Shown one piece after another: positions 1 through 64,000 of a stretch of DNA of 64,000 nt. The DNA comes from Eledone cirrhosa. Lineage: Eukaryota. The notes under the pieces are model-generated. The model searched no databases and was not told the origin of the DNA. It saw only the letters and a list, made by a program, of their open reading frames with translations. The stretch is from assembly GCA_964016885.1 (NCBI GenBank), contig OZ024740.1, forward strand, positions 92,442,001 to 92,506,000. Direction: 5' to 3'. Each line of letters begins with the position of its first letter. Positions within the stretch are counted from its first letter, which is position 1. The translations under genes and the position numbers were made by a program.

Positions 1-1796
1 CTCATAGTTCGGCACATAAACTTGAATCCTAGCTAGGTGACTGACAATGAGGTATTGTCCCTGTAGGTAGCATAGCTGAGAAAATATTGACCCTGCCGCA
101 AATCTTTGAGCCATTTTTACCATTATTTTCAAGAAGCATATGGTTTATACGTGATACTCGAAAAGGCATACGTTATTATTTTACCCCAATTTTTGTGACA
201 ATTTCTCCAGAGGCATGGGATCGATTGAGGCTCCTTGCTCCCTTGGTGTCTCCCTTTATATTCTCTAGAATTTTTGTTCTAAAAATAATTTAGGTTTCGG
301 ACTACACCGAGTTTGAGTATTGTTATAATTTCTTTTCGCAATCTTCATGAATATCATTACCATGACCAGCTGGGACAAAGATGGCATCAATACCGACAGG
401 TATATTATCAGTCGATTTGCTAACGCACACTGAATTTTCTCCTTAAATCGACGAAATGTGGTATATGAGGTGCACAGAATAGATTTGTTTTCGAGTGCTG
501 CATTGCAGGTATGAATATCAGTTACGCCTATTCAGCAAATCAGCGCTTTGCGTTCTGTGAGTAATTGAAGTTACCCTGAAGGAGGTGGGGAATTTAATGT
601 ATCTCGGCAACATTTTAATATGTAATGGTTGACGGGATGCTATATTCAATGTAAGCATTCCTGGAGCCGTGGCAGCAATGCGCCGGCTCCAGAAATTGGT
701 CAGCAGAATAAGGGAGGTGGCTGTCAAAGGCAGACGCGTTATTGTCAAGTTGATGATCGTGACTGCCCTTACATATACTACTGAATATTGATGACTGCCC
801 AAAAATATTTTTCACGAATAAAAGCAGCTGAAATGAGATTCCTCCGAAGTTTATTTTGAGTAACTTTTTAATAGTTCGTAATACCTACATCAGGGTGTCG
901 TTTCTTGTAGAAAGGGTATTATTGTTGATATCTCCGGTAGTATATAAATCTGGATGGAATGTCTAAGAAAATAATAACTAGATAGTTTTTGAGCGCAAGG
1001 CCAACCATCAAAAGTTCTAGGCGTATAAAATAAAATACATTATATACCCAAAATATAGCACGAATTATTTCATACGTAGAGTGAGATACAAAGTCATTAA
1101 TTTTGATAATGAGATGATAACATAGTACTGGATGAAACAAAATCGTAAATATAAATTTGGTTTAAGTTCCTTCAAGAATCCAACGCATTTGTCCGCTACT
1201 TGAAACGTTTAGATTGTTCAGTTGAATATGATCAGCAAAATAAAATTACAAAAATTGTAAACACGAGGGCAGTAAAAAAGTAATACAGTAATGAGACATA
1301 TCTGCCTAAAATGCCACTTCATCTTGGACTGTAGAATTTCTCATTCAGAAGGTGCGCTCATACCATGCATTGTTGTAGTCTAAATATTTATATTTTATGC
1401 ATGTTTCACTCATATGGGAATATATACAGACGTTCGTCCTCCGGCAACACCACACTCGATTACTGCTATTTTTCAATAGACGGACTTCTAGCAGAGCAGC
1501 CATTTTCATCTAAGTTCCTTTATTCATATATCTGAAAGAAATCACAATTAGATATAATACTACCACGTATTTTTACAAATACATATAAACAATATACTGT
1601 TATTTATAGTAGAGTATTCAAGTGACCGTTCTTATCTTCTCCAGTAAAGAAATATAAAGTACCTTGCGAAATATACACATCCAGGGACTTCCAATAATGA
1701 CTTTTGTTCTTTCTGTCACTCAATATATATCTGCAAGTGGACATGTGTATATATATAGAGAGAGAGAGAATTACCTTTTCAACTAGACGAAGCTGT

Positions 1797-1990
1797 GTTG
1801 GTGGCTTGGCAGTATCGGTAGAGGGTCGGACGCCATGCTTTCCAGCATAGTTACGTCCCTTTGCGGTCTGAGTTCAAATCCCACCGAGGTTAACTTTGCC
1901 TTTCATCCTTACGGGGTCGATAAAATAAAGTACCAGTAATGCACTGGGTAATTGATGGCCTTGTGCGAAAAGTAGAAACAGTTATTATTT
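1797..1990 (+). mobile_element. tRNA-derived SINE
   Basis: A-box-like TGGCTTGGCAGTATCGG, B-box GAGTTCAAATCC, central GCCTTTCATCCTTACGGGGTCGATAAAATAAAGTACCAG domain and a TTA-rich tail. Four further copies occur in the window. Confidence 0.85.
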
Positions 1991-2064
1991 ATAGTTCCAA
2001 GGCAAGGAAAAGATTTACTACTAAGCAAACATTTCAAAGGGGGATAATTTTGAGAAAACGATAA

Positions 2065-2995
2065 TATATAATGAATATAATCTGAGTTTTTGGAGTATTA
2101 ATAATAACATTCGATTCGTTTGCAATTATGTAAACAAGCCTCAATGTTATAGCCATGTCAGTAAAATGAACACTTCATTCTTGCTGTTCTGTTGGCATGT
2201 GAACAGAACTGCAGATACTAATTTTTCTGGGTATACCCTTCATCAGTACAGCTCGCTCTTCACCTGCCAAACTGTCAGAGCTAGTGTAAATATATGCTAT
2301 TTTCAAAAATAGACAGTGATTGATCGGCCTGATTTGCATATTAGCAGACTGTACTGATGAAGTGTGATGCCCAGAAACATTAGTGTCTGCAGTTCTGTTC
2401 ACATGCCAACACAAGAGCAGGAATGAAGGGTTCATTCTACTGACATGTCTGTAAAATTGAGGCTTGTTTGCATAATTGCAAACCAATCGAATGTTATTAT
2501 TAATATTCGAAAATCACAGATTACATTTATTGTATTCAGCCATGTAGGGCGAAACCAAATTCTTTTTTATTTGAATTTGGCAAAGCATACCATTTATCGC
2601 TCGTATACAGGAAACTGACTGGCCAGTCTGCTAATATGCAAATCTGGCTGATCAGTGGATCTGCTAATATGCAAATCTGACTGATCAGCCAGCCTGCTCA
2701 TATTCAAATGAGGCCGATCAGTCACTGTGAATTTTTGAAAATAGCATATATTTTAACTAGCTCTGACAGTTTGGGAGGTGAACAGTGAGCTGTACTGATG
2801 AAGGGTGATACCCAGAAACATTAGTGTCTGCAGTTCTGTTCACATGCCACCATAAGAGCAAGAATGAAGTGTTCATTCTACTGACATGGATATAAAATTG
2901 ATGCTTGTTTGCATAATTGCAAACGAATCGAATATTATTATTAATATTCGAAAATCTCAGATTATATTTATTGTATGCAGCCATGTAGAGCGAAC
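2065..2995. repeat. Local repeat cluster: one unit plus two inverted copies, with short octamer-containing (ATGCAAAT) subrepeats
   Basis: 2085-2350 is the reverse complement of both ~2350-2550 and ~2690-2990. CTGCTAATATGCAAATCTG is repeated at 2628-2700. Confidence 0.8.
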
Positions 2996-3492
2996 AGATT
3001 TTCTTTTTTATAATAATATATAAGATGACTTATAAAATGACAATCAATCAATCATTTGGTGGTCTCCCCACAGCCCCGGTGGACAGAATGGAGATTATTT
3101 CCTCTAAACTAACTTTAGAGCTTCTCCATCAGTCAAATTAAAAATACATATTTGAATATGACCCCTAAAAGTATATTACATATTTATACTGCACTGTTTG
3201 GATTAATTTCATGAAATAGAAGCCTCTACCACAACACATAAATGCTGATTGGTCAACACCCATCAACAACATATCATCTCATCTCTAGAATGTTGAGACC
3301 TCAACTCAAGCGCTTATGATTTCTCTGTAATTTTGAATGCAGAAAACAGTAAAGCTATATATTTTTCAAATTACCAATTCAGATTTGTGCGACAGCTTAA
3401 ATCTGTAGGTAAGTACGAATCATAATTATTATTGATTTTCAACATTTTAAACTCCATAATTTTCACACAAACACTGTCCCCAAATCTCTCTC

Positions 3493-3561
<69 letters not shown>

Positions 3562-4429
3562 TTCCTGTGTGCGATTGTGTGCGTGTCTTTGTATTTAATT
3601 ATATCATGTGTTGCATCGTTAAATTATCTTCTTGAACTTTGTAAATGATTCATCATTATTCGTCAATGGATCTCTAAAACCATATATATCTTTCACACTT
3701 TCTCTATTTTCATTTGTTTTCAAACTAGAGTTCAAGAAGACCATTATATCAGTGAGATACTTCAATATAAACCGAAATAAATAGAGTGTTTAAAGGAATA
3801 TCACCTCTCCCCTGTTGCGCTGGAAATATTTCAAGTTGAATAGATGCCAGATAGAGATATTTGAAATTCTTTTATATTCGAATATACGAAACCGAATTTA
3901 ATCTTACACAAAATATTTGGAACAAAATTAACCTTGCAATGAACATATTCGTATAAAAAAATAAAGATACACGTGTTGAAAACTACATCAAAAGAGAAAA
4001 GCATATAATTGAGTATCATATTCCAAAACCCTAACCTCCTAGGTCAATTGGCAGCATAAAATGAAATATTAGCGATAAGCTTCAAGCTGCAATGTCAAAT
4101 GTAATTTGGCCAAGAATATTTTCATTATTTGTTATCAGATTGCTACGAGATATTTTAGTTGCCAATTAAGCAAATCTAATAAATATTGGATTTTCATTGA
4201 CTCTTATCTAGAAAATTTAACAGATACACATAAACCTATATTTCACACAAACTTTTCACACTCATACACACACATGCATACATAAACACATACATACACA
4301 CATGAATACATGCTCACATACATACTTCGTGTTTGTATTTCAGTGGTATGAGTATAGATGCAAAATCGTGTATTGAAAGAGATATTATTAGACTTTGGGA
4401 GGCTATTTTATCAATAACACACGCGCACC

Positions 4430-5200
4430 GGTTAATATTTACTTTCATTTCATTAATAGTCAGTTAACTCATCCATTCCTGGGTGAGTTTAATAACAGAA
4501 TGAGGATGTGGATGTCATAGATAATTGCCACTCCCCTTCGTCTCAATAACTATTCCTGCTCGTCGCTGTCTCGTCGTAATTGTTACCATGTTCTACTCAT
4601 TCTGTCTCTGTAGTGTGGAAGTTGTTTGAATCTACCTTTGCTTTTTGTCTTGGTGCGTGCTTTCTGTGCTGCTATTTTCACAGGCTTCTGTGTTTGGCAT
4701 GTATACGAAATTGTCTATATATTTCTGCGTTTGAATGTGATTTTATATTTTCTTTCTCCTCCAATTTATTTTTATTTTTCATTTTCCTTTTACTGTCTCT
4801 TTCTCATCAGTCGTTATTATTTTTTTTTACATTCTATGGAATATGGATTTATCTGTCTTTGTGCAATACATTGTAGTGTTAAACATCACTATATTGTCAT
4901 GAGGTGCTATGATAAACGGTATATGCTCTTTATAGCATAAGGTATACTTTCAGTTGTGTAATACTTCTCATCGTCTGTCCGTTGGACATCTAAGGTATAT
5001 ATCTCAGGGTTTCGTTGTAAGCAACTATCTGCTACCATTGCTTGTTGGTAGAACATTAATGAGCCTCTCTAGAAATTGAATTCCTTTAGGTGCTCCTTCA
5101 TCTATTCTAATATGCTACAAATCGTTTATCTTTGTATGTCGAGCACGTTCTTGTATATTGTATCTATACATTTCACTTCTAGATTTACAGTCCATGTGTG
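4430..5200 (-). pseudogene. Degenerate 3' remnant of an RLE-type non-LTR retrotransposon (R2/NeSL-like)
   Basis: Manual minus-strand translation gives LINVLPT...C...HDNIV, resembling the CCHC/RH region. Many stops. Confidence 0.35.
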
Positions 5201-5707
5201 AAATTAATTTACAGAATATATTAATACAGCTTCACCAGAAAGCATCATTTCATAAATGTTCCAGTTCTGAAGAATATACCGAGAAATCCCCTTTATTTAC
5301 AGAAATGATATAATATGTATAACTGCAAGCAAATACACTCTCAATAGAGTGCGTGAATAGAATAACAACAATCACACAATCTAGTGATTGATGAGAATAA
5401 ATATAAAAAAATGTATAGACAGATATGAAAACCCACTCGATAGAATTTAGAAATAAAATAATAACTAACTTGTGAGCAACGAGAGGGAATATTAAACAAT
5501 CAGATTCACAAACGCATACAAAAATGGAAAGTGAAGAAACGGAGCATAAAGTGAAACATATACGCACAGACAAATATATACATGTAGATACCATTAAATG
5601 ACATACTCTGAGATGAATTAGACGATTAAATAACTAAATCCATTAGTTATTTAACTGAAACACACAATGTGTGTCTGTTTTTATCTGTAAAATACCAATC
5701 TAAAAGT

Positions 5708-5741
<34 letters not shown>

Positions 5742-5743
<2 letters not shown>

Positions 5744-8190
5744 CGAAAGAAATGTGGTAAGGAACCAGGTGGACCATAACGTACCAAAGTACTCAATACT
5801 TAGAGTAGTAGAGTGGGTAATAGAATCAAGTAAGACCCCGACTGCTGAGCTCAAGCCGTTTCGACGGCTAATTCTGGACTGAATGAACATTTATTCTGGT
5901 ATTCAAATAGCCGAGGTTATCAAGGGTAATTCAATATATGGTCAAATAAATAATCACCAGGATTGGTCACATCACAAGTTAGTAGTAAATCTGTGATGGC
6001 CCATTGGTGGGGGAAGGGGTAGCTGAACCTGCCGGTAGGAGAAAAGGGAAGAGGGAGTGGAGTAGACCCATTCATGTGTTGGTAGTGCCGGCTACAGCTG
6101 GGTGTGAGGTCAAAGAGGATACTGGGGAGGGGGAGGGGAGGAAGTCAAAACGGTAAGTAGAACAATGAATGGTAAAACTATAAAAAGTACTGAGAGAGAA
6201 AAAAAAAAAGCAAACTCTGGTTACTAAGACATAAGACTCTCGCTATTGCTAGGCTAAAGAAATACATAAATAAATAAATAAACAAATAAGTGAATAAAAG
6301 AATAGATAAATAAATAAAAAAAAATATTTATATATAATGAAGAATAAAAAAATAAATAAAAATAAACTAGGTGGGACGCAAATAAAGGGACCCTTATACT
6401 AGGTATAAGTGCGTGTATTGTCCGGTGACGGGTCAAAAAAAGGGGGGGGGGGGGCAAAATACTAAAGAGACTACCACGAAATAATAAAGGTTTCTACCCC
6501 AACCACAGGGCCAGCAACCACCCAGAGCAAGAAAGTAAACTAGTACGAGAATATAATTCAGGGTCCCGCAAAAAAATACTCGTGCTAACTCTAAGGGTAC
6601 CGCCACGAAACAAAAAGTCTTATACAAGCTACATGAAAGATCGTACGAAATAAAAGTAAAGAACGGAAAATTAATACAGAAACAACCCTACCCCCCCCCC
6701 CCCCCCCCCAAAAAAAAAGGGAAAAAGAGGAAAGAAATACTGGATAAACGAGAAATTAAAGCAAAGATGCCACTAAGAAATATAGAAGGCACGGAAAAAA
6801 TGTGCAGCGGTCGGAGAAGGGGGTAAGTATCCGAAGTCTAACACCTCTGCTATAAAAAGCGGAGTCAGCCAAATCTTTCATAGAATAGGGGAGGGCGGGG
6901 CGCTGAAGCTACAAGGGACCGAGGGGCTACCTCGGGTGGGCGAGAAAAAGACGACGACAAAGAAAGGGAACTGGGGTAGAAGGACTAGGGAGGGATGGGG
7001 TGAAGGAGGAAATATAGAGGAAGCGATAAAAGAATGTAAAACAAGATCTTACGTCTCCATTGGCATTCAGGGGTTACCCCTTACAAAATAGGCAAGTGGG
7101 GTGTTATAGCCCTAGTCTACCCACCCAGGGTCATTATGGGGTTTGAGGATGAGGTAAGTCCTACGTAATCGGTGTTTACATGCAGTAACCAGTTCATCTT
7201 TCTTGTTTAGGAGATGGTCCGTCGAAAACAGCATTTGTAAAGTTTCCTCCGACCATAAATTGCACGGACGGCGTCCTCCCGTGTAAGAGTTGGCTCTGGA
7301 CAGTAATTTCCAAGTGAGATCATAGTTGATGTTGTTGTCCTTGAGGTCTCATATGTGGCCCGAAAGTGTAGTGGCGTGACGCCGGGCCGGGTTTCGGAAG
7401 GTATGTCTGTGTTGGTATAGCCGGATCTTGCAGTCACATGCAGTTAATCCTATATAAGCTTTGTTGGAGGTGTCCGTGCTCACGTTGCACTGGTAGATCA
7501 CATTACGGTCTCTGCATCTGTTGTCGAGGGGGCAACTGGATCTATCAGGACAGTTACACCTCCTGGTCGGCTCTCCACTACTATTTAGGTTGTTTCTTCC
7601 ATCGGGGTTGAGTTTGTTGTTGTTAGAGGAGACGATGTTTTGTGCGAAGTTAGGTGTAGTGCTGTAAGAGAGTTTGATGGTATTTTGGTTAATTATGTTG
7701 TGGTAGAGGTGTTGTGGTGGGAATTGTTTTTCAATGAGCCTAAAGAAAATTTTCCCGATGGGAGTTGTCACATCGGCGTTGTGGGGAGGATTGATCCATG
7801 TTACATTGCTTGAGCGGCGGTGTCGCCTGCTGGTTCCGCTAATGGGAGCTGGGCAGTAGGATATTTCCTCCCGGAAGCCACTCCGCTTGAGGGCCTGGTT
7901 GTATTAAGGCGCATGTTCATCGAATATCTTCTCATTAGCTGACAAACGGGATATGCGGAGGGAGATGTTTTTGATAAGGTTGTTGGTGATGTTCCTAGGA
8001 TGGTTAGATCGGCGGTGAATGTAGTGCAGGTTGTCATTGGGTTTCCTGTATGGGTAGTACATGTCATTATTGAGATCGAGGGTAACGGCCAGGAAATAAA
8101 CTTGGGTCAGGGACGTTTGTAGAGTTATTTTAAATCCCCAGTGGCGGAAGAAGCTGATTAATTGTTTACGGACCCGATCTGTTCTACTGT
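5742..8190 (-). mobile_element. Naiad-type PLE, copy A (5'-truncated, inverted)
   Basis: Reverse complement of ~11880-14307. Encodes CNCPDRSSCPL...VIYQC...YIG (ORF 7349-7771). Its 3' end CTTTCGTTA joins (TA)n at 5712-5741. Confidence 0.92.
5835..5927 (-). ncRNA. Type I hammerhead ribozyme, U3-A8 core variant
   Basis: Minus strand: ACCC TTGATAA cctcggcta...tagccgtc GAAA CGGCT tgagctc AGCAG TC GGGGT. Confidence 0.75.
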
Positions 8191-8193
8191 ACT

Positions 8194-8350
8194 ACTCTGT
8201 TAAGTTGCTACGGAGTTTTTGTAGGAATCAGTTATGTCTGGGTTTGAATTTAAGGTTCTTGACCAATTGGAAGAGGTCATTCTCGAAGGGTGAGAGCAAA
8301 GGGTTCGGGGTGGGGGGATTTGTAGGTAATAAATCCTAATCTCTCCTTCC
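8194..8350 (-). mobile_element. Internal fragment of the same Naiad at the inversion junction
   Basis: Reverse complement of ~10954-11108. Confidence 0.85.
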
Positions 8351-8354
8351 GAGA

Positions 8355-9336
8355 TAATTTCCTGAACGTTAAACTCGATCTCAATAATGACCTGTACTAC
8401 CCATACAGGAAACCCAATAACAACCTGCACTATATCCACCGCCGATCTAACCATCCTAGGAACATCACCAACAACCTGGTCAAAAACATCTCCCTCCGCA
8501 TATCCCGTTTGTCAGCTAATGAGAAGATATTCGATGAACATGCGCCTTACTCCAACCAGGCCCTCAAGCGGAGCGGCTTCCGGGAGGTAATATCCTACTG
8601 TCCAGCTCCCATTAGCGGAACCAGCAGGCGACACCGCCGCTCACGCAATGTAACATGGTTCAATCCTCCCCACAACGCCGATGTGACAACTCCCATCGGG
8701 AAAATTTTCTTTAGGCTCATTGAAAAACAATTCCCACCACAACACCTCTACCACAACATAATTAACAAAAATACCATCAAACTCTCTTACAGCACTACAC
8801 CTAACTTCGCACAAAACATCGTCTCCTCTAACAACAACAAACTCAACCCCGATGGAAGAAACAACCTAAATAGTAGTGGAGAGCCGACCAGGAGGTGTAA
8901 CTGTCCTGATAGATCCAGTTGCCCCCTCGACAACAGATGCAGAGACCGTAATGTGATCTACCAGTGCAACGTGAGCACGGACACCTCCAACAAAGCTTAT
9001 ATAGGATTAACTGCATGTGACTGCAAGATCCGGCTATACCAACACAGACATACCTTCCGAAACCCGGCCCGGCGTCACGCCACTACACTTTCGGGCCACA
9101 TATGGGACCTCGAGGACTACAACATCAACTATGATCTCACTTCGAAATTACTGTCCAGAGCCAACTCTTACACGGGAGGACGCCGTCCGTGCAATTTATG
9201 GTCGGAGGAAACATTACAAATGCTGTTTTCGACGGACCAACTCCTAAACAAGAAAGATGAACTGGTTACTGCATGTAAACACCGATTACGTAGGACTTAC
9301 CTCATCCTCAAACCCCATAATGACCCGGGGGCGTAG
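8355..9336 (+). pseudogene. C-terminal RT thumb, CxC-x5-CP zinc motif and GIY-YIG endonuclease of the PLE ORF
   Basis: ORF 8509-9336: RNVTWFNPP, TIKLSYS, CNCPDRSSCPLDNRC, VIYQC...YIGLT, CNLW, LLNKKDELVTACKH. Confidence 0.9.
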
Positions 9337-10512
9337 ACTAGGGCTATATCACCGCACTTGCCTATTTTGAAAGGGGTAACCCCTGCTTGCCAATGGAGAC
9401 GTAAGATCATCTTTTACATTCCTTTATCGCTTCCTCTATATTTCCTCCTTCCCCTCATCCCTCCCTAGTCCTTCTACCCCAGTTCCCTTTCTTTGTCGTC
9501 GTTTTTTCTCGCCCACCCGAGGTAGCCCCTCGGTCTCTCGTAGCTTCAGCAACACCACCCCCTCCCTTATTCTATGATAGATTTGGCTGACTCCGCTTTT
9601 TATAGCAGATGTGTTAGACTTCGGTTACTTGTCCCCTTCTCCGACCGCTGTGCCTTTTTTCCGTGCCTTCTATATTTCTTAGTTGCATCTTTACTTTAAT
9701 TTCTCGTTTATCCAGTATTTCTTTCCTCTGTTTCCCTTTTTTTTTGAGGGGGGGGGGGGTGTTTCTGTATTAATTTTCCGTTCTTTACTTTTACTTCGTA
9801 CGATCTTTCATGTAGCTTGTATAAGACTTTTTGTTTCGTGGCGGTACCCTTAGAGTTAGCACGTGTATTTTTTTGCGGGACCCTGAATTATATTCTAGTA
9901 CTAGTTTACTTTCTTGCTCTGGGTTGTTGCTGGCCCTGCGATTGGGGTAGAAACCTTTATTATTTCGTGGTAGTCTCTTTAGTATTTTGGCCCCACCCCT
10001 TTGTTAACCCGTCACCGTACGATACACGCACTTATACCTCGTATAAGGGTCCCTTTATTTGCGTCCCACCTAGTTTATTTTTATTTATTTTTTTATTCTT
10101 CATTATATATATTTTTTTAAAAATTTATTTATCTATTCTTTTATTCACTTATTTGTTTATTTATTTATTTATGTATTTCTTTAGCCTAGCAATAGCGAGA
10201 GACTTAAGTCTTAGTAACCAGACTTTGCTTATTTTTGTTTCACTCTCCGTACTTTATATAGTTTTACCCTACATTGTTCTACTTACCGTTTCGACTTCCT
10301 CCCCCTCGCCCTCCCCAGTATCCTCTTTGACCTCACACCCTGCTGTAGCCGGCACTACCAACGCATGAATGGGTCTACTCCACCCCCTCTCCCCTTTTCT
10401 CCTACCGGCAGATTCAGCTAGCCCTTCCCCCACCAATTTGCCATCACAGATTTACTACTAACTTGTGATGTGACCAATCCTGGTGATTATCTCTTTGACC
10501 ATATATGGAATT

Positions 10513-10606
10513 ACCCCTTGATAAGGTCGGCTATTTAAATACCAGAATAAATTTTCATTCAGTCCAGAATTAGCCGTCGAAACGGCTTGAGCTCAGCCGT
10601 CGGGGT
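10513..10606 (+). ncRNA. Type I hammerhead ribozyme, U3-A8 core variant, extended stem II
   Basis: Stem I ACCCC/GGGGT; core TTGATAA; stem II GGTCGGCTA...TAGCCGTC; GAAA; stem III CGGCT/AGCCG; GUC triplet, predicted cut after 10601. Confidence 0.85.
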
Positions 10607-10791
10607 CTTACTTGTTCCTATTGCCCACTCTACTACCCTATGTATTGAATACTTTCGTGCGTTATGGTCCACCTGGTTCCTTACCACATTTCCTTCGTTA
10701 TCTAGCTCCTATCCCCGTAGTAGAGCACTCTCCGACCTTACCACGCCGTATCCAGTCTTTTCCGCTAAGCTCAATTTCTTTCACTCGCACC

Positions 10792-12957
10792 ATGCGAAAA
10801 CACAACATCGACTTCTCCACCAAGAACATCCCAATCCCACCGAAAAATCTTTACCTTCGGATGCTCACGCAATAAATCGATCTATTTGCGAAAAGACTTA
10901 GATGGAGAACTTTTTTCTACGACATATTTTGCGACTATCAGGACTTCGGTACCAAGGAGAGATTCGGATTTATTACCAACAAATCCCCTCCCCCCGAACC
11001 CTTTGCTCTCACCCTTCGAGAATGACCTCTTCCCACTGGTCAAGAACCTTAAATTCAAACCCAGACACAACCGATTCCTACAAAAACTCCGTAGCAATTT
11101 AACAGAGTATGATAACACCAATGACATCATGGTGCATTCGGATAAAACTGGGAACCTATACTTTGTCAACCCCGACAGATACCACACACTGTTCAGGAGT
11201 AGCCTAAACTCCATCTGTAAAAAGGCTAGCCACTCATGCATCGAGGACATTAATCGAGATGGAAAACAAATTAACTCCAGCCTCGGGGTCGCCGACCGCC
11301 CCGAACCCCTAGACACACGGACACCCTACTTCACACTGAAGGACCACAAATCCGATTTCGACCGTAAACCATCTATCAGGCTTATAAACACAACGAAGTC
11401 CGACATAGGGAGAATCAGCCAAAAATCCTAGACCGCGAGATACCAAAAGTCAAGCAACACGCCCGACTTAGCCTATGGATAAACACCCAGGAATTTATCT
11501 CATGCTTCAGCAATATGGAGGATAAACGAGACACTAAATTTATCCAGTTCGACATAGAGAGCTACTATGCTTCTATCACCTTACCGCTACTTACTGCCGC
11601 CTTGGACTTCGCCGAAGCACTCGTGCCCATCACCGACCAGAAAAGAAAAATCATCCTCCACGGCAGGAAGACAGTCTTACTCTTTGACAACTCCAAATGG
11701 ATAAAAAGAGCTCCCGACTCACCCTTCGACGTCAGCATGGGGTCTACGGATTCGGCGGAGGTCACAGATCTTATAGGATTATTCCTTATAGCCAAACTCA
11801 CCGATATGTTTCCTGCTTTCGGTGGTGGATTGTACCGTGATGATGGGCTCCCTACCCTTAAATGGTACAACCCCGGTAGTACAGATCGGGTCCGTAAACA
11901 ATTAATCAGCTTCTTCCGCGACTGGGGATTTAAAATAACCCTACAAACGTCCATGACCCGAGTTAATTTCCTGGACGTTACCCTCGATCTCAATAATGAC
12001 CTGTACTACACCATACATGAAACCCAATGACAACCTGCACTTCGTCCACCGGCGATCTAACCATCCTAGGATGATCACCAACAACCTGGTCAAAAACATC
12101 TCCCTCCGCATATCCCGTTTGTCAGCTAATGAGGAGATATTCGATGAACATGCGCCTTACTACAACCAGGTCGTCAAGCGGAGCGGCTTCCGGGAGGAAA
12201 TATCCTACTGTCCAGCTCCCATTAGCGGATCAGCAGGCGACACCGCCGCTCACGCAATGTAACATGGTTCAATCCTACCCACAACGCCGATGTGACAACT
12301 ACCATCGGGAAAATTTTCTTTAGGCTCATTGAAAAACACTTCCCACCACAACACCGCTACCACAACATAATTAACAAAAATACCACAAAACTCTCTTACA
12401 GCACTACACCTAACTTCGCACAAAACATCGTCTCCTCTAACAACAACAAACTCAACTCCGATGGAACAAACAACCTATATAGCAGTGGAGAGCCGACCAG
12501 GAGGTGCAACTGTCCTGATAGATCCAGTTGCCACCTCGACAACAGATGCGGAGACCGTAATGTGATCTACCAGTGCAACGTGAGCACGGACACCTCCAAC
12601 AAAGCTTATATAGGATTAACCGCATGTGACTTCAAGACCCGGCTATACCAACACAGACATACCTTCAGAAACCCGGCCCGGTGTCACGCCACCACACTTT
12701 CGGGCCACATATGGGACCTCAAGGACAACAACATCAACTATGATCTCACTTGGAAATTACTGTCCAGAGCCACCTCTTACACGGGAGGACGCCGTCCGTG
12801 CAATTTATGGTCGGAGGAAACTTTACACATGCTGTTTTCGACGGACCAACTCCTAAACAAGAAAGATGAACTGGTTACTGCATGTAAACACCAATTACGT
12901 AGGACTTACCTCGCCCTCAAACCCCATAATGACCCGGGGGGGGGGGGGGTAGACTAG
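10792..12957 (+). pseudogene. PLE RT + GIY-YIG polyprotein (~720 codons) with frameshifts and stops
   Basis: MRKHNIDFSTKNIPIP N-terminus, SDKTGNLY, TLKDHK, RLINTTKSDIGRIS, FDIESYY, MGSTDSAE, LYRDDGL, VNFLDVTLDL, GIY-YIG. Split over ORFs 10612, 10886, 11515, 11996 and 12292. Confidence 0.92.
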
Positions 12958-14117
12958 GGCTATAACACCCCACTTGCCTATTTTGTAAGGGGAAACCCCT
13001 GCTTGCCAATGGAGACGTAAGATCTTCTTTTACATTCTTTTATCGCTTCCTCTATATTTCCTCCACCCATCCCTCCCCAGTCCTTCTACCCCAGTTCCCT
13101 TTCTTTGTCGTCGTCTTTTTCTCGCCCACCCGAGGTAGCCCCTCGGTCCTTGTTGCTTCAGTACCACCACCCCTCCCCTATTTTATGAAAGATTTGGCTG
13201 ACTCCGCTTTTTATAGCAGACGTGTTAGACTTCGGATACTTTCCCCCTTCTCCGACCGCTGTCCCTTTTTTCCGTGCCTTCTATATTTCTTAGTGGCATC
13301 TTTGCTTTAATTTCTCGTTTATCCAGTATTTCTTACCTCTTTTTCCCTTTTTTTGGGGGGGGGGTTCTGTATTAATTTTCAGTTCTTTACTTTTACTTCG
13401 TACGATCTTTCATGTAGCTTGTATAAGACTTTTTTGTTTCGTGGCGGTACCCTCAGAGTTAGCACGTGTATTTTTTTGCGGGACCCTGAATTATATTCTC
13501 GTACTAGTTTACTTTCTTGCTCTGGGTGGTTGCTGGCCCTGTGATTGGGGTAGAAACCTTTATTATTTCGTGGTAGTCTCTTTAGTTTTTTGGCGCCCCC
13601 CTTTGTTGACACGTTACCGTACGATACACGCACTTATACCTCGTATAAGGGTCCCTTTAATTCAGTCCCACCTAGTTTATTTTTATTTATTTTTTTATTC
13701 TTAATTATATATATATATATTTTTTTTTTATTTATTTATCTACGTCTTTTATAAACTTATTTGTTTATTTATTTATTTATGTATTTCTTTAGCCTAGCAA
13801 TAGCGAGAGAGTTAAGTCTTAGTAACCATACTTTGCTTATTTTTTTCTCTCTGAGTACTTTTTATAGTTTTATCATTCATTGTTCTACTTACCGTTTCGA
13901 CTTCCTCCCCCTCCTCCTCCCCAGTATCCTCTTTGACCTCACACCCAGCTGTAGCCGGCTCTACCAAGGCATGAATGGGTCTACTCCACCCCTCTTCCAT
14001 TTTCTCCTACCGGCAGATTCAACTACCCCTTCCCCCACCAATTTGCCATCACAGATTTACTACTAACTTGTGATGTGACCAATCCTGGTGATTATCTCTT
14101 TGACCATATATGGGATT

Positions 14118-14211
14118 ACCCCTTGATAAGGTCGGCTATTTAAATACCAGAATAAATTTTCATTCAGTCAAGAATTAGCCGTCGAAACGGCTTGGGCTCA
14201 GCCGTCGTGGT
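14118..14211 (+). ncRNA. Type I hammerhead ribozyme, U3-A8 core variant
   Basis: ACCCC TTGATAA GGTCGGCTA...TAGCCGTC GAAA CGGCT tgggctc AGCCG TC GTGGT. Confidence 0.8.
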
Positions 14212-14307
14212 CTTACTTGTTCCTATTACCCACTCTACTACCCTAAGTATTGAGTACTCTGGTACGTTATGGTCCCCCTGGTTCCTTACCACATTTCCTT
14301 CGTTATA

Positions 14308-14619
14308 TAGCTCCTATCCCCGTAGTAGAGCACTTTCCGACCTTACCACGCCGTATCCAGACTTTTCCGCTAAGCTCAATTTCTTTCACCCGCACCATGC
14401 GAAAACGCAACATCGACTTCTCTACCAAGAACATCCCAATCCCACTGAAAAACTTTACCTTCGGATGCTTACGCAAAAAAATCGATCTATTTGCGAAAAG
14501 ACTTACATGGAGAACTTTTTTCTACGACAGATTTTGCGACAATCAGGACTTCGGTACCAACGAGAGATTCAGATTTATTACCTACAAATCCCCCCCCCCC
14601 CCCCGAACCCTTTGCTCTC

Positions 14620-14623
<4 letters not shown>
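14308..14623 (+). mobile_element. Start of a further tandem Naiad unit, truncated at (TA)n
   Basis: Matches 10701-11012 (MRKRNIDFSTKNIP...), followed by (TA)n 14624-14660. Confidence 0.88.
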
Positions 14624-14660
<37 letters not shown>

Positions 14661-14663
<3 letters not shown>

Positions 14664-15260
14664 AGTTCAACCCCCTTAGCACTCTTGATCCCCCGTTTAA
14701 GTGCTTCTATTGCATGTAACACTCTGCCGCACTATGACATTATATAAACAAGACACACGTGCGTGCCACACGTGTAACTATTGCACTCAATAACAGCTTA
14801 TGACTATCCTATCGCATTAATTTCATGTATTTTAACCTTAATTTTTGATGTTATCCTCTTTTGATATGAATGTAACCTTTTAATGTATACTGCCACACTA
14901 AGTATTATAACGGTTGTCGACCTACCAAGCAACAATGTTTGCATATGTATCTGTATGTCTCTTGGGTTGAAAAGGAGGTCATGTATGTGATCATTCATTA
15001 ATAAATTGCTCCGAAGAATCCAAACCTCGGTTTGGAGGAAACAATTGTAAGCATATACATGATTTGATCAGAACTTTGATTCTTATAACTCATATATAAC
15101 TGCTCTGTAAAACAACTGATGTTATTACATTGAGCTATTTAACTTACTGGTAATAAGGTAGTAATATATTATTACCTATCACTATTTAGGGTTTGTAAAA
15201 ATATATATAACTACAAAAGGTTTTTGTATTTGCATAACCATAAATAGTATCCTTAATACT
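14661..15260 (+). mobile_element. PLE pseudo-LTR, family 2
   Basis: Homologous to 16560-17080 (direct) and 15283-15710 (inverted). Contains an HHR and is flanked by (TA)n on both sides. Confidence 0.75.
15007..15053 (+). ncRNA. Minimal hammerhead, CCGAAGA (U4C) core
   Basis: TGCT CCGAAGA aTCCAAACC tc GGTTTGGAg GAAA CAATTG TA AGCA; palindromic stem III. Confidence 0.75.
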
Positions 15261-15282
15261 ATATATATATATATATATATAA

Positions 15283-16500
15283 ATAACATGAAACAAAGTT
15301 CTGTTCAAATTGTTTCGTCCAAACCTAGGTTTGGAGTCTTCGGAGCAATTGTTCAATGATTGTTTACATACATTACCTTCTTTCCAACACAATAGACATA
15401 CATAAACATATGTATATATCGATGCACAGTGGGTGACATCCATTAGAATATTTTTGCATGGCAATTTAAATTCAAAAATTAAAATCATATTAAAACAAAA
15501 TTAAATTTAAAATACAACATCGGCAGTTTACGAAGATAATGCAAGGGGATAGTTTGTTAGTCATTTGAAGTAGTTAGTGCATGCAATAGTTACACGTGGG
15601 TCATGCACGTGTGTCTTATTTATATAAGATTATTGTTCGGCAAGCTGTTATATGCAATACAAGCACTTTAAGCGGGTAATCAAGAGTATTATGGGGATTG
15701 TATTGGTAAAGTATATTTTTATGTATGATAAAGAAGCTTGTGTGCAGAGAAATATTATAAATGCGAAGTAAAATAATGTTATGGTTTTTGTATACACCAC
15801 CATTTTCACAATCCACGAAACGTAATATATAGATTATATGTCCTTCCCATAATAAACGATGATTCAGTATGGGATGTTTGATGTATTAAGTTAGATTATT
15901 ACAGCTTGTTGCGGCTCAGTGTTCTTTAATCCAATTCTATAGAGCAGGTTGTTTTTGTTGCGAGAATTTACATCGTTTTATTTTCCGGAAGTATGTGTGT
16001 GATTAAGGGGAGGTAATGCGTGAAGGGAGGTAACTAGCTGATTTCTATAACTAAATTTATTATTCAATGTACACGAAAAGGTGTCTCAATTGAGTCCCTT
16101 ATATATATGGTTATATACAGTTTCCAAATTTAAGTATCCTATCTTTAAATTACAGTCTACTCCATCAATAAGTACTAAAGGTATCTATATTCGGATGATT
16201 ACTCCCTATCATAGAGTGCAACAACTGAATATTCCATATGAAGAGTCAGATCTCCATATCAATGATCTTTGTAAATGTAGTCTACTCACAGAACCTGACA
16301 GGGTCTTATTAGAAGCACGTCTATATATAACACCTGGTAAACTCTGGGTCAGCGCATGGCTGAATGCATGCCAGAGTTAAATATCTCTAGGGTAGACCAA
16401 AGAGCAATTCTTACTTACAATGTCATTAATCTGTCTATCAAGTTATACATGTATGTATAACTCATATAACACTTGTACATAATTCATTGTACTCAACATA
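15283..16500 (-). mobile_element. Inverted family-2 pLTR plus a highly degenerate GIY-YIG remnant
   Basis: 15283-15710 is an inverted homolog of 14661-15100. Upstream minus-strand translation shows weak GVIIRI and ILAT motifs. Confidence 0.5.
15308..15347 (-). ncRNA. Hammerhead remnant, CCGAAGA core, 3' side deleted
   Basis: TGCT CCGAAGA cTCCAAACC ta GGTTTGGAc GAAA CAATT. Confidence 0.55.
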
Positions 16501-16559
16501 TAGCTTATATAGCTCTTTTATGTTAATAAATTAATATTGTATTTATCTAATGATTCTAC

Positions 16560-17079
16560 TACATACACAGAACAACATTTGCACAAATAATTCAGTGTTT
16601 AAAGTTTACATATAATAATATAGTTATATAATGTAGTCTAAGTAATTGAAGGTAATTATATTAAAAGTAGATGTACATGGGGATATTTCTAGGGTAAAAG
16701 GTTTTAGATAGATGTCACGAATTGTGTTAAGAGAGGATGGATCATTGAGTGTGGAGTTGTGGTGTAAGGTGTGCCCTTGGGGTGTGTTGCTAGAAAGTAG
16801 GTCATGTATGTCAACAATCATTGAAAAATTGTTCCGAAGACACCAAACATCGGTTTGGACGAAACAATTGTAAGCTAATAAATGGTTTGAACAGAGCTTT
16901 GATTCATGTGATTTCTATATAACTGCTCTGTAGAATAACTGATGTTATTACATTGAGCTATTTATCTTACTGGTAATAAGGTAGTAATAAATTACTGTCT
17001 TTCACTGTTTAGGGTTTAAAATATATATAACTATAAACGGTTTTAGTATATATATAACCATAAATAGTATCCTTAATAC

Positions 17080-17080
<1 letters not shown>
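16560..17080 (+). mobile_element. PLE pseudo-LTR, family 2
   Basis: 16780-17080 aligns with 14960-15260 and has the same 3' end (CCTTAATAC) followed by (TA)n. Confidence 0.7.
16830..16875 (+). ncRNA. Minimal hammerhead, CCGAAGA core
   Basis: GTT CCGAAGA caCCAAAC atcg GTTTGG ac GAAA CAATTG TA AGC. Confidence 0.7.
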
Positions 17081-17110
<30 letters not shown>

Positions 17111-17121
17111 ATATATATATA

Positions 17122-17780
17122 TGATATATTGCTCTGATTATTTAATTTATTAATTCTTCATTGAGCCACAACGTGACCGGTTGCAAGACATATATATCTA
17201 TGACTTTATGTATGTGTAAACCTTATATTTAATAATCTCCCGTTCGCTTAAGATACAATTAGGCGATATTGGGCTGCGCTTTCTAGCAACAAGCCTACCC
17301 GCCGTAAGCAACTAATCACATTCTTTCTAACTTAACCACTGCCACGTCACGATTCTTAGCCATTTTTGAATCTATTTTTGGCGCGATCACTTTGGAAAAT
17401 TAAATGTCTAATTTAGAGTTCGCTCCTGATGTGTCCAAAACTGGACATTTCCTGTTATTGGATGTTTAAAAATACGGACGAAACCATGGTAGAGATGTAA
17501 TTACGGTCGTAACACATTTCTTCTCAGTTTGAATTTACACCTAATTGTGTATGGTTGAGGGTATATTTAGTTAGTTTCCACCTGCTGTTGAAATGTCGGA
17601 TACATACTCTATTTGGGCCACCGCGAAGAGGCCGCTTTCGGTTATTTGTCGAAAATTTCTTCATAGGAGCTTTTATTCATATAGCTTGGTCTAATTGATT
17701 TTTTATATGGTTAATTATGCTAATTGTGAGAAGAAATGGTATATATTTTATCTAGTGATTCTAAGGACATGATTTATGTG
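17122..17780 (+). mobile_element. ~660 bp non-coding HHR-bearing unit (retrozyme-like or solo pLTR), family 3
   Basis: Homologous over its length to 33545-34205 (minus) and in part to 24270-24690. Begins at (TA)n. Confidence 0.7.
17423..17494 (+). ncRNA. Type I hammerhead (A9 mutated)
   Basis: CTC CTGATGT GTCC...GGAC GAAA CCATGG TA GAG. Confidence 0.7.
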
Positions 17781-19096
17781 ATATATATACAATGTTATAT
17801 TTGTGTATATGGAGTGGGTAACCAAGACAGCGTCAACGTGTATATAAATATGCACATTTTTAATATATGAATATGTAATTTGATTTCCAAACGTAATTGG
17901 ATCTTCAACATAAGCTGGGTATATGATCTAACCATATACAGAGGAACACGTATTTTATGCGCTTATACACTCATTCGTTTATTCGTGTACTCTGAAATTG
18001 AGTTACTAATTAGTATAAAAATAGTGCCCATGTTAGTAGGTAATTAGTGTATATATTAAGAAAGGTACGATACATTATACCTGTGTGAGCAAATGTATAT
18101 ATGAATATTAATATATAAAGCTCTCAACCTGCCAGAAAGAAGAATTTCCTTTTAATTCGGTATTTGGTCCTAGTTCTTCATCAGTTGATGTGTATTCAAT
18201 TTAAACAACATGATTAATAGATCAATGTGTTGTTACGGTTATTAATCATACATATGAAATAGATCCGGTTTACATGTTCGTTATTCTTAACATAATGACT
18301 TAATATGTCATATTCCTTCCGGAACACGTAGCATACAATTTTTATTTTCTACTGTAAGTCACATTTTTACTCGTTTTTTTTTTTTTTTTTTTTTTTAATA
18401 CTTGATAAGCGAGACAAACAATACGCTCCAGGAATGCACGCATGTTTTGTTGGATATACGAGGATTCGTATAATTATGAGGTTCGATGCACATTCAACAT
18501 TGAATAATTAAGCAAACAATGAATTCATTTTGTGTGTCATTGTTTGTTGATCTGGCAATTTCACATAAATTGAATGCACTTCATATCGCAAAATACGACG
18601 TAGATAATTTCAATGGTATCTTTCTACTTACTCAAGGATTTCCTAAAATAATTAATTAATTAATCCAAAATGTTAAGTGCTTTCGTAATCAATTAAAACT
18701 GAAACAAGACGAGAATGATTGAAGGTTGAACATCCATTAAAACATATGCTAGAAGGGCTTTATTAGCAGCGGAATCTCAAAGCTATAGATCATGGGACAA
18801 TCTATAATCTAATTGATACAATCGCAGTAAACGTTCAGTAAACGTTCAGTTACATATTTAACAGCACATGCTGTTATCGACACATCCAACCTACCAACCG
18901 GAAATGTATAATAAGTTGAAATAAAAACCAGCGGGGGCGTGTACATTCCTTGGCAGCATGACCCTCCCAAAATATAACAATATATATATATATATATATG
19001 TGGGGATGTTTGTGTGATTATTGTATGCGTATGTATGCGTTTGCGTCTGTGCTTTGCTTCTCTGTGCATGTATATATGAATTCAACTAAGAGTGTG

Positions 19097-19154
<58 letters not shown>

Positions 19155-19169
19155 GTTTTAATATAGATG

Positions 19170-19220
19170 AGATTCTACAGGACTAGAACTGTTTCATTCA
19201 TTAGAAATCATCAGGAATCT
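19170..19220 (-). ncRNA. Type I hammerhead
   Basis: Reverse complement of 20519-20569. Confidence 0.8.
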
Positions 19221-19877
19221 GGGTATCAAAAAATAAAAATGGTATTTATAGGTCTCTACAAGTGGTAGGAGAGGGTGGGGAGTGGGATGGGTGTTGGTCA
19301 TTGGGTGATAGAAAAGGGAATTCATTAAAAGCTAATTCTACAAAGCTATAGTTTATTTTTATTTATTTATGTTTTTAGAGTAACAAGGGCAGACAGAATT
19401 CTATAAACAGGTTCCGGATGGCATACCATTCCTTGTCATTAAGTTTCCCTTAAGCTAACAGATGTCTATAAGATCAGTGGGGGGTCAGTCATGGTCGATA
19501 GTATTAAAGAAAAGGGAGATTCTTTAAAAGCTAAAATCATTAAGGTTCTACTAAGTGACAAGGTTTAGAGAATTCTGTAGACAGATTCAAAATACTGAGT
19601 GCATATCTTACAATTATCTTCGAACTTCTCTTAAACTAATCAACTATATGCCAACAATCAACAGACACATTCACAAAAAAACATACTGACTCACACACTC
19701 ACGCGCAACCATAAACACACATACACATACACATATACATATATATCTATGTGTATTTGTGTGTATATGGATACACATGTATATTTGTGTTTGTATGTAT
19801 GTGTGTGAGTGTATTTATATGTGTATATATGTGTGTGTGTGTGTGTACATATATGTATGTGTGTGTGTATGTATATA

Positions 19878-19942
<65 letters not shown>

Positions 19943-20518
19943 ATGTATGTGTATGCATATAAATATATTTATATATATGTGTGTGTGTTTTTTATGTGTG
20001 TATATGTGTATGTGTATGTGTGTTTATGGTTGCGCGTGAGTGTGTGAGTGAGTATGTTTTTTTGTGAATGTGTCTGTTGATTTTTGGCATATAGTTGATT
20101 AGTTTAAGAGAAGTTCGAAGATAATTGTAAGATATGCACTCAGTATTTTGAATCTTTCTACAGAATTCTCTAAACCTTTGTCACTTGGTAGAACCTTAAT
20201 GATTTTAGCTTTTAAAGAATCTCCCTTTTCTTTAATTCTATCGACCATGACTGACCCCCCACTGATCTTATAGACATCTGTTAGCTTAAGAGAAACTTAA
20301 TGACAAGGAATGGTATGCCATCCGGAACCTGTTTATAGAATTCTGTCTGCCCTTGTTACTCTAAAAACATAAATAAATAAAAATAAACTCTAGCTTTGTA
20401 GAATTAGCTTTTAATGAATTCCCTTTTCTTTTAACCAATGACCTACACCCATCCCACTCCCCACCCTCTCCTACCACTTGTAGAGACCTATAAATACCAT
20501 TTTTATTTTTTGATACCC

Positions 20519-20569
20519 AGATTCCTGATGATTTCTAATGAATGAAACAGTTCTAGTCCTGTAGAATCT
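20519..20569 (+). ncRNA. Type I hammerhead
   Basis: AGATTC CTGATGA tTTC taat GAAt GAAA CAG ttctagtc CTG TA GAATCT. Confidence 0.82.
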
Positions 20570-20651
20570 CATCTATATTAAAACTGTTATACTCTGCTAT
20601 GTATTGAGTACCTTACTTACTGTGGTTACCTCCGATTCAACCCGGAATAAC

Positions 20652-20716
<65 letters not shown>

Positions 20717-21184
20717 AGCAGCCAGATGTGTGGGACTGGTCACATTATCACGTTGAATGATACCAGGTTACCCAAAAGATGATTATATGGGATTTAAATA
20801 CTAGGATTTGTTTTAATATGTTGGCGCGCATGTATATAAGCGTGCGGGTGTGTGGGTGTGCATATGCATACATGTATGTGTATGAGTATATAACTATAAA
20901 TGTGGAAACACAGACACACTTCAGAAATATACTCACAGACATACATTCCGCACAAATACAAATACATTTACACAAACACAAATACATTCACACCAACACA
21001 ACCACGTATACATTCACACAAACAAACCCATACCCATACAGTGTAGCAATTGGAACGCAATTTGCTCTTTTGCTATAGTTTTTCATCCTCCCCATTCTTC
21101 CCTTATCACTCATACATTCACACATACACATACAAACACATATTGTATGACGGACGAAAATCGCTGAAATTTATATATAGATAA

Positions 21185-21315
21185 TTGTATCTACTTTTTA
21201 GCACAACGCCAGCATTTACCCAGTGCATTACTCGTGATTTATTTTATCGACTCCGTAATGTTGAAAGGCAAAGTTAACCTCGGCAGCATTGCAGCTGAGA
21301 ATGTAAAGGGCCATA
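21185..21315 (-). mobile_element. SINE, 3' part
   Basis: Reverse complement of the 3' two-thirds of 1797-1990, diverged. Confidence 0.75.
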
Positions 21316-21746
21316 AGTCTATGATTCAAAGCTTAACGAACTACCGATACTGACAATCCTACCGCACGTTAATGAAACCACATCATAAACTATGTCATTA
21401 GGAATGATTAGAAGATTATCGATAAGAATATTAGAAATTAGGAAACTTTTGCATATAAAAGAATAGCTTGTCGTTGAAACAGTTCTCCATACGAAAGGGG
21501 GTAAGCAGAGAATCCAGAGGATTTCAATCCAACATTTTGATATAATATGTTTGAACGAGTACAGCTTTCTCGAGCTTATAAATAACCAAAATTGCATGTG
21601 TTCGATGAGACATATACTGAGTTTGATGATGTTTTTCCGCGGAGGCCAGATAATAATATTTGTCGTGTCTCGAATAATCAGTTTTTTAATTGGACTGACG
21701 AGACGCTGCAATCGACATGATCAAGGTCGCAATATTCATTTTAATA

Positions 21747-21932
21747 TAATTGTTTCTACTTTAGGCACAATGCCAGCAATTAACCAGTGCATTACTGGTA
21801 CTTTATTTTATCGACCCCGTAAGGATGAAAGGCAAAGTCAACCTCGGTGGGATTTGAACTCAGATCGTAAAGGGACGTAACTATGCTGGAAATCATGGCG
21901 TCCGATCCTCCACCGACACTGCCAATCCACCG
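21747..21932 (-). mobile_element. SINE
   Basis: Nearly full reverse complement of 1797-1990. Confidence 0.85.
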
Positions 21933-22704
21933 ATTGAGAAACGTTGCTGCTGAAGGCACAGTCTTAAGTTCGTCCACTTTGAATAGGTATCGACGAATTT
22001 TGAAGAGTTGGCAATACTCTGAAAATAATCAGTAATCATAATGTATTTGTTGGAGGTTATATATCGGTTTCTCATTTGAGTTTAATATCTTTTTATTTTT
22101 ACATTAACATTATTTGTATTTCCTTTAGTTTCTTTGGCTTGATATATGGTTTAATGTCCATTTATAATGTCACTTAATGTCTAAGATTTTGACCTCTCCT
22201 TTCTGGTTTAATCAAGTTGATCAGGTCGTTAATCTGGATTGCGTTTTAGATTTAGTTAGATTCATATTATTGAGCGTTTTGTATTATTGTCGTGGATATT
22301 AGTATGTCATATGAAGTACTTAATAGGTACCAGGTTGTTTCTAACCGAAACTGTGTGTACTGCTATAGAACATCCAGTTTAATATATTGCTTTTATACAT
22401 TAGGTCTTTGGAGCGTGGAGTAACATATTAGATTATGAACCTATGCCTGAATTTGTGAGTTTGTTTATCGTATTCTACTGGTATTTAATTTCAGTTTCAG
22501 TCAATTGACAGTCATGTTTACGTATATATGTATAACATACATTGATATCATGTTTCCTTAGGTCAAGGATATTATACAACGGATTAAATTTACCATTATG
22601 GGATCGTACACATTTGCATTTCATCCTATTCTGAGATAATTTTGGGAATGAATAATTTATATAATGTTAAATTCAAATCTATTTACCTTTCTTATGTAAA
22701 CAAA

Positions 22705-23930
22705 TACGATTCTAGCTGAATTTATATTTGTATTAAACTCCAGAGTCTTACATTTAACCTGTTAATAATTCTATTGGCAGATTAATTGCATAAGTTTATT
22801 TAAAAACATTCCTGGTTGAGTGCTTATTCGATCCGTGCTATCTATGCAATTTGTTTTATGATATATACATACTGAATTCATTTGCCAACACCTGGGGAAT
22901 TTCACCTTGTGAGTTACACATGTGCTTTTACAAAGTTCTGCGTCACTCACAATGTTGGTTACAGAGCAAAATACATGTTGATAACGTGATATTCCTTGTT
23001 AGATCTTTATGTTGAAAGTTTATAGTTTTAAGCAGACAATATTATTGTTTTAGGTGTGATAGAAACCCTGCATTTGGATTTCACCATCAATTCCAATTGG
23101 GTCCAGGTCTGTTTTTATCATTTATTCTGTTTGCCCTGTTTTGCTTGATTTATTTTTTGGCTTAGGTGGTTAATGCCGTCTTGACAACTTTTCAGTTTGT
23201 ATGAGGTTTTAACATATTGTTTAGCTCCTGTTTTCTTAACTATTGAACAGCTTGCCAGCATTTCTACGATTTTCAGTTTCGTCTCGCTTTTTCTACCAGC
23301 CGAAATACGATTCTCGCTGAATTTATATTTGTATTAATCTCCCGACTCTTACAATTAACATGTTAATAATAATATTGACAGATTAATTGCATAAGTCTGT
23401 TTTAAAAACTATCCGGTTGTGTGCTTATGTGATTTGTGCTATCTATGCAAGTTTTCGTATTATATACACATACTGAATTCATTTGTCAAAATCTGGGGCA
23501 TTTCCCTTGTGAGTTACACATGTGCTTTTACAAAGTTCTGCGTCACTCACAATGTTGGTTACAGAGCAAAATACATGTTGATAACGTGATATTCCTTGTT
23601 CAATATTTATGCTGAAAGCTTATAGTTTTAAGCAGACAGTATTATTGATTTAGTTATCATAGAAACCATGCATTTGGATTTTACCCTCAATTCCAATTGG
23701 GTCCATGTCTGTTTTCTATCATTTATTTTGTTTGACCTGTTTAGCTTGACTTGTTTTTTGGCTTATGTGGTTAATGCTTTCTTGACCATTTTTCAATTTG
23801 TATGGCGTTTTAACATATAGTTTAGCTCTAGTTGTCTTAACTATTGGATCGCATGCCAGCATTTCTACGATTTTGCGTTTCGTTTCGTTTTTTTACCAGC
23901 CAAAATACGATTCTCGGTGAATGTATATTT
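22705..23930. repeat. Tandem repeat, ~600 bp period (2 units plus start of a third)
   Basis: TACGATTCT..GAAT.TATATTT recurs at ~22705, ~23306 and ~23907. The block at 22910-23000 recurs at 23510-23600. Confidence 0.9.
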
Positions 23931-24001
23931 ATATGTAGTATATAAATATATATATATATATATAGTATATATATATATATTGTATATATATATAGTATAT
24001 A

Positions 24002-24192
<191 letters not shown>

Positions 24193-24269
24193 ATATATAC
24201 TATATACTATATACTATATACTATATATATGTATATACTATATATATATATACTATATATATACTGGTT

Positions 24270-24690
24270 GCCAAAACATATATATCTGTGACTTTGTCTA
24301 GTTTAGTGTATATGAACATATTTATATTTGATAAACTCCAATAAGGTTGAGATGCAATTTAGGCAATACTGGGCTGCGCTTTCTAGCAACCAGCCCACTC
24401 GCCGTAAGGCACCAATCACATTATTTCTGAATTGACCACTGCCACGTCAGACTTCTTAGACATTTTGAATTCGTTTCTGGCGGGGATCATTTAAGAAAAA
24501 TCTGTGTCTAAGTGAGTTTGTTTCCTGATGAGTTCGTAGCTCGAGAATTTATCCTTGACAGGATATTGCCGAAAGTGAACGAAACCCTAAAGTTTAGAAA
24601 CCTAATCCTGGTATGTGTATGTGCATGTTTTCTTCTAAATTTAATTTTATACATAATTGCTCAAGTGTTTTAAAGAGCAAGTGTTAAAAC
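24270..24690 (+). mobile_element. Diverged family-3 HHR-bearing unit
   Basis: Shares GGGCTGCGCTTTCTAGCAAC...GCCGTAAG...ACCACTGCCACGTCA with 17270-17350. Flanked by (TA)n. Confidence 0.7.
24521..24600 (+). ncRNA. Type I hammerhead, extended stem II, stem III partly decayed
   Basis: TTTC CTGATGA GTTC...GAAC GAAA ccctaaagtt TA GAAA. Confidence 0.7.
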
Positions 24691-24745
24691 GATCAAATTC
24701 TAGTTTAAAACATTTAATAGTATATATATAGTGTATATATATATA

Positions 24746-24805
<60 letters not shown>

Positions 24806-24850
24806 AGTATATATATATATATATTATTTATGTGTACAGTATATATATAG

Positions 24851-24923
<73 letters not shown>

Positions 24924-26368
24924 TAACATATTTGTTTCGACACACGATTTCATATGAAAAACTTCGCAAAACAAATATATATATATATATATAGAGAGAG
25001 AGGAATAGAGAGAGTGAGAGAGAGCGAGAGAGCTCAGAAGTAGTGATATCGAAAAGTGCTTTCTCTAGGATACCGTTTGAAATATTCGCAATTAAACACG
25101 CGCGCGCACACACACACATACACACACGCATACCCGCACTCACACGCACTCATATATATATATACAAATATGTGTGTGTTAATTTGTGTGATTTTCTTTG
25201 CGTGCGATTTTATATGTATGTACATGCATATATTAACATATGCACATACATTCTTATCGTAGATGTCATCGATTAACAATAATCCTCAATATGCCTTTTA
25301 CTTTAATAAGTAACAATGCAAAATCGGAAATCAAATCTGTTTCACTGAAATTAACATTTATGGTATCGTTTCTGTTTTCTAGTATGTGAAGTTTAAACAA
25401 TATAATTATGCGGGTCACCTTTGCTTCGACTCGAATTATTCAATGTAATTCATTTATGGCGATTTAATCATTTATATACATTTTTTCTTTCGCAATTGCT
25501 TTGGGCTTCGCCAATAGTGAAATCACAATGAGTAATGTAATACTAGAAATTGTTGTCAGTTTAATTATATTGATATATCGAAGTTTGATTATTTGAATTT
25601 TTCTTTCGGCATCTAGAACATAATTGAATTATAACAACATTTTGAGAGTGCAAATAATCTCGAGGCAATTTGAAATAAAATTAATAATCATTAGAATTTT
25701 TAAAAAATGACACACTATATTGACACTAGGACATTTCACTCCACATTCTTGAGAAACGTGAAAGATACTCACTCTGTGTGAGTTGATTAAACTATGAAAT
25801 ATTCCTTCTTATATCGTATTTGCAACAACACCGATCGCTATTTTTCATTCATATATGCTTTTCCTTTCGCTGTGACCTGTCATTTTATCTTACCTTACTG
25901 CTATCCTCTTTCTCTCTCCCCCTTCTCTCTCCTTCTCCCTCTTAGTTTCACTCAGCCGCTCTGCTAGTCACCCTCTCTCGGCTAGCCTCTTCATCACACT
26001 TTCACTCACTCACTCTCTGCTACTCACCCTCACTCTCATTTCCTCCATCGTCCCACGAAATACAAAATTCTTTCCTCGCTCACATTCGCACGGCCAAGAT
26101 TTGTATTTTGCCTTCTCGTCAATATTCGCAAGTTCTTGTTAAAAATGAATCATTGACTTGATTTTCTAATTTTTCCTCTCTTTACGTTGCCTCACCATTC
26201 GTGCTTGTTTACCAGTCTCTCTTTCTACACCCAACTCTTTTTATCCCAATAACTTAATTTAGTCATTGTATTGCCCTAGCCGAAGGAATATGGCCTGTAA
26301 TGCGAAGAAATACCTATGATGGCTAGTAGACCACTGATGATGGATAGTCCTGGCTTCTATTTCTAATT

Positions 26369-26405
<37 letters not shown>

Positions 26406-27549
26406 CCTGTGGGTACGTGGCGGGGGGGGGGGGGTAGAGACATAGAGATAGCGAGAGAGAGTTACGTCTATGAGGGTGTGTGTGTACCACTCCGTACAAA
26501 TGTGTTTGTAATTAAGGGTGTCAATTACCCCATATTCAAAAGAAATGCACCCAATCTACACCAGGCTCATCCACAACATTACGCAAACATAGACACGACA
26601 CATATATTCGATTACATCGACAGACCAGTACAGGTCAAGGAAGAACCACACGTATCATGTTGTTTTGATTCATTGATATGCCCCAGGCTGATAATTGGTG
26701 TACATCGCTTTAGGTGCCTGGAAGCATCTCTGGGAGCATATCACCTATTACTGTAAGTGGGCAAGTGGAACGGCATCATAGACGAACGCTGTAATTGTGT
26801 GTGAGAAGTAGTTACGAACGAGGGGAGGATGCAAAAGCCGCAAGTACTTTATCCGTGTGACACATACCGACTAGATTTCCTTAATGCGCATTTCTGGACC
26901 TGGAAGAACTATATAATGCCATCTACATCGTGTAAAGATACTTATTTATTATTAGGACAGTAGATAAGTTTATTATATCTTGAGCACTTTTCCGAACGAT
27001 CACCTATTTAGATCACATTTTTGTGGTGCGCATGGTCAATCTAGATACATTTTAATGGCTCGTTACTAAAAGCACAACACGTTATTCCCGACACGTACAC
27101 CTAACATGGAAAGGGGCACAATTTTAGTTAAGTGTAAGTTGTCAAGGTTGTTCGAAAATAACAGTGGTTGTTGTGCTCCCAAGAGAGAGATTAGAATAGT
27201 TTGAATAGATGTTTAAACAAGTAGCATTATGAAAACACATAAAGGAGAAGGTGATATAAGCTAAACGAGAAGAGGTGCAATTAGTGAGAATGGTATTACA
27301 CCATTTCTTCAATGCGAAACACGATGGTGGCATTCTAAGGTATAAGACACGAACTGTAAGTCAGGAGGGAACGAAATATGTTACTTGAGTCCGTGTGGCC
27401 GTGGACAGTATGCTGAACAAGACAACCATACAATTTATGCGATATATCATAGTGAGTATAGGATGTAAACCTAGTTTCGATGTGTGATATGATCAATTTA
27501 GATATATCGAGATCTTTCGATGGTATCGACCATCAAAACTTGGGAGGCT

Positions 27550-28240
27550 GTGCTGATGGCAGTTGGATTTGGTACCGTCTTCAGAGGCTGGATCGATGCA
27601 ATTCACAGCAGCATCTGCTCAGTTGTTAAAGTATCTGGCCACATTTTCGGAAGGTTTTACATCTAGCGATCGGTCTTTCAAGATTGCCCTCCCCCTCCCT
27701 TATGTACGTATTGTCTCTCAAGTTTATTTTCATTACTGCAGAAACTGAAGCTATAGTAGTTCGTCCCTCTCGAACCACGACGAGCAAAAACTGCGTCAGC
27801 ATATGTAGACGAGTTCTCTGTGGAGTGGTCGAACACCTCACTGATTAACGTGGTCAAGGAAGGGCAGGAAGCTCTCCTCTGTCAGGTGTCTATGGTGAAA
27901 GTGGATGTGTGTTTGATGAGGCATATATGATTGAAGACAGACACATTTCGCTTCCGCCAATCGCTCAACGTTTACAAGTTTCGCGTGGAAACGAGGGTGA
28001 GGATTTAGAAGGACGTACAGGCCTGCCCCCGCTGATGCTCTCCAGTTGTGGGGTTGTTCAAGATTAATGGAATTCATGAGACGCCAATGGGTGTTCCTTC
28101 CCCTATTGAGAGATTTTCCTTTTTGTAATACATTTGTTTATTGCTATTGTTTTTATATTCATTAACTCGATGTCAATGTAACTCCTGATTGTCCCTGTGT
28201 GTTTTATTTTCCGCATAAGCACTTGTGTCCAATAAAGAAG
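27550..28240 (+). pseudogene. Degenerate 3' end of a Tx1/L1-like LINE
   Basis: Weak motifs (KIALPL; EGQEALLCQVSMVKVDVC) and a terminal AATAAAGAAG. Recognised by resemblance only. Confidence 0.35.
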
Positions 28241-28261
28241 TTGTTATATATATATTATAAT

Positions 28262-28392
28262 TATTGTTTTCAACTTTTCAGCACAAGGCCATCAATTACC
28301 TCAGTGCATTACTTGTACTTTATTTTATCGACACCGTAAGGATGAAATACAAAGTTAACCTCGGCGGGATTTGAACTGATAACGTAAAGGGC
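28262..28392 (-). mobile_element. SINE, 5'-truncated
   Basis: Reverse complement of the SINE core and tail. Confidence 0.78.
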
Positions 28393-28419
28393 AACAACTC
28401 CATGATTATAGTTATAGTT

Positions 28420-29560
28420 TTTTTTCTTTTTGTTCAGCTCTTCTAATACTGAAAATGTAGCTCTTCTCTACAAGTGAACAGAGGTAGCACCCCTTATTTT
28501 TCGAGTAGCTTCCAGATTATTCGCTCTGTTCCAAGCAATGCTGTCCTTTGTAAGTGTTCGATCTGTATGTCTATTCCTACTTTTTTTTATGTAGTTCTCG
28601 ATATCTTTATTAACATTTTAAGCACGCTATTCAGTGACCACGACTGCTTAACCTCCCAAGCTAATCTGCCATTTCTATGAAAGTTTTTTCTCTTTTATCT
28701 TATGAATTGTTATCTGCTCGACAGGCTATGCCTATGTTCAAACGTTCTTTGAATTCTTATCTTTTAATGCAATATATGTTATTCTATGCTCAATCTCGCG
28801 ACGAACGTTCTGGAAGGACCTGATGGCAGTCAACATCACCTGGCACGGTCTCGAAAATGTTGCCACTGATCGTGACCGTTGTCGAGTATTTACTGCTCGA
28901 TGCGCCGAACGGCTAGGACGAATCTACGACTAAGACTATGCTCAATACTATAGTCAAACAAATGTTCTGCTGTTTCGAGTGGATATTTTCCACAAAATGC
29001 CCACCTTGCTATTTTGTCGTGACGTCTCTCATATTCTTTCTCGGCTATAGGTGTGGTAATATGTCAAATAGTTCCTCCAGTTTACACTTATCACTTTCTT
29101 CATTGTGGTCTATTCTATACTTAATGTAATTCGTTTTTAGTGCTTGTTCATGAACAGGATTCTTTTTCCAGTTTTAGATCAATTTTAGCCATACGTAAAC
29201 CTCATTTCTTCTCTGTTTCCTATCTACACAACTTCTATGAAATTATCGATACACACTTTTTTCCTGTCCATCTAATTAGTTTCATCCATTTTCAAGTGTA
29301 TCTTTGTACTGTGTTTCGTTTTGCAATATTCTATGTTGCCAAGCTCTGACACCCTTACTTCCATCAACAAGTTTTATGTTGAATTTGTTATGCACCGCGA
29401 CGTGTTATTTTCTTCTCGACTAGTGCTGTCTTCGCACCCAATCAGTCTCTTCCTCCACTTTTTTATTGTTATACCTTTACTGTCTGTGTCGCTTCTTGTG
29501 TGAAATACCCCATATCTAGTCATTATCTTTCTATTTTTGGAATATGCTTTTAGAGAGTGT
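28420..29560 (-). pseudogene. R4/Dong-like RLE non-LTR retrotransposon, 3' remnant
   Basis: Minus-strand translation: IAEKEYERRHDKIA, IACRADNN and C-terminal HLQRTALLGTERIIWKLL*. Confidence 0.65.
28795..28935 (+). mobile_element. Short 5'-truncated RTE-like LINE 3' end nested in the R4/Dong remnant
   Basis: 11 bp TSD CTATGCTCAAT at 28784-28794 and 28936-28946. Encodes KDLMAVNITWHGLENVATDRDRCR. Short CTAAGA-type tail. Confidence 0.7.
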
Positions 29561-30329
29561 GAGTGTGAGCCTTTTAATTTTAATGATCTTAAGATTCTAG
29601 GATTTTTTCCTTTTTTTCATCTTCTTATATACACACTCACACTCTCTAAAACCATATTCCCAAAATATAATTTCTTTTACTACTGTTACTACTTTTATAC
29701 TATTGCCAATCCCATATAATTTGTCTCTGGCTTACAATTCACCTCTTCACCACACCCATCTGAACTCTTGACAAGTCCATTTCCACAATTGAGATACACA
29801 CACATATTTACAGAACATTTCCTTTGACCATAAAAGCGATTTTGTTCTATATGAGAAAACACACCTACCACCACTGCTGCTGCTAAAATCATGGCTACAC
29901 ATCTCTCTCTCTGAACACAAAAGTTCATTTTCCAGTCTCCTTCTCAACAAGGAAGATAAAAAGGACTTACTGCAACACATGATTCAACATTTTTTATTTT
30001 TAGTTTTTAATTCTCATTAATTTTATTTAATTTTAATACTCAACATTTGATTAGATCAATATTACTGATACATCGAAACCGGTTATAAATATTATACTTT
30101 ATATACATTATAAAACTATTTTTTAAAAGAATGGTTCCTCTCATTTTTTCAATAATTTCATTTTGAGAATCATAGAAATGAAAAAAAAGAAAATCATATA
30201 CTTAAAAATAGTTTCCGTAATATTTCCACTTACTCTCTTTCTCTACAACCACTCTTTTGTAAAGAACCTTTCTTCCCTTTTCAAATATATGTATATATAT
30301 ATATATATGTGTGTGTGTGTATATATATA

Positions 30330-33540
<3,211 letters not shown>

Positions 33541-33544
33541 TTTT

Positions 33545-34555
33545 AAATCATGTGTACAGAATTATTAGATAAACAAAATATATACTCCATTTCCTGTGCC
33601 AAACAGCACAATCAACCATATAAAAAATCAATTATACTAAGCCATAAGGATAAAAGCTCCTATGAAGAAATCTCCGACAAATAAACGAGAGTGGCTTCTT
33701 CGCGGTATCCACAGCAGGTTATTTATCCAACATTTTGACAGCATGCATAAATCGACCAAGTAAATAATTAACCATATGCAATTCGGTGTAAAATCAATCA
33801 TAGAAGAACTGTGTACATACCGTAACTATATGCCTACCATGGTTTCATCCGTATTTTTATATATCCTATTAATAGGAAATCCATTGAGTTTGGAATCATC
33901 AGAAGATAAACTCAAAAATAGACACTTAGTATTCCAAGCCGATCGCGCCAAAATTGGATTCAAAAATGGCTAAGAATCACACTATGGCCGTGGTCAAGTT
34001 GGAAAGAATGTGATTGAATGTTGACGGCGTGTAGGCCTGTCGCTCGAAAGCGCAGCCAAATATCGCCAAATTTAATCTCAACCTTACGGGAGATTATTAA
34101 ACATAAAGGTTTACATATACATAAATGTATATATGTTACAACCGGTCACTTTTTAGCTCTATGAAGAATTAATAAATTAAATACTCAGAGCAGTATATTA
34201 TTATAAATCATGTCTACAGAATTATTAGATAAACAAAATATATACTCCATTTCCTGTGCTAAACAGCACAATCAACCATATAAAAAATCAATTATACTAA
34301 GCCATAAGGATAAAAGCTCCTATGAAGAAATCTCCGACAAATAAACGAGAGTGGCTTCTTCGCGGTATCCACAGCAGGTTATTTATCCAACATTTCGACA
34401 GCATGCATAAATCGACCAAGTACATAATTAACCATATGCAATTCGGCTATTTATAATAATATATTGCTCTGAGTATTTAATTTATTAATTCTTCATAGAG
34501 CTAAAAAGTGACCGGTTGTAACATATATAAATTTATGTATATGTAAACCTTTATG
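33545..34555 (-). mobile_element. Family-3 unit in partial tandem (660 bp period) plus a short inverted piece
   Basis: 33545-33787 recurs at 34205-34447. 34460-34555 is inverted relative to 34105-34200. Confidence 0.85.
33831..33906 (-). ncRNA. Type I hammerhead
   Basis: Minus: CTT CTGATGA tTCC...GGAt GAAA CCATGG TA GG; stem I weak. Confidence 0.75.
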
Positions 34556-35320
<765 letters not shown>

Positions 35321-38300
35321 AAACGGAAAAAATGAAACTAAATTTCATTTATCACACTTAGTACGGCTGTTACTTAAATATAAGTACGTGTACGTATATA
35401 CATATATGTATACAGACGTACAGTAGTATGTATATATATATACATACATGCACACATATATATATGTACGTACGGATTTACCGAACATTTATTATAATGC
35501 TCGTTGTGTTTGTAAACAAACATCCCGAATTAAGCCGTACAGTGTTTAGCAACCATCGTTTCCCTTTTGTCCAACATTGACTAAGGAACCATGTACTGTG
35601 GAATTAATTCAGAACCATAATCATCATATAATACTGAATACGAACCATCTATAGAAATATGAAATCAAATTATGGTTAATTGTCAATTGTTTATTTCGAA
35701 TACGTAAAACACAAAAGAAAGAAAGCAGAAAGGAAAAAAAAAGAATTTATTTATATCCTCTCGATTGCACGGTATTTCATATTTGGTATAAGAATACGGC
35801 TATCTGCGCTTCCATGCATGTGGTTGTATACTGAGGAAGGTTTCCAGTAGCGGATAAACTATTGAATAGAATGTAGTTCTATTACACTCCAAAGGAAAAT
35901 AAATACTTTGAATGTTAAACTAAAGGCGCGAACTTCATGTAGTTTGAACTGTATATCATATTTTGCAAACTCGAGTTCACTATCAACGGTAAACTTGGAA
36001 ATGTCACAGCGTTAAATAGAAAAGCCACATAAAATATAATAGAGTTTAAAATATCAAGTTTCAGAATTTCCATAATCGTCTTTTTTCAAACAAACTGAAA
36101 TCAAATATACTTTTCAAAAAACATAATTGAAAATAAAATGTTAGCTTCCAGATTGTTTAAAATCATTAAAATATATTTATTTCATTTAGAAAATATTGTA
36201 TCCGAATTTTAATATATATATATATATATATGGTAAAGCATAAAACTAAAGATAACACTTATGACAAGCTGACATGATTGGCATAGAACAACTCATTCCA
36301 CATTTTGAGGTTGTTCATATTTTGATTTTAAATTTATACTATAAATATGAAAATAAACAATGGAATTGTGGAAAATATTAATTTTATAAGACGTCAAATT
36401 TTAACTCCCATAAAATATTTATTAAATATATTTTTCTATTATTTACATACACATGACTCATTTTTATTCAATCTGATAATCCCGTTTTATTGTTTTAAAG
36501 AGCAATGAATAAGTTTATTTTTCACATGACAATTAAATCTTCATATTGATTTTCAATAATAAAATCAGATGCCTGATATTATGACACAGTAAACTTTGAG
36601 TGGGAAGTGTATCGATGTTATCACATTCAAATTTAAACAATTAAATCTAGCATCAAATCATGCTACACAGACGTTGATATCATTATAATAGTCTACGCAC
36701 ATACAATGGTATTAAAAATGGTTCCTTTAATGTTACTTATGGAGAGACGTCGCCTCTCGCCTATTCTAACTTACCATCTTAAACAAAATGCTTCCCAATT
36801 GATTGAATAGTTTGCATTGTCACTAAATTCATATAAGAAATGCACTGATATCAGAGAATATATTTTATAATTCTAAACGAACATTCTAGCATCAAAAGAT
36901 ACACAATTGTTAACCAAATGCATCTTATAATTGGCCACACGATAACCGTATTCTTTGCCCATATTAAATCATTTAGCCCGTCCAACATTTCACTACAATT
37001 GATAATATTGTTAATAATTATAGCGCAATTTTATGCCGTATGCAATGAAAACCAAAACGCCAACCCACCATAAAAAATGAAGGCAACATTCTGAAATACT
37101 CATAAAATATATTTCTAATTAAATATAAATACTTGAGTTATTTAAGGGCTACGTGTATGTATATGCATATATAGTGTACAAGAGTAATTCATAACTAATA
37201 AAATAGATAGAAAGGTTAGTATAAAATGCATACTTCCCTTCTTTGAGGGAATGTGGGTGTACAGCTGGTGCGTATATAATTCCGAAAGACTCAATAAGTG
37301 TATATTTTATGTAGCATTGCAATATATGGAAAACTTCGTAAGTTTAACTGCGTTTTGTTTAAAAACTACTATGATTGAATATGTATCGATATTGAGTTTA
37401 GTTCTCAATTAAATAGTCGTCTGTTAGCAGTTACTAGTGTAACAATAAACTATATTCTACATACATCGATTATCGTTGTATGTATTATAATTATAGTACA
37501 AACAATGCAGAAAAAGGATCATATGTATTATATTAATTTCCCTATGATCTTGCCATTCCTACACAAAGCGTGCCATACACAATGAACAAACACCATTACG
37601 CATATGAAAATATCAAAAACTGAAAGAAAAAAAATTCAAAGATGAACAGAATAATGAAAGATATATTTGCCCGAACATACAATGTTTTGCTGGTTGGAAC
37701 AACATTCCCCTGAATTATTGACTTAACAATTATTCCCACGTTGAAGCAATACTTGATTAGATAGCACTGTACCAAGTTGTAATCCCTAGTGGTGATGGAA
37801 AGAAATATAACTTTATTTTCTATTTGATTTCCCTACTGAGTCACCTCGTATTTGTGTTTGCCTATGTTCTAAGACGTGTTATACAAATATTGATAACATT
37901 ATGTGCAGCAATTAGTCACCTTCCTCTCCACATACCACGTTCTTTATTTAATATTTCTGGTTCACCTCTCGCATATCTTTGAATCCATTACGAGATAAAA
38001 AGCAACCGATTGATAAAAGTATGCAAAAAATAAAGGGAAAATAGTGAGCAATAATTGGTGCGGTACAAAGAGATGTGAGTTCGAATCCTACTGTCAAAGC
38101 TGTTTGATAACTTTCGCATCCGGAAGCGTGTAAACCTTCCTGTTAAACTTTGAATATTAGTCAATAGACCTGGGTTGAATCTTCTAACTGTAAATTAATT
38201 TCAATAATGTAGATATATGTATATTTAGCTGTCGAAACGGCCGGAGCTCAGCCGTCGGGGTCATAACTACTACAAAGACACACGCACATACGCACACACG

Positions 38301-38324
38301 CACGCACGCACGCACACACCCACG

Positions 38325-38434
<110 letters not shown>

Positions 38435-38881
38435 ACGTTTAAAATAGAAATGGCTTCTACAGGTTTAGAACTATTCAAAAAAATGAAATCTTCCGGAAAG
38501 CCAACTGATCTCATAAAATAGTTGTATTTATATATTTTCTGTATCTGGAGGTTGGGAAAGGTGGTGAATTTGGGAATGGATATAGGTAATTGGCTATGGA
38601 ATTATAAAGAAAAGGGTTAGTTTGAAAATATCATCTTACACAATACACAATAATACAGGGGCACAGATAAAAGGCAAATTTACCATTCATACTCACGTGC
38701 CCATACACACACATACACCGGAACACAATCACGCTTGAAGGGTTCTATACAAATGGATTTTATGAGTGGCTGATTATTGTTATGCTCTTGCCAAGAATCA
38801 TTGGCATCAATGGGTAGTGACACCAACTAAATCAATTAGTGATGAGGGTGGTGGTATTCTCAACTATGGCGACACACGCAT

Positions 38882-38928
<47 letters not shown>

Positions 38929-39316
38929 GACGCTATTGTGTTATTGAGCAAGACAATTTATTTCAAGTTGACCCAGTCCACTAAGCTCTAGAAATAAGTT
39001 ACGACGTCACTACCGCCAAGTTGTATCGCTCATTGCATTTCATTTTGACAACATTTATGGCGTGGAAAAGGGAGGCTGGTAGGTATGGGCGACTGTTGGT
39101 CTGTCAAAAAACACCCATGCCCTGATTTGTGCCTCGAGTAGGACATTTTTAGGTGCAAATCCCATGGTCATTCGTGAACGACCATGGTGTTACCCTTTAC
39201 ACACACACACACACTCGCGCAAACTAACACATACGCACGCACACATACACAAACACACGCACACACACACACACACGCACACACACACCCATATGTATAT
39301 ATATATATATACATAT

Positions 39317-39400
39317 AACGAAGGAAATGTGGTAAGGAACAAGATGGACCATAATTAGTAGTCCAGAATTAGCCGTCGAAACGGCTTGAGCTCAGCCTCG
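39317..39400. mobile_element. Tiny inverted remnant of the family-1 Naiad pLTR between microsatellites
   Basis: AACGAAGGAAATGTGGTAAGGAAC (minus-strand 3' end) fused to GTCCAGAATTAGCCGTCGAAACGGCTTGAGCTCAGCC (plus-strand HHR half). A related half-HHR lies at 38225-38262. Confidence 0.8.
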
Positions 39401-39407
39401 TTCCTAT

Positions 39408-39467
<60 letters not shown>

Positions 39468-39508
39468 GAATAATCGAGAATCGGAAAAACAGCTCACGAA
39501 TTAGCTGT

Positions 39509-39557
<49 letters not shown>

Positions 39558-39974
39558 CAGCTTCCGTGAAGCATTGTTTAATAGGTAACACAAAATTAAA
39601 CTCTGAAGATCAAAACGATGTGTATGGTGAATGTTAAATTGCCAAGATGGATGACAAAATAATCTTTCCATAGCAACTTTAACGATCCCAAATATTTTCG
39701 GGTTTAAAACCCATTATCGAGGCAGTTACCCTAAGAGAGACTTAAACATCGATCGTATAGAGTTGCTTGTACGGAATCAGAATTACGTGAAATGAAATGA
39801 AAACACGTTAAAATTTCGAACGTGCGAGTTGTGAAATGTATGATATATGCATGTGTATGTAGTGAAATATGTATGTGAATATATATATATAATAAAACGG
39901 GAACAATATGTCTGCGATATATATGAGTTTGTGAGTCTAGTGAGGACATATATTTAATTTGAAAGAAAGAAAGA

Positions 39975-40640
39975 ATGAAACTGGCCGTTGTTGGAATATC
40001 GGTGGGAATATCGGCTTTTAAATTAGCGATGTTGGTGCACTTCTTTCCATTCGATTATTGATCCTAGGTTTTAATTGCTTGATTAAGAAGTCTTCCTTAA
40101 TTCTTAGCGTGAATATTCTGCGTTCGGTAGCTAAGATTGTTAGACTTGTTACATTCTAACCTGTACACTATGTAGGATCGTAGGCAACAGTTAGTGTTGC
40201 AGATAGGGCATCCACATATCTAGTGAAGAATGCACCAGGTGTCACAGGAGCTGAGTACTCGGCATTCAAGTCTGGTCATATATGAAATGGGCACTAAACC
40301 CAATATGCTGGATCCAACGCTTAGTCCAGAGGTCTGTCAGTAGGTTAGTTCCAGGAAGTTGAAAAAGGCGTTGCTTAAAATGATAGATAGGCGCTGGAGG
40401 ATGTCGGTGGTGGTGAGGCCGAAACGATCCAGGTCGCTGAAACAGACACGTTCAGTGAGTATTCCACTGCCGGGAGTGCTGGTACCGATGTGTAGAGTGA
40501 TACTACATCTAGGCTGAAGGCATACCTCTTGGATTTGAGGGAGTAAAGTTCTAGTTTGTTGAGTCACTGGATAACACACTCCGAGATGTAGATGTGGCAA
40601 TTTGACATTCTCCATACGCATTGGGCTTCAAAATTTAAAT
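39975..40640 (-). pseudogene. Degenerate PLE GIY-YIG remnant
   Basis: Minus translation LTILATERRIFTLRIKEDFLIKQLKPRINNR, preceded by QHIG. Confidence 0.6.
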
Positions 40641-40645
40641 GGTAT

Positions 40646-40769
<124 letters not shown>

Positions 40770-40819
40770 TATTAATGAAAAAGAACAAAGGAACTATTAT
40801 GACATTACAACAAGTTTAT

Positions 40820-40865
40820 TGCCGACAGCCGTTTCGTCAGATCGTATGGTGGGTTTTTCAAGGCA
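40820..40865 (-). ncRNA. Minimal hammerhead, U3-A8 core, stem II decayed
   Basis: Minus: TGCC TTGAAAA acccaccatacgatctgac GAAA CGGCTG TC GGCA. Confidence 0.65.
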
Positions 40866-42482
40866 TATAACATGTGATTGTAAGTTCATTATTTACATCA
40901 ACGTATCACTTAAGACTAGCAGTTTGAACTTGTGGTATACATCAGCAGCTCCGCTTGTATATTTGGGGTCTATATTCTAAGGGGGGTCCTTTATATTAGT
41001 TGTCGGAATTGTAAAAGGGATGGGTTATGGGGAGTTAAGAGAATTTGAAAATGTCCTTGAGAGTCAGGGGTTGAAGGTTAAAAATTAGATAATTTATAAT
41101 TTACGCATTAAAAGTAAAAGACTTGGGATCTCGTAGAAGCACCCTAAAAAATCCCTCAATAAGTGCATAAAGCTTACAAGCCCCAATAAATTTAACAAAC
41201 TAGAAGAGATTAAGAGACTAATAAAATAAAAAATAAAAATAAAGATATAAAGTTTCCCTAAAAACTATAAAGTTTCCCAAGAAGTTCCCCCGAGAGAAAA
41301 AAATTTCTTTCGAAAGAAAAAAACCTTCTTCCCCAGAGATCTCGTTAAACATTTTTCGAAAATTTTCGAAGTTTTGAGCCTTTAAGGATATGTATAAACG
41401 AATTGGGGAAAATTATAAATTAAAAGTAAAAAATTACGGTATTTGGGATATCTGAGGAATTTTGAAAGAGCTGGTTCAACAGATATAAGTTAGGTATAAT
41501 AGATGAAATAATTTAAGTAATTTAAGTAATTTAATTAGGGAGCAATTCAAATGCTAATTACTGGCATTGTGCCAAAAGTAGAAACAATTATCTGATTTTT
41601 ATTCGTGATTTTATTATATTATATTGATGGTTATCTTGATGGCAGCGAGTACACACATTTGTTCATCAGGTAACACATGAGTGCGATAATCCAATACCTG
41701 CCCAAATCATCAATCCCGTGTATTTAGTTATGAAATATTATGGGGGTGATTTGAACAAAATTAAATAGTAGAAAATATCAAATAAGATGTAATGTAACTT
41801 GGGTTTCAGAAAGGAATATTATAGATGCTCTCTTTCCAATGAACTAGCTAAATGATAGCCGCAAAAACTAGCTTTGCTGAATTTGGATGTGGCCTTTGAC
41901 AAACCCATCTGTTATTCAGTAATCTGTAACGAAAGGGCCTTTATACAAATGGCCTGTGAGTACAGTATGAGAAATATACAGATTTACCTGTATTATGATT
42001 ATCATAATTCTCCAGACTATGATATTGACTGCGCATGGGCAATGTTGGTGAGGTGGTTCTTATAATTGAAACTGTAGAAATGCTTGAACCTCAATACTTA
42101 TTGCTGAAATATAATCTAGAATCAAATTAATCAGCCTAACAAATGCCAACTTTTTTAAAAAGAAGAAAACAAAGAAAACAAGGAATCTATAGGAGATATG
42201 CGCCTGATATAAATGTAGAAATCAAGTAGGTAGAAATTCCGTATGCACAATACAATGCGTGGGTACAGAAGACCTGTAGTTCGCTTAACATATGTGTAAG
42301 TGGTATCTGCCTATGCATAGATGATAGTATGAGCATAAATATTTGTTGAAGTCTTTCCAGAATGTAAGCTACTAGAGTTACGGTTTTAACTTGATCCTAG
42401 CAACACACACACACACGCACGCCCGCACGCACACACACGCACATACACACATACACACACATACCCCCCCCCCCACACACAC

Positions 42483-42515
<33 letters not shown>

Positions 42516-42725
42516 CATATATATATATATATATATTTATATTCATATATATAACCGCAAATATATACATATACATAACCGCAAATCATGAACGAGCCCA
42601 ATCCTAGGGAGATGCAGAGAACGTATCGCGAGATTTTTTAAATCTACTTCGATGCATAGCCGTTTCGCCTTGTTCATCTAGCAAGGGGTCCGCAACATAA
42701 CTCTCTTTCTAATATATCTAATATC

Positions 42726-42845
<120 letters not shown>

Positions 42846-42876
42846 TATTGAAGTTTGCTTGAAGCATTTTGGAATA

Positions 42877-43512
42877 ATAAGGTAAATTTCTGTAAATCGT
42901 TTGGAAGCCTCGACAATGCAGACGGGTAAATCACCGGGTAACAAGAACCGGTGGTGGAGAGAGAGATGTAAGTGGGTGTACGTTGAGATTTGTGGCGTGT
43001 ATAAGACTGTAACGTGTAGAAGAATGAAGCAAAGAGCGTAAAGGATAAAAATAGAAATAACAACACGAGTGAGAGTTACCTTGGGAGCGATTTAATTGTC
43101 CCTATATATTTCGGATTCACATCCACCGACTGGGTTTTTTTGTCGGGGGGGGGGGGAGGTACGAAACGTGTGCCCCGCTGTTCGTTGTTTTGAACGAACA
43201 GCGGAGGACACGTTTCGTTCCTTACCGACAGACCCCCCCCCCCCCGGACATAACCCCAGTTGATGGATGTGAATCCGAAATATATAGGGACAATTAAATC
43301 TCTCCCAAGGTAACTCTTTCTCGTGTTATTATTTTTATTTTTATCCTTTACGCTCTTTGCTTCATTTCTCTACACGTTACAGTCTTATACACGCCACAAA
43401 TCTCAACGTACACCCACTTACATCTCTCTCTCCACCACCGGATCTTGTTACCCGGAGATTTACCCGTCTGCATTGTCGAGGCTTCCAAACGACTTAAAGA
43501 AATTTACCTTAT
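42877..43512. repeat. Fold-back palindrome with ~310 bp arms and a ~6 nt loop
   Basis: Centre GCTGTTCGTT gttttg AACGAACAGC. The mirrored ORFs 42725(-) and 43323(+) confirm the symmetry. (TA)n lies near both ends. Confidence 0.93.
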
Positions 43513-43782
43513 ATATATATATATATATATATTAATTAAAATAACATATTAAAGTTTAAGCAAATAATCGCTGCTTTCACGCTTAACAGGACATTCTGAA
43601 ACTCAGAAGATCCCGTTAATGGTGAGAGCACCGATTCTTTGCTTAAACTTTAATCTGTTATTTTAATAAATATTTGCTCTACGGTTCTTATATATTTGAT
43701 ATATATTTATCCTTATCGAGCCCTCTTTGGATTTTAGTCTTCAAATGTATTATTATTACTATATATAAATATATATATGTAC

Positions 43783-43842
<60 letters not shown>

Positions 43843-45376
43843 GTGTATGTGTGTATGTGTGTGTGTGTGTGTGTGTGTTTGAATGTCTCTGTGTGTGGAG
43901 CGAAAAAGAGAAAGAGCGAGATAGTGAGAGAAAGTGTGTGTGTCCGTGATGCTGTGACTGGGGTGACCACAAGCCATGGGACTGCTCAATATCTGGGAAG
44001 ATGCAGAGTGTCTATGGATTGTGGTCTGTACCTGAATGTGACTCCAAGCTGTTTCGATTTTTATGTACAGTAAGCCGAAACCTGTTTGAGTAGGTGTTGG
44101 GATAATAACTATTTCTCCTTCTCACGATATCTCTCTCTTTTTTATGTATGAGGTTCTATTGCCGGAACAATAACGATAATTATGTTTGTGCTCTGAGGTT
44201 AGTTTGTTCTTTGAAACCTCTAATCAATGCGGGGTAATCGAACTGCAATCTATGCATAGGAGAATGTTTTACTTGTGCACTGGTATTCTGATTATAACTT
44301 AATCTTATGCTAATCAGTGTTAAACATATAGCTTTCTTGCCTCTGTTTGTCTAAACATACAATAATCGGCTTTAGCACCTGCTTCGAGGGAAGCACGGGT
44401 GTACTTTCGATCAAGCGCGTATTTTGGACAATTAGATGCATTATACAGTGGAAGGATTAATTTACTGATTAATGAACCAAGAGTGTCCACTGATGGATGG
44501 TTATATCTTGGTACGCTAAATACTTGATTGGGTGGTTAATTGTTTAATTGATCAACACGATTACCTATGGATCACTTTACTCATAGCCATAAATACTTGT
44601 CTTGGGAGGTTATTTTTTCATATCTCATAACTATTTATTATGTAAGTCGTATTAGATTGTTTTAATGTGATACCTGCACGCAATAATTTCTCTTTATATA
44701 TGTCTTCTAGCCGTACCAATAACGAAACATATGGGTGTATTCCCTGCTTAGGTAATTGAAGTGCCTTTAAAAATTGAGGGGTGATCGGACGGCAATCGAT
44801 TTAAGGGAGGAATGTATGCCGGTGAACTGATATTCTAGTTATATCATGGGAAACCATTTTACTGGTTTGAGTGTTGATGAGGTTGCATATGTATGTGTCT
44901 AAACTTGTCTTTTACATCTTTCTAGTTTTTTATTCTTCCTGTCAAATCTGTGAACCAACCAGCTTCTTTTCCTTTTACTTTTTAACCCTTTTCTATATTT
45001 CATCTGCCTGTCACTCAGCCTTTGCATGTTTTCTCATGGCTGTTCCAGCGAGGAGTGTCCTCATGTTTGTGTGTATCCATATACACTCTCGCTTTGTCTT
45101 GATCAGACAATATTGTTTTTTCATAAACACACACACACAAACACACACACACATACATACATATGCACACATACATACACACACACATACACACATACAT
45201 ACACACGTATACACACATATACACACACACACCCATACAAACTCATATACACACACATACACACACACACGGACACACACACACAAACCGACACATACAC
45301 AAATACACATACACACATATACACACACACATACACACACATCACATACATACACACACACACGCACACACACACT

Positions 45377-45412
<36 letters not shown>

Positions 45413-45873
45413 CTTTCATCCTGATGTCACTAGCCCCGTTTTTCATCATGTGCGTTTCCATAATCACGCATGATGGCGAATTTGCCAGTTTTAGAATTCC
45501 CTTTTCGGATTATAATACTGTGGTAGCCCTGGTTTCTGTTGAGCTCTGCTGACGATTGAAATCCAACCGTGACGATCTCCACTGAAAGTTTTCATTAAAT
45601 AGTCTTTTAAGATTATACAGAGCATTTGATGTTATTCCAAATTGAAGGATAAGTGTTTTAAACTTTATTGTATCATGAGTTAAAGGTCTATTGATTTTTC
45701 CATGGATTTCACTAAATTCTGTGGATGAATTCGTATCCTGATTCTCTTTTGAGATGAGTTTGAATTATTTTTCCTAAATCTTACATTAACTACTTTTCCC
45801 ATCTTGACGTTATAGTCACATATATGTTATAGAATAATATTAGCTTCTCGCTAAAACAATCTCTATACCTCTC

Positions 45874-45909
<36 letters not shown>

Positions 45910-46479
45910 CATTTCATATGCCTTCTCGAAATCAGCTACGTTAAGCAGCTCTGAGACATTCCGCTTCCTATCAGTATAGGATAAGTTTAATGCGCGAGAC
46001 AGGAAAACTAGAGACATACAAAAACATGTATGGAACTGAAACCTAGCAATGAAAATAACTTGAAACTGTTCTGACATCATTAATTTTTAGAAGTTTACTT
46101 ATTGATGTATGATGCTGTGCAAGAGTATTTGTTTTTTGTTTTAATTGACTTAAAATACACAGCGAGAGTAGACAGCTGAATTGTAATATAAAAAAATGCT
46201 AAACAGACAACAAATTAAGTTATCAATATGAAGGACATCGATACATACTGGAAACTGTGTATAAATTCGCCTGATGAGAAAAATAGCGGAAAAACAGTAT
46301 TGATTTAAGTCTTTCAAGTAATAGCATCGAAAGAAATAACTGAAATCTGTTTGGTTCTACTTACTACCCTAGAAATCATTTGTTTTGAGCTAGTTGGCGG
46401 ATAATTAGCTCTACTATTTTATACATAAACATCTGTTTATTTCGGGTTAGTAGGATATGACATTCATCTTACAAAAGCT

Positions 46480-46492
46480 GTAGTAGTAGTAC

Positions 46493-46544
<52 letters not shown>

Positions 46545-46600
46545 TGTTGTTGTTGTTGTTGTTGTAGTTATTGTTGTTGTTGAGTTGTAGTTATTGTTAT
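46480..46600. repeat. (GTA)n-(GTT)n compound microsatellite
   Basis: Direct inspection. Confidence 0.95.
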
Positions 46601-46760
46601 TGATGTTGTAGACGAATCAACAACGGCAGAGCAGAAGAAAGGGAAGGGAGATAAAACGAATTTTGTTTACAGATGTTATACATACACATTTTATTTTTCA
46701 TACCTACTTTTCGTACTTGTTGTACGAACGACGTATTGTTCTGTTGCTTTCCTTTTCTTT

Positions 46761-47525
46761 ATTCATCCAGATATTTTTTTAATAATAAATGACTATTGTT
46801 TTATTATTAAATAGATTTTTTTTTTTGTCATGCATATGCTATTATCATATATCGTTCATATATTTGTATGCATTCCTAAATTTTATTTCCACCGTATTCA
46901 ACCTTTTTTTCAGCAGGCTCCTTTCCAATTATCACTGTTAGATAGTAGAATTGCTGCTTTATTTCCTCATCTTGCTACTATAATTGTTTTTCTTGTTTAT
47001 TTGTCAGTCAGATAGAAGATGTTTTCTACTTTTCACAAATACTATAGGAGTCTGGTAGAAATATTGCTGATTTGCGTTAAAAAGTGAGATATTTGCGGAT
47101 AAATCAACTTTGACCATTTTACAGCTGCGTTAATATTAATTCATCCAGATATTTTTTTAATAATAAATGACTATTGTTTTATTATTAAATAGATTTGTTG
47201 TTTTTTTTTGTCATGCATGTGCTATTATCATTGTTCGTTCATATATTTGTATGCATTCCTAAATTTTATTTTCCACCGTATTCAACCTTTTTTTCAGCAG
47301 TCTCCTTTCCAATTATCACTGTTAGATAGTATAATTACTGCTTTATTTCCTCATCTTGCTTCTATAATTGTTTTTCTTGTTTATTTGTCAGTCAGATAGA
47401 AGATGTTTTCTACTTTTCACAAATATTATAGGAGTCTGGTAGAAATATTGCTGGTTTGCGTTAAACAGTGAGATATTTGCGGATAAATCAAAATTGACCA
47501 TTTTACAGCTGCGTTAATATTAATC
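46761..47525. repeat. ~380 bp tandem duplication, possibly within a decayed minus-strand PLE
   Basis: ATTCATCCAGATATTTTTT recurs at ~46761 and ~47139. ORFs 46830 and 47208 are paralogous. Confidence 0.88.
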
Positions 47526-48238
47526 TAGGGAAGTTCTCGTATTTAAGTTTGTTTTCTGAAAAAATATTGTGATTCATAATGCTAGTCTTTTATTCTGCAT
47601 ATATTTAGCTTCGAGCCGTTTGTTCTCCTATGGCCAGATACATATGGATGATAGAATTGTTTTAGTCCTCCATTGGCTTGCAGGCGGCAACATTAATGAT
47701 GTGTATTGTATTTAAAAATAGCAGTGAATATTGAGACATACAGTGAAATCCATGTGAACATATATTGTTTAGACGAAACACGCTAGGCAAAAGTACGAAT
47801 TTAGTTAGGAAGTGTCTCCAGCTGCCCTACGTTTATAATAAAATAAATCTAATAGCATTTGTAATATCACTAAATATCACTTACATTATATTATTGTATA
47901 CATTCCTATAAACATATGATCCGTTATTGAAAACGACAAACAATGGAAGATGTTAATTTATATTGTAATGATATTATTCTTCTATTTCTTTTCATTTTAT
48001 ATCGTAATTTTAGTATCATAAACATATGTTTATGCCAAACATATGTTTATGATACTAAATTTATTAATTTATTAATTCTGGAAGTTGTCCCTATATGAGC
48101 TGTAATCTGAGCACTTCGGAATAACATTTCTATATAGTTGCATGTTTAAAATTTACTCTTACAGTATATTGCATATATATATACAAACACACACACACAC
48201 ATATACATACCCCCCTCCCCACACACATCCACACACAG

Positions 48239-48355
<117 letters not shown>

Positions 48356-48552
48356 ACATATCACGCTTCACATTTGCTTGAGCAGAGCTATGATCTTTGG
48401 GACAAAGATTTTGGCAAGTAGCGTTCTGGTTAGATGATTAGCCAATGAATTTCCGTATACCTAAACAAGTATATGATAGGATGAAGATAACAAATATGCA
48501 ATTGAAAGGTTTTGCTTTGCCAGATTTTATCTTTCTGTTCGATAATTGTGTC

Positions 48553-49240
<688 letters not shown>

Positions 49241-49421
49241 ATATATATATATATATACAATACAAATAAATACACAGACACATGCGAATACATACATATA
49301 ATATATACCCACATATATTCCTGAATGTGTGTGGTGCCAACATTAACCGTTGTTGCTCTATGAATATTAGGGACAAAATAATCTGAATGTATTAGATTGA
49401 TTCAATATCAGAGATATATAA

Positions 49422-50368
49422 TCTATATATATAAAACTGTGTTTGTCTGTCTGTCTATCGATTTTTAGCACACATCTCCTCTTAGAATCTCTGACGGAAT
49501 TGCACCGAAATTGCTATACTTGTACATTGAGCCCTAGCGAAGACATCGGAAAAAGATATTTCAAATTCACCCACCCTATGTGACGAAATCGAATATAATG
49601 TATCGATTTTTGAGCGTAAGTTATCAGTTATTTCCATTTGTTCTGTTTACATTGAGCGTCTTACGTAAAAAATTACGCTGGCTTTCTCAGCGTTTAAAAT
49701 GACATTAACACAATACACGAACAGTTGTCGAGCCAGCAAAATATTGACCTGCAAAATTCATCAGTTCGAACACTAAGCTTCCGTTTTGCTTCATTTCCAT
49801 TTAAAAGCATTTTAAAACAATATGTTTACTTGAAAACAAGTCTATTTAAAGACTACGTAAAACAAGCAAATATTTCGTCGTTAGGCGTGCAGACAGACAG
49901 TCGTGCAGACAGACAGTCGTGCAGAGAGGTGATATACGCGTGCAGACAGATAGTCGTGGAGAGAGGTGATATAGGCGTGCAGACAGACAGTCGTGCAGAG
50001 AGGTGATATAGGCGTTCAGACAGACAGTCGTGCAGAGAGGTGATATAGGCGTGCAGACAGACATAACTGATAATTTAGTAACGCTAATGTTTTTCTCTGC
50101 GCTGCAGTGTTTACATTTTCGATCTTTGTTAATAAATAACCAGTGCAGTTTCTATCCCCAGCATCCTCTTTTGTTATAACATTCGGGTTATCGTTATGTT
50201 TTCTTAACTTCATAAGGCATATTGTTGGTTGAGGGAATATTAATCAAAAACACCACATGCAAGTCTGCACAGTAGGCACTACAGTTTTTAAGCCAAGAAA
50301 GAAACTTAACATTGTAACTTTAACACAGCTACTGAGCGACCCCGAGCAACGCCGGGCTTTACTGCTAG
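49422..50368 (+). mobile_element. Non-autonomous Helitron with internal minisatellite
   Basis: 5' TCTATATATATAAAA; 3' hairpin CCCGAGCAACGCCGGG then CTAG; inserted between A and T with no TSD. A ~33 bp GTGCAGACAGACAGTCGTGCAGAGAGGTGATATAGGC array lies at 49885-50062. Confidence 0.9.
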
Positions 50369-50961
50369 TACATTATAAAGAAAGAAGAAACATTAGATAT
50401 AAATAACAAGATATAATATACCTAAATTCCTTCAATATTCTCGACTACGTAGTTTCTTTGCTATTATGCAAAGCATTACATCATAGAGATGCAGTATTTT
50501 TGTGAGTTGTTTTCGACTTATCAAGAGGATAGCTCATTTAGAGTTCAAAACACGCCCGTAGGACGCGAGATAGAATCCCGAAAGCCGGAGGGGGAACTTA
50601 TCACGTGATACAGCGGTCAAGAAACAGAGCTAAGCCTCTTACAACCAAGAGAAAAATACCACAAAAGGCGGATGGGGTATTTATGTCAAGGCCGTAGAAG
50701 AGTTGTCTAGGAGAGCGAGAAGTGTGAGTAGTGTAAGCTTAACAGCAGTCACTACACTTAAGTGGTTACCATACCGTAGGTAGTTATAAGCAATACAAAG
50801 ACATATACATAGACATGCGAATACATGCATATACATGCATATACCCACATATATCCTTGGGTTTGTCTGGTGCCAACCTTAACCGTTTTTGCTCTATGAA
50901 TAATAGCGACAAAATAATCTGAATGGATTAGATTGATTCAATATCAGAGCTATATAATACA

Positions 50962-51932
50962 CTAGCAGTAAAGCCCGGCGTTGCTCGGGGTCGCTCAGTA
51001 GCTGTGTTAAAGTTACAATGTTAAGTTTCTTTCTTGGCTTAAAAACTGTAGTGTCTACTGTGCAGACTTGCATGTGGTGTTTTTGATTAATATTCCCTCA
51101 ACCAACAATATGCCTTATGAAGTTAAGAAGACATAACGATAACCCGAATGTTATAACAAAAGAGGATGCTGGTTATAGAAACTGCACTGGTTATTTATTA
51201 ACAAAGATCGAAAATGTAAACACTGCAACGCAGAGAAAAACATTAGCGTAACCAAATTATCAGTTATGTCTGTCTGCACGCCTATATCACCTCTCTGCAC
51301 GACTGTCTGTCTGCACGCCTATATCACCTCTCTGCACGACTGTCTGTCTGCACGCCTATATTACCTCTCTGCACGACTGTCTGTCTGCACGCCTATATCA
51401 CCTGTCTGCACGACTGTCTGTCTGCACGCCTATATCACCTCTCCGCACGACTATCTGTCTGCACGCGTATATCACCTCTCTGCACGACTGTCTGTCTGCA
51501 CGACTGTCTGTCTGCACGCCTAACGACGAAATATTTGCTTGTTTTACGTAGTCTTTAAATAGACTTGTTTTCAAGTAAAAATATTGTTTTAAAATGCTTT
51601 TAAATGGAAATGAAGCAAAACGGAAGCTTAGTGTTCGAACTAATGAATTTTGCAGGTCAATATTTTGCTGGCTCGTAATTTTTTACGTAAGACGCTCAAT
51701 GTAAACAGAACAAAGGGAAATAACTGATAACTTACGCTCAAAAATCGATACATTATATTCGATTTCGTCACATAGAGTGGGTGAATTTGAAATATTTTAT
51801 TTTTCCGATGTCTTCGCTAGGGCTCAATGTACAAGTATAGCAATTTCGGTGCAATTCCGTGAGAGATTCTAAGAGGAGATGTGTGTCAAAAATCGATAGA
51901 CAGACAGACAACCACAGTTTTATATATATAGA
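50962..51932 (-). mobile_element. Non-autonomous Helitron, same family, opposite orientation
   Basis: Near-identical reverse complement of 49422-50368, with more minisatellite units and a ~50 bp deletion. A|T insertion. Confidence 0.9.
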
Positions 51933-52322
51933 TTATAAAGAAAGAAGAAACATTAGATATAAATAAAAATATATACTATACCTAAATTCCTTCAATATCC
52001 TCGACTACGTAGTTTCGTTGCTATTATCCAAAATATTACATCATAGAGATGCAGTATTGTGGTGAGGTTTGCCGACTTATCAATAGGATACCTCATATAG
52101 AGTTTCAAAACACGTCCGTAGGACGCGAAATAGAATCCCGAAAGCTGGAGGGGGAACTTATCACGTGATACAGCAGTCAAGAAACAGAGCTAACCATCTT
52201 ATCTCTATAATGTAATGTTTTTGCATAATAGCCACAAAACTATGTAGTCAAGAATAATAAAGCAATTTATGTATATTATATCTTTTTATTCATATCTAAT
52301 GTTTCTTCTTTCTTTATAATGC

Positions 52323-52365
<43 letters not shown>

Positions 52366-52936
52366 AATTACAAAATATGAGGAAATAATAGACACAAATA
52401 TACCTATTTTTTCTTCAAAGTCCCGACTGAATTTTCGCCGATCCGCGTGCATCGCTATGAGGTTGATACGGCTTATCAAGGAACCCCTCAGAAAAAGGAC
52501 TATTTCTTGACGCGTTTATAGCAAGTGGGAAAGTCTCAGAGGCGGAGGGAGAGATTAACACGTGATACAGTGGTAAGAAAAAGGATAGTTTCTTTCGTAT
52601 CAAGTGAGCATTCCCGAAGTGGCGAGGAGTGACAACAAACATATGATACGGTGGTCACAGAAGGGTATTAAGGTGGACGAATAAACTATTTGCTAGAAAA
52701 AGCAGTTAATACACTCGTGGTTATATCGACCATAGGGGAGTTTTGGACAATATAATAATGAAATACACACACATATTCATATGTATATGTGTGTGTGTGT
52801 GGTTTCCGCCTTAACAAGTATTGCTCAATAACCAAAAGAGCCTTAATAACTAAAATAATTAAATTAACTTCAGTGCTATTTATCAAATTACAAAATATAA
52901 GAAAATAATAGACAAAAATATACCTATTGTTTATTC

Positions 52937-53028
<92 letters not shown>

Positions 53029-53049
53029 TAATCATAATGGATATGAATC

Positions 53050-53520
53050 GAATTTGTTGTCACAACATAGCAGATTGCAAAGGAGATGTTTGAGGAAGTC
53101 ACAAAACACTCAATGCTGCGGAATATTAAATTATTTCCGTCCAGAGTAAACACAAAATTAAATAAGTGTGACAAAAAGAAATAAAGCGAATGATTGTATG
53201 TGATCATGGTTTGTACCACAAGAATGATAAAGATAAACAGGTCGGAGAATAAACTGGGCCATCTCAAAGAGATAAATCTAAATAAAAATCGATCAAATCT
53301 TCGAATAGGTTTCTGGGACTCGGAAAGATGCACCACGTGTTGCACAAAAAATTGTCCCAACGTTCATAAATTCTATTCTATAATAATTATATTCTATTCT
53401 ATAATAAAAAGGTTCGACGGGATTGGACCTCCGAATGCAAAGGGCCATAAATCTATGCTGCAAACCAAGGTGTCCTTGGCTCTCCCAATTTCTCTCCCCA
53501 AATCGTTTCTGCCAATCCAC
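53050..53520 (-). pseudogene. Degenerate Tc1/mariner-type transposase remnant
   Basis: FISLRWPSLFSDL resembles WPPRSPDL; QQ..GA and WPFAF-like motifs upstream. Confidence 0.4.
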
Positions 53521-55043
53521 CGCCCATAGGTGCTGGTGCGAAAATATTTAAAACATGATATTATGCACACATAAACACTTTTAAAAAATGAAATATTTAA
53601 TAGATCCATCTCTTTAGCTGAACTCGTTTGGTTTCAAAAAAAGATATTCGTCAATAGTCTTTGAAATGGAATATTATTAATTCGGCAGCGTCCTAGATTT
53701 GGGGTAGACGCATATGTTATCTGAGTAATTTGTGGCTATTTGAATCTAAAACCACTTGTACATACACGTTAGCTAAAACATATTGAACATACACGTAACC
53801 TGAAATTATCAGTGGTATCCAATAGATATGTTTATTCAATATCTGCTGCCATTAACAGTTATAATTCAGTGAATAGATAATATGTATATGCACTAAAAAC
53901 TATAATACAGTATATTCATATCATAACACACATGCTGAATATACATGTCAGACTACATAGAAGAGTCCCGTTAAATAATTACTGCACTTCTAATCTTAAA
54001 GAAAAAAATGTTTTGACCATTCAATTATGATGTTGTACAAATATGGTCGGTAAATAAAGGCCTTTTTATATATAATTGACTCTGATGGTTTGTCTACTAA
54101 CGTATTGAAAATAGGATCATTTAAGGAATGAAATATATGTAAATCAAATATATAATATTGTTATACTTGGGGAGGGTCATATTTAATATATAATATTGTT
54201 ATACTTGGGGAGGGTCATAAACAAATATATAATATATTAATTGTTAAAACTTTCTGAACTATTATTTGCGTTATATATGCTCTGTGATTTACCGAATGAC
54301 CGAATGTATTCTAATATTTTGTAAAATCAAAGGCACTAATGTAATTTTCGATCAAATGTTTTAAGACAACATCAAGTTATATTAAATGTACTTTGTCATA
54401 GAAATTATTGGAAGTTTAATCTAACTTATATGACAGTATTATAGCTGACATTAATTGAAGAGGAGATACTTTTGTGTGATGCCAGCTTCAACATTAACGC
54501 AATTCAATATCTATTAGTAAGAATGGAAAGAAGATGAAAGGTTTAATTATCACAAAATAAACCATATAATTTCAGAAACCTTTATTATAATGAGTAACAA
54601 CAGGATAAGCAGCCCAGTAGTCGTACCCTAAATTTAAAAGCCTGCGAGGAAATATACCACCAACCACATTCATATATGTTATATCTGACACCCCCGACAA
54701 AGCATTCACTTTCAAACATCACAATGTCACCATATCCGGTCTTATAATTGTAAACAATAAATTATTCAAAGCAACATCAACGTCAAATTCGTGATTATCA
54801 CACATCGTTTTCTATTTTCAATATATTCCTCATCCTCACCACCCTAATAATTAGAAAATTCATTACGAACTTCCCCAGCAATATTGCCATTATAATTACA
54901 CGGAGTGTTTCTTGAAAATATTTTGATCCACCAGAATGACATGATCTACAACAACAATAGTGACAAAAACAACGACATCAATCAAAACGTTGATCACGGC
55001 GACGATAATAACCATAACAACAACAGCTACAAAACTAATGATG

Positions 55044-55125
<82 letters not shown>

Positions 55126-55160
55126 TAATAATAATAATAATAATAATATAATAATAATAA
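55044..55160. repeat. (CTA)n-(TAA)n compound microsatellite
   Basis: Direct inspection. Confidence 0.95.
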
Positions 55161-55769
55161 TATTAACAGTGTGTGTTAAATGTCATTGATTTAGTTCACT
55201 TGCTTCTTTGTTGTCTAACAGTGGACAATGTGTAAAAAAAAATATGCGTTCAAAGAAAGCAGAACGTCGTGTATTTTATTTAATGAACATCTTTTAAAAC
55301 GGTCTCTGACATTTTCAAAAGATTCAAATTGTAAACATTATAAAAAATATGTTTCTCAAAATTTCACATGACGTGACATTCGAATGAATTGTCCTTTAGA
55401 AATGTTAATGATCATAGAAAATGAAAACAATAACTGCAAAATTAAATGAGGAAATGTTAGAAAACACAAAATTTACAGATACTTCATAAATAATATAATG
55501 GAAAAAATACAAAACATACACTTGGAATAATTACAATTACGCAAATATTGCAAATAAGCATCCTTCATCAAGGCATCATAATATAAATTTGGTAATCATA
55601 TGAATGCTAGAAATAGAAAACCTTCAAAATTATTTCCAATGTATATATTACGAATCGTAGGTTCTTCACATACTTCAGGCTTCTATTCTTTTAATGTTGG
55701 TATTTTTGTACCATAAAACATTTGTGGAAATTCCCACACTTGCCCTCTTACTTGTCAGTTGGGTTATAG

Positions 55770-56310
55770 ATAATTTCGTATAACAATTTGTTGTCCCAAC
55801 AACTAGTTGCACCTAACTATTTATAGATACAAATTCGTATATATTTAAATCATTGATTCTACTTTAGGCACAAGTCCAGCAAATACCCAGTGCATTACTG
55901 TTACTTTATTTTATCGACCCCGTAAGAACGAAAGGCAAAGTTAACCTCGGAATTTGAACTCAGATCGTAAAGGGACGTAACTCTGCTGGAAAGCATGGCG
56001 TCCGACCCTCTACCGATACTGCCAATCCACCGCCCCGTATATATTTAAATAATGTTACTATATACAAATTCAATACTTAAAGAAGGATAAATATTTACAG
56101 ATACTTACCTCCATCCCTAATTTAATATGAAGAAACGCTAATATTAAATACTCCATTAACTCAAATAAATTTAGTGTCGCCCACGCGTATAAGCCAGGCA
56201 ATCGTAAATGTAATTTGTGTCTCACAGAATGTCGTCTAATTATGAAATCTGATTTAGAGATCCTAAATAAGAAATTGGAAACTCTTTGCCCTTGCTTACA
56301 CAGGAATTTT
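55770..56310 (+). pseudogene. Naiad-type GIY-YIG C-terminal remnant interrupted by a SINE
   Basis: AHAYKPGNRKCNLCLTECRLIMKSDLEILNKKLETLCPCLHR at ~56180-56305. Confidence 0.8.
55851..56035 (-). mobile_element. Full-length SINE with 15 bp TSD
   Basis: TSD CGTATATATTTAAAT at 55836-55850 and 56036-56050. Confidence 0.9.
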
Positions 56311-57924
56311 TCTTGTACTATGTAAACTATAATAAATTAAAGAGTGCGGTACTGTACGGTTTATTTCTATTAATCGGGGTTAGTGAAATATGTTGGATTA
56401 CTTTGAACAAATAATGAATGAATATTACATAATGTATCTATTAAATTCCGTAGCTGTTGATTAAATATATGTTAATGTTCATTTAAAGATTTCACTTCTT
56501 TAAAATATTCAAATGTCAACAGTTCCAGTTAGCGATCGCTTAAATAAACATTCATATATTTCCGTCACTAATTTTCTCCTAATGCAGTTTATATATAATA
56601 TCGTCTTGTTTTAATGTATCATGGATTATGTTACTGATTACATAAGAAAGTGTAACGTAGTCTTCGAACAATTCCCGTGTATATTGTCTATTACGATTTT
56701 ATTTGATGTATCATACTTACATGTATATATACTTGCTTGTAATATCAATATGCAGACCACACAAGCTAGCAGAAGCCACCTGAAGGGTAATTTTTCTGCT
56801 AGTTATAATGAATACGAGCCCACGTAACATATTTTCGAAAACTATAGAGGGTTTCTGCATACAGTTTGGCCTCAACCTAGTCTTACATGCATTAGGTATG
56901 GATTTGACTTAAATATTATCTAAGTGGTTTCATATAACGATATTATATATAATAGATTTAATAGCAATATGGGAAATCTGAAACTCTTTCTACTTGGTAA
57001 CACAGGGATTATTTTGCCATCTAAATTGCAATTCCATAAGGATGTGACCGTAATTTTAATCTCTTCCACTTTAGAGATGATTCTATCTATTATTACAGCT
57101 ATTAGGCAAAAAAGAGCCTTAGATAATAGTTAAATTATATAATGTTAAATTCGCAGTAGGAGATTAGCTTACTTTAGTAGTCTTAATTTGACTTCTTCCC
57201 TAGCCCATCTTATATGTTGCTTTATGTTCAACACAAAAATGCTCGAAACCGGTAAATTTAAGTGAAATTAACTAATTAATCTGAAAGAATCAAAATGAGT
57301 ACTCAAGCTCATGTTCCAATATGATTAGCCCTATGTGATATATTAAAAGATACTAATTTTCTATAGAGAGAGAGAGATCGACAAATAGACAGATATATAT
57401 AGTAGATAGATATATAGTAGATAGATATATAGATAGATAGATATTCGAAAATGAGGCACCTTTAATATATTCCACAGGGATAATAATATACGAAAAAGAA
57501 GTTGAATATTCATTTAGAATTGTAAGCGTAATTTCATACTATTGTTACTAATACATTTTTATTTTAACTTCAATACTTTTGCGGTGTTGAATTGTCATCG
57601 TTGTTAGATATATAAAAGGAAAACAAATTGAAATAGATACTTTTGATTATGTTGAGAGTGACAGCGATGAAAGATCAAATGCATCATATGCAGGATGAAG
57701 ACTGGCGTCTCATCTTTCAATTTGATGACAAATATTTTCAGAACAACTTTAAAAAAGAACAACGATCATATGTTATGAAATACAACAGTGAATTATGTTT
57801 ATTCTGATATTATACGAAATCAATTGTAAGTGGTAAAAGCCTACGGAATGCATATACATAGAGGATGTTTAATTGAGACAATTTAACCTGGAGAAAAGGG
57901 GTTGGTGATATCACTGCATATATA

Positions 57925-58110
57925 TAGGAGAGTGTTTAACCCCGACGGCAGGGACAAGCCGTTTCGACGGCTATATCTGGAAATAGCCGTCGAGACGACT
58001 TGAGCTCTGCCGTTGGTGTTAAGCATTCTCCTATTACCCGCTCTACTACCCTAAGTATTGAGTAGTCTGGTGGGTTGTGGTCCATCTAGTTCCTTAACAC
58101 ACCTCCTTCG
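57925..58110. mobile_element. Short inverted pair of family-1 pLTR 3' ends
   Basis: CCCCGACGGC...GCCGTTTCGACGGCTAT atctgg aaATAGCCGTCGAGACG.... The plus arm runs to the usual 3' end CCTTCG, followed by a TA-rich tract. Confidence 0.8.
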
Positions 58111-58538
58111 ATATATACATATACATATATATATATATACCGAAATCGGTGGCAAATTGTGGGAGCTAGAGCCAAAAATCTTATTTTTCGATAACTAAAT
58201 AAAAGTGAAACCCTATCGATTTTATCTGCAGAATGACCGCGAAATAAAAGAAACCATACTCTGAATATAGAAAACACTCCCCGATGACTAATCTATGAGC
58301 CTGTAAAGTTTCATGACATTCGGTAGTAAGATGTATGCCGCTACAGGTAATACACATACACACACACATACTTAATTTTATTTATATACAGATATACTTA
58401 TCCTTATCGAGCTATCTTTGGATTTTAGTCTTTACATTTTTTATTATTACTATATATATACATATATATACATATATATATGTTGATTTAAAACTGCACT
58501 ATCCACAAGTGTTTTTTAACCTTCATATCATGTCCTCC

Positions 58539-58609
58539 TATTTTACCTGATGAAAATACAAATGTTATTGCATGATGATATTTGTTTTTGAAATGCGCAT
58601 AATAAAATA
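58539..58609 (+). ncRNA. Minimal type I hammerhead
   Basis: TATTTTAC CTGATGA AAATACAAATGTTATT...GATATTTGTTTTT GAAA TGCGCA TA ATAAAATA. Confidence 0.85.
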
Positions 58610-58639
58610 CATGGAACTCATTTAACCATCTTTTGATCT

Positions 58640-58772
<133 letters not shown>

Positions 58773-58780
58773 TATATAGA

Positions 58781-59956
58781 ATGGGCCCGAACTATGCCAA
58801 CCTTTTTGTTGGCCATGTTGAGGCCCAAATCTTTGCCCAGTACACCGGCCCCACGCCCGAACTGTACGGTCGTTACATTGACGACTGTATCGGAGCCACG
58901 ACCCTCACCCGAGAACAGCTCGACTCCTTTCTCTCCTTCTTCTGCTCCTTCCACCCCTCCCTCCACTTCACCACCTCTATCTCCACCACACACGTCCACT
59001 TCTTAGACATCTCTGTCGCCTTCGACCCCTCCCACCACTCCCTCGTCACCTCCGCCTTCTTCAAACCCACCGACTCACACTCTTACCTCGGCTTCACCTC
59101 TCCCCACCCCACCCACACTAAACACTCCATTCCCTACTCCCAACTTCTCAGGATCCGCCGCCTCTGTAGCCGTGATGCTGACTTCGAGTCCCAGGCCCTT
59201 TCCCTAGTCAGCCATTTCATCCGCAGAGGTTACCCCCCCCCCCCCCCCCTCTCTCGTCTACACAGCTCTCTCTTGAGCCAGTGCTGTCCCCCGCTCCACC
59301 ACCCTCACCCCACGCCACCGCACACCCACCCACCGTCTCCCCTTCCCCATCACCTACCACCCCTCCACCTTACCCCTCCTCCACTCCATCCGCCGCCTCT
59401 TCCGACGCCTCCAGTCCGACCCCTCCACCTCCCACATCTTCCCAACCCCACCACTCTCCTCCTTCAAACGCGCACGCAATCTCCGCACCCTCCTCGTCCA
59501 CAGCTCCCTACCACCCAACCCACGCTCTGTTTCCCCCCTCGGTTCCTTTCCATGTTCTAGGCCCCGCTGCAACACCTGTCCCCACCACACCAACACCACC
59601 ACCTTCCAGGGTCCCAACGGCCACTCTCTCTCGGTCCGGCATGCCTTCCGCTGCACCTCCTCCAACCTAGTCTACGGACTTCGCTGCACGGAGTGGAGCG
59701 CGACTTATGTCGGACAGACGGGACGTCGCCTGGTGGACCGAGTAACGGAGCACCTCCGGGATATCGTCTCGGGGGCAATTCCCCCATCGCCCTCCACTTT
59801 GGTGGCCCTGGACACTCCGCACGCCATCCCACAGTCTGTGGCCTACTCCAGTGCCACGGAACACCCGCCCATCGCCTTACGGTCGAACAACGAACTATCT
59901 TCATCTTACAGACCCACACTCCCCCCGGCCTGAACTCCCCACCCTTATTCCTTTAG
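58781..59956 (+). pseudogene. Neptune PLE RT (C-terminal half) + GIY-YIG, frameshifted
   Basis: [46 protein letters not shown]; CxxxRCxxC; NLVY...YVGQT..RL.DRVTEHLRDI; PPGLN. Confidence 0.92.
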
Positions 59957-61460
59957 CGTTCGACCGCCCCCCTCCCCCCACACTTATCCCCCACTAACAC
60001 CACTAACACACCCCTCCTTTTCACCGCCCACCCCACACTAACAATACTAACACCTCCACTCCACCCCTCATCTGACCACCTTCCCCAACTAACATACTAA
60101 CATCCCTTCCCTCCCCTCTTCCCCCCCTCCTTATCACACGCACACACCCACCGGCACATATATACATGCGCTCACACTAAACACACACCCCACTACCACC
60201 ACTAACCCTCACCCCGCACCTCTCAACCCCACACCTCCATCCCACCACCCCGCAACTAACCTCACTAACACCCACTAACCCCAAGCACTCGAACACACGC
60301 ACCCACTTACACCACCCACCCCACACGCAACTAACATCACTAACACCCCCCAACCCCACGCACACGTACCCACAGACCCTCGTACACCACCAACTCTACA
60401 CACCCTACCACCACTAATACCCACTCACACCTGCATTCAACCCCTCCCCACCTCCCGTATACTAACACCCACTAACACCTCTTCATCAAACTACACACAC
60501 ACCAGTACACCACACTCCCTCCATAGAACCACACACACCCTTCTCTCCCCACTCCACCCACACCCTCGCTCCACACTCACTCATCCCACTAACACCCCTA
60601 CTAATACACACACACACACACACACCTCCTCACTCCAACTTTCACACCTACCCATCCTCGCCCCCTATCATTCCACTGACTTCTGCTGTGCCCTCTGGCC
60701 ACCTTCCAGCACCAACAGACAACAGTACTCCCACTGCTGACCACTTCCTGTTGTGCGCGCACCCCACATCTCTCCTTTTCCGACCACCACTTCATGGATT
60801 ACCCACACGCAGAATTTGACTTACAAACAATCTACTAAACATCCTTGGAACTTACCAACTTTTCAACCATCCTCTTGCGTAATCACCTATATAACTAATC
60901 CGCACACACACCCCAAACATTTTTTTTTCTCCACACGCCACCCACACCCACAACACGCTTAAACTCCACACACACATGCTTCCCACCACATATTTACACC
61001 CTCAGCCTCCTGATTCATCTCCCCCCACCCCCCTATCCACACACGCACAGACACTCCGACCCAGAAACCCCCCCCCATACACCACTTCCTGAACATGCAA
61101 CCCCGTTTTTCCCCCAACCCTTACTTTCACATACACACACAAACACACACACAAACACCTACATACACACACCACCTTCAGCCCTCCCCGCTCGGACACC
61201 CCGTCTCCCTCTCCCCACTCCACCCGCCACCACCCCTACTCACCCCACACCCTTCCACCACCTGTTTACCCCCCTTTTAATTTCAGTTTATTTTGATCGT
61301 GCCTTTATTTTTAAATGTTCACATTCCTTGTATTTTGATCATGCTTTATTTTTATTTTTTATATTTATTTGTTTTTTTTTCATTCGCACCGTTTCCTTTC
61401 GCTATATGTCTTACCACCACCCCCCTACACACCTTTTGAACTCTGTTCCAACACACTTCT

Positions 61461-61494
61461 CACCTGAGGAAGGGCTTATGCCCGAAACGTCGTC
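61461..61494 (+). ncRNA. Minimal hammerhead typical of PLE pLTRs
   Basis: AC CTGAGGA aGGGC ttat GCCC GAAA CG TC GT; palindromic ACGT stem III implies dimeric folding. Confidence 0.85.
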
Positions 61495-61583
61495 CCTCAC
61501 TTACCCCCCACTCTCCTGAGCGTGAAATTAATACACATTTATTATACTGCTTCTCTGTTTTGTCCCTGTTCAAATTTTTCCAT

Positions 61584-61687
<104 letters not shown>

Positions 61688-61787
61688 TATTTATATATAT
61701 ACATTTATATATTTATATATTTATATATATATATAAACATGTATATAAATATATATATATACATTTACATATAATCATATATATATT

Positions 61788-61825
<38 letters not shown>

Positions 61826-61950
61826 CATATATGGAAAGTTATATTTAAATTGTTGGGTTACAACTAGTAAATATTTATAACTGATATAAAAGCACTCAAC
61901 AAGTATTTACGATATTAAATAAATGGAAACTATATTTATAAAACCATATT

Positions 61951-62016
61951 TATTTCATTATATATATTTCAGGGATATCATATTAACAATATGTTATGCC
62001 TTCTTCAGACAAAATA
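61951..62016 (-). ncRNA. Minimal hammerhead
   Basis: Reverse complement of 62727-62792. Confidence 0.78.
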
Positions 62017-62726
62017 CAATATAGACAGTTTTATACATAAATAGATTTGACATACCGTTCAACATCGACTTGTATTTGAAAAAGTTGATTTGGCAGTGAA
62101 AAATTGTAAACAGAAAGAAAGAAAGAAAGAAGGAAAGAAAGAAAGAAAACGAAGAAAAAGGATAAATGCATGCAACAAAATAGAGAGATGGAAAGATAGA
62201 TAAAGAGAAGAACTTCGTGTAATACTGATATTTACATTATAGTGCCTGGTTTTTATACGAACTAATATTTCTACATAGAAACATAGGGTTTTTAAATTCT
62301 GCCTCGCCTATGTCTGGTTACTTTTCATTTTTTCTCTCTATATAACGGCTGGTTTCTTTCCTAACCACATATATCTCCCTTACATTAATACTAGAGCTAA
62401 ATAAATAAATAAATAAATAAATGTATCATTCATACGTCATTCAACGGATGTTCAACTACCTACTTTTCTCTATATATATCTATCTCTATCTATTTCCTCT
62501 CTCTATATATCTCTCTCTGTTTCTTTACATGAAGTTCTTCTCTTTATCTATCTTTCCATCTCTCTATTTTGTTGCATGCATTTATTCTTTTTCTTCCTTT
62601 TCTTTCTTTCCTTCTTTCTTTCTTTCTTTCTGTTTACAATTTTTCACTGCCAAATCAACTTTTTCAAATACAATTCGATGTTAAACGGTATGTCAAATCT
62701 ATTTATCTATAAAACTGTCTATATTG

Positions 62727-62792
62727 TATTTTGTCTGAAGAAGGCATAACATATTGTTAATATGATATCCCTGAAATATATATAATGAAATA
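62727..62792 (+). ncRNA. Minimal hammerhead
   Basis: TATTTTGT CTGAAGA AGG...CCT GAAA TATATA TA ATGAAATA. Confidence 0.8.
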
Positions 62793-62851
62793 AATATGGT
62801 TTTATAAATATAGTTTCCATTTATTTAATATCGTAAATATACATATATATA

Positions 62852-62932
<81 letters not shown>

Positions 62933-62939
62933 CTGTGTG

Positions 62940-62980
<41 letters not shown>

Positions 62981-62992
62981 TTATATATATAT

Positions 62993-63228
<236 letters not shown>

Positions 63229-63351
63229 TGGATACTTAGTAAGCAAATTGTGCCTACTATTGAATGTGTTAGCAAAGCACTCGACAAAGTAGGTCCTCAG
63301 AATAATAACATACGTTTAAATAGCTTAGCAAATAGAACATTGTGGTAGGCA

Positions 63352-63429
<78 letters not shown>

Positions 63430-63790
63430 CATTTTATTTATATACCGATATAATTATCCCTATCGAGCTATTACATTACGATTGACCAAACGGGATAGAC
63501 CAGCTCTATACAGTGGTGCACCTCAAACCTGAATATATATATATATATATAAATATACACCTACATATATATATATATGTATATATATATATTTATATAT
63601 ATATACATATACATATACATATACATATATATATATATATATATTTTTTAGTTTATGTTGGTTGTATACCAACACCTCACTATGCAGGCTGGACCACTCG
63701 ACGAAGTGCGCAGGTTGGTTTGATTACTCCGGAGTAGTGTAAAATAAAGTTATATAAAAGTCAAATGATTAAAATTTAGCTTCGTTTATT

Positions 63791-63845
63791 ACTGCTATAT
63801 ATATTTCAGTGACCGCCATCTTTGGCTGTGACCTCTTCAGGCAGT
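63791..63845 (-). ncRNA. Minimal hammerhead
   Basis: Minus: ACTGC CTGAAGA GGTCACAGCCA aaga TGGCGGTCACT GAAA TATATA TA GCAGT; perfect 5 bp stem I. Confidence 0.88.
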
Positions 63846-64000
63846 TTGAATTAGTATGGTATAGACATGTACATATGATGTTTAGGTGTATAATATTGTC
63901 AATACTCTGATATGCCCAGTTCCTTGTTGAGTTGTTAATTCACTGAGGAACTGGAGTCATATGAATTCAAACAAACGAATTTCAGTGTCAAAGGTCCTCT

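What the first reader, a model, noticed from the sequence alone, without database searches (positions are those of the whole stretch)
10513..10606. Non-canonical hammerhead (UUGAUAA core, C3-G8 replaced by U3-A8) with a long stem II insert in a young PLE family
Seen: all three copies (5835, 10513, 14118) have TTGATAA instead of CTGANGA, inside an otherwise complete type I fold with a GUC site. Stem II encloses a ~37 nt insert, and stem III is a real 5 bp hairpin that is also near-palindromic. Known: positions 3 and 8 form a tertiary Watson-Crick pair, so the double change is compensatory. Searches requiring CUGANGA would miss it, and PLE HHRs are usually minimal. Inference: a functional variant, selected for cleavage, that may act as monomer or dimer.
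Basis: partly seen in the sequence, partly recalled or inferred. Interest (0 to 1): 0.8.

Follow-up and report, generated by a model that had tools for sequence, protein, structure and literature searches.

The report
Transposon hammerhead with drifting core pair
A hammerhead ribozyme-shaped RNA near the end of a very abundant retrotransposon carries an already known U-A swap in its core, but the family's ancestors spread with that pair mismatched and most insertions copy the cut site intact, so it is likely a slow or assisted cutter rather than an essential one.

Summary
The motif is real: a type I hammerhead (10513-10606; predicted cut 10601/10602) in the 3' repeat of a young Hydra-clade Penelope-like element (3531-bp unit, intact 717-aa ORFs elsewhere). 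The three window copies come from one insertion; two carry stem-breaking changes. Across 14 subfamilies 0 of 12 core columns vary against 22 of 31 insert columns, position 7 takes all four bases, and stem II shows compensatory changes. U3-A8 itself is published, also for PLE hammerheads. New here: the 3-8 pair does not covary (U3-A8 5338, C3·A8 1786, U3·G8 24, C3-G8 11 exact matches), and a tree places the C3·A8 mismatch on the trunk leading to today's U3-A8 copies. 76 of 90 sampled insertion arms read through the cut site, and 48 of the 57 that get that far stop in a 13-nt window inside the stem II insert, so about 86% of 52,000+ copies hold only half a ribozyme. Best reading: a selected but slow, dimer- or protein-assisted ribozyme not needed for each insertion. 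Cleavage untested; no RNA data.

The parts
10513..10606 (+). Type I hammerhead motif, the only complete one of the three window copies
10507..10618 (+). Extended stem I (GGAAU/GUUCC distal helix beyond a bulge); its base abuts the first 3' terminus of insertions
   Evidence: predicted fold
10518..10524 (+). Core 5' half U3 U4 G5 A6 U7 A8 A9; position 7 free, 3 and 8 vary between subfamilies by transitions only
10525..10578 (+). Stem II: G10.1-C11.1, 2x1 internal loop, 6-9 bp helix with compensatory changes, 37-nt irregular extension with distal hairpin
10555..10567 (+). Cluster of insertion 5' ends (-47 to -35 from the cut site), around a conserved T(T/C)AGT(C/T) word whose A is 10561
10579..10601 (+). 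G12 A13 A14 A15.1, near-palindromic stem III with GAGCTC loop, GUC triplet; predicted cut after C10601
10619..10701 (+). 80-nt 'tail' between the two 3' termini of insertions (10621 and 10701); inferred reverse-transcription start sites
   Evidence: (71 of 90); PMC11167929
10792..12957 (+). Broken RT-GIY-YIG ORF of a Hydra-clade PLE (92.8% identical to an intact 717-aa copy)
14118..14211 (+). Second hammerhead copy, one unit downstream; stem I mismatch and loop III change
5835..5927 (-). Third hammerhead copy in the inverted arm; G10.1>C and stem III mismatch, does not fold as a hammerhead
5737..14622 (.). Single composite insertion: inverted 5'-truncated arm plus partial tandem of about 1.8 units

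Best explanation
This is a type I hammerhead fold in the 3' repeat of a Hydra-clade Penelope-like retrotransposon, conserved across subfamilies, that likely cuts slowly and likely needs a dimer partner or the element's protein, so that most insertion templates stay uncut. Shown: position in the element, core conservation, stem II covariation, drift of the 3-8 pair (U·G, U-A, C·A, then U-A again along the sampled lineage), two 3' termini 19 and 99 nt downstream of the cut site, read-through of that site, and a cluster of 5' ends inside stem II. Inferred: RT starts internally at the two termini, as shown for the anole PLE; an uncut RNA is the usual template; cleavage, when it happens, would trim tandem transcripts to unit length and part the downstream RT start sites from the RNA body; a competing rod-like fold and the palindromic stem III would tune this. 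U3-A8 is the present state of a weakly constrained pair, not a special adaptation.
For: Core: 0 of 12 columns vary among 14 subfamilies vs 22 of 31 insert columns (Fisher p=2e-5); in 83 copies gathered without a core anchor, 82 keep U4 G5 A6 and 83 keep A9. Position 7 takes T, G, C, A in amplified subfamilies. The 5' strand of the older subfamily C was predicted from its 3' strand and found 447 times vs 1 control; three stem II pairs change on both sides (covariation score above 500 of 500 shuffles, though relatedness inflates this). 3-8 counts 5338/1786/24/11; C3-G8 expected 8.0 under independence. Tree with positions 3, 7, 8 masked: C3·A8 forms a grade between U3-A8 subfamilies on starred branches; one clade rejected. 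76 of 90 arms cross the scissile bond, 5 stop at it; 102 of 111 in a second count. Dimer fold favoured in 4 of 4; competing hairpin over GAAA has P 0.55-0.80 in three common subfamilies. PMC11167929: a PLE hammerhead is protein-assisted and its mutants do not impair insertion in vitro.
Against: No cleavage assay and no RNA run. PMC9901934 found that in one type III hammerhead only the G3-C8 swap rescued activity, all other single and double core changes being low, so U3-A8 and above all C3·A8 may be near-dead. The 10513, Y and B copies fold well as monomers, so a partner may not be needed. Read-through is equally expected from a cut and re-ligated circle. Most copies were found with a core anchor, which inflates core conservation; controls for that only for the younger subfamilies. 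The tree uses 233 columns, a midpoint root and cannot exclude recombination (subfamily D looks mosaic). That 3 and 8 changed only by transitions rests on three or four events.
Confidence: 0.58

Rival explanations
1. Catalytically dead or nearly dead relic: the fold is kept as a binding site for the element's protein, as a landmark for the RT start at the base of stem I, or because it overlaps the promoter.
For: The trunk lineage amplified at least 1786 copies with a C3·A8 mismatch; U3·G8 subfamilies exist; no pile-up of arm ends at the cut site; the first 3' terminus sits right at the base of extended stem I; PMC9901934 and PMC11167929 show single changes at 3 or 8 abolish or cut activity in other hammerheads.
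Against: The unpaired catalytic letters (U4 G5 A6 A9 G12 A13 A14, C17) stay fixed while the one free position (7) toggles, which a mere binding site need not do; the Watson-Crick pair was regained in the youngest subfamilies; natural U3-A8 hammerheads are regarded as active (PMC3088659).
Confidence: 0.2
2. Efficient, essential ribozyme: tandem transcripts are cut to unit length and re-ligated to circles that RT copies through the sealed junction.
For: Stable stems I-III and monomer fold in the 10513, Y and B copies; perfect 3531-bp tandem arrays with 1 mismatch between units; model proposed in PMC4209133; a C3·A8 RNA could be cut in trans by a partner in a dimer (inference).
Against: No 3-8 covariation and a mismatch on the trunk; a circle has no 5' end, yet 48 of 57 arms stop in one 13-nt window away from the strong helices; hammerhead mutants did not affect insertion for the anole PLE (PMC11167929).
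Confidence: 0.18
3. Chance resemblance of a GC-rich repeat end to a hammerhead.
For: Folding z-scores of the window copies are not significant; no Rfam hit; a loose descriptor gives 4 other hits in the window.
Against: Same place as the canonical hammerheads of all listed Hydra families and of 6 of 8 metagenome relatives; core-specific conservation and predicted-then-found stem II covariation.
Confidence: 0.03

Closest known systems
U3-A8 minimal hammerheads of Schistosoma Cercyon PLEs (Cervera and de la Pena 2014, PMC4209133)
   Same: PLE terminal repeat, type I, U3-A8 instead of C3-G8, larger than usual helix II, palindromic helix III region, proposed dimer action
   Different: Those lack or barely have helix III and carry a bulge between 9 and 10.1; here stem III is 5-6 bp with a 7-nt loop, the bulge follows G10.1, and stem II carries a 37-43-nt extension
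Hydra-clade PLE hammerheads (Craig et al. 2021, PMC8557442, File S2)
   Same: Same element clade by protein motifs, same position near the 3' end, (TA)n targets
   Different: All 26 Hydra rows (25 families) in File S2 have CTGANGA, loops II of 3-10 nt and loops III of 1-3 nt; this family has Y3/R8 variants, a long stem II and a 3.5-kb unit
PAc (Poseidon, Anolis) hammerhead and internal RT initiation (Frangieh et al. 2024, PMC11167929)
   Same: Two RT start sites downstream of the ribozyme bracketing a 'tail'; uncut RNA is the insertion template
   Different: PAc has C3-G8, overlaps the ORF start and has a 30-40-nt type tail; here the tail is 80 nt, both sites lie upstream of the ORF, and 5' ends cluster inside stem II
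Natural U3-A8 hammerheads (Perreault et al. 2011, PMC3088659)
   Same: 3-8 pair swapped to U-A in nature
   Different: Reported as covariation; here the single-change states C3·A8 and U3·G8 are themselves amplified subfamilies
PLE-X1 hammerheads of Selaginella (PMC8557442 File S2)
   Same: Long (29-35 nt) loop II in a PLE hammerhead
   Different: C3-G8 core, EN-less plant elements

Membership tests
Type I hammerhead ribozyme | Three stems around the core with both ends in stem I | tested here: met
   (10513 copy; not the 5835 and 14118 copies)
Type I hammerhead ribozyme | U4 G5 A6, A9, G12 A13 A14, A15.1-U16.1, H17, G10.1-C11.1 | tested here: met
Type I hammerhead ribozyme | Canonical C3 and G8 | tested here: not met
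   U3-A8; an accepted natural variant per PMC3088659 and PMC4209133
Type I hammerhead ribozyme | Watson-Crick 3-8 pair kept by covariation | tested here: not met
   Pair present in 5338 copies, absent in 1786 C3·A8 copies; no excess of C3-G8
Type I hammerhead ribozyme | Covariation of stems | tested here: inconclusive
   Stem II: 3 pairs with changes on both sides; stems I and III: none, nearly invariant
Type I hammerhead ribozyme | Match to an Rfam hammerhead model | tested here: not met
   No hammerhead among the 150 listed of 158 matches; 0 matches at E<=10 on 10450-10700
Type I hammerhead ribozyme | Stem I-stem II tertiary contact | not tested
   A bulge in stem I and an internal loop in stem II exist; no contact was modelled
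Type I hammerhead ribozyme | Self-cleavage after H17 | not testable with these tools
   Needs an assay; no RNA run listed
Metazoan PLE minimal hammerhead (min-HHR) | Absent or 1-2 bp helix III that forces dimer action | tested here: not met
   5-6 bp stem III, P 0.76-0.98 in 10513, A2, Y, B copies
Metazoan PLE minimal hammerhead (min-HHR) | Palindromic helix III/loop 3 and location in the pLTR | tested here: met
Hydra-clade PLE | RWK-like, DKT, CxCX5C linker, CxxC and CxH motifs, C-terminal GIY-YIG | tested here: met
   RWR 37, DKT 117, CNCPDRSIC 572, YIG 606, CNLC 670, CKH 698
Hydra-clade PLE | No CCHH finger in the endonuclease; insertion into (TA)n | tested here: met
   One Cys only before YIG, read by eye; (TA)n flanks
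Hydra-clade PLE | Generally under 3 kb with a canonical hammerhead | tested here: not met
   Unit 3531-3543 bp, non-canonical core; a typical trait, not a strict one
Hydra-clade PLE | Placement in the RT tree | not tested
   No reference proteins were aligned

The most novel reading that the evidence does not exclude
The element's RNA begins inside its own ribozyme: a transcription start (or processing site) in the stem II insert leaves the 5' copy as a half-hammerhead that cannot cut alone, RT starting at the nearby internal sites runs off that end to make the 50,000+ short insertions, and the weak, drifting 3-8 pair keeps the downstream full ribozyme slow enough for long copies to be made. 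The genome would then record both the RNA's 5' end and a natural fitness path (U·G, U-A, C·A, U-A) through the hammerhead active site.
Probability: 0.3. Interest if true: 0.75.

Novelty: new variant of a known kind. Interest (0 to 1): 0.5.

Why it matters
The role of hammerheads in Penelope-like elements is an open question. This family offers a natural series of active-site variants with copy numbers as a fitness read-out, and genomic support for the in vitro finding that uncut RNA is the insertion template. If the mismatch form still cuts, the 3-8 rule used in ribozyme searches is too strict; if it does not, a retroelement thrived for several subfamilies without cleavage while keeping the rest of the core. 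The cluster of 5' ends gives a precise place to look for the element's RNA end. The headline feature alone (U3-A8) is known.

Tried and rejected
Rfam: no hammerhead hit. Pfam: 0 families for four window fragments and for the intact ORF. First guesses of Naiad or Neptune (recalled) dropped after motif comparison with PMC8557442. The 11 C3-G8 copies first looked like a canonical subfamily; they fit single A8>G changes of C3·A8 copies. A first fast tree suggested two separate C3·A8 side branches; the careful 48-row tree shows a grade on the trunk. Cap-derived extra G at arm ends on the A at 10561: 7 of 19 vs 27 of 83 (p=0.79) and 5 of 10 vs 10 of 31 (p=0.45, one locus counted twice): inconclusive, no support for a single capped start. 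Excess of arm ends at the cut site: 5 of 81 at 0/+1, 4 of 111; three of the five are joints with partner arms, so not taken as evidence. No correlation of the two arms' lengths. RNAalifold on the alignment returns a mixed, non-hammerhead consensus. No RNA holder listed. The tool for contigs around homologous proteins was closed, so other animals' close relatives were not seen; the best protein hits were 54% identical or less. Lunse et al. 2017, Przybilski and Hammann 2007, Nelson and Uhlenbeck 2008 and Martick and Scott 2006 were not held, so no rate for C3U/G8A or G8A is cited. Earlier findings: none.

Full report
Observation. In the 10513 copy: stem I ACCCC 10513-10517 with GGGGT 10602-10606; core UUGAUAA 10518-10524; G10.1 10525 with C11.1 10578; CGGCUA/UAGCCG around 37 nt (10534-10570); GAAA 10579-10582; CGGCU/AGCCG around UGAGCUC; GUC ending at 10601. 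Its minimum-energy fold is the hammerhead, with stem probabilities 0.94-0.97, though the energy is not unusual (14 of 200 shuffles fold as well). The other two copies carry stem-breaking changes and do not fold so. All three lie in one composite insertion, 5737-14622, so they count once. Rfam finds no hammerhead here.

The element. Intact relatives have a 717-aa ORF in 3531-3543-bp tandem units, two neighbours differing at 1 base. The protein has RWR, DKT, YRDD, a CxCX5C linker, a C-terminal YIG, CxxC and CxH and no CCHH finger, and copies sit in (TA)n. These are the traits of the Hydra clade (PMC8557442, section 11 and passages read). I did not place it in an RT tree. In that paper's File S2 (supplement part 2 of 59 read) all 26 Hydra rows have CTGANGA cores with short loops; 6 of 8 metagenome relatives also show canonical cores downstream of the match, and one gave a weak U3-A8 descriptor hit upstream.

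Is the ribozyme fold selected? Among 14 subfamilies of 3 or more copies (213 copies, after dropping 28 of 249 without homologous upstream sequence, 4 unclassified and 4 in two groups of two), 0 of 12 core columns change their majority letter against 22 of 31 insert columns (p=2e-5). Those copies were anchored on the core; in 83 copies gathered without that anchor, 82 keep U4 G5 A6 and all keep A9. Position 7, the free position of the consensus (PMC7151607 passage), takes all four bases in amplified subfamilies. For the older subfamily C, known first only by its 3' half, I predicted the 5' strand of stem II from pairing and found it 447 times against 1 control. Three stem II pairs change on both sides; stems I and III hardly vary and show no such change (34 hand-picked copies). 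The insert extends stem II irregularly, with a distal hairpin (72% of cells paired). A model built from the alignment finds only family members in 486 kb.

The 3-8 pair. Exact genome-wide counts with one shared flank: U3-A8 5338, C3·A8 1786, U3·G8 24, C3-G8 11. Independence predicts 8.0 C3-G8 (p=0.19), and G8 is as rare on C3 as on U3: no covariation. C3·A8 marks real subfamilies, shared by both arms of single insertions. With another flank, subfamilies C2 and D carry U3·G8, with 1 clear and 2 ambiguous C3-G8 copies. An IQ-TREE tree of 48 of the 221 copies, positions 3, 7 and 8 masked, gives a ladder D (U·G), B (U-A), B0 and A0 (C·A), then A and Y (U-A) on mostly starred branches, and rejects one C3·A8 clade. 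So the line leading to the window's copies and to the youngest intact copies likely passed through a mismatch and regained a pair by C3U. Limits: 233 columns, midpoint root, possible recombination, and a faster 221-row tree drew two side branches instead.

What insertions record. Arms end at two places, 10621 and 10701; the 80-nt spacing holds in 71 of 90. This matches the two internal RT start sites and 'tail' shown for the anole PLE, where hammerhead mutants did not impair insertion and cleavage needed protein (PMC11167929, parts 1-2 of 4 read). Of 90 distinct tail-anchored arms (from the first 93 of 42,304 matches, all on one chromosome; 3 dropped as identical, which may under-count long copies), 9 stop before the cut site, 5 at it and 76 read through. 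Of the 57 that pass stem II's 3' strand, 48 stop between -47 and -35 (6.5% per base, against 0.8% over the 31 bases before and 0 of 7 over -61 to -100). Genome-wide, 7159 matches hold the 5' core against 52,348 for the 3' half (13.7%), and contig depth in two public runs steps 13- and 18-fold at about 10561 (contigs, kind of run not on record, one study). The stops lie past the strong helices, around a conserved T(T/C)AGT(C/T) word that resembles an initiator (recalled, no call). A test for a cap-derived G was inconclusive and the ends spread over 13 nt, so an RNA 5' end, a nuclease site and a protein or tertiary block all remain open.

Folding options. The palindromic stem III makes the double-hammerhead dimer 13-17 kcal/mol more stable than two monomers in 4 of 4 copies. 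Repeated CGGCU/AGCCG words allow a rival hairpin over GAAA, with probability 0.55-0.80 in the A, A0 and B0 copies but 0.01-0.23 in 10513, A2, A3, Y and B. Halves split at 10561 re-form the hammerhead in 3 of 4 copies in silico. These are predictions.

Known and new. U3-A8 in nature: PMC3088659 (section 8 read). U3-A8 in PLE hammerheads, large helix II, palindromic helix III, low activity: PMC4209133 (parts 1-2 of 4 read, supplements not seen). Long loop II in PLE hammerheads: File S2. In one type III hammerhead only the G3-C8 swap rescued the core (PMC9901934 passages). Background only: PMC6765202 and PMC3884650 (passages), bioRxiv 2026.07.22.740005 (part 1 of 5). Nine paper searches that ran showed no report of amplified C3·A8 or U3·G8 PLE hammerheads or of 5' ends clustered in stem II, but Lunse et al. 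2017, which by its title treats many PLE hammerhead variants, was not held and may contain such cases.

Verdict. A real, selected hammerhead fold; a new variant of a known kind. The lasting interest lies in the mismatch stage on the lineage and in the 5'-end cluster, both directly testable. Interest 0.5.

Noticed in passing
window 33317-33376 (+) and 30599-32129 (+): A second, distant Hydra-like PLE (about 35% protein identity) with a canonical C3-G8 type I hammerhead 1.2 kb downstream of its ORF remnant, just before (TA)n: an internal canonical control.
   Followed up: partly
window 38225-38265, 39300-39400, 57924-58117: Short insertions of the same family holding only the 3' half of the ribozyme, two as inverted-arm pairs.
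   Followed up: yes
window 56131-56304 (+): Weak remnant of another PLE endonuclease end (38% over 58 aa).
   Followed up: no
window 49434-51920, 19154-20585, 22702-23934, 42877-43512, 46758-47524: Other long inverted or tandem repeats, likely further mobile elements.
   Followed up: no
L170:9360 (+) and its inverted partner; L166:9219 (+); L161:9864 (+): Canonical C3-G8 hammerhead-like motifs with long stem II regions (27-49 nt) and palindromic stem III in random stretches of this genome: long stem II may be common here.
   Followed up: no
L166, minus strand, offset 7018: Descriptor hit with U3-A8 core and a 79-nt stem II region, unrelated in sequence to the family; may be chance.
   Followed up: no
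L289 and L393: Subfamily D joins a C-type 5' strand of stem II to a B-type 3' strand, leaving two mismatches: a recombinant or a half-way stage of compensation.
   Followed up: partly
G000:C1:437201896-437213157 (L061, L062): Array of at least four intact units, 3531 bp apart, neighbours differing at 1 base: very recent activity.
   Followed up: partly
L141-L147: Metagenome contigs with Hydra-like ORFs; 6 carry canonical hammerheads downstream, the motif being identical in L141-L143.
   Followed up: partly

Follow-up and report, generated by a model that had tools for sequence, protein, structure and literature searches.

The window analysed here, a stretch of 64,000 nucleotides from Eledone cirrhosa (contig OZ024740.1, positions 92,442,001 to 92,506,000), carries at 33537-34559 an insertion made of 1.38 head-to-tail units (period 660, 98% identity) and an inverted arm of 113 nt. 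The features of this locus are as follows.

33419-33536, no strand: (TA)n microsatellite of the left flank, the target (TRF, period 2, 59 copies); the unit begins directly after it.
33537-34196, minus strand: the full 660-bp unit; its RNA sense (the hammerhead strand) is minus, and the sense 3' end, "B", abuts the left (TA)n.
33821-33916, minus strand: type I hammerhead motif, with CUGAUGA at 33902-33896, a stem II of about 49 nt, GAAA at 33846-33843 and the CCAUGG of stem III at 33842-33837.
34197-34446, minus strand: 5'-truncated second unit (unit positions 1-250), head-to-tail with the first at a spacing of 660 and 98% identity, stopping short of the hammerhead.
34447-34559, plus strand: short inverted arm, made of about 14 nt from the end of one unit and, as the "tail", 99 nt from the start of the next; the "A" end, which is its sense 3' end, abuts the right (TA)n.
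34552-35321, no strand: (TA)n microsatellite of the right flank (TRF, period 2, 386 copies).

The direct repeats at 33537-33786 and 34197-34446 are spaced 660 bp apart and are 98% identical (245/250), and the array is made up of a full unit (33537-34196) and the first 250 bp of another. TRF missed this tandem because its longest period was 500. The inverted tag at 34461-34559 corresponds to unit positions 562-660 on the opposite strand with 97% identity, and the 14 nt ahead of it, as read from the sequence, continue the unit end; the inverted arm also gives a direct match to 17121-17202. The spacing and the tag thus bear out the original prediction, in which a unit of about 660 bp was described in 1.4 head-to-tail copies with an inverted tag. 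The full unit is 93-97% identical to about 40 scored genomic copies. What lies at 33537-34559 is an old, decayed copy of a 660-base non-coding repeat in a microsatellite, and no sign of a host function was seen for this insertion.

Two relatives of the unit are present elsewhere in the window.

17117-17789, plus strand: solo full unit of an older and larger subfamily, with its hammerhead region at 17412-17505 and CUGAUGU in the core (A9 to U).
24263-24658, plus strand: diverged, truncated relative between two (TA)n arrays, with its core at 24525-24584, GUUC/GAAC closing pairs and stem III lost.

Both had been predicted, near 17122-17780 and 24270-24690, and BLAST recovers them with the boundaries listed. 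The first is opposite in orientation to the tandem unit and 78% identical to it, and other genomic copies are 90-93% identical to this solo unit; for the second the identity is 73-76%. A whole-window BLAST with six unit variants placed the superfamily at no window site beyond these three loci, and (TA)n adjoins all three according to TRF (17080-17129, 23924-24263, 24721-24925, 33419-33536 and 34552-35321). The stem II closing pairs said to differ between copies are all present, as TCC/GGA in the tandem, GTCC/GGAC at 17117-17789 and GTTC/GAAC at 24525-24584. The further claim that each copy has one type I hammerhead stands for 33821-33916 but fails in part for the other two, since the 17117 copy carries A9 to U and the 24263 copy is without stem III.

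Searches of the 3.0-Gb genome gave 3,381 first-look candidates with the unit as query and 4,221 with the older subfamily as query, 40 being scored per search. Exact matches to a 22-mer of the ribozyme 3' half number 904 (359 with C11.1 and 545 with U11.1), and reversed controls gave 0. A 25-mer of the young subfamily has 35 exact matches, which places the tandem copy in a small, recent burst (median between-copy identity 96.6%) within a larger, older superfamily. Units or arms of the same young-subfamily insertion are 98.0-98.9% alike; identity within an insertion is thus higher than that between loci, which fits one event from one template. The absence of an ORF noted in the original prediction holds across copies: the longest stop-free frame in dimerised units spans 54-150 codons and differs between 27 copies, no Pfam match was obtained for the longest (134-aa) frame, and the GC content is 35%. 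An origin from a SINE or tRNA was also considered and rejected, as ARAGORN finds nothing in the dimerised unit. The unit is a self-contained, hammerhead-bearing member of a dispersed non-coding superfamily.

The manner in which these copies sit in the genome was analysed at 75 non-redundant loci, comprising 30 from each full-length search less duplicates and 20 from the 22-mer search, the latter taken in listing order and not selected by structure. The corresponding insertion blocks are two-armed with sense 3' ends outward in 37 cases and one-armed in 38, and outward 5' ends were seen in none. On the inner (5') side the ends vary; on the outer (3') side they fall at two fixed, UA-rich sites separated by about 100 nt, namely B, the unit end, and A, 94-105 nt into the next unit (the tail). 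The two-armed blocks combine these ends as A+B in 26 cases, B+B in 1 and A+A in 0; the remaining 10 have at least one end elsewhere, some merely a few bases outside the A bin. One-armed blocks end at B (31), A (4) or another site (3). In the 20-locus sample, 3' ends fall at s116-119 (11/28), at s666-673 (15/28) or elsewhere (2/28), and 33 of 44 block ends lie no more than 15 bp from a (TA)n run with n of at least 5, compared with 293 of 2000 random positions in the same 20 loci. The window copy obeys the two-arm A+B rule exactly: its left side is a B arm of 910 nt and its right side an A arm of 113 nt. Among about 200 22-mer matches listed, inverted pairs are arranged minus-then-plus in 13 of 13 cases and 11 same-strand pairs are 646-677 bp apart. 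The insertions are 5'-truncated partial tandems, mostly of 1-2.6 units and usually with one hammerhead, and in many cases their arms are longer than a unit (326+660+94 nt in L004, for instance). Tandem units that each carry a hammerhead are found only at a minority of loci (the 11 listed pairs and L003, L008 and L112), and the window locus is not one of them. The original prediction had recognised at this locus the integration architecture of Penelope-like elements (PLEs) without any reverse transcriptase (RT), and the 75 blocks, their (TA)n ends and the lack of RT within the arrays agree with that description.

These ends speak against an origin at the level of DNA, be it a satellite formed by unequal crossing-over, a Helitron or a foldback or MITE-type DNA transposon that targets TA. 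Arms with variable inner ends and fixed outer ends are the opposite of terminal inverted repeats, which the inverted arms resemble only superficially, and the copies occupy hundreds of dispersed loci in short arrays with no long satellite blocks in the sample. The target of Helitrons does resemble (TA)n/AT, a point in favour of such an element, but no Helitron-like termini were found at either end when the sequence was read. We reject the DNA-level explanation on end structure and consider it extremely improbable.

The (TA)n targeting, two arms and tail are instead the known footprint of PLEs, for which the available text of Craig et al. 2021 (PMC8557442) describes partial tandems beside an inverted copy with 5' truncation, an extension confined to one end and a bias to (TA)n. 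Candidate PLEs are abundant in this genome, with 10,596 first-look candidates for GIY-YIG, and all 150 of the 150 scored exceed the cut-off. Open frames of 477 and 938 aa carry RVT_1 and GIY-YIG, and the 938-aa frame has a C-x4-C-x2-C motif just ahead of the GIY-YIG core; such a linker motif (CX2-5CxxC) may direct (TA)n targeting, according to the same text (Craig et al. 2021, PMC8557442). A degraded but bona fide PLE with RT and endonuclease (EN), L061:3810-8274, is embedded in (TA)n roughly 1 Mb away from the window. Its 3' end recurs as an inverted arm of 456 bp (96.5%), and only on the side of that arm is there an extension, of about 30 nt; two superfamily units adjoin this PLE, parted from it by a short (TA) run. 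Its structure indicates that real PLEs here share with the unit both the (TA)n target and the two-arm, tailed footprint. The machinery was called local in the original prediction, and this part does not hold: 0 Pfam domains were found in 106 window ORFs (13 + 93), so no RT is local, and the ORFs with RT and GIY-YIG are elsewhere in the genome.

A simpler relationship would be that the copies are truncated 3' ends (pseudo-LTRs, or pLTRs) of an autonomous, RT-coding PLE. The spacing of the units argues against it, as the repeat period is the 660-bp unit itself and full units abut directly at L003, L008 and L112. Neither RT nor EN was found within the 75 blocks or between their units, and no same-strand pairs 2-6 kb apart, as pLTR-ORF-pLTR would give, occur among the roughly 200 22-mer matches listed. 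PLE insertions are often heavily 5'-truncated and have hammerheads in their pLTRs, in the account available from PMC8557442, and PLE ORF fragments do lie no more than 3 kb away in 5 of 20 sampled loci, both of which would suit this relationship; still, the tblastn matches of four PLE ORFs at those 5 loci all fall at least about 700 bp outside the arrays, and no RT was seen inside an array. The L061 PLE likewise ends at its own 3' terminus, with the short (TA) run before the unit. Among 45 PLE loci (about 245 kb), a profile search detected no unit-like sequence inside a PLE, and such sequence was present only as adjacent separate insertions (L039/L061 and L073). Copies forming the regular 3' end of an RT-encoding PLE, which the original prediction had named as part of the outcome that would overturn it, were seen neither in the 75 blocks nor in the 45 PLE loci. 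The pseudo-LTR origin is largely refuted here, and we regard it as very unlikely.

A partner was sought in 30 GIY-YIG loci and 13 long-ORF PLE loci by BLAST with five unit variants, and in 45 loci with the profile; the only matches were adjacent separate insertions, and the sample, small relative to more than 10,000 candidates, gives a weak negative. Inspected by eye, three (TA)n-inserted PLEs have 3' ends unlike the ends of the unit. As no sequence-sharing autonomous partner was found, the argument for PLE mobilisation is purely one of architecture and shared target.

The hammerhead of the window copy, the only one at 33537-34559 because the partial second unit ends before the motif, has a predicted cut after GUA, between 33835 and 33834 on the minus strand, as read from the sequence, and the CCAUGG of its stem III (33842-33837) is palindromic. 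Three private substitutions affect its helices: those at 33903 and 33832 weaken stem I, and that at 33891 breaks the fifth pair of stem II. Contigs from sequencing runs (three runs, one sample, one study) have the family letter at 33832, 33891 and 33903. Over the unit these contigs show family-level letters with uneven, repeat-type depth, and no useful joints or ends were found in them across the unit. The window copy keeps the hammerhead core, but its MFE fold does not form a hammerhead, unlike those of three typical family copies, which fold into the hammerhead three-way junction. With a single hammerhead and three private substitutions in its helices, which weaken stems I and II, the window locus would be unable to release unit-length RNA alone, and this copy is a dead end. 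A search of the window with Rfam gave no hammerhead at the gathering score, nor one at E<=10 within 16000-36000. Rfam Hammerhead_1 (RF00163) does align correctly to a canonical genomic copy, at 18.7 bits; this is below the gathering threshold of 34 because the stem II loop holds 37 inserted nucleotides and stem III is minimal.

Across the family the motif is better preserved. We aligned 64 distinct hammerhead regions, 59 of which have an intact core, although this is partly by construction since the regular expression used for picking itself demanded the greater part of the core. In the young subfamily the core (CUGANGA, GAAA, UH; three helices, stem I open) is retained by about 28 of 30 units. 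Standard pairs occupy 88.4% of pair cells in the 64 regions, against 19-43% with the partners slid, and changes on both sides occur in 8 of 16 pairs, values reached by 0 of 500 shuffles; because the copies are related by descent, these covariation counts overstate the number of independent events. Subfamilies that are about 70% alike keep the core and change the helices. The stem II closing pairs are GUCC/GGAC, GUUC/GAAC, GCUC/GAGC or AUCCG/CGGAU, stem III is CCAUGG or CCCAUGGG, and the older, larger subfamily has the textbook CUGAUGAGUCCG...CGGACGAAAC. The pair 10.1-11.1 is GC in 24 of the 64 regions, AU in 7 and UU in 26; one sublineage has A10.1-U11.1, and the youngest subfamily, which includes the tandem copy, has U10.1-U11.1. 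From mutational work on hammerheads, a U-U mismatch at 10.1-11.1 is expected to reduce activity, and its presence in the youngest subfamily suggests that the ribozyme may be unnecessary for spread. Compensatory changes accompany the conservation of the hammerhead core and helices across subfamilies. Stem III, an A-U pair plus CC/GG around a 2-nt loop, cannot stand alone. The ACCAUGGU stem III is self-complementary, and a cofold of two copies pairs it between molecules (-49.2 versus 2 x -19.4 kcal/mol). A stem III this weak by itself and intermolecular in the cofold suggests that the ribozyme would act as a double hammerhead. Folding of the whole unit as a circle gave, for two copies, z = -3.0 and -3.7 in sense and z = -0.7 and -4.5 in antisense, a weak signal that is not specific to strand.

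Together with the end structure, these features lead us to consider the stretch at 33537-34559 probably an old insertion of a non-autonomous PLE derivative of the non-LTR retrozyme type, likely copied into (TA)n by a PLE RT/endonuclease. The minus (ribozyme) strand would be transcribed, and two hammerheads, paired via the self-complementary ACCAUGGU of stem III, would cleave the multimeric RNA to monomers of 660 nt. A host ligase would close these monomers into circles, as Cervera and de la Pena 2020 have it in their model of retrozymes. The PLE endonuclease would break (TA)n, and cDNA would be primed from both DNA 3' ends at the two UA-rich tracts of the circular or multimeric RNA. Such priming at two ends would produce arms of more than one unit, the inverted arm and the difference in tail length. 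The arms run across the cut site and are longer than a unit, which requires an uncleaved multimer or a religated circle as template. A tail-bearing end nearly always has an inverted, tail-less partner (26 A+B, 1 B+B and 0 A+A of 37). Twin priming on a single RNA is known for L1; under it, a tail-bearing arm should begin at the boundary between units, as it does in the window copy and in L006, and L004, L017 and L021 do not fit. It is conceivable, and we propose it only tentatively, that this family exposes how PLEs integrate, in that both DNA 3' ends of a double-strand break in (TA)n would prime on a single hammerhead RNA, circular or multimeric, at two fixed UA-rich tracts separated by about 100 nt, which would explain both the PLE "tail" and the inverted arm; as the youngest burst spreads with U-U at 10.1-11.1, efficient self-cleavage may be dispensable.

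The main rival to this retrozyme-type reading keeps the same non-autonomous, PLE-mobilised repeat and treats the hammerhead as a passenger or relic, with a linear read-through transcript as template, RT template switching and no circle. Insertion 3' ends fall at the two UA-rich tracts, away from where the hammerhead would cut, and the ends of the element are therefore not set by the ribozyme; most insertions have a single hammerhead, and the youngest burst has U-U at 10.1-11.1, all of which a passenger would readily accommodate. Observations in other systems can be read in the same direction: Naiad PLEs lack hammerheads and yet spread well (Craig et al. 2021, PMC8557442), and of 9 dimer constructs from Xenopus only 1 was seen to cleave (Li, Clavereau and Pollet 2026, bioRxiv 10.64898/2026.07.22.740005), as far as the available text of each goes. 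A relic is harder to reconcile with a core and helices kept through compensatory changes at about 70% likeness, including GC to AU at 10.1-11.1, and these changes across subfamilies argue for selection on the hammerhead fold. Arms of more than one unit also recur from sources that are 5'-truncated and mostly 1-2.6 units long, which is easier from a circle. We judge a passenger hammerhead somewhat unlikely.

As to how the family compares with what has been described, the idea of retrozymes mobilised by PLEs is already in print and the unit lies within the described size range, in the available text of the two retrozyme papers. Cervera and de la Pena 2020 (PMC7229834) give units of about 170-400 nt for non-LTR retrozymes, and 660 bp is larger than these. 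The original prediction took the unit to be larger than those described, but Li et al. 2026 (bioRxiv 10.64898/2026.07.22.740005) list retrozyme consensus lengths of 51-972 bp, with a mean of 650 bp in ray-finned fishes, in the part of the preprint available to us, and 660 bp is within that span. The probable assignment to a retrozyme family stands on its other features (no ORF, a hammerhead, PLE architecture), and what falls away is the novelty of size and the local PLE machinery.

The resemblance to animal non-LTR retrozymes extends to non-coding units of 35% GC, one type I hammerhead, head-to-tail copies and co-occurring PLEs. Stem III is too short for the monomer, which points to action as a dimer like that of amphibian retrozymes, said to act as a double hammerhead in the available text of PMC7229834. 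This family differs in its short arrays, mostly of 1-2.6 units and usually with one hammerhead, whereas the definition of an "active" retrozyme given in the available text of Li et al. 2026 is head-to-tail units with a hammerhead in each. Further differences are the strict (TA)n insertion, the inverted second arm, the tail of about 100 nt and an unusually long stem II (about 49 nt), and the family is known here from DNA alone. The retrozyme literature, as represented by the available text of PMC7229834 and Li et al. 2026, was not found to describe strict targeting to (TA)n, the A+B rule of the two arms or the tail of about 100 nt, and a full-text search found no paper that joins retrozymes with TA microsatellites. 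From Xenopus, retrozymes have been argued to be non-autonomous derivatives of PLE pLTRs (Li et al. 2026, bioRxiv 10.64898/2026.07.22.740005, in its available part). In contrast, relatedness to a PLE pLTR was seen here in 0 of 45 PLE loci, a weak negative.

Endonuclease-positive PLEs (Neptune/Nematis-type, with the CX2-5CxxC linker), as far as the published text was available, share with this family pLTR-like partial tandems, an inverted 5'-truncated copy, a tail at one end, the (TA)n bias and a hammerhead in the repeat. The unit is unlike them in having no RT/GIY-YIG ORF, the whole element being the 660-bp repeat, in a tail of about 94-105 nt where theirs is 30-40 bp, and in showing no similarity to the 45 PLE loci. 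As the kind of element is already known, the value of the family lies in detail. The window locus alone is an ordinary decayed repeat copy in a microsatellite. The hundreds to thousands of short copies with base-exact ends make a convenient natural data set, one that bears on how PLE enzymes build tandem, inverted and tailed insertions and on whether a hammerhead is needed for spread.

The hammerhead satellites of newts, schistosomes and cave crickets form long arrays with type I motifs and a weak stem III, and act as double hammerheads in tandem transcripts. The newt satellite is also named in the available text of PMC7229834. Such satellites are like this family in the type I motif, the weak stem III and a unit of a few hundred bp; unlike them, the copies of this family are scattered as short arrays whose ends are of the retroelement type.

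Two compact, canonical type I hammerheads, both with the motif CUGAUGA-AGGGU..ACCCA-GAAAC..GUC and a good 12-bp stem I, lie near the start of the window, and four further candidate motifs were located elsewhere in it.

Hammerhead and hammerhead-like motifs in the window
2190-2250, minus strand, compact canonical type I hammerhead, copy 1
2795-2850, plus strand, compact canonical type I hammerhead, copy 2
33322-33358, plus strand, candidate CUGAUGA/CUGAAGA...GAAA motif
62735-62776, plus strand, candidate CUGAUGA/CUGAAGA...GAAA motif
62008-61967, minus strand, candidate CUGAUGA/CUGAAGA...GAAA motif
63840-63804, minus strand, candidate CUGAUGA/CUGAAGA...GAAA motif

The compact hammerheads diverge from each other with a spacing of ~550 bp, and the same hammerhead was also found close to the open reading frames of Penelope-like elements (PLEs) at other loci of this genome (L041/L075 and L072). 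The pair probably represents a two-armed PLE insertion that is truncated and belongs to a family other than the 660-bp unit. The four candidate motifs have stem II hairpins of at most 11 bp followed by AU-rich sequence, with no canonical stem III evident. The type at 63840 recurs at loci L029 and L066 as a small foldback element within (TA)n.

Distinct hammerhead-bearing tandem families occur elsewhere in the genome. One comprises four units with a period of ~490-510 bp (L073:8168-9700). Another comprises two 459-bp units (L065:6701-7619) situated in (TA)n. A PLE whose open frame spans 844 aa has its 3′ end immediately before this two-unit array, and the hammerhead of the array shares with that of the 660-bp unit a stem II of ~50 nt and a GUA site. 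At L064:3373-9498, a PLE adjoined by a (TA)n run at its left end has a 938-aa open frame (RVT_1, GIY-YIG, and a C-x4-C-x2-C linker) flanked by 1.07-kb direct repeats that are 97.8% alike; a motif scan of these repeats found no hammerhead.

Within the window, a tandem of two ~600-bp units (22702-23893; 84-93% identity) stops at the (TA)n array at 23924-24263. A motif scan found no hammerhead core in this tandem, which may be a further PLE-type noncoding repeat. An inverted repeat flanked by TA/TG microsatellites (19154-19566 and 20173-20585) has 413-nt arms that are 98% complementary and separated by 606 nt. Finally, a 37-bp minisatellite forms two arrays in opposite orientation (49902-50063 and 51267-51502), ~1.2 kb apart.

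Follow-up and report, generated by a model that had tools for sequence, protein, structure and literature searches.

The window analysed here, a stretch of 64,000 nucleotides from the genome of Eledone cirrhosa, contains two non-autonomous Helitrons, H1 and H2, in adjacent copies of an older host repeat of about 590 nt. H1 (947 nt, 49422-50368, plus strand, 5'-TC...CTAG-3') and H2 (971 nt, 50962-51932, minus strand, that is, inverted relative to H1) were delimited by locating their ends and aligning them to each other. Both start with TCTATATATATAAAACTG and finish with GGGCTTTACTGCTAG, and 875 of their 894 aligned positions agree (97.9%); in addition, they are separated by three indels, which measure 3, 53 and 74 nt. 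The longest of these corresponds to two 37-nt internal tandem units and falls within the tandem-repeat region. In H1 this region covers 49883-50083 (plus strand; families D9 and D6 of the repeat search), and its H2 counterpart, with two extra units, was found by the same search at 51230-51525.

The host repeat is multi-copy and rearranges; its copies form arrays, tandem as well as inverted, and these frequently terminate in (TA)n. In the window, copy 1 consists of a left part (49250-49421, plus strand), which was aligned to copy 2 and ends in ...CAGAGATATATAA at the insertion point, and a right part (50369-50800, plus strand), likewise placed by alignment. Copy 2 has a left part (50785-50961, plus strand; alignment and repeat families D7 and D11), ending in ...GAGCTATATAATACA, and a right part of about 270 nt (51933-52201, plus strand; alignment, with 90.9% identity over 274 nt to the right part at locus L032). 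With the Helitrons removed, the two copies are identical at 401 of 441 aligned positions. The observation of the initial annotation that the host copies are more diverged than the Helitrons is thus borne out (90.9% vs 97.9% identity).

A third, inverted copy (52201-52331, minus strand; alignment and L056) had been described as empty. Its sequence is as stated, TATATAATGCATTATAAAG on the minus strand, where the TGCA centre makes a perfect 14-nt palindrome, and it is indeed unoccupied. However, the copy spans only the right-hand 130 nt or so of the repeat (116 of 130 and 113 of 129 positions identical), and a reading of the sequence places a (TA)n microsatellite (52325-52365), and not the left half of the repeat, to the left of the site; it is therefore the unoccupied site of a truncated copy. 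The same replacement of the left part by (TA)n was seen at six other loci (L044, L046, L048, L050, L057 and L059).

The junctions can be read directly as ...GAGATATATAA|H1|TACATTATAAAG in copy 1 and ...GAGCTATATAATACA|rc(H2)|TTATAAAG in copy 2. Each element lies between A and T in its own orientation, without a target duplication, and the two insertions are on opposite strands at points 4 bp apart. The description of two near-identical Helitrons, inserted in opposite orientations and 4 bp apart in adjacent repeat copies, therefore holds. Since the same two junction types were found again at other loci and on other contigs, the arrangement is not due to chance.

H1 and H2 resemble canonical Helitrons (HLE1, Helibat/Helraiser) in their 5'-TC and CTAG-3' ends and in their insertion between A and T without a duplication. 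The 5' TC start is found in H1, H2 and most of the sampled copies, the 3' ends of H1 and H2 are of the CTRR type, and among the flanks of the family there is an A at -1 in 70/71 and a T at +1 in 80/80. For the short hairpin that canonical Helitrons have 10-15 nt ahead of their 3' end there is an imperfect candidate, a 6-bp stem (CCCG.AG...CGCCGGG) separated from the 3' terminus by 12 nt, and its prediction is weak (-5.7 kcal/mol, z -0.61, 53 of 200 shuffles as good). An assignment to Helentron/Helitron2 (HLE2), elements that insert between T and T and have terminal inverted repeats, was rejected, given that the 5' flank is A and not T, that the ends are TC...CTAG and that there is no terminal inverted repeat.

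According to the usual description, an A|T dinucleotide within AT-rich DNA is all that a Helitron needs as its target. The initial annotation had suggested building a target logo from the flanks of this family, and the logo reveals an extended motif beyond A|T. The 3' 21-mer of H1 has 3029 exact matches in the 3.0-Gb genome (1490 forward, 1539 reverse), and its reversed control has 0. From copies with this exact 21-nt 3' end in one 108-Mb stretch (contig C1, 0-108 Mb) we took 80 different flanks on the 3' side and 71 on the 5' side. Besides the T at +1, the 3' side (n = 80) shows A at +2 (55), A at +7 (64), T at +8 (65), A at +9 (65), A at +10 (58), A at +11 (68) and A at +12 (54). On the 5' side (n = 71) the A at -1 is preceded by A at -2 (44) and T at -3 (40), and the remaining positions hold about 0-0.2 bits.

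Of 78 independent flanks, 34 have the word ATAAA at precisely +7..+11 and 9 more have it starting at +8, with 0-4 occurrences at each other offset tested. In comparison, it has this position at only 61 of 15938 A|T sites in the 64-kb window (binomial p 8e-61) and at 59 of 23958 A|T sites in 120 kb of other loci. Genome-wide, T-N5-ATAAA follows the Helitron end in 1064 of 3029 cases (35%). Against a background frequency of 0.25-0.38% of A|T sites, which comes from the 64 kb and 120 kb only, this is an enrichment of roughly 90-140-fold. The mirror motif TTTAT at -11..-7 was found in only 1 of 64 flanks on the 5' side. The element's own 5' end carries ATAAA as well, at +10..+14 and not at +7..+11 as in the targets; given this difference in spacing, the simple idea of a target that imitates the left end is not an exact fit.

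The motif is also present where no Helitron is inserted. The genome holds 476 occurrences of a 25-mer that crosses the uninterrupted site and 751 of the uninterrupted-site 14-mer AATACATTATAAAG (180 for the control); thus, the motif is host DNA and not a part of the element. These empty sites read ...TATATAA|TACATT..., with nothing duplicated. The family has, in short, a target motif beyond A|T that is one-sided and exists already in the empty sites. The initial annotation had proposed sequence-specific targeting of TATAA|T on either strand. The specificity is supported, as both sites are hit repeatedly and the family has a motif, but most of the information lies downstream, in the ATAAA(A) at +7..+12.

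How well do the two insertion points in the window fit this motif? The 3' side of H1 reads T-ACATT-ATAAA-G (50369-50380, plus strand), so that site 1 (A|TACATTATAAAG) is a perfect match, whereas site 2 on the other strand (A|TGTATTATATAG), with T-GTATT-ATATA-G on the 3' side of H2 (50950-50961, minus strand), is a near match with one mismatch. The PWM score of site 1 is 11.75 bits, equalled by 6 of 15262 background A|T sites; that of site 2 is 7.27 bits, equalled by 303 of the 15262, and the median of real insertion sites is 9.8. The usage of the two sites (23 vs 3 insertions) is in line with these scores.

In the whole genome, Helitron ends are followed by TRYATTATAWAG in 48 cases, among them 23 with the 12-mer TACATTATAAAG, and all 22 of the latter that are outside the window lie in the host repeat, where the flanks homologous to the right part of copy 1 are 73-93% identical. 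At 17 of these 22 loci the 5' junction is identical too, with the left flank ATTGAYTC..CAGAGCTATATAA adjoining the 5' end of the Helitron, and the element lengths range from 516 to 1365 nt. The site-2 junction, a Helitron end followed by TGTATTATATAG, makes up three of the 48 cases (in the window, at L138 and at L139), each time in the host repeat. At L138, L036 and L134 only the 3' flank is shared with the other hits at the respective sites. Two of the three site-2 hits, those in the window and at L139, have another Helitron within about 1-1.2 kb, somewhat more than would be expected under independence.

The suggested enrichment in the repeat of about 590 nt proved to be real, with 23 of 774 sites 1 occupied (3.0%), compared with about 4e-6 per average A|T site (a rate based on the 3029 ends and a density of 0.249 A|T sites per bp); the rate for site 2 is 0.4% per site. 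A variant that differs in one letter, A|TATATTATAAAG, is occupied in 15 of 3484 cases vs 23 of 774 for site 1, an approximately 7-fold difference (Fisher p 6.8e-9); 14 of these 15 places were inspected, L150 being left out. According to a rough estimate, site 1 is about 10 times commoner as a target than sites with an equal PWM score. This excess over the PWM means that a further determinant or a context effect remains.

We consider it likely that H1 and H2 are two independent insertions of a young, high-copy, non-autonomous Helitron family with a one-sided motif. Independent landing is the most likely reading because the family favours T-N5-ATAAA and because the near-palindrome of the host repeat offers this motif on both strands. 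One could argue instead that a Helitron entered a single copy of the repeat and that the repeat then spread, such that the junctions were inherited; after all, the identical junction is found at 23 dispersed places, and the host repeat is itself multi-copy and rearranging. However, such a composite would not explain a Helitron in the opposite orientation 4 bp away. The site harbours structural variants that range from 516 to 1365 nt and are also encountered outside of the repeat. In a tree of 138 tails of 300 nt, those from site 1, which are about 99% alike, are intermingled with copies inserted at unrelated sites: the label for site 1 has to change 20 times, compared with a mean of 19.8 for shuffled labels (314 of 500 shuffles as low), and several site-1 tails are identical to tails elsewhere. 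As the Helitrons are scattered over the family tree while the host flanks are only 73-93% alike, we see separate insertions and not the spread of one composite, an explanation that is already largely refuted and that we regard as most improbable. Equally remote is an assembly artefact, in which a misjoin of repeats or haplotypes produced the tandem and inverted arrangement. The region is rich in repeats, with long microsatellites on its flanks, and contigs from public runs on 49200-52400 are short (mostly 50-90 nt) and piled on the repeat, none of them spanning a Helitron; their joints and loose ends that resemble an empty site 2 are indistinguishable from hundreds of paralogous empty copies of the repeat. 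On the other hand, the Helitrons differ at 19 positions and by the three indels and the host copies by 9%, hence this is not one sequence used twice. Moreover, an inverted H1 would leave TACA on the wrong side, and both junction types recur at other loci on other contigs.

Two further explanations concern the way in which the target is chosen. The near-palindrome could extrude a hairpin or cruciform, with the nuclease nicking the stem-loop junction on either strand. It would suit this explanation that both nicks are at the 5' edge of the 4-nt centre in TATAA-TACA-TTATA, that HUH nucleases work on single-stranded DNA (PMC4778049) and that site 1 is used about 7-10 times more than the PWM predicts. 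Yet the predicted hairpins are weak (-2.1 to -3.2 kcal/mol, z -0.75 to -1.2, with 27-41 of 200 shuffles as good; -2.3 kcal/mol and z -0.75 for the site itself), and the hits at L138, L036 and L134 have a different 5' flank with the same 3' flank. Pairing between the 5' flank and the 3' flank, assessed at 64 independent sites of insertion, amounts to 1.94 complementary pairs, compared with 1.96 for shuffled partners, and stems of at least 4 with a 4-nt loop are found in 1.6% of the sites vs 2.2% after shuffling. We therefore find no support in these flanks for the structure-specific targeting considered in the initial annotation, and think it very unlikely. Local hopping, whereby one of the copies in the window gave rise to the other, or a Helitron already in place favours a second hit nearby, was also among the earlier proposals. 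There are two Helitrons in adjacent repeat units of the window, L139 has two as well, and with rates of 3.0% and 0.4% a double hit per array would be expected only rarely (a rough inference). H1 and H2, however, are not close kin. Among 79 full-length copies, H2 takes the 53rd place by closeness to H1 and H1 the 62nd by closeness to H2; the two are 2.46% apart, where the family median is 1.6%, and they have a single rare variant in common. For the two copies at L139, the mutual ranks are 69th and 39th of 80. Hopping of this kind thus seems unlikely, although somewhat less so than a cruciform.

Written in the orientation of the element, the landing motif of the family is (T)(A)A|T(A)-N4-ATAAA(A). 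As the motif is on the 3' side only, the strand that bears it would set both the position of the nick and the orientation of the insert. In the near-palindrome TATAA-TACA-TTATA, the top strand presents the perfect motif, for a nick after TATATAA, and the bottom strand the motif with one mismatch, for a nick 4 bp away and the opposite orientation. Presumably, the motif is read by the RepHel transposase of the family as its HUH nuclease nicks the target.

One-sided recognition has parallels among other single-strand HUH nucleases. The prokaryotic transposons IS91 and IS200/IS605 insert beside a short one-sided sequence that fixes the orientation, a tetra- or pentanucleotide immediately next to one of their ends; in the H1 family, by contrast, a eukaryotic element with a RepHel protein, 6 nt lie between the nick and the word. 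For canonical Helitrons, the literature as far as its accessible text goes describes only A|T plus a general AT-richness. Helraiser has an AT-rich target bias that, according to the main text of its description, is strongest on the 3' flank (PMC4778049). The preference found here is similarly asymmetric, with information at +2 and +7..+12 compared with only -3..-1 on the 5' side. Unlike in that text, whose logo in Fig. 5a could hold more, 35% of the 3029 insertions here have the word ATAAA in a set position, +7..+11, and unlike in canonical Helitrons the motif is strong enough for repeated hits at one base of a dispersed repeat. For Helitrons at Paramecium chromosome ends, the accessible part of a preprint proposes an integration specificity with a fixed orientation and a telomeric-repeat target (bioRxiv 10.1101/2025.11.06.686955); as described there, these belong to a different clade, with a telomeric target and without a downstream ATAAA motif. 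In the open-access literature that we searched (subscription journals, figures and supplements lying outside it), we found no description of a positioned downstream motif for Helitron targets.

Target choice by RepHel is an open part of the rolling-circle model. The motif explains both the choice of orientation and why one and the same base of a dispersed repeat is hit again and again, and about 3000 young copies with a one-sided motif at a fixed distance form a natural data set with which the target-reading part of the transposase can be sought. Annotators of the Eledone cirrhosa genome can use the motif as a help in defining true 3' ends; at the same time, identical junctions between a Helitron and a repeat need not be inherited.

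A candidate for the reader of the motif is an array of STPR repeats, which bind AT-rich DNA. Speculatively, such repeats at the N-terminus of a RepHel ORF with related termini, found in the same genome, may recognise the motif. That the rolling-circle transposase of this Helitron lineage uses an N-terminal STPR array to recognise an ATAAA box at a fixed distance, six bases beyond its nick, so that a short word on one strand dictates place and orientation, is doubtful at present; if true, this would be a natural sequence-directed form of Helitron integration. If the reader is a separable DNA-binding module, it would be of interest for directing Helitron-based gene-delivery vectors. The HELIANO survey, in its main text, lists STPR repeats among the domains stably associated with HLE1 elements and does not link them to target choice (PMC11417382). 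Like the STPR-carrying HLE1 elements reported there, a RepHel ORF in Eledone cirrhosa contains such repeats: of 1718 aa, it has 11 STPR stretches followed by Helitron_like_N (193 bits) and PIF1 (217 bits). Helitron_like_N itself has 3704 candidate places in the genome, of which 150 were scored, all over the cut-off. A BLAST search of H1 against six 20-kb RepHel neighbourhoods gave no hit and no internal similarity. The element with the STPR-bearing ORF starts with TCTATATATATATAAATG and ends with GAGCGAAGCCGGGTAGCTCCGCTAG|T, in the same terminal style as the H1 family, and 19 of its last 30 bases at the 3' end match that family in a manual count, which makes it a candidate partner only.

The two non-autonomous Helitrons H1 (49422-50368, plus strand, 947 nt) and H2 (50962-51932, minus strand, 971 nt) occupy adjacent copies of a host repeat of about 590 nt. 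Both have canonical ends (located by reading 47500-54000), with the terminal sequences TCTATATATATAAAACTG...GGGCTTTACTGCTAG in common, and they agree with the definition of a Helitron in their ends, in insertion at A|T and in the lack of a duplication; the putative subterminal hairpin is weak. Aligned to each other, H1 and H2 are identical at 875 of 894 positions (97.9%); the alignment has gaps of 3, 53 and 74 nt, the longest of which corresponds to two of the 37-nt units that are tandemly repeated inside the elements. The two host copies, with the Helitrons cut out, match at 401 of 441 positions (90.9%). Their junctions read TATATAA|H1|TACATTATAAAG in copy 1 and TATATAATACA|rc(H2)|TTATAAAG in copy 2; in its own orientation each Helitron has A at the 5' side and T at the 3' side, without target duplication, and 4 bp lie between the insertion points. 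We can thus confirm the arrangement described in the initial annotation, as well as its sequence of a third, inverted copy (52201-52331, TATATAATGCATTATAAAG), which covers the first ~130 nt of the right half only, with a (TA)n tract adjoining where the left half would be.

Host copy 1 directly adjoins a near-perfect palindrome of ~690 nt (48553-49240; arms of 344 nt, 88% complementary, no spacer), which runs from unique inverted arms through (CA)n/(TG)n to a central (TA)n. A unit of ~380 nt is tandemly duplicated at 46758-47524 (94-96% identical).

Taken as an exact pattern, the last 21 nt of H1 occur 3029 times in the 3.0-Gb Eledone cirrhosa assembly (G000, with the window at C1:92442001-92506000), and the reversed control not at all. 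We fetched ~3 kb around each of the first 100 listed matches (contig C1, 0-108 Mb), a sample unbiased as to flanks; it held 95 distinct 3' ends, both window copies among them, and the 5' ends were then located. After removal of Helitron-Helitron junctions and duplicate flanks, the target logo proposed in the initial annotation was built from 80 3' and 71 5' flanks, and it does contain a motif beyond A|T. Counting from the element ends, the 5' side has T at -3 (40/71), A at -2 (44/71) and A at -1 (70/71). On the 3' side, T at +1 (80/80) and A at +2 (55/80) are followed by almost no base constraint at +3 to +6, and then by A at +7 (64/80), T at +8 (65/80) and A at +9 (65/80), +10 (58/80), +11 (68/80) and +12 (54/80).

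Of the 78 flanks other than those of the window copies, 34 have ATAAA precisely at +7..+11 and 9 more have it one base later, from +8; every other tested offset gives 0-4, and on the 5' side the mirrored word was found in 1 of 64 flanks only. The background at A|T sites is 61/15938 (0.38%; binomial p 8e-61) in the window and 59/23958 (0.25%) in 120 kb of other loci. Genome-wide, T-N5-ATAAA follows 1064 of the 3029 Helitron ends (35%), a 90- to 140-fold enrichment over the two backgrounds. These counts show a one-sided, orientation-coupled target word in a Helitron family. Proof that the ATAAA motif is part of the target DNA, and not of the Helitron, comes from the empty host-repeat sites, which already carry it: the genome contains 476 occurrences of the empty site ATATAATRCATTATAAAGAAAGAAG and 751 of the 14-mer AATACATTATAAAG, whose reversed control gives 180. 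Furthermore, N5 is free to vary among copies that are ~99% identical over their last 300 nt.

We scored both window sites with a matrix that excludes H1 and H2 and gives real sites a median of 9.8 bits. The insertion point of H1 (site 1, top strand, TATAA|T-ACATT-ATAAA-G) is a perfect motif with 11.75 bits, a score reached or exceeded by 6 of 15262 background A|T sites, and that of H2 (site 2, bottom strand, TATAA|T-GTATT-ATATA-G) has one mismatch and 7.27 bits (303 of 15262). Since the motif is one-sided and orientation-coupled, the strand that bears it would determine where the nick falls and which way the element is inserted; the two nicks in TATAA-TACA-TTATA, a near-palindrome, lie on either side of its 4-nt centre. 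The motif on both strands accounts for the geometry noted in the initial annotation, whose suggestion of sequence targeting on either strand is borne out, both sites being re-used, and the puzzle of the window is resolved as a target preference.

A Helitron end joined to TRYATTATAWAG has 48 matches in the genome, with the flanks TACATTATAAAG (23), TGTATTATATAG (3), TGTATTATAAAG (3), TATATTATAAAG (15) and TATATTATATAG (4); of the 46 that lie elsewhere than in the window, 45 were fetched. All 22 outside places with TACATTATAAAG lie in the host repeat, 17 of them with the identical left junction ...CAGAGCTATATAA|TC; in the other 5, the 5' part is nested or truncated, or the left flank is (TA)n or (GT)n. 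Both outside places with TGTATTATATAG are within the host repeat as well: at locus L139 both flanks match window site 2, while at L138 the 3' flank does and the 5' flank is different, which agrees with a determinant on the 3' side. Among the 14 of 15 TATATTATAAAG places looked at, just one (L151) is in the host repeat; the rest are unrelated loci (three have further downstream flank in common), so the preference is not bound to the host repeat.

As for enrichment in the host repeat, which the initial annotation had proposed to examine, 23 of 774 copies of site 1 (3.0%) are occupied, compared with about 4e-6 of average A|T sites (3029 ends, 0.249 A|T sites per bp) and about 4e-4 of average A|T-N5-ATAAA sites (1064 ends on ~2-3 million sites, extrapolated from two small backgrounds). 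For the one-letter variant A|TATATTATAAAG, occupancy is 15/3484 (0.43%; odds ratio of site 1 to variant 7.1, p 6.8e-9). The favourable TAA on the 5' side is part of this gap, and a several-fold excess at site 1 goes beyond what an independent-position matrix explains.

Recurrence in one repeat could also arise if the repeat had been amplified with a Helitron inside. Such a composite spread is contradicted by the scatter of site-1 tails in a tree of 138 tails (the site-1 label requires 20 changes and shuffled labels 19.8 on average, with 314 of 500 shuffles no higher than the observed value), several being identical to tails at unrelated places, by the varying length of the Helitrons in the host repeat (516-1365 nt, with structural variants also found elsewhere) and by host flanks that have diverged to 73-93% identity with the window copy; we consider it highly improbable. 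Judging by these sequences, the Helitrons in the host repeat come from a young family and landed separately, in repeat copies that were already old and diverged. A misassembly of the H1-H2 arrangement is likewise improbable, because the window copies differ from one another and each type of junction is found again on further contigs.

Local hopping had been suggested too, and a neighbour within ~1 kb at 2 of 3 site-2 insertions leaves some room for a regional effect. However, H1 and H2 are not close kin: ranked by nearness among 79 other full-length copies, H2 comes 53rd for H1 and H1 62nd for H2, and the two are 2.46% apart, where the family median is 1.6%, with one rare variant in common. 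The pair in L139, a second two-Helitron repeat array, is unrelated as well (4.6% apart, ranks 69 and 39 of 80). We therefore find this explanation unlikely. Structure-directed targeting, also raised in the initial annotation, has a somewhat smaller chance still, as the predicted hairpin at the site is weak, folding no better than shuffled sequences, and the 5' and 3' flanks at 64 sites are just as complementary as shuffled partners are.

The target word ATAAA would be read by the transposase (RepHel) in the step that nicks the target and joins the element to it, which is described for Helraiser (PMC4778049). The assembly has 3704 candidates for Helitron_like_N, and all 150 that were scored are above the cut-off. 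One RepHel open frame of 1718 aa (L167:7157-10000 plus L168:1-2310; G000:C2:315526157-315531310) starts with an array of ~13 near-identical 23-aa STPR repeats (11 stretches of Pfam STPRs, 185.7 bits), followed by Helitron_like_N (193.4 bits) and PIF1 (217.1 bits), with a Pif1 2B domain. Speculatively, the STPR array might be the reader of the word. According to PMC4856987, the STPR repeats of silkworm FMBP-1 occupy the major groove of AT-rich DNA at 4 bp per repeat, with (atac)n, (ataa)n and (taaa)n units among the best binders, and in PMC11417382 STPRs are among the stably linked domains of HLE1 elements. A caveat for this mechanism is that ATAAA in the Helitron's own left end is at +10..+14, as against +7..+11 in the target.

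The element around this frame has the 5' end TCTATATATATATAAATG upstream and the 3' end GAGCGAAGCCGGGTAGCTCCGCTAG|T downstream, and a second copy (L171/L172) has 4.2 kb in common with it at 96.9%, with an identical 3' end. Its termini are in the style of the H1 family, with agreement at only 19 of the last 30 bases, and BLAST found no internal similarity to H1; it would at most be a candidate for the partner that moves the family. A more distant RepHel (L173/L174) can be aligned to the region of the 1718-aa frame. C20:3.5-5.2 Mb, C27:13-15.5 Mb and C19:35-40 Mb hold dozens of Helitron_like_N matches that are nearly identical and share a 362-aa open frame, with one orientation per run and a spacing of mostly ~100-180 kb, which looks like large tandem segmental arrays bearing a Helitron fragment.

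The closest known behaviour is that of Helraiser, with an AT-rich preference biased to the 3' side (PMC4778049). For the wheat Xuan/Feng insertions, A|T alone is reported (PMC13286980), and for Paramecium Helitrons a telomere-repeat specificity is proposed in a preprint (bioRxiv 10.1101/2025.11.06.686955). We found no description of a fixed-distance downstream word for Helitron targets in open-access text; printed logos may already show something similar. The interest lies in the sharpness and the one-sidedness of the preference.

Several minor observations concern the family and its host repeat. A 526-nt deletion derivative (first 245 nt plus last 281 nt; L131, L132, L133, L136, L142, L156) sits at host-repeat and unrelated sites alike and so has itself been mobilised. 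Some Helitrons form head-to-tail pairs whose CTAG|TC junction is perfect, and others were inserted 3-5 nt upstream of the 5' end of a Helitron already in place (L025/L026, L110, L122, L126; L004, L024, L068, L092); at L126 a second Helitron lies between the CTAG of the first and the site-1 flank, which would be compatible with repeated use of the site if its 3' motif outlasts the first insertion. The public sequencing run X1, whose label names another organism than that of X4-X6, has contigs at least 97% alike that cover Helitron parts, mostly the 3' third, at high depth; the family or a close relative seems to occur in another organism's data. In the array at L139 (G000:C4:94562405-94565827), the second Helitron is inserted at a third position, where two repeat units meet, with the flank T-ATTGT-ATATA-A, again a near-motif. 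Host-repeat arrays often end in an inverted partial right-half copy (window 52201-52365; L044, L046, L048, L050, L057, L059), which starts exactly at the Helitron site and adjoins a long (TA)n in place of the left half; the inversion breakpoints vary by locus, and the host repeat may be a foldback-like element or a dispersed satellite.
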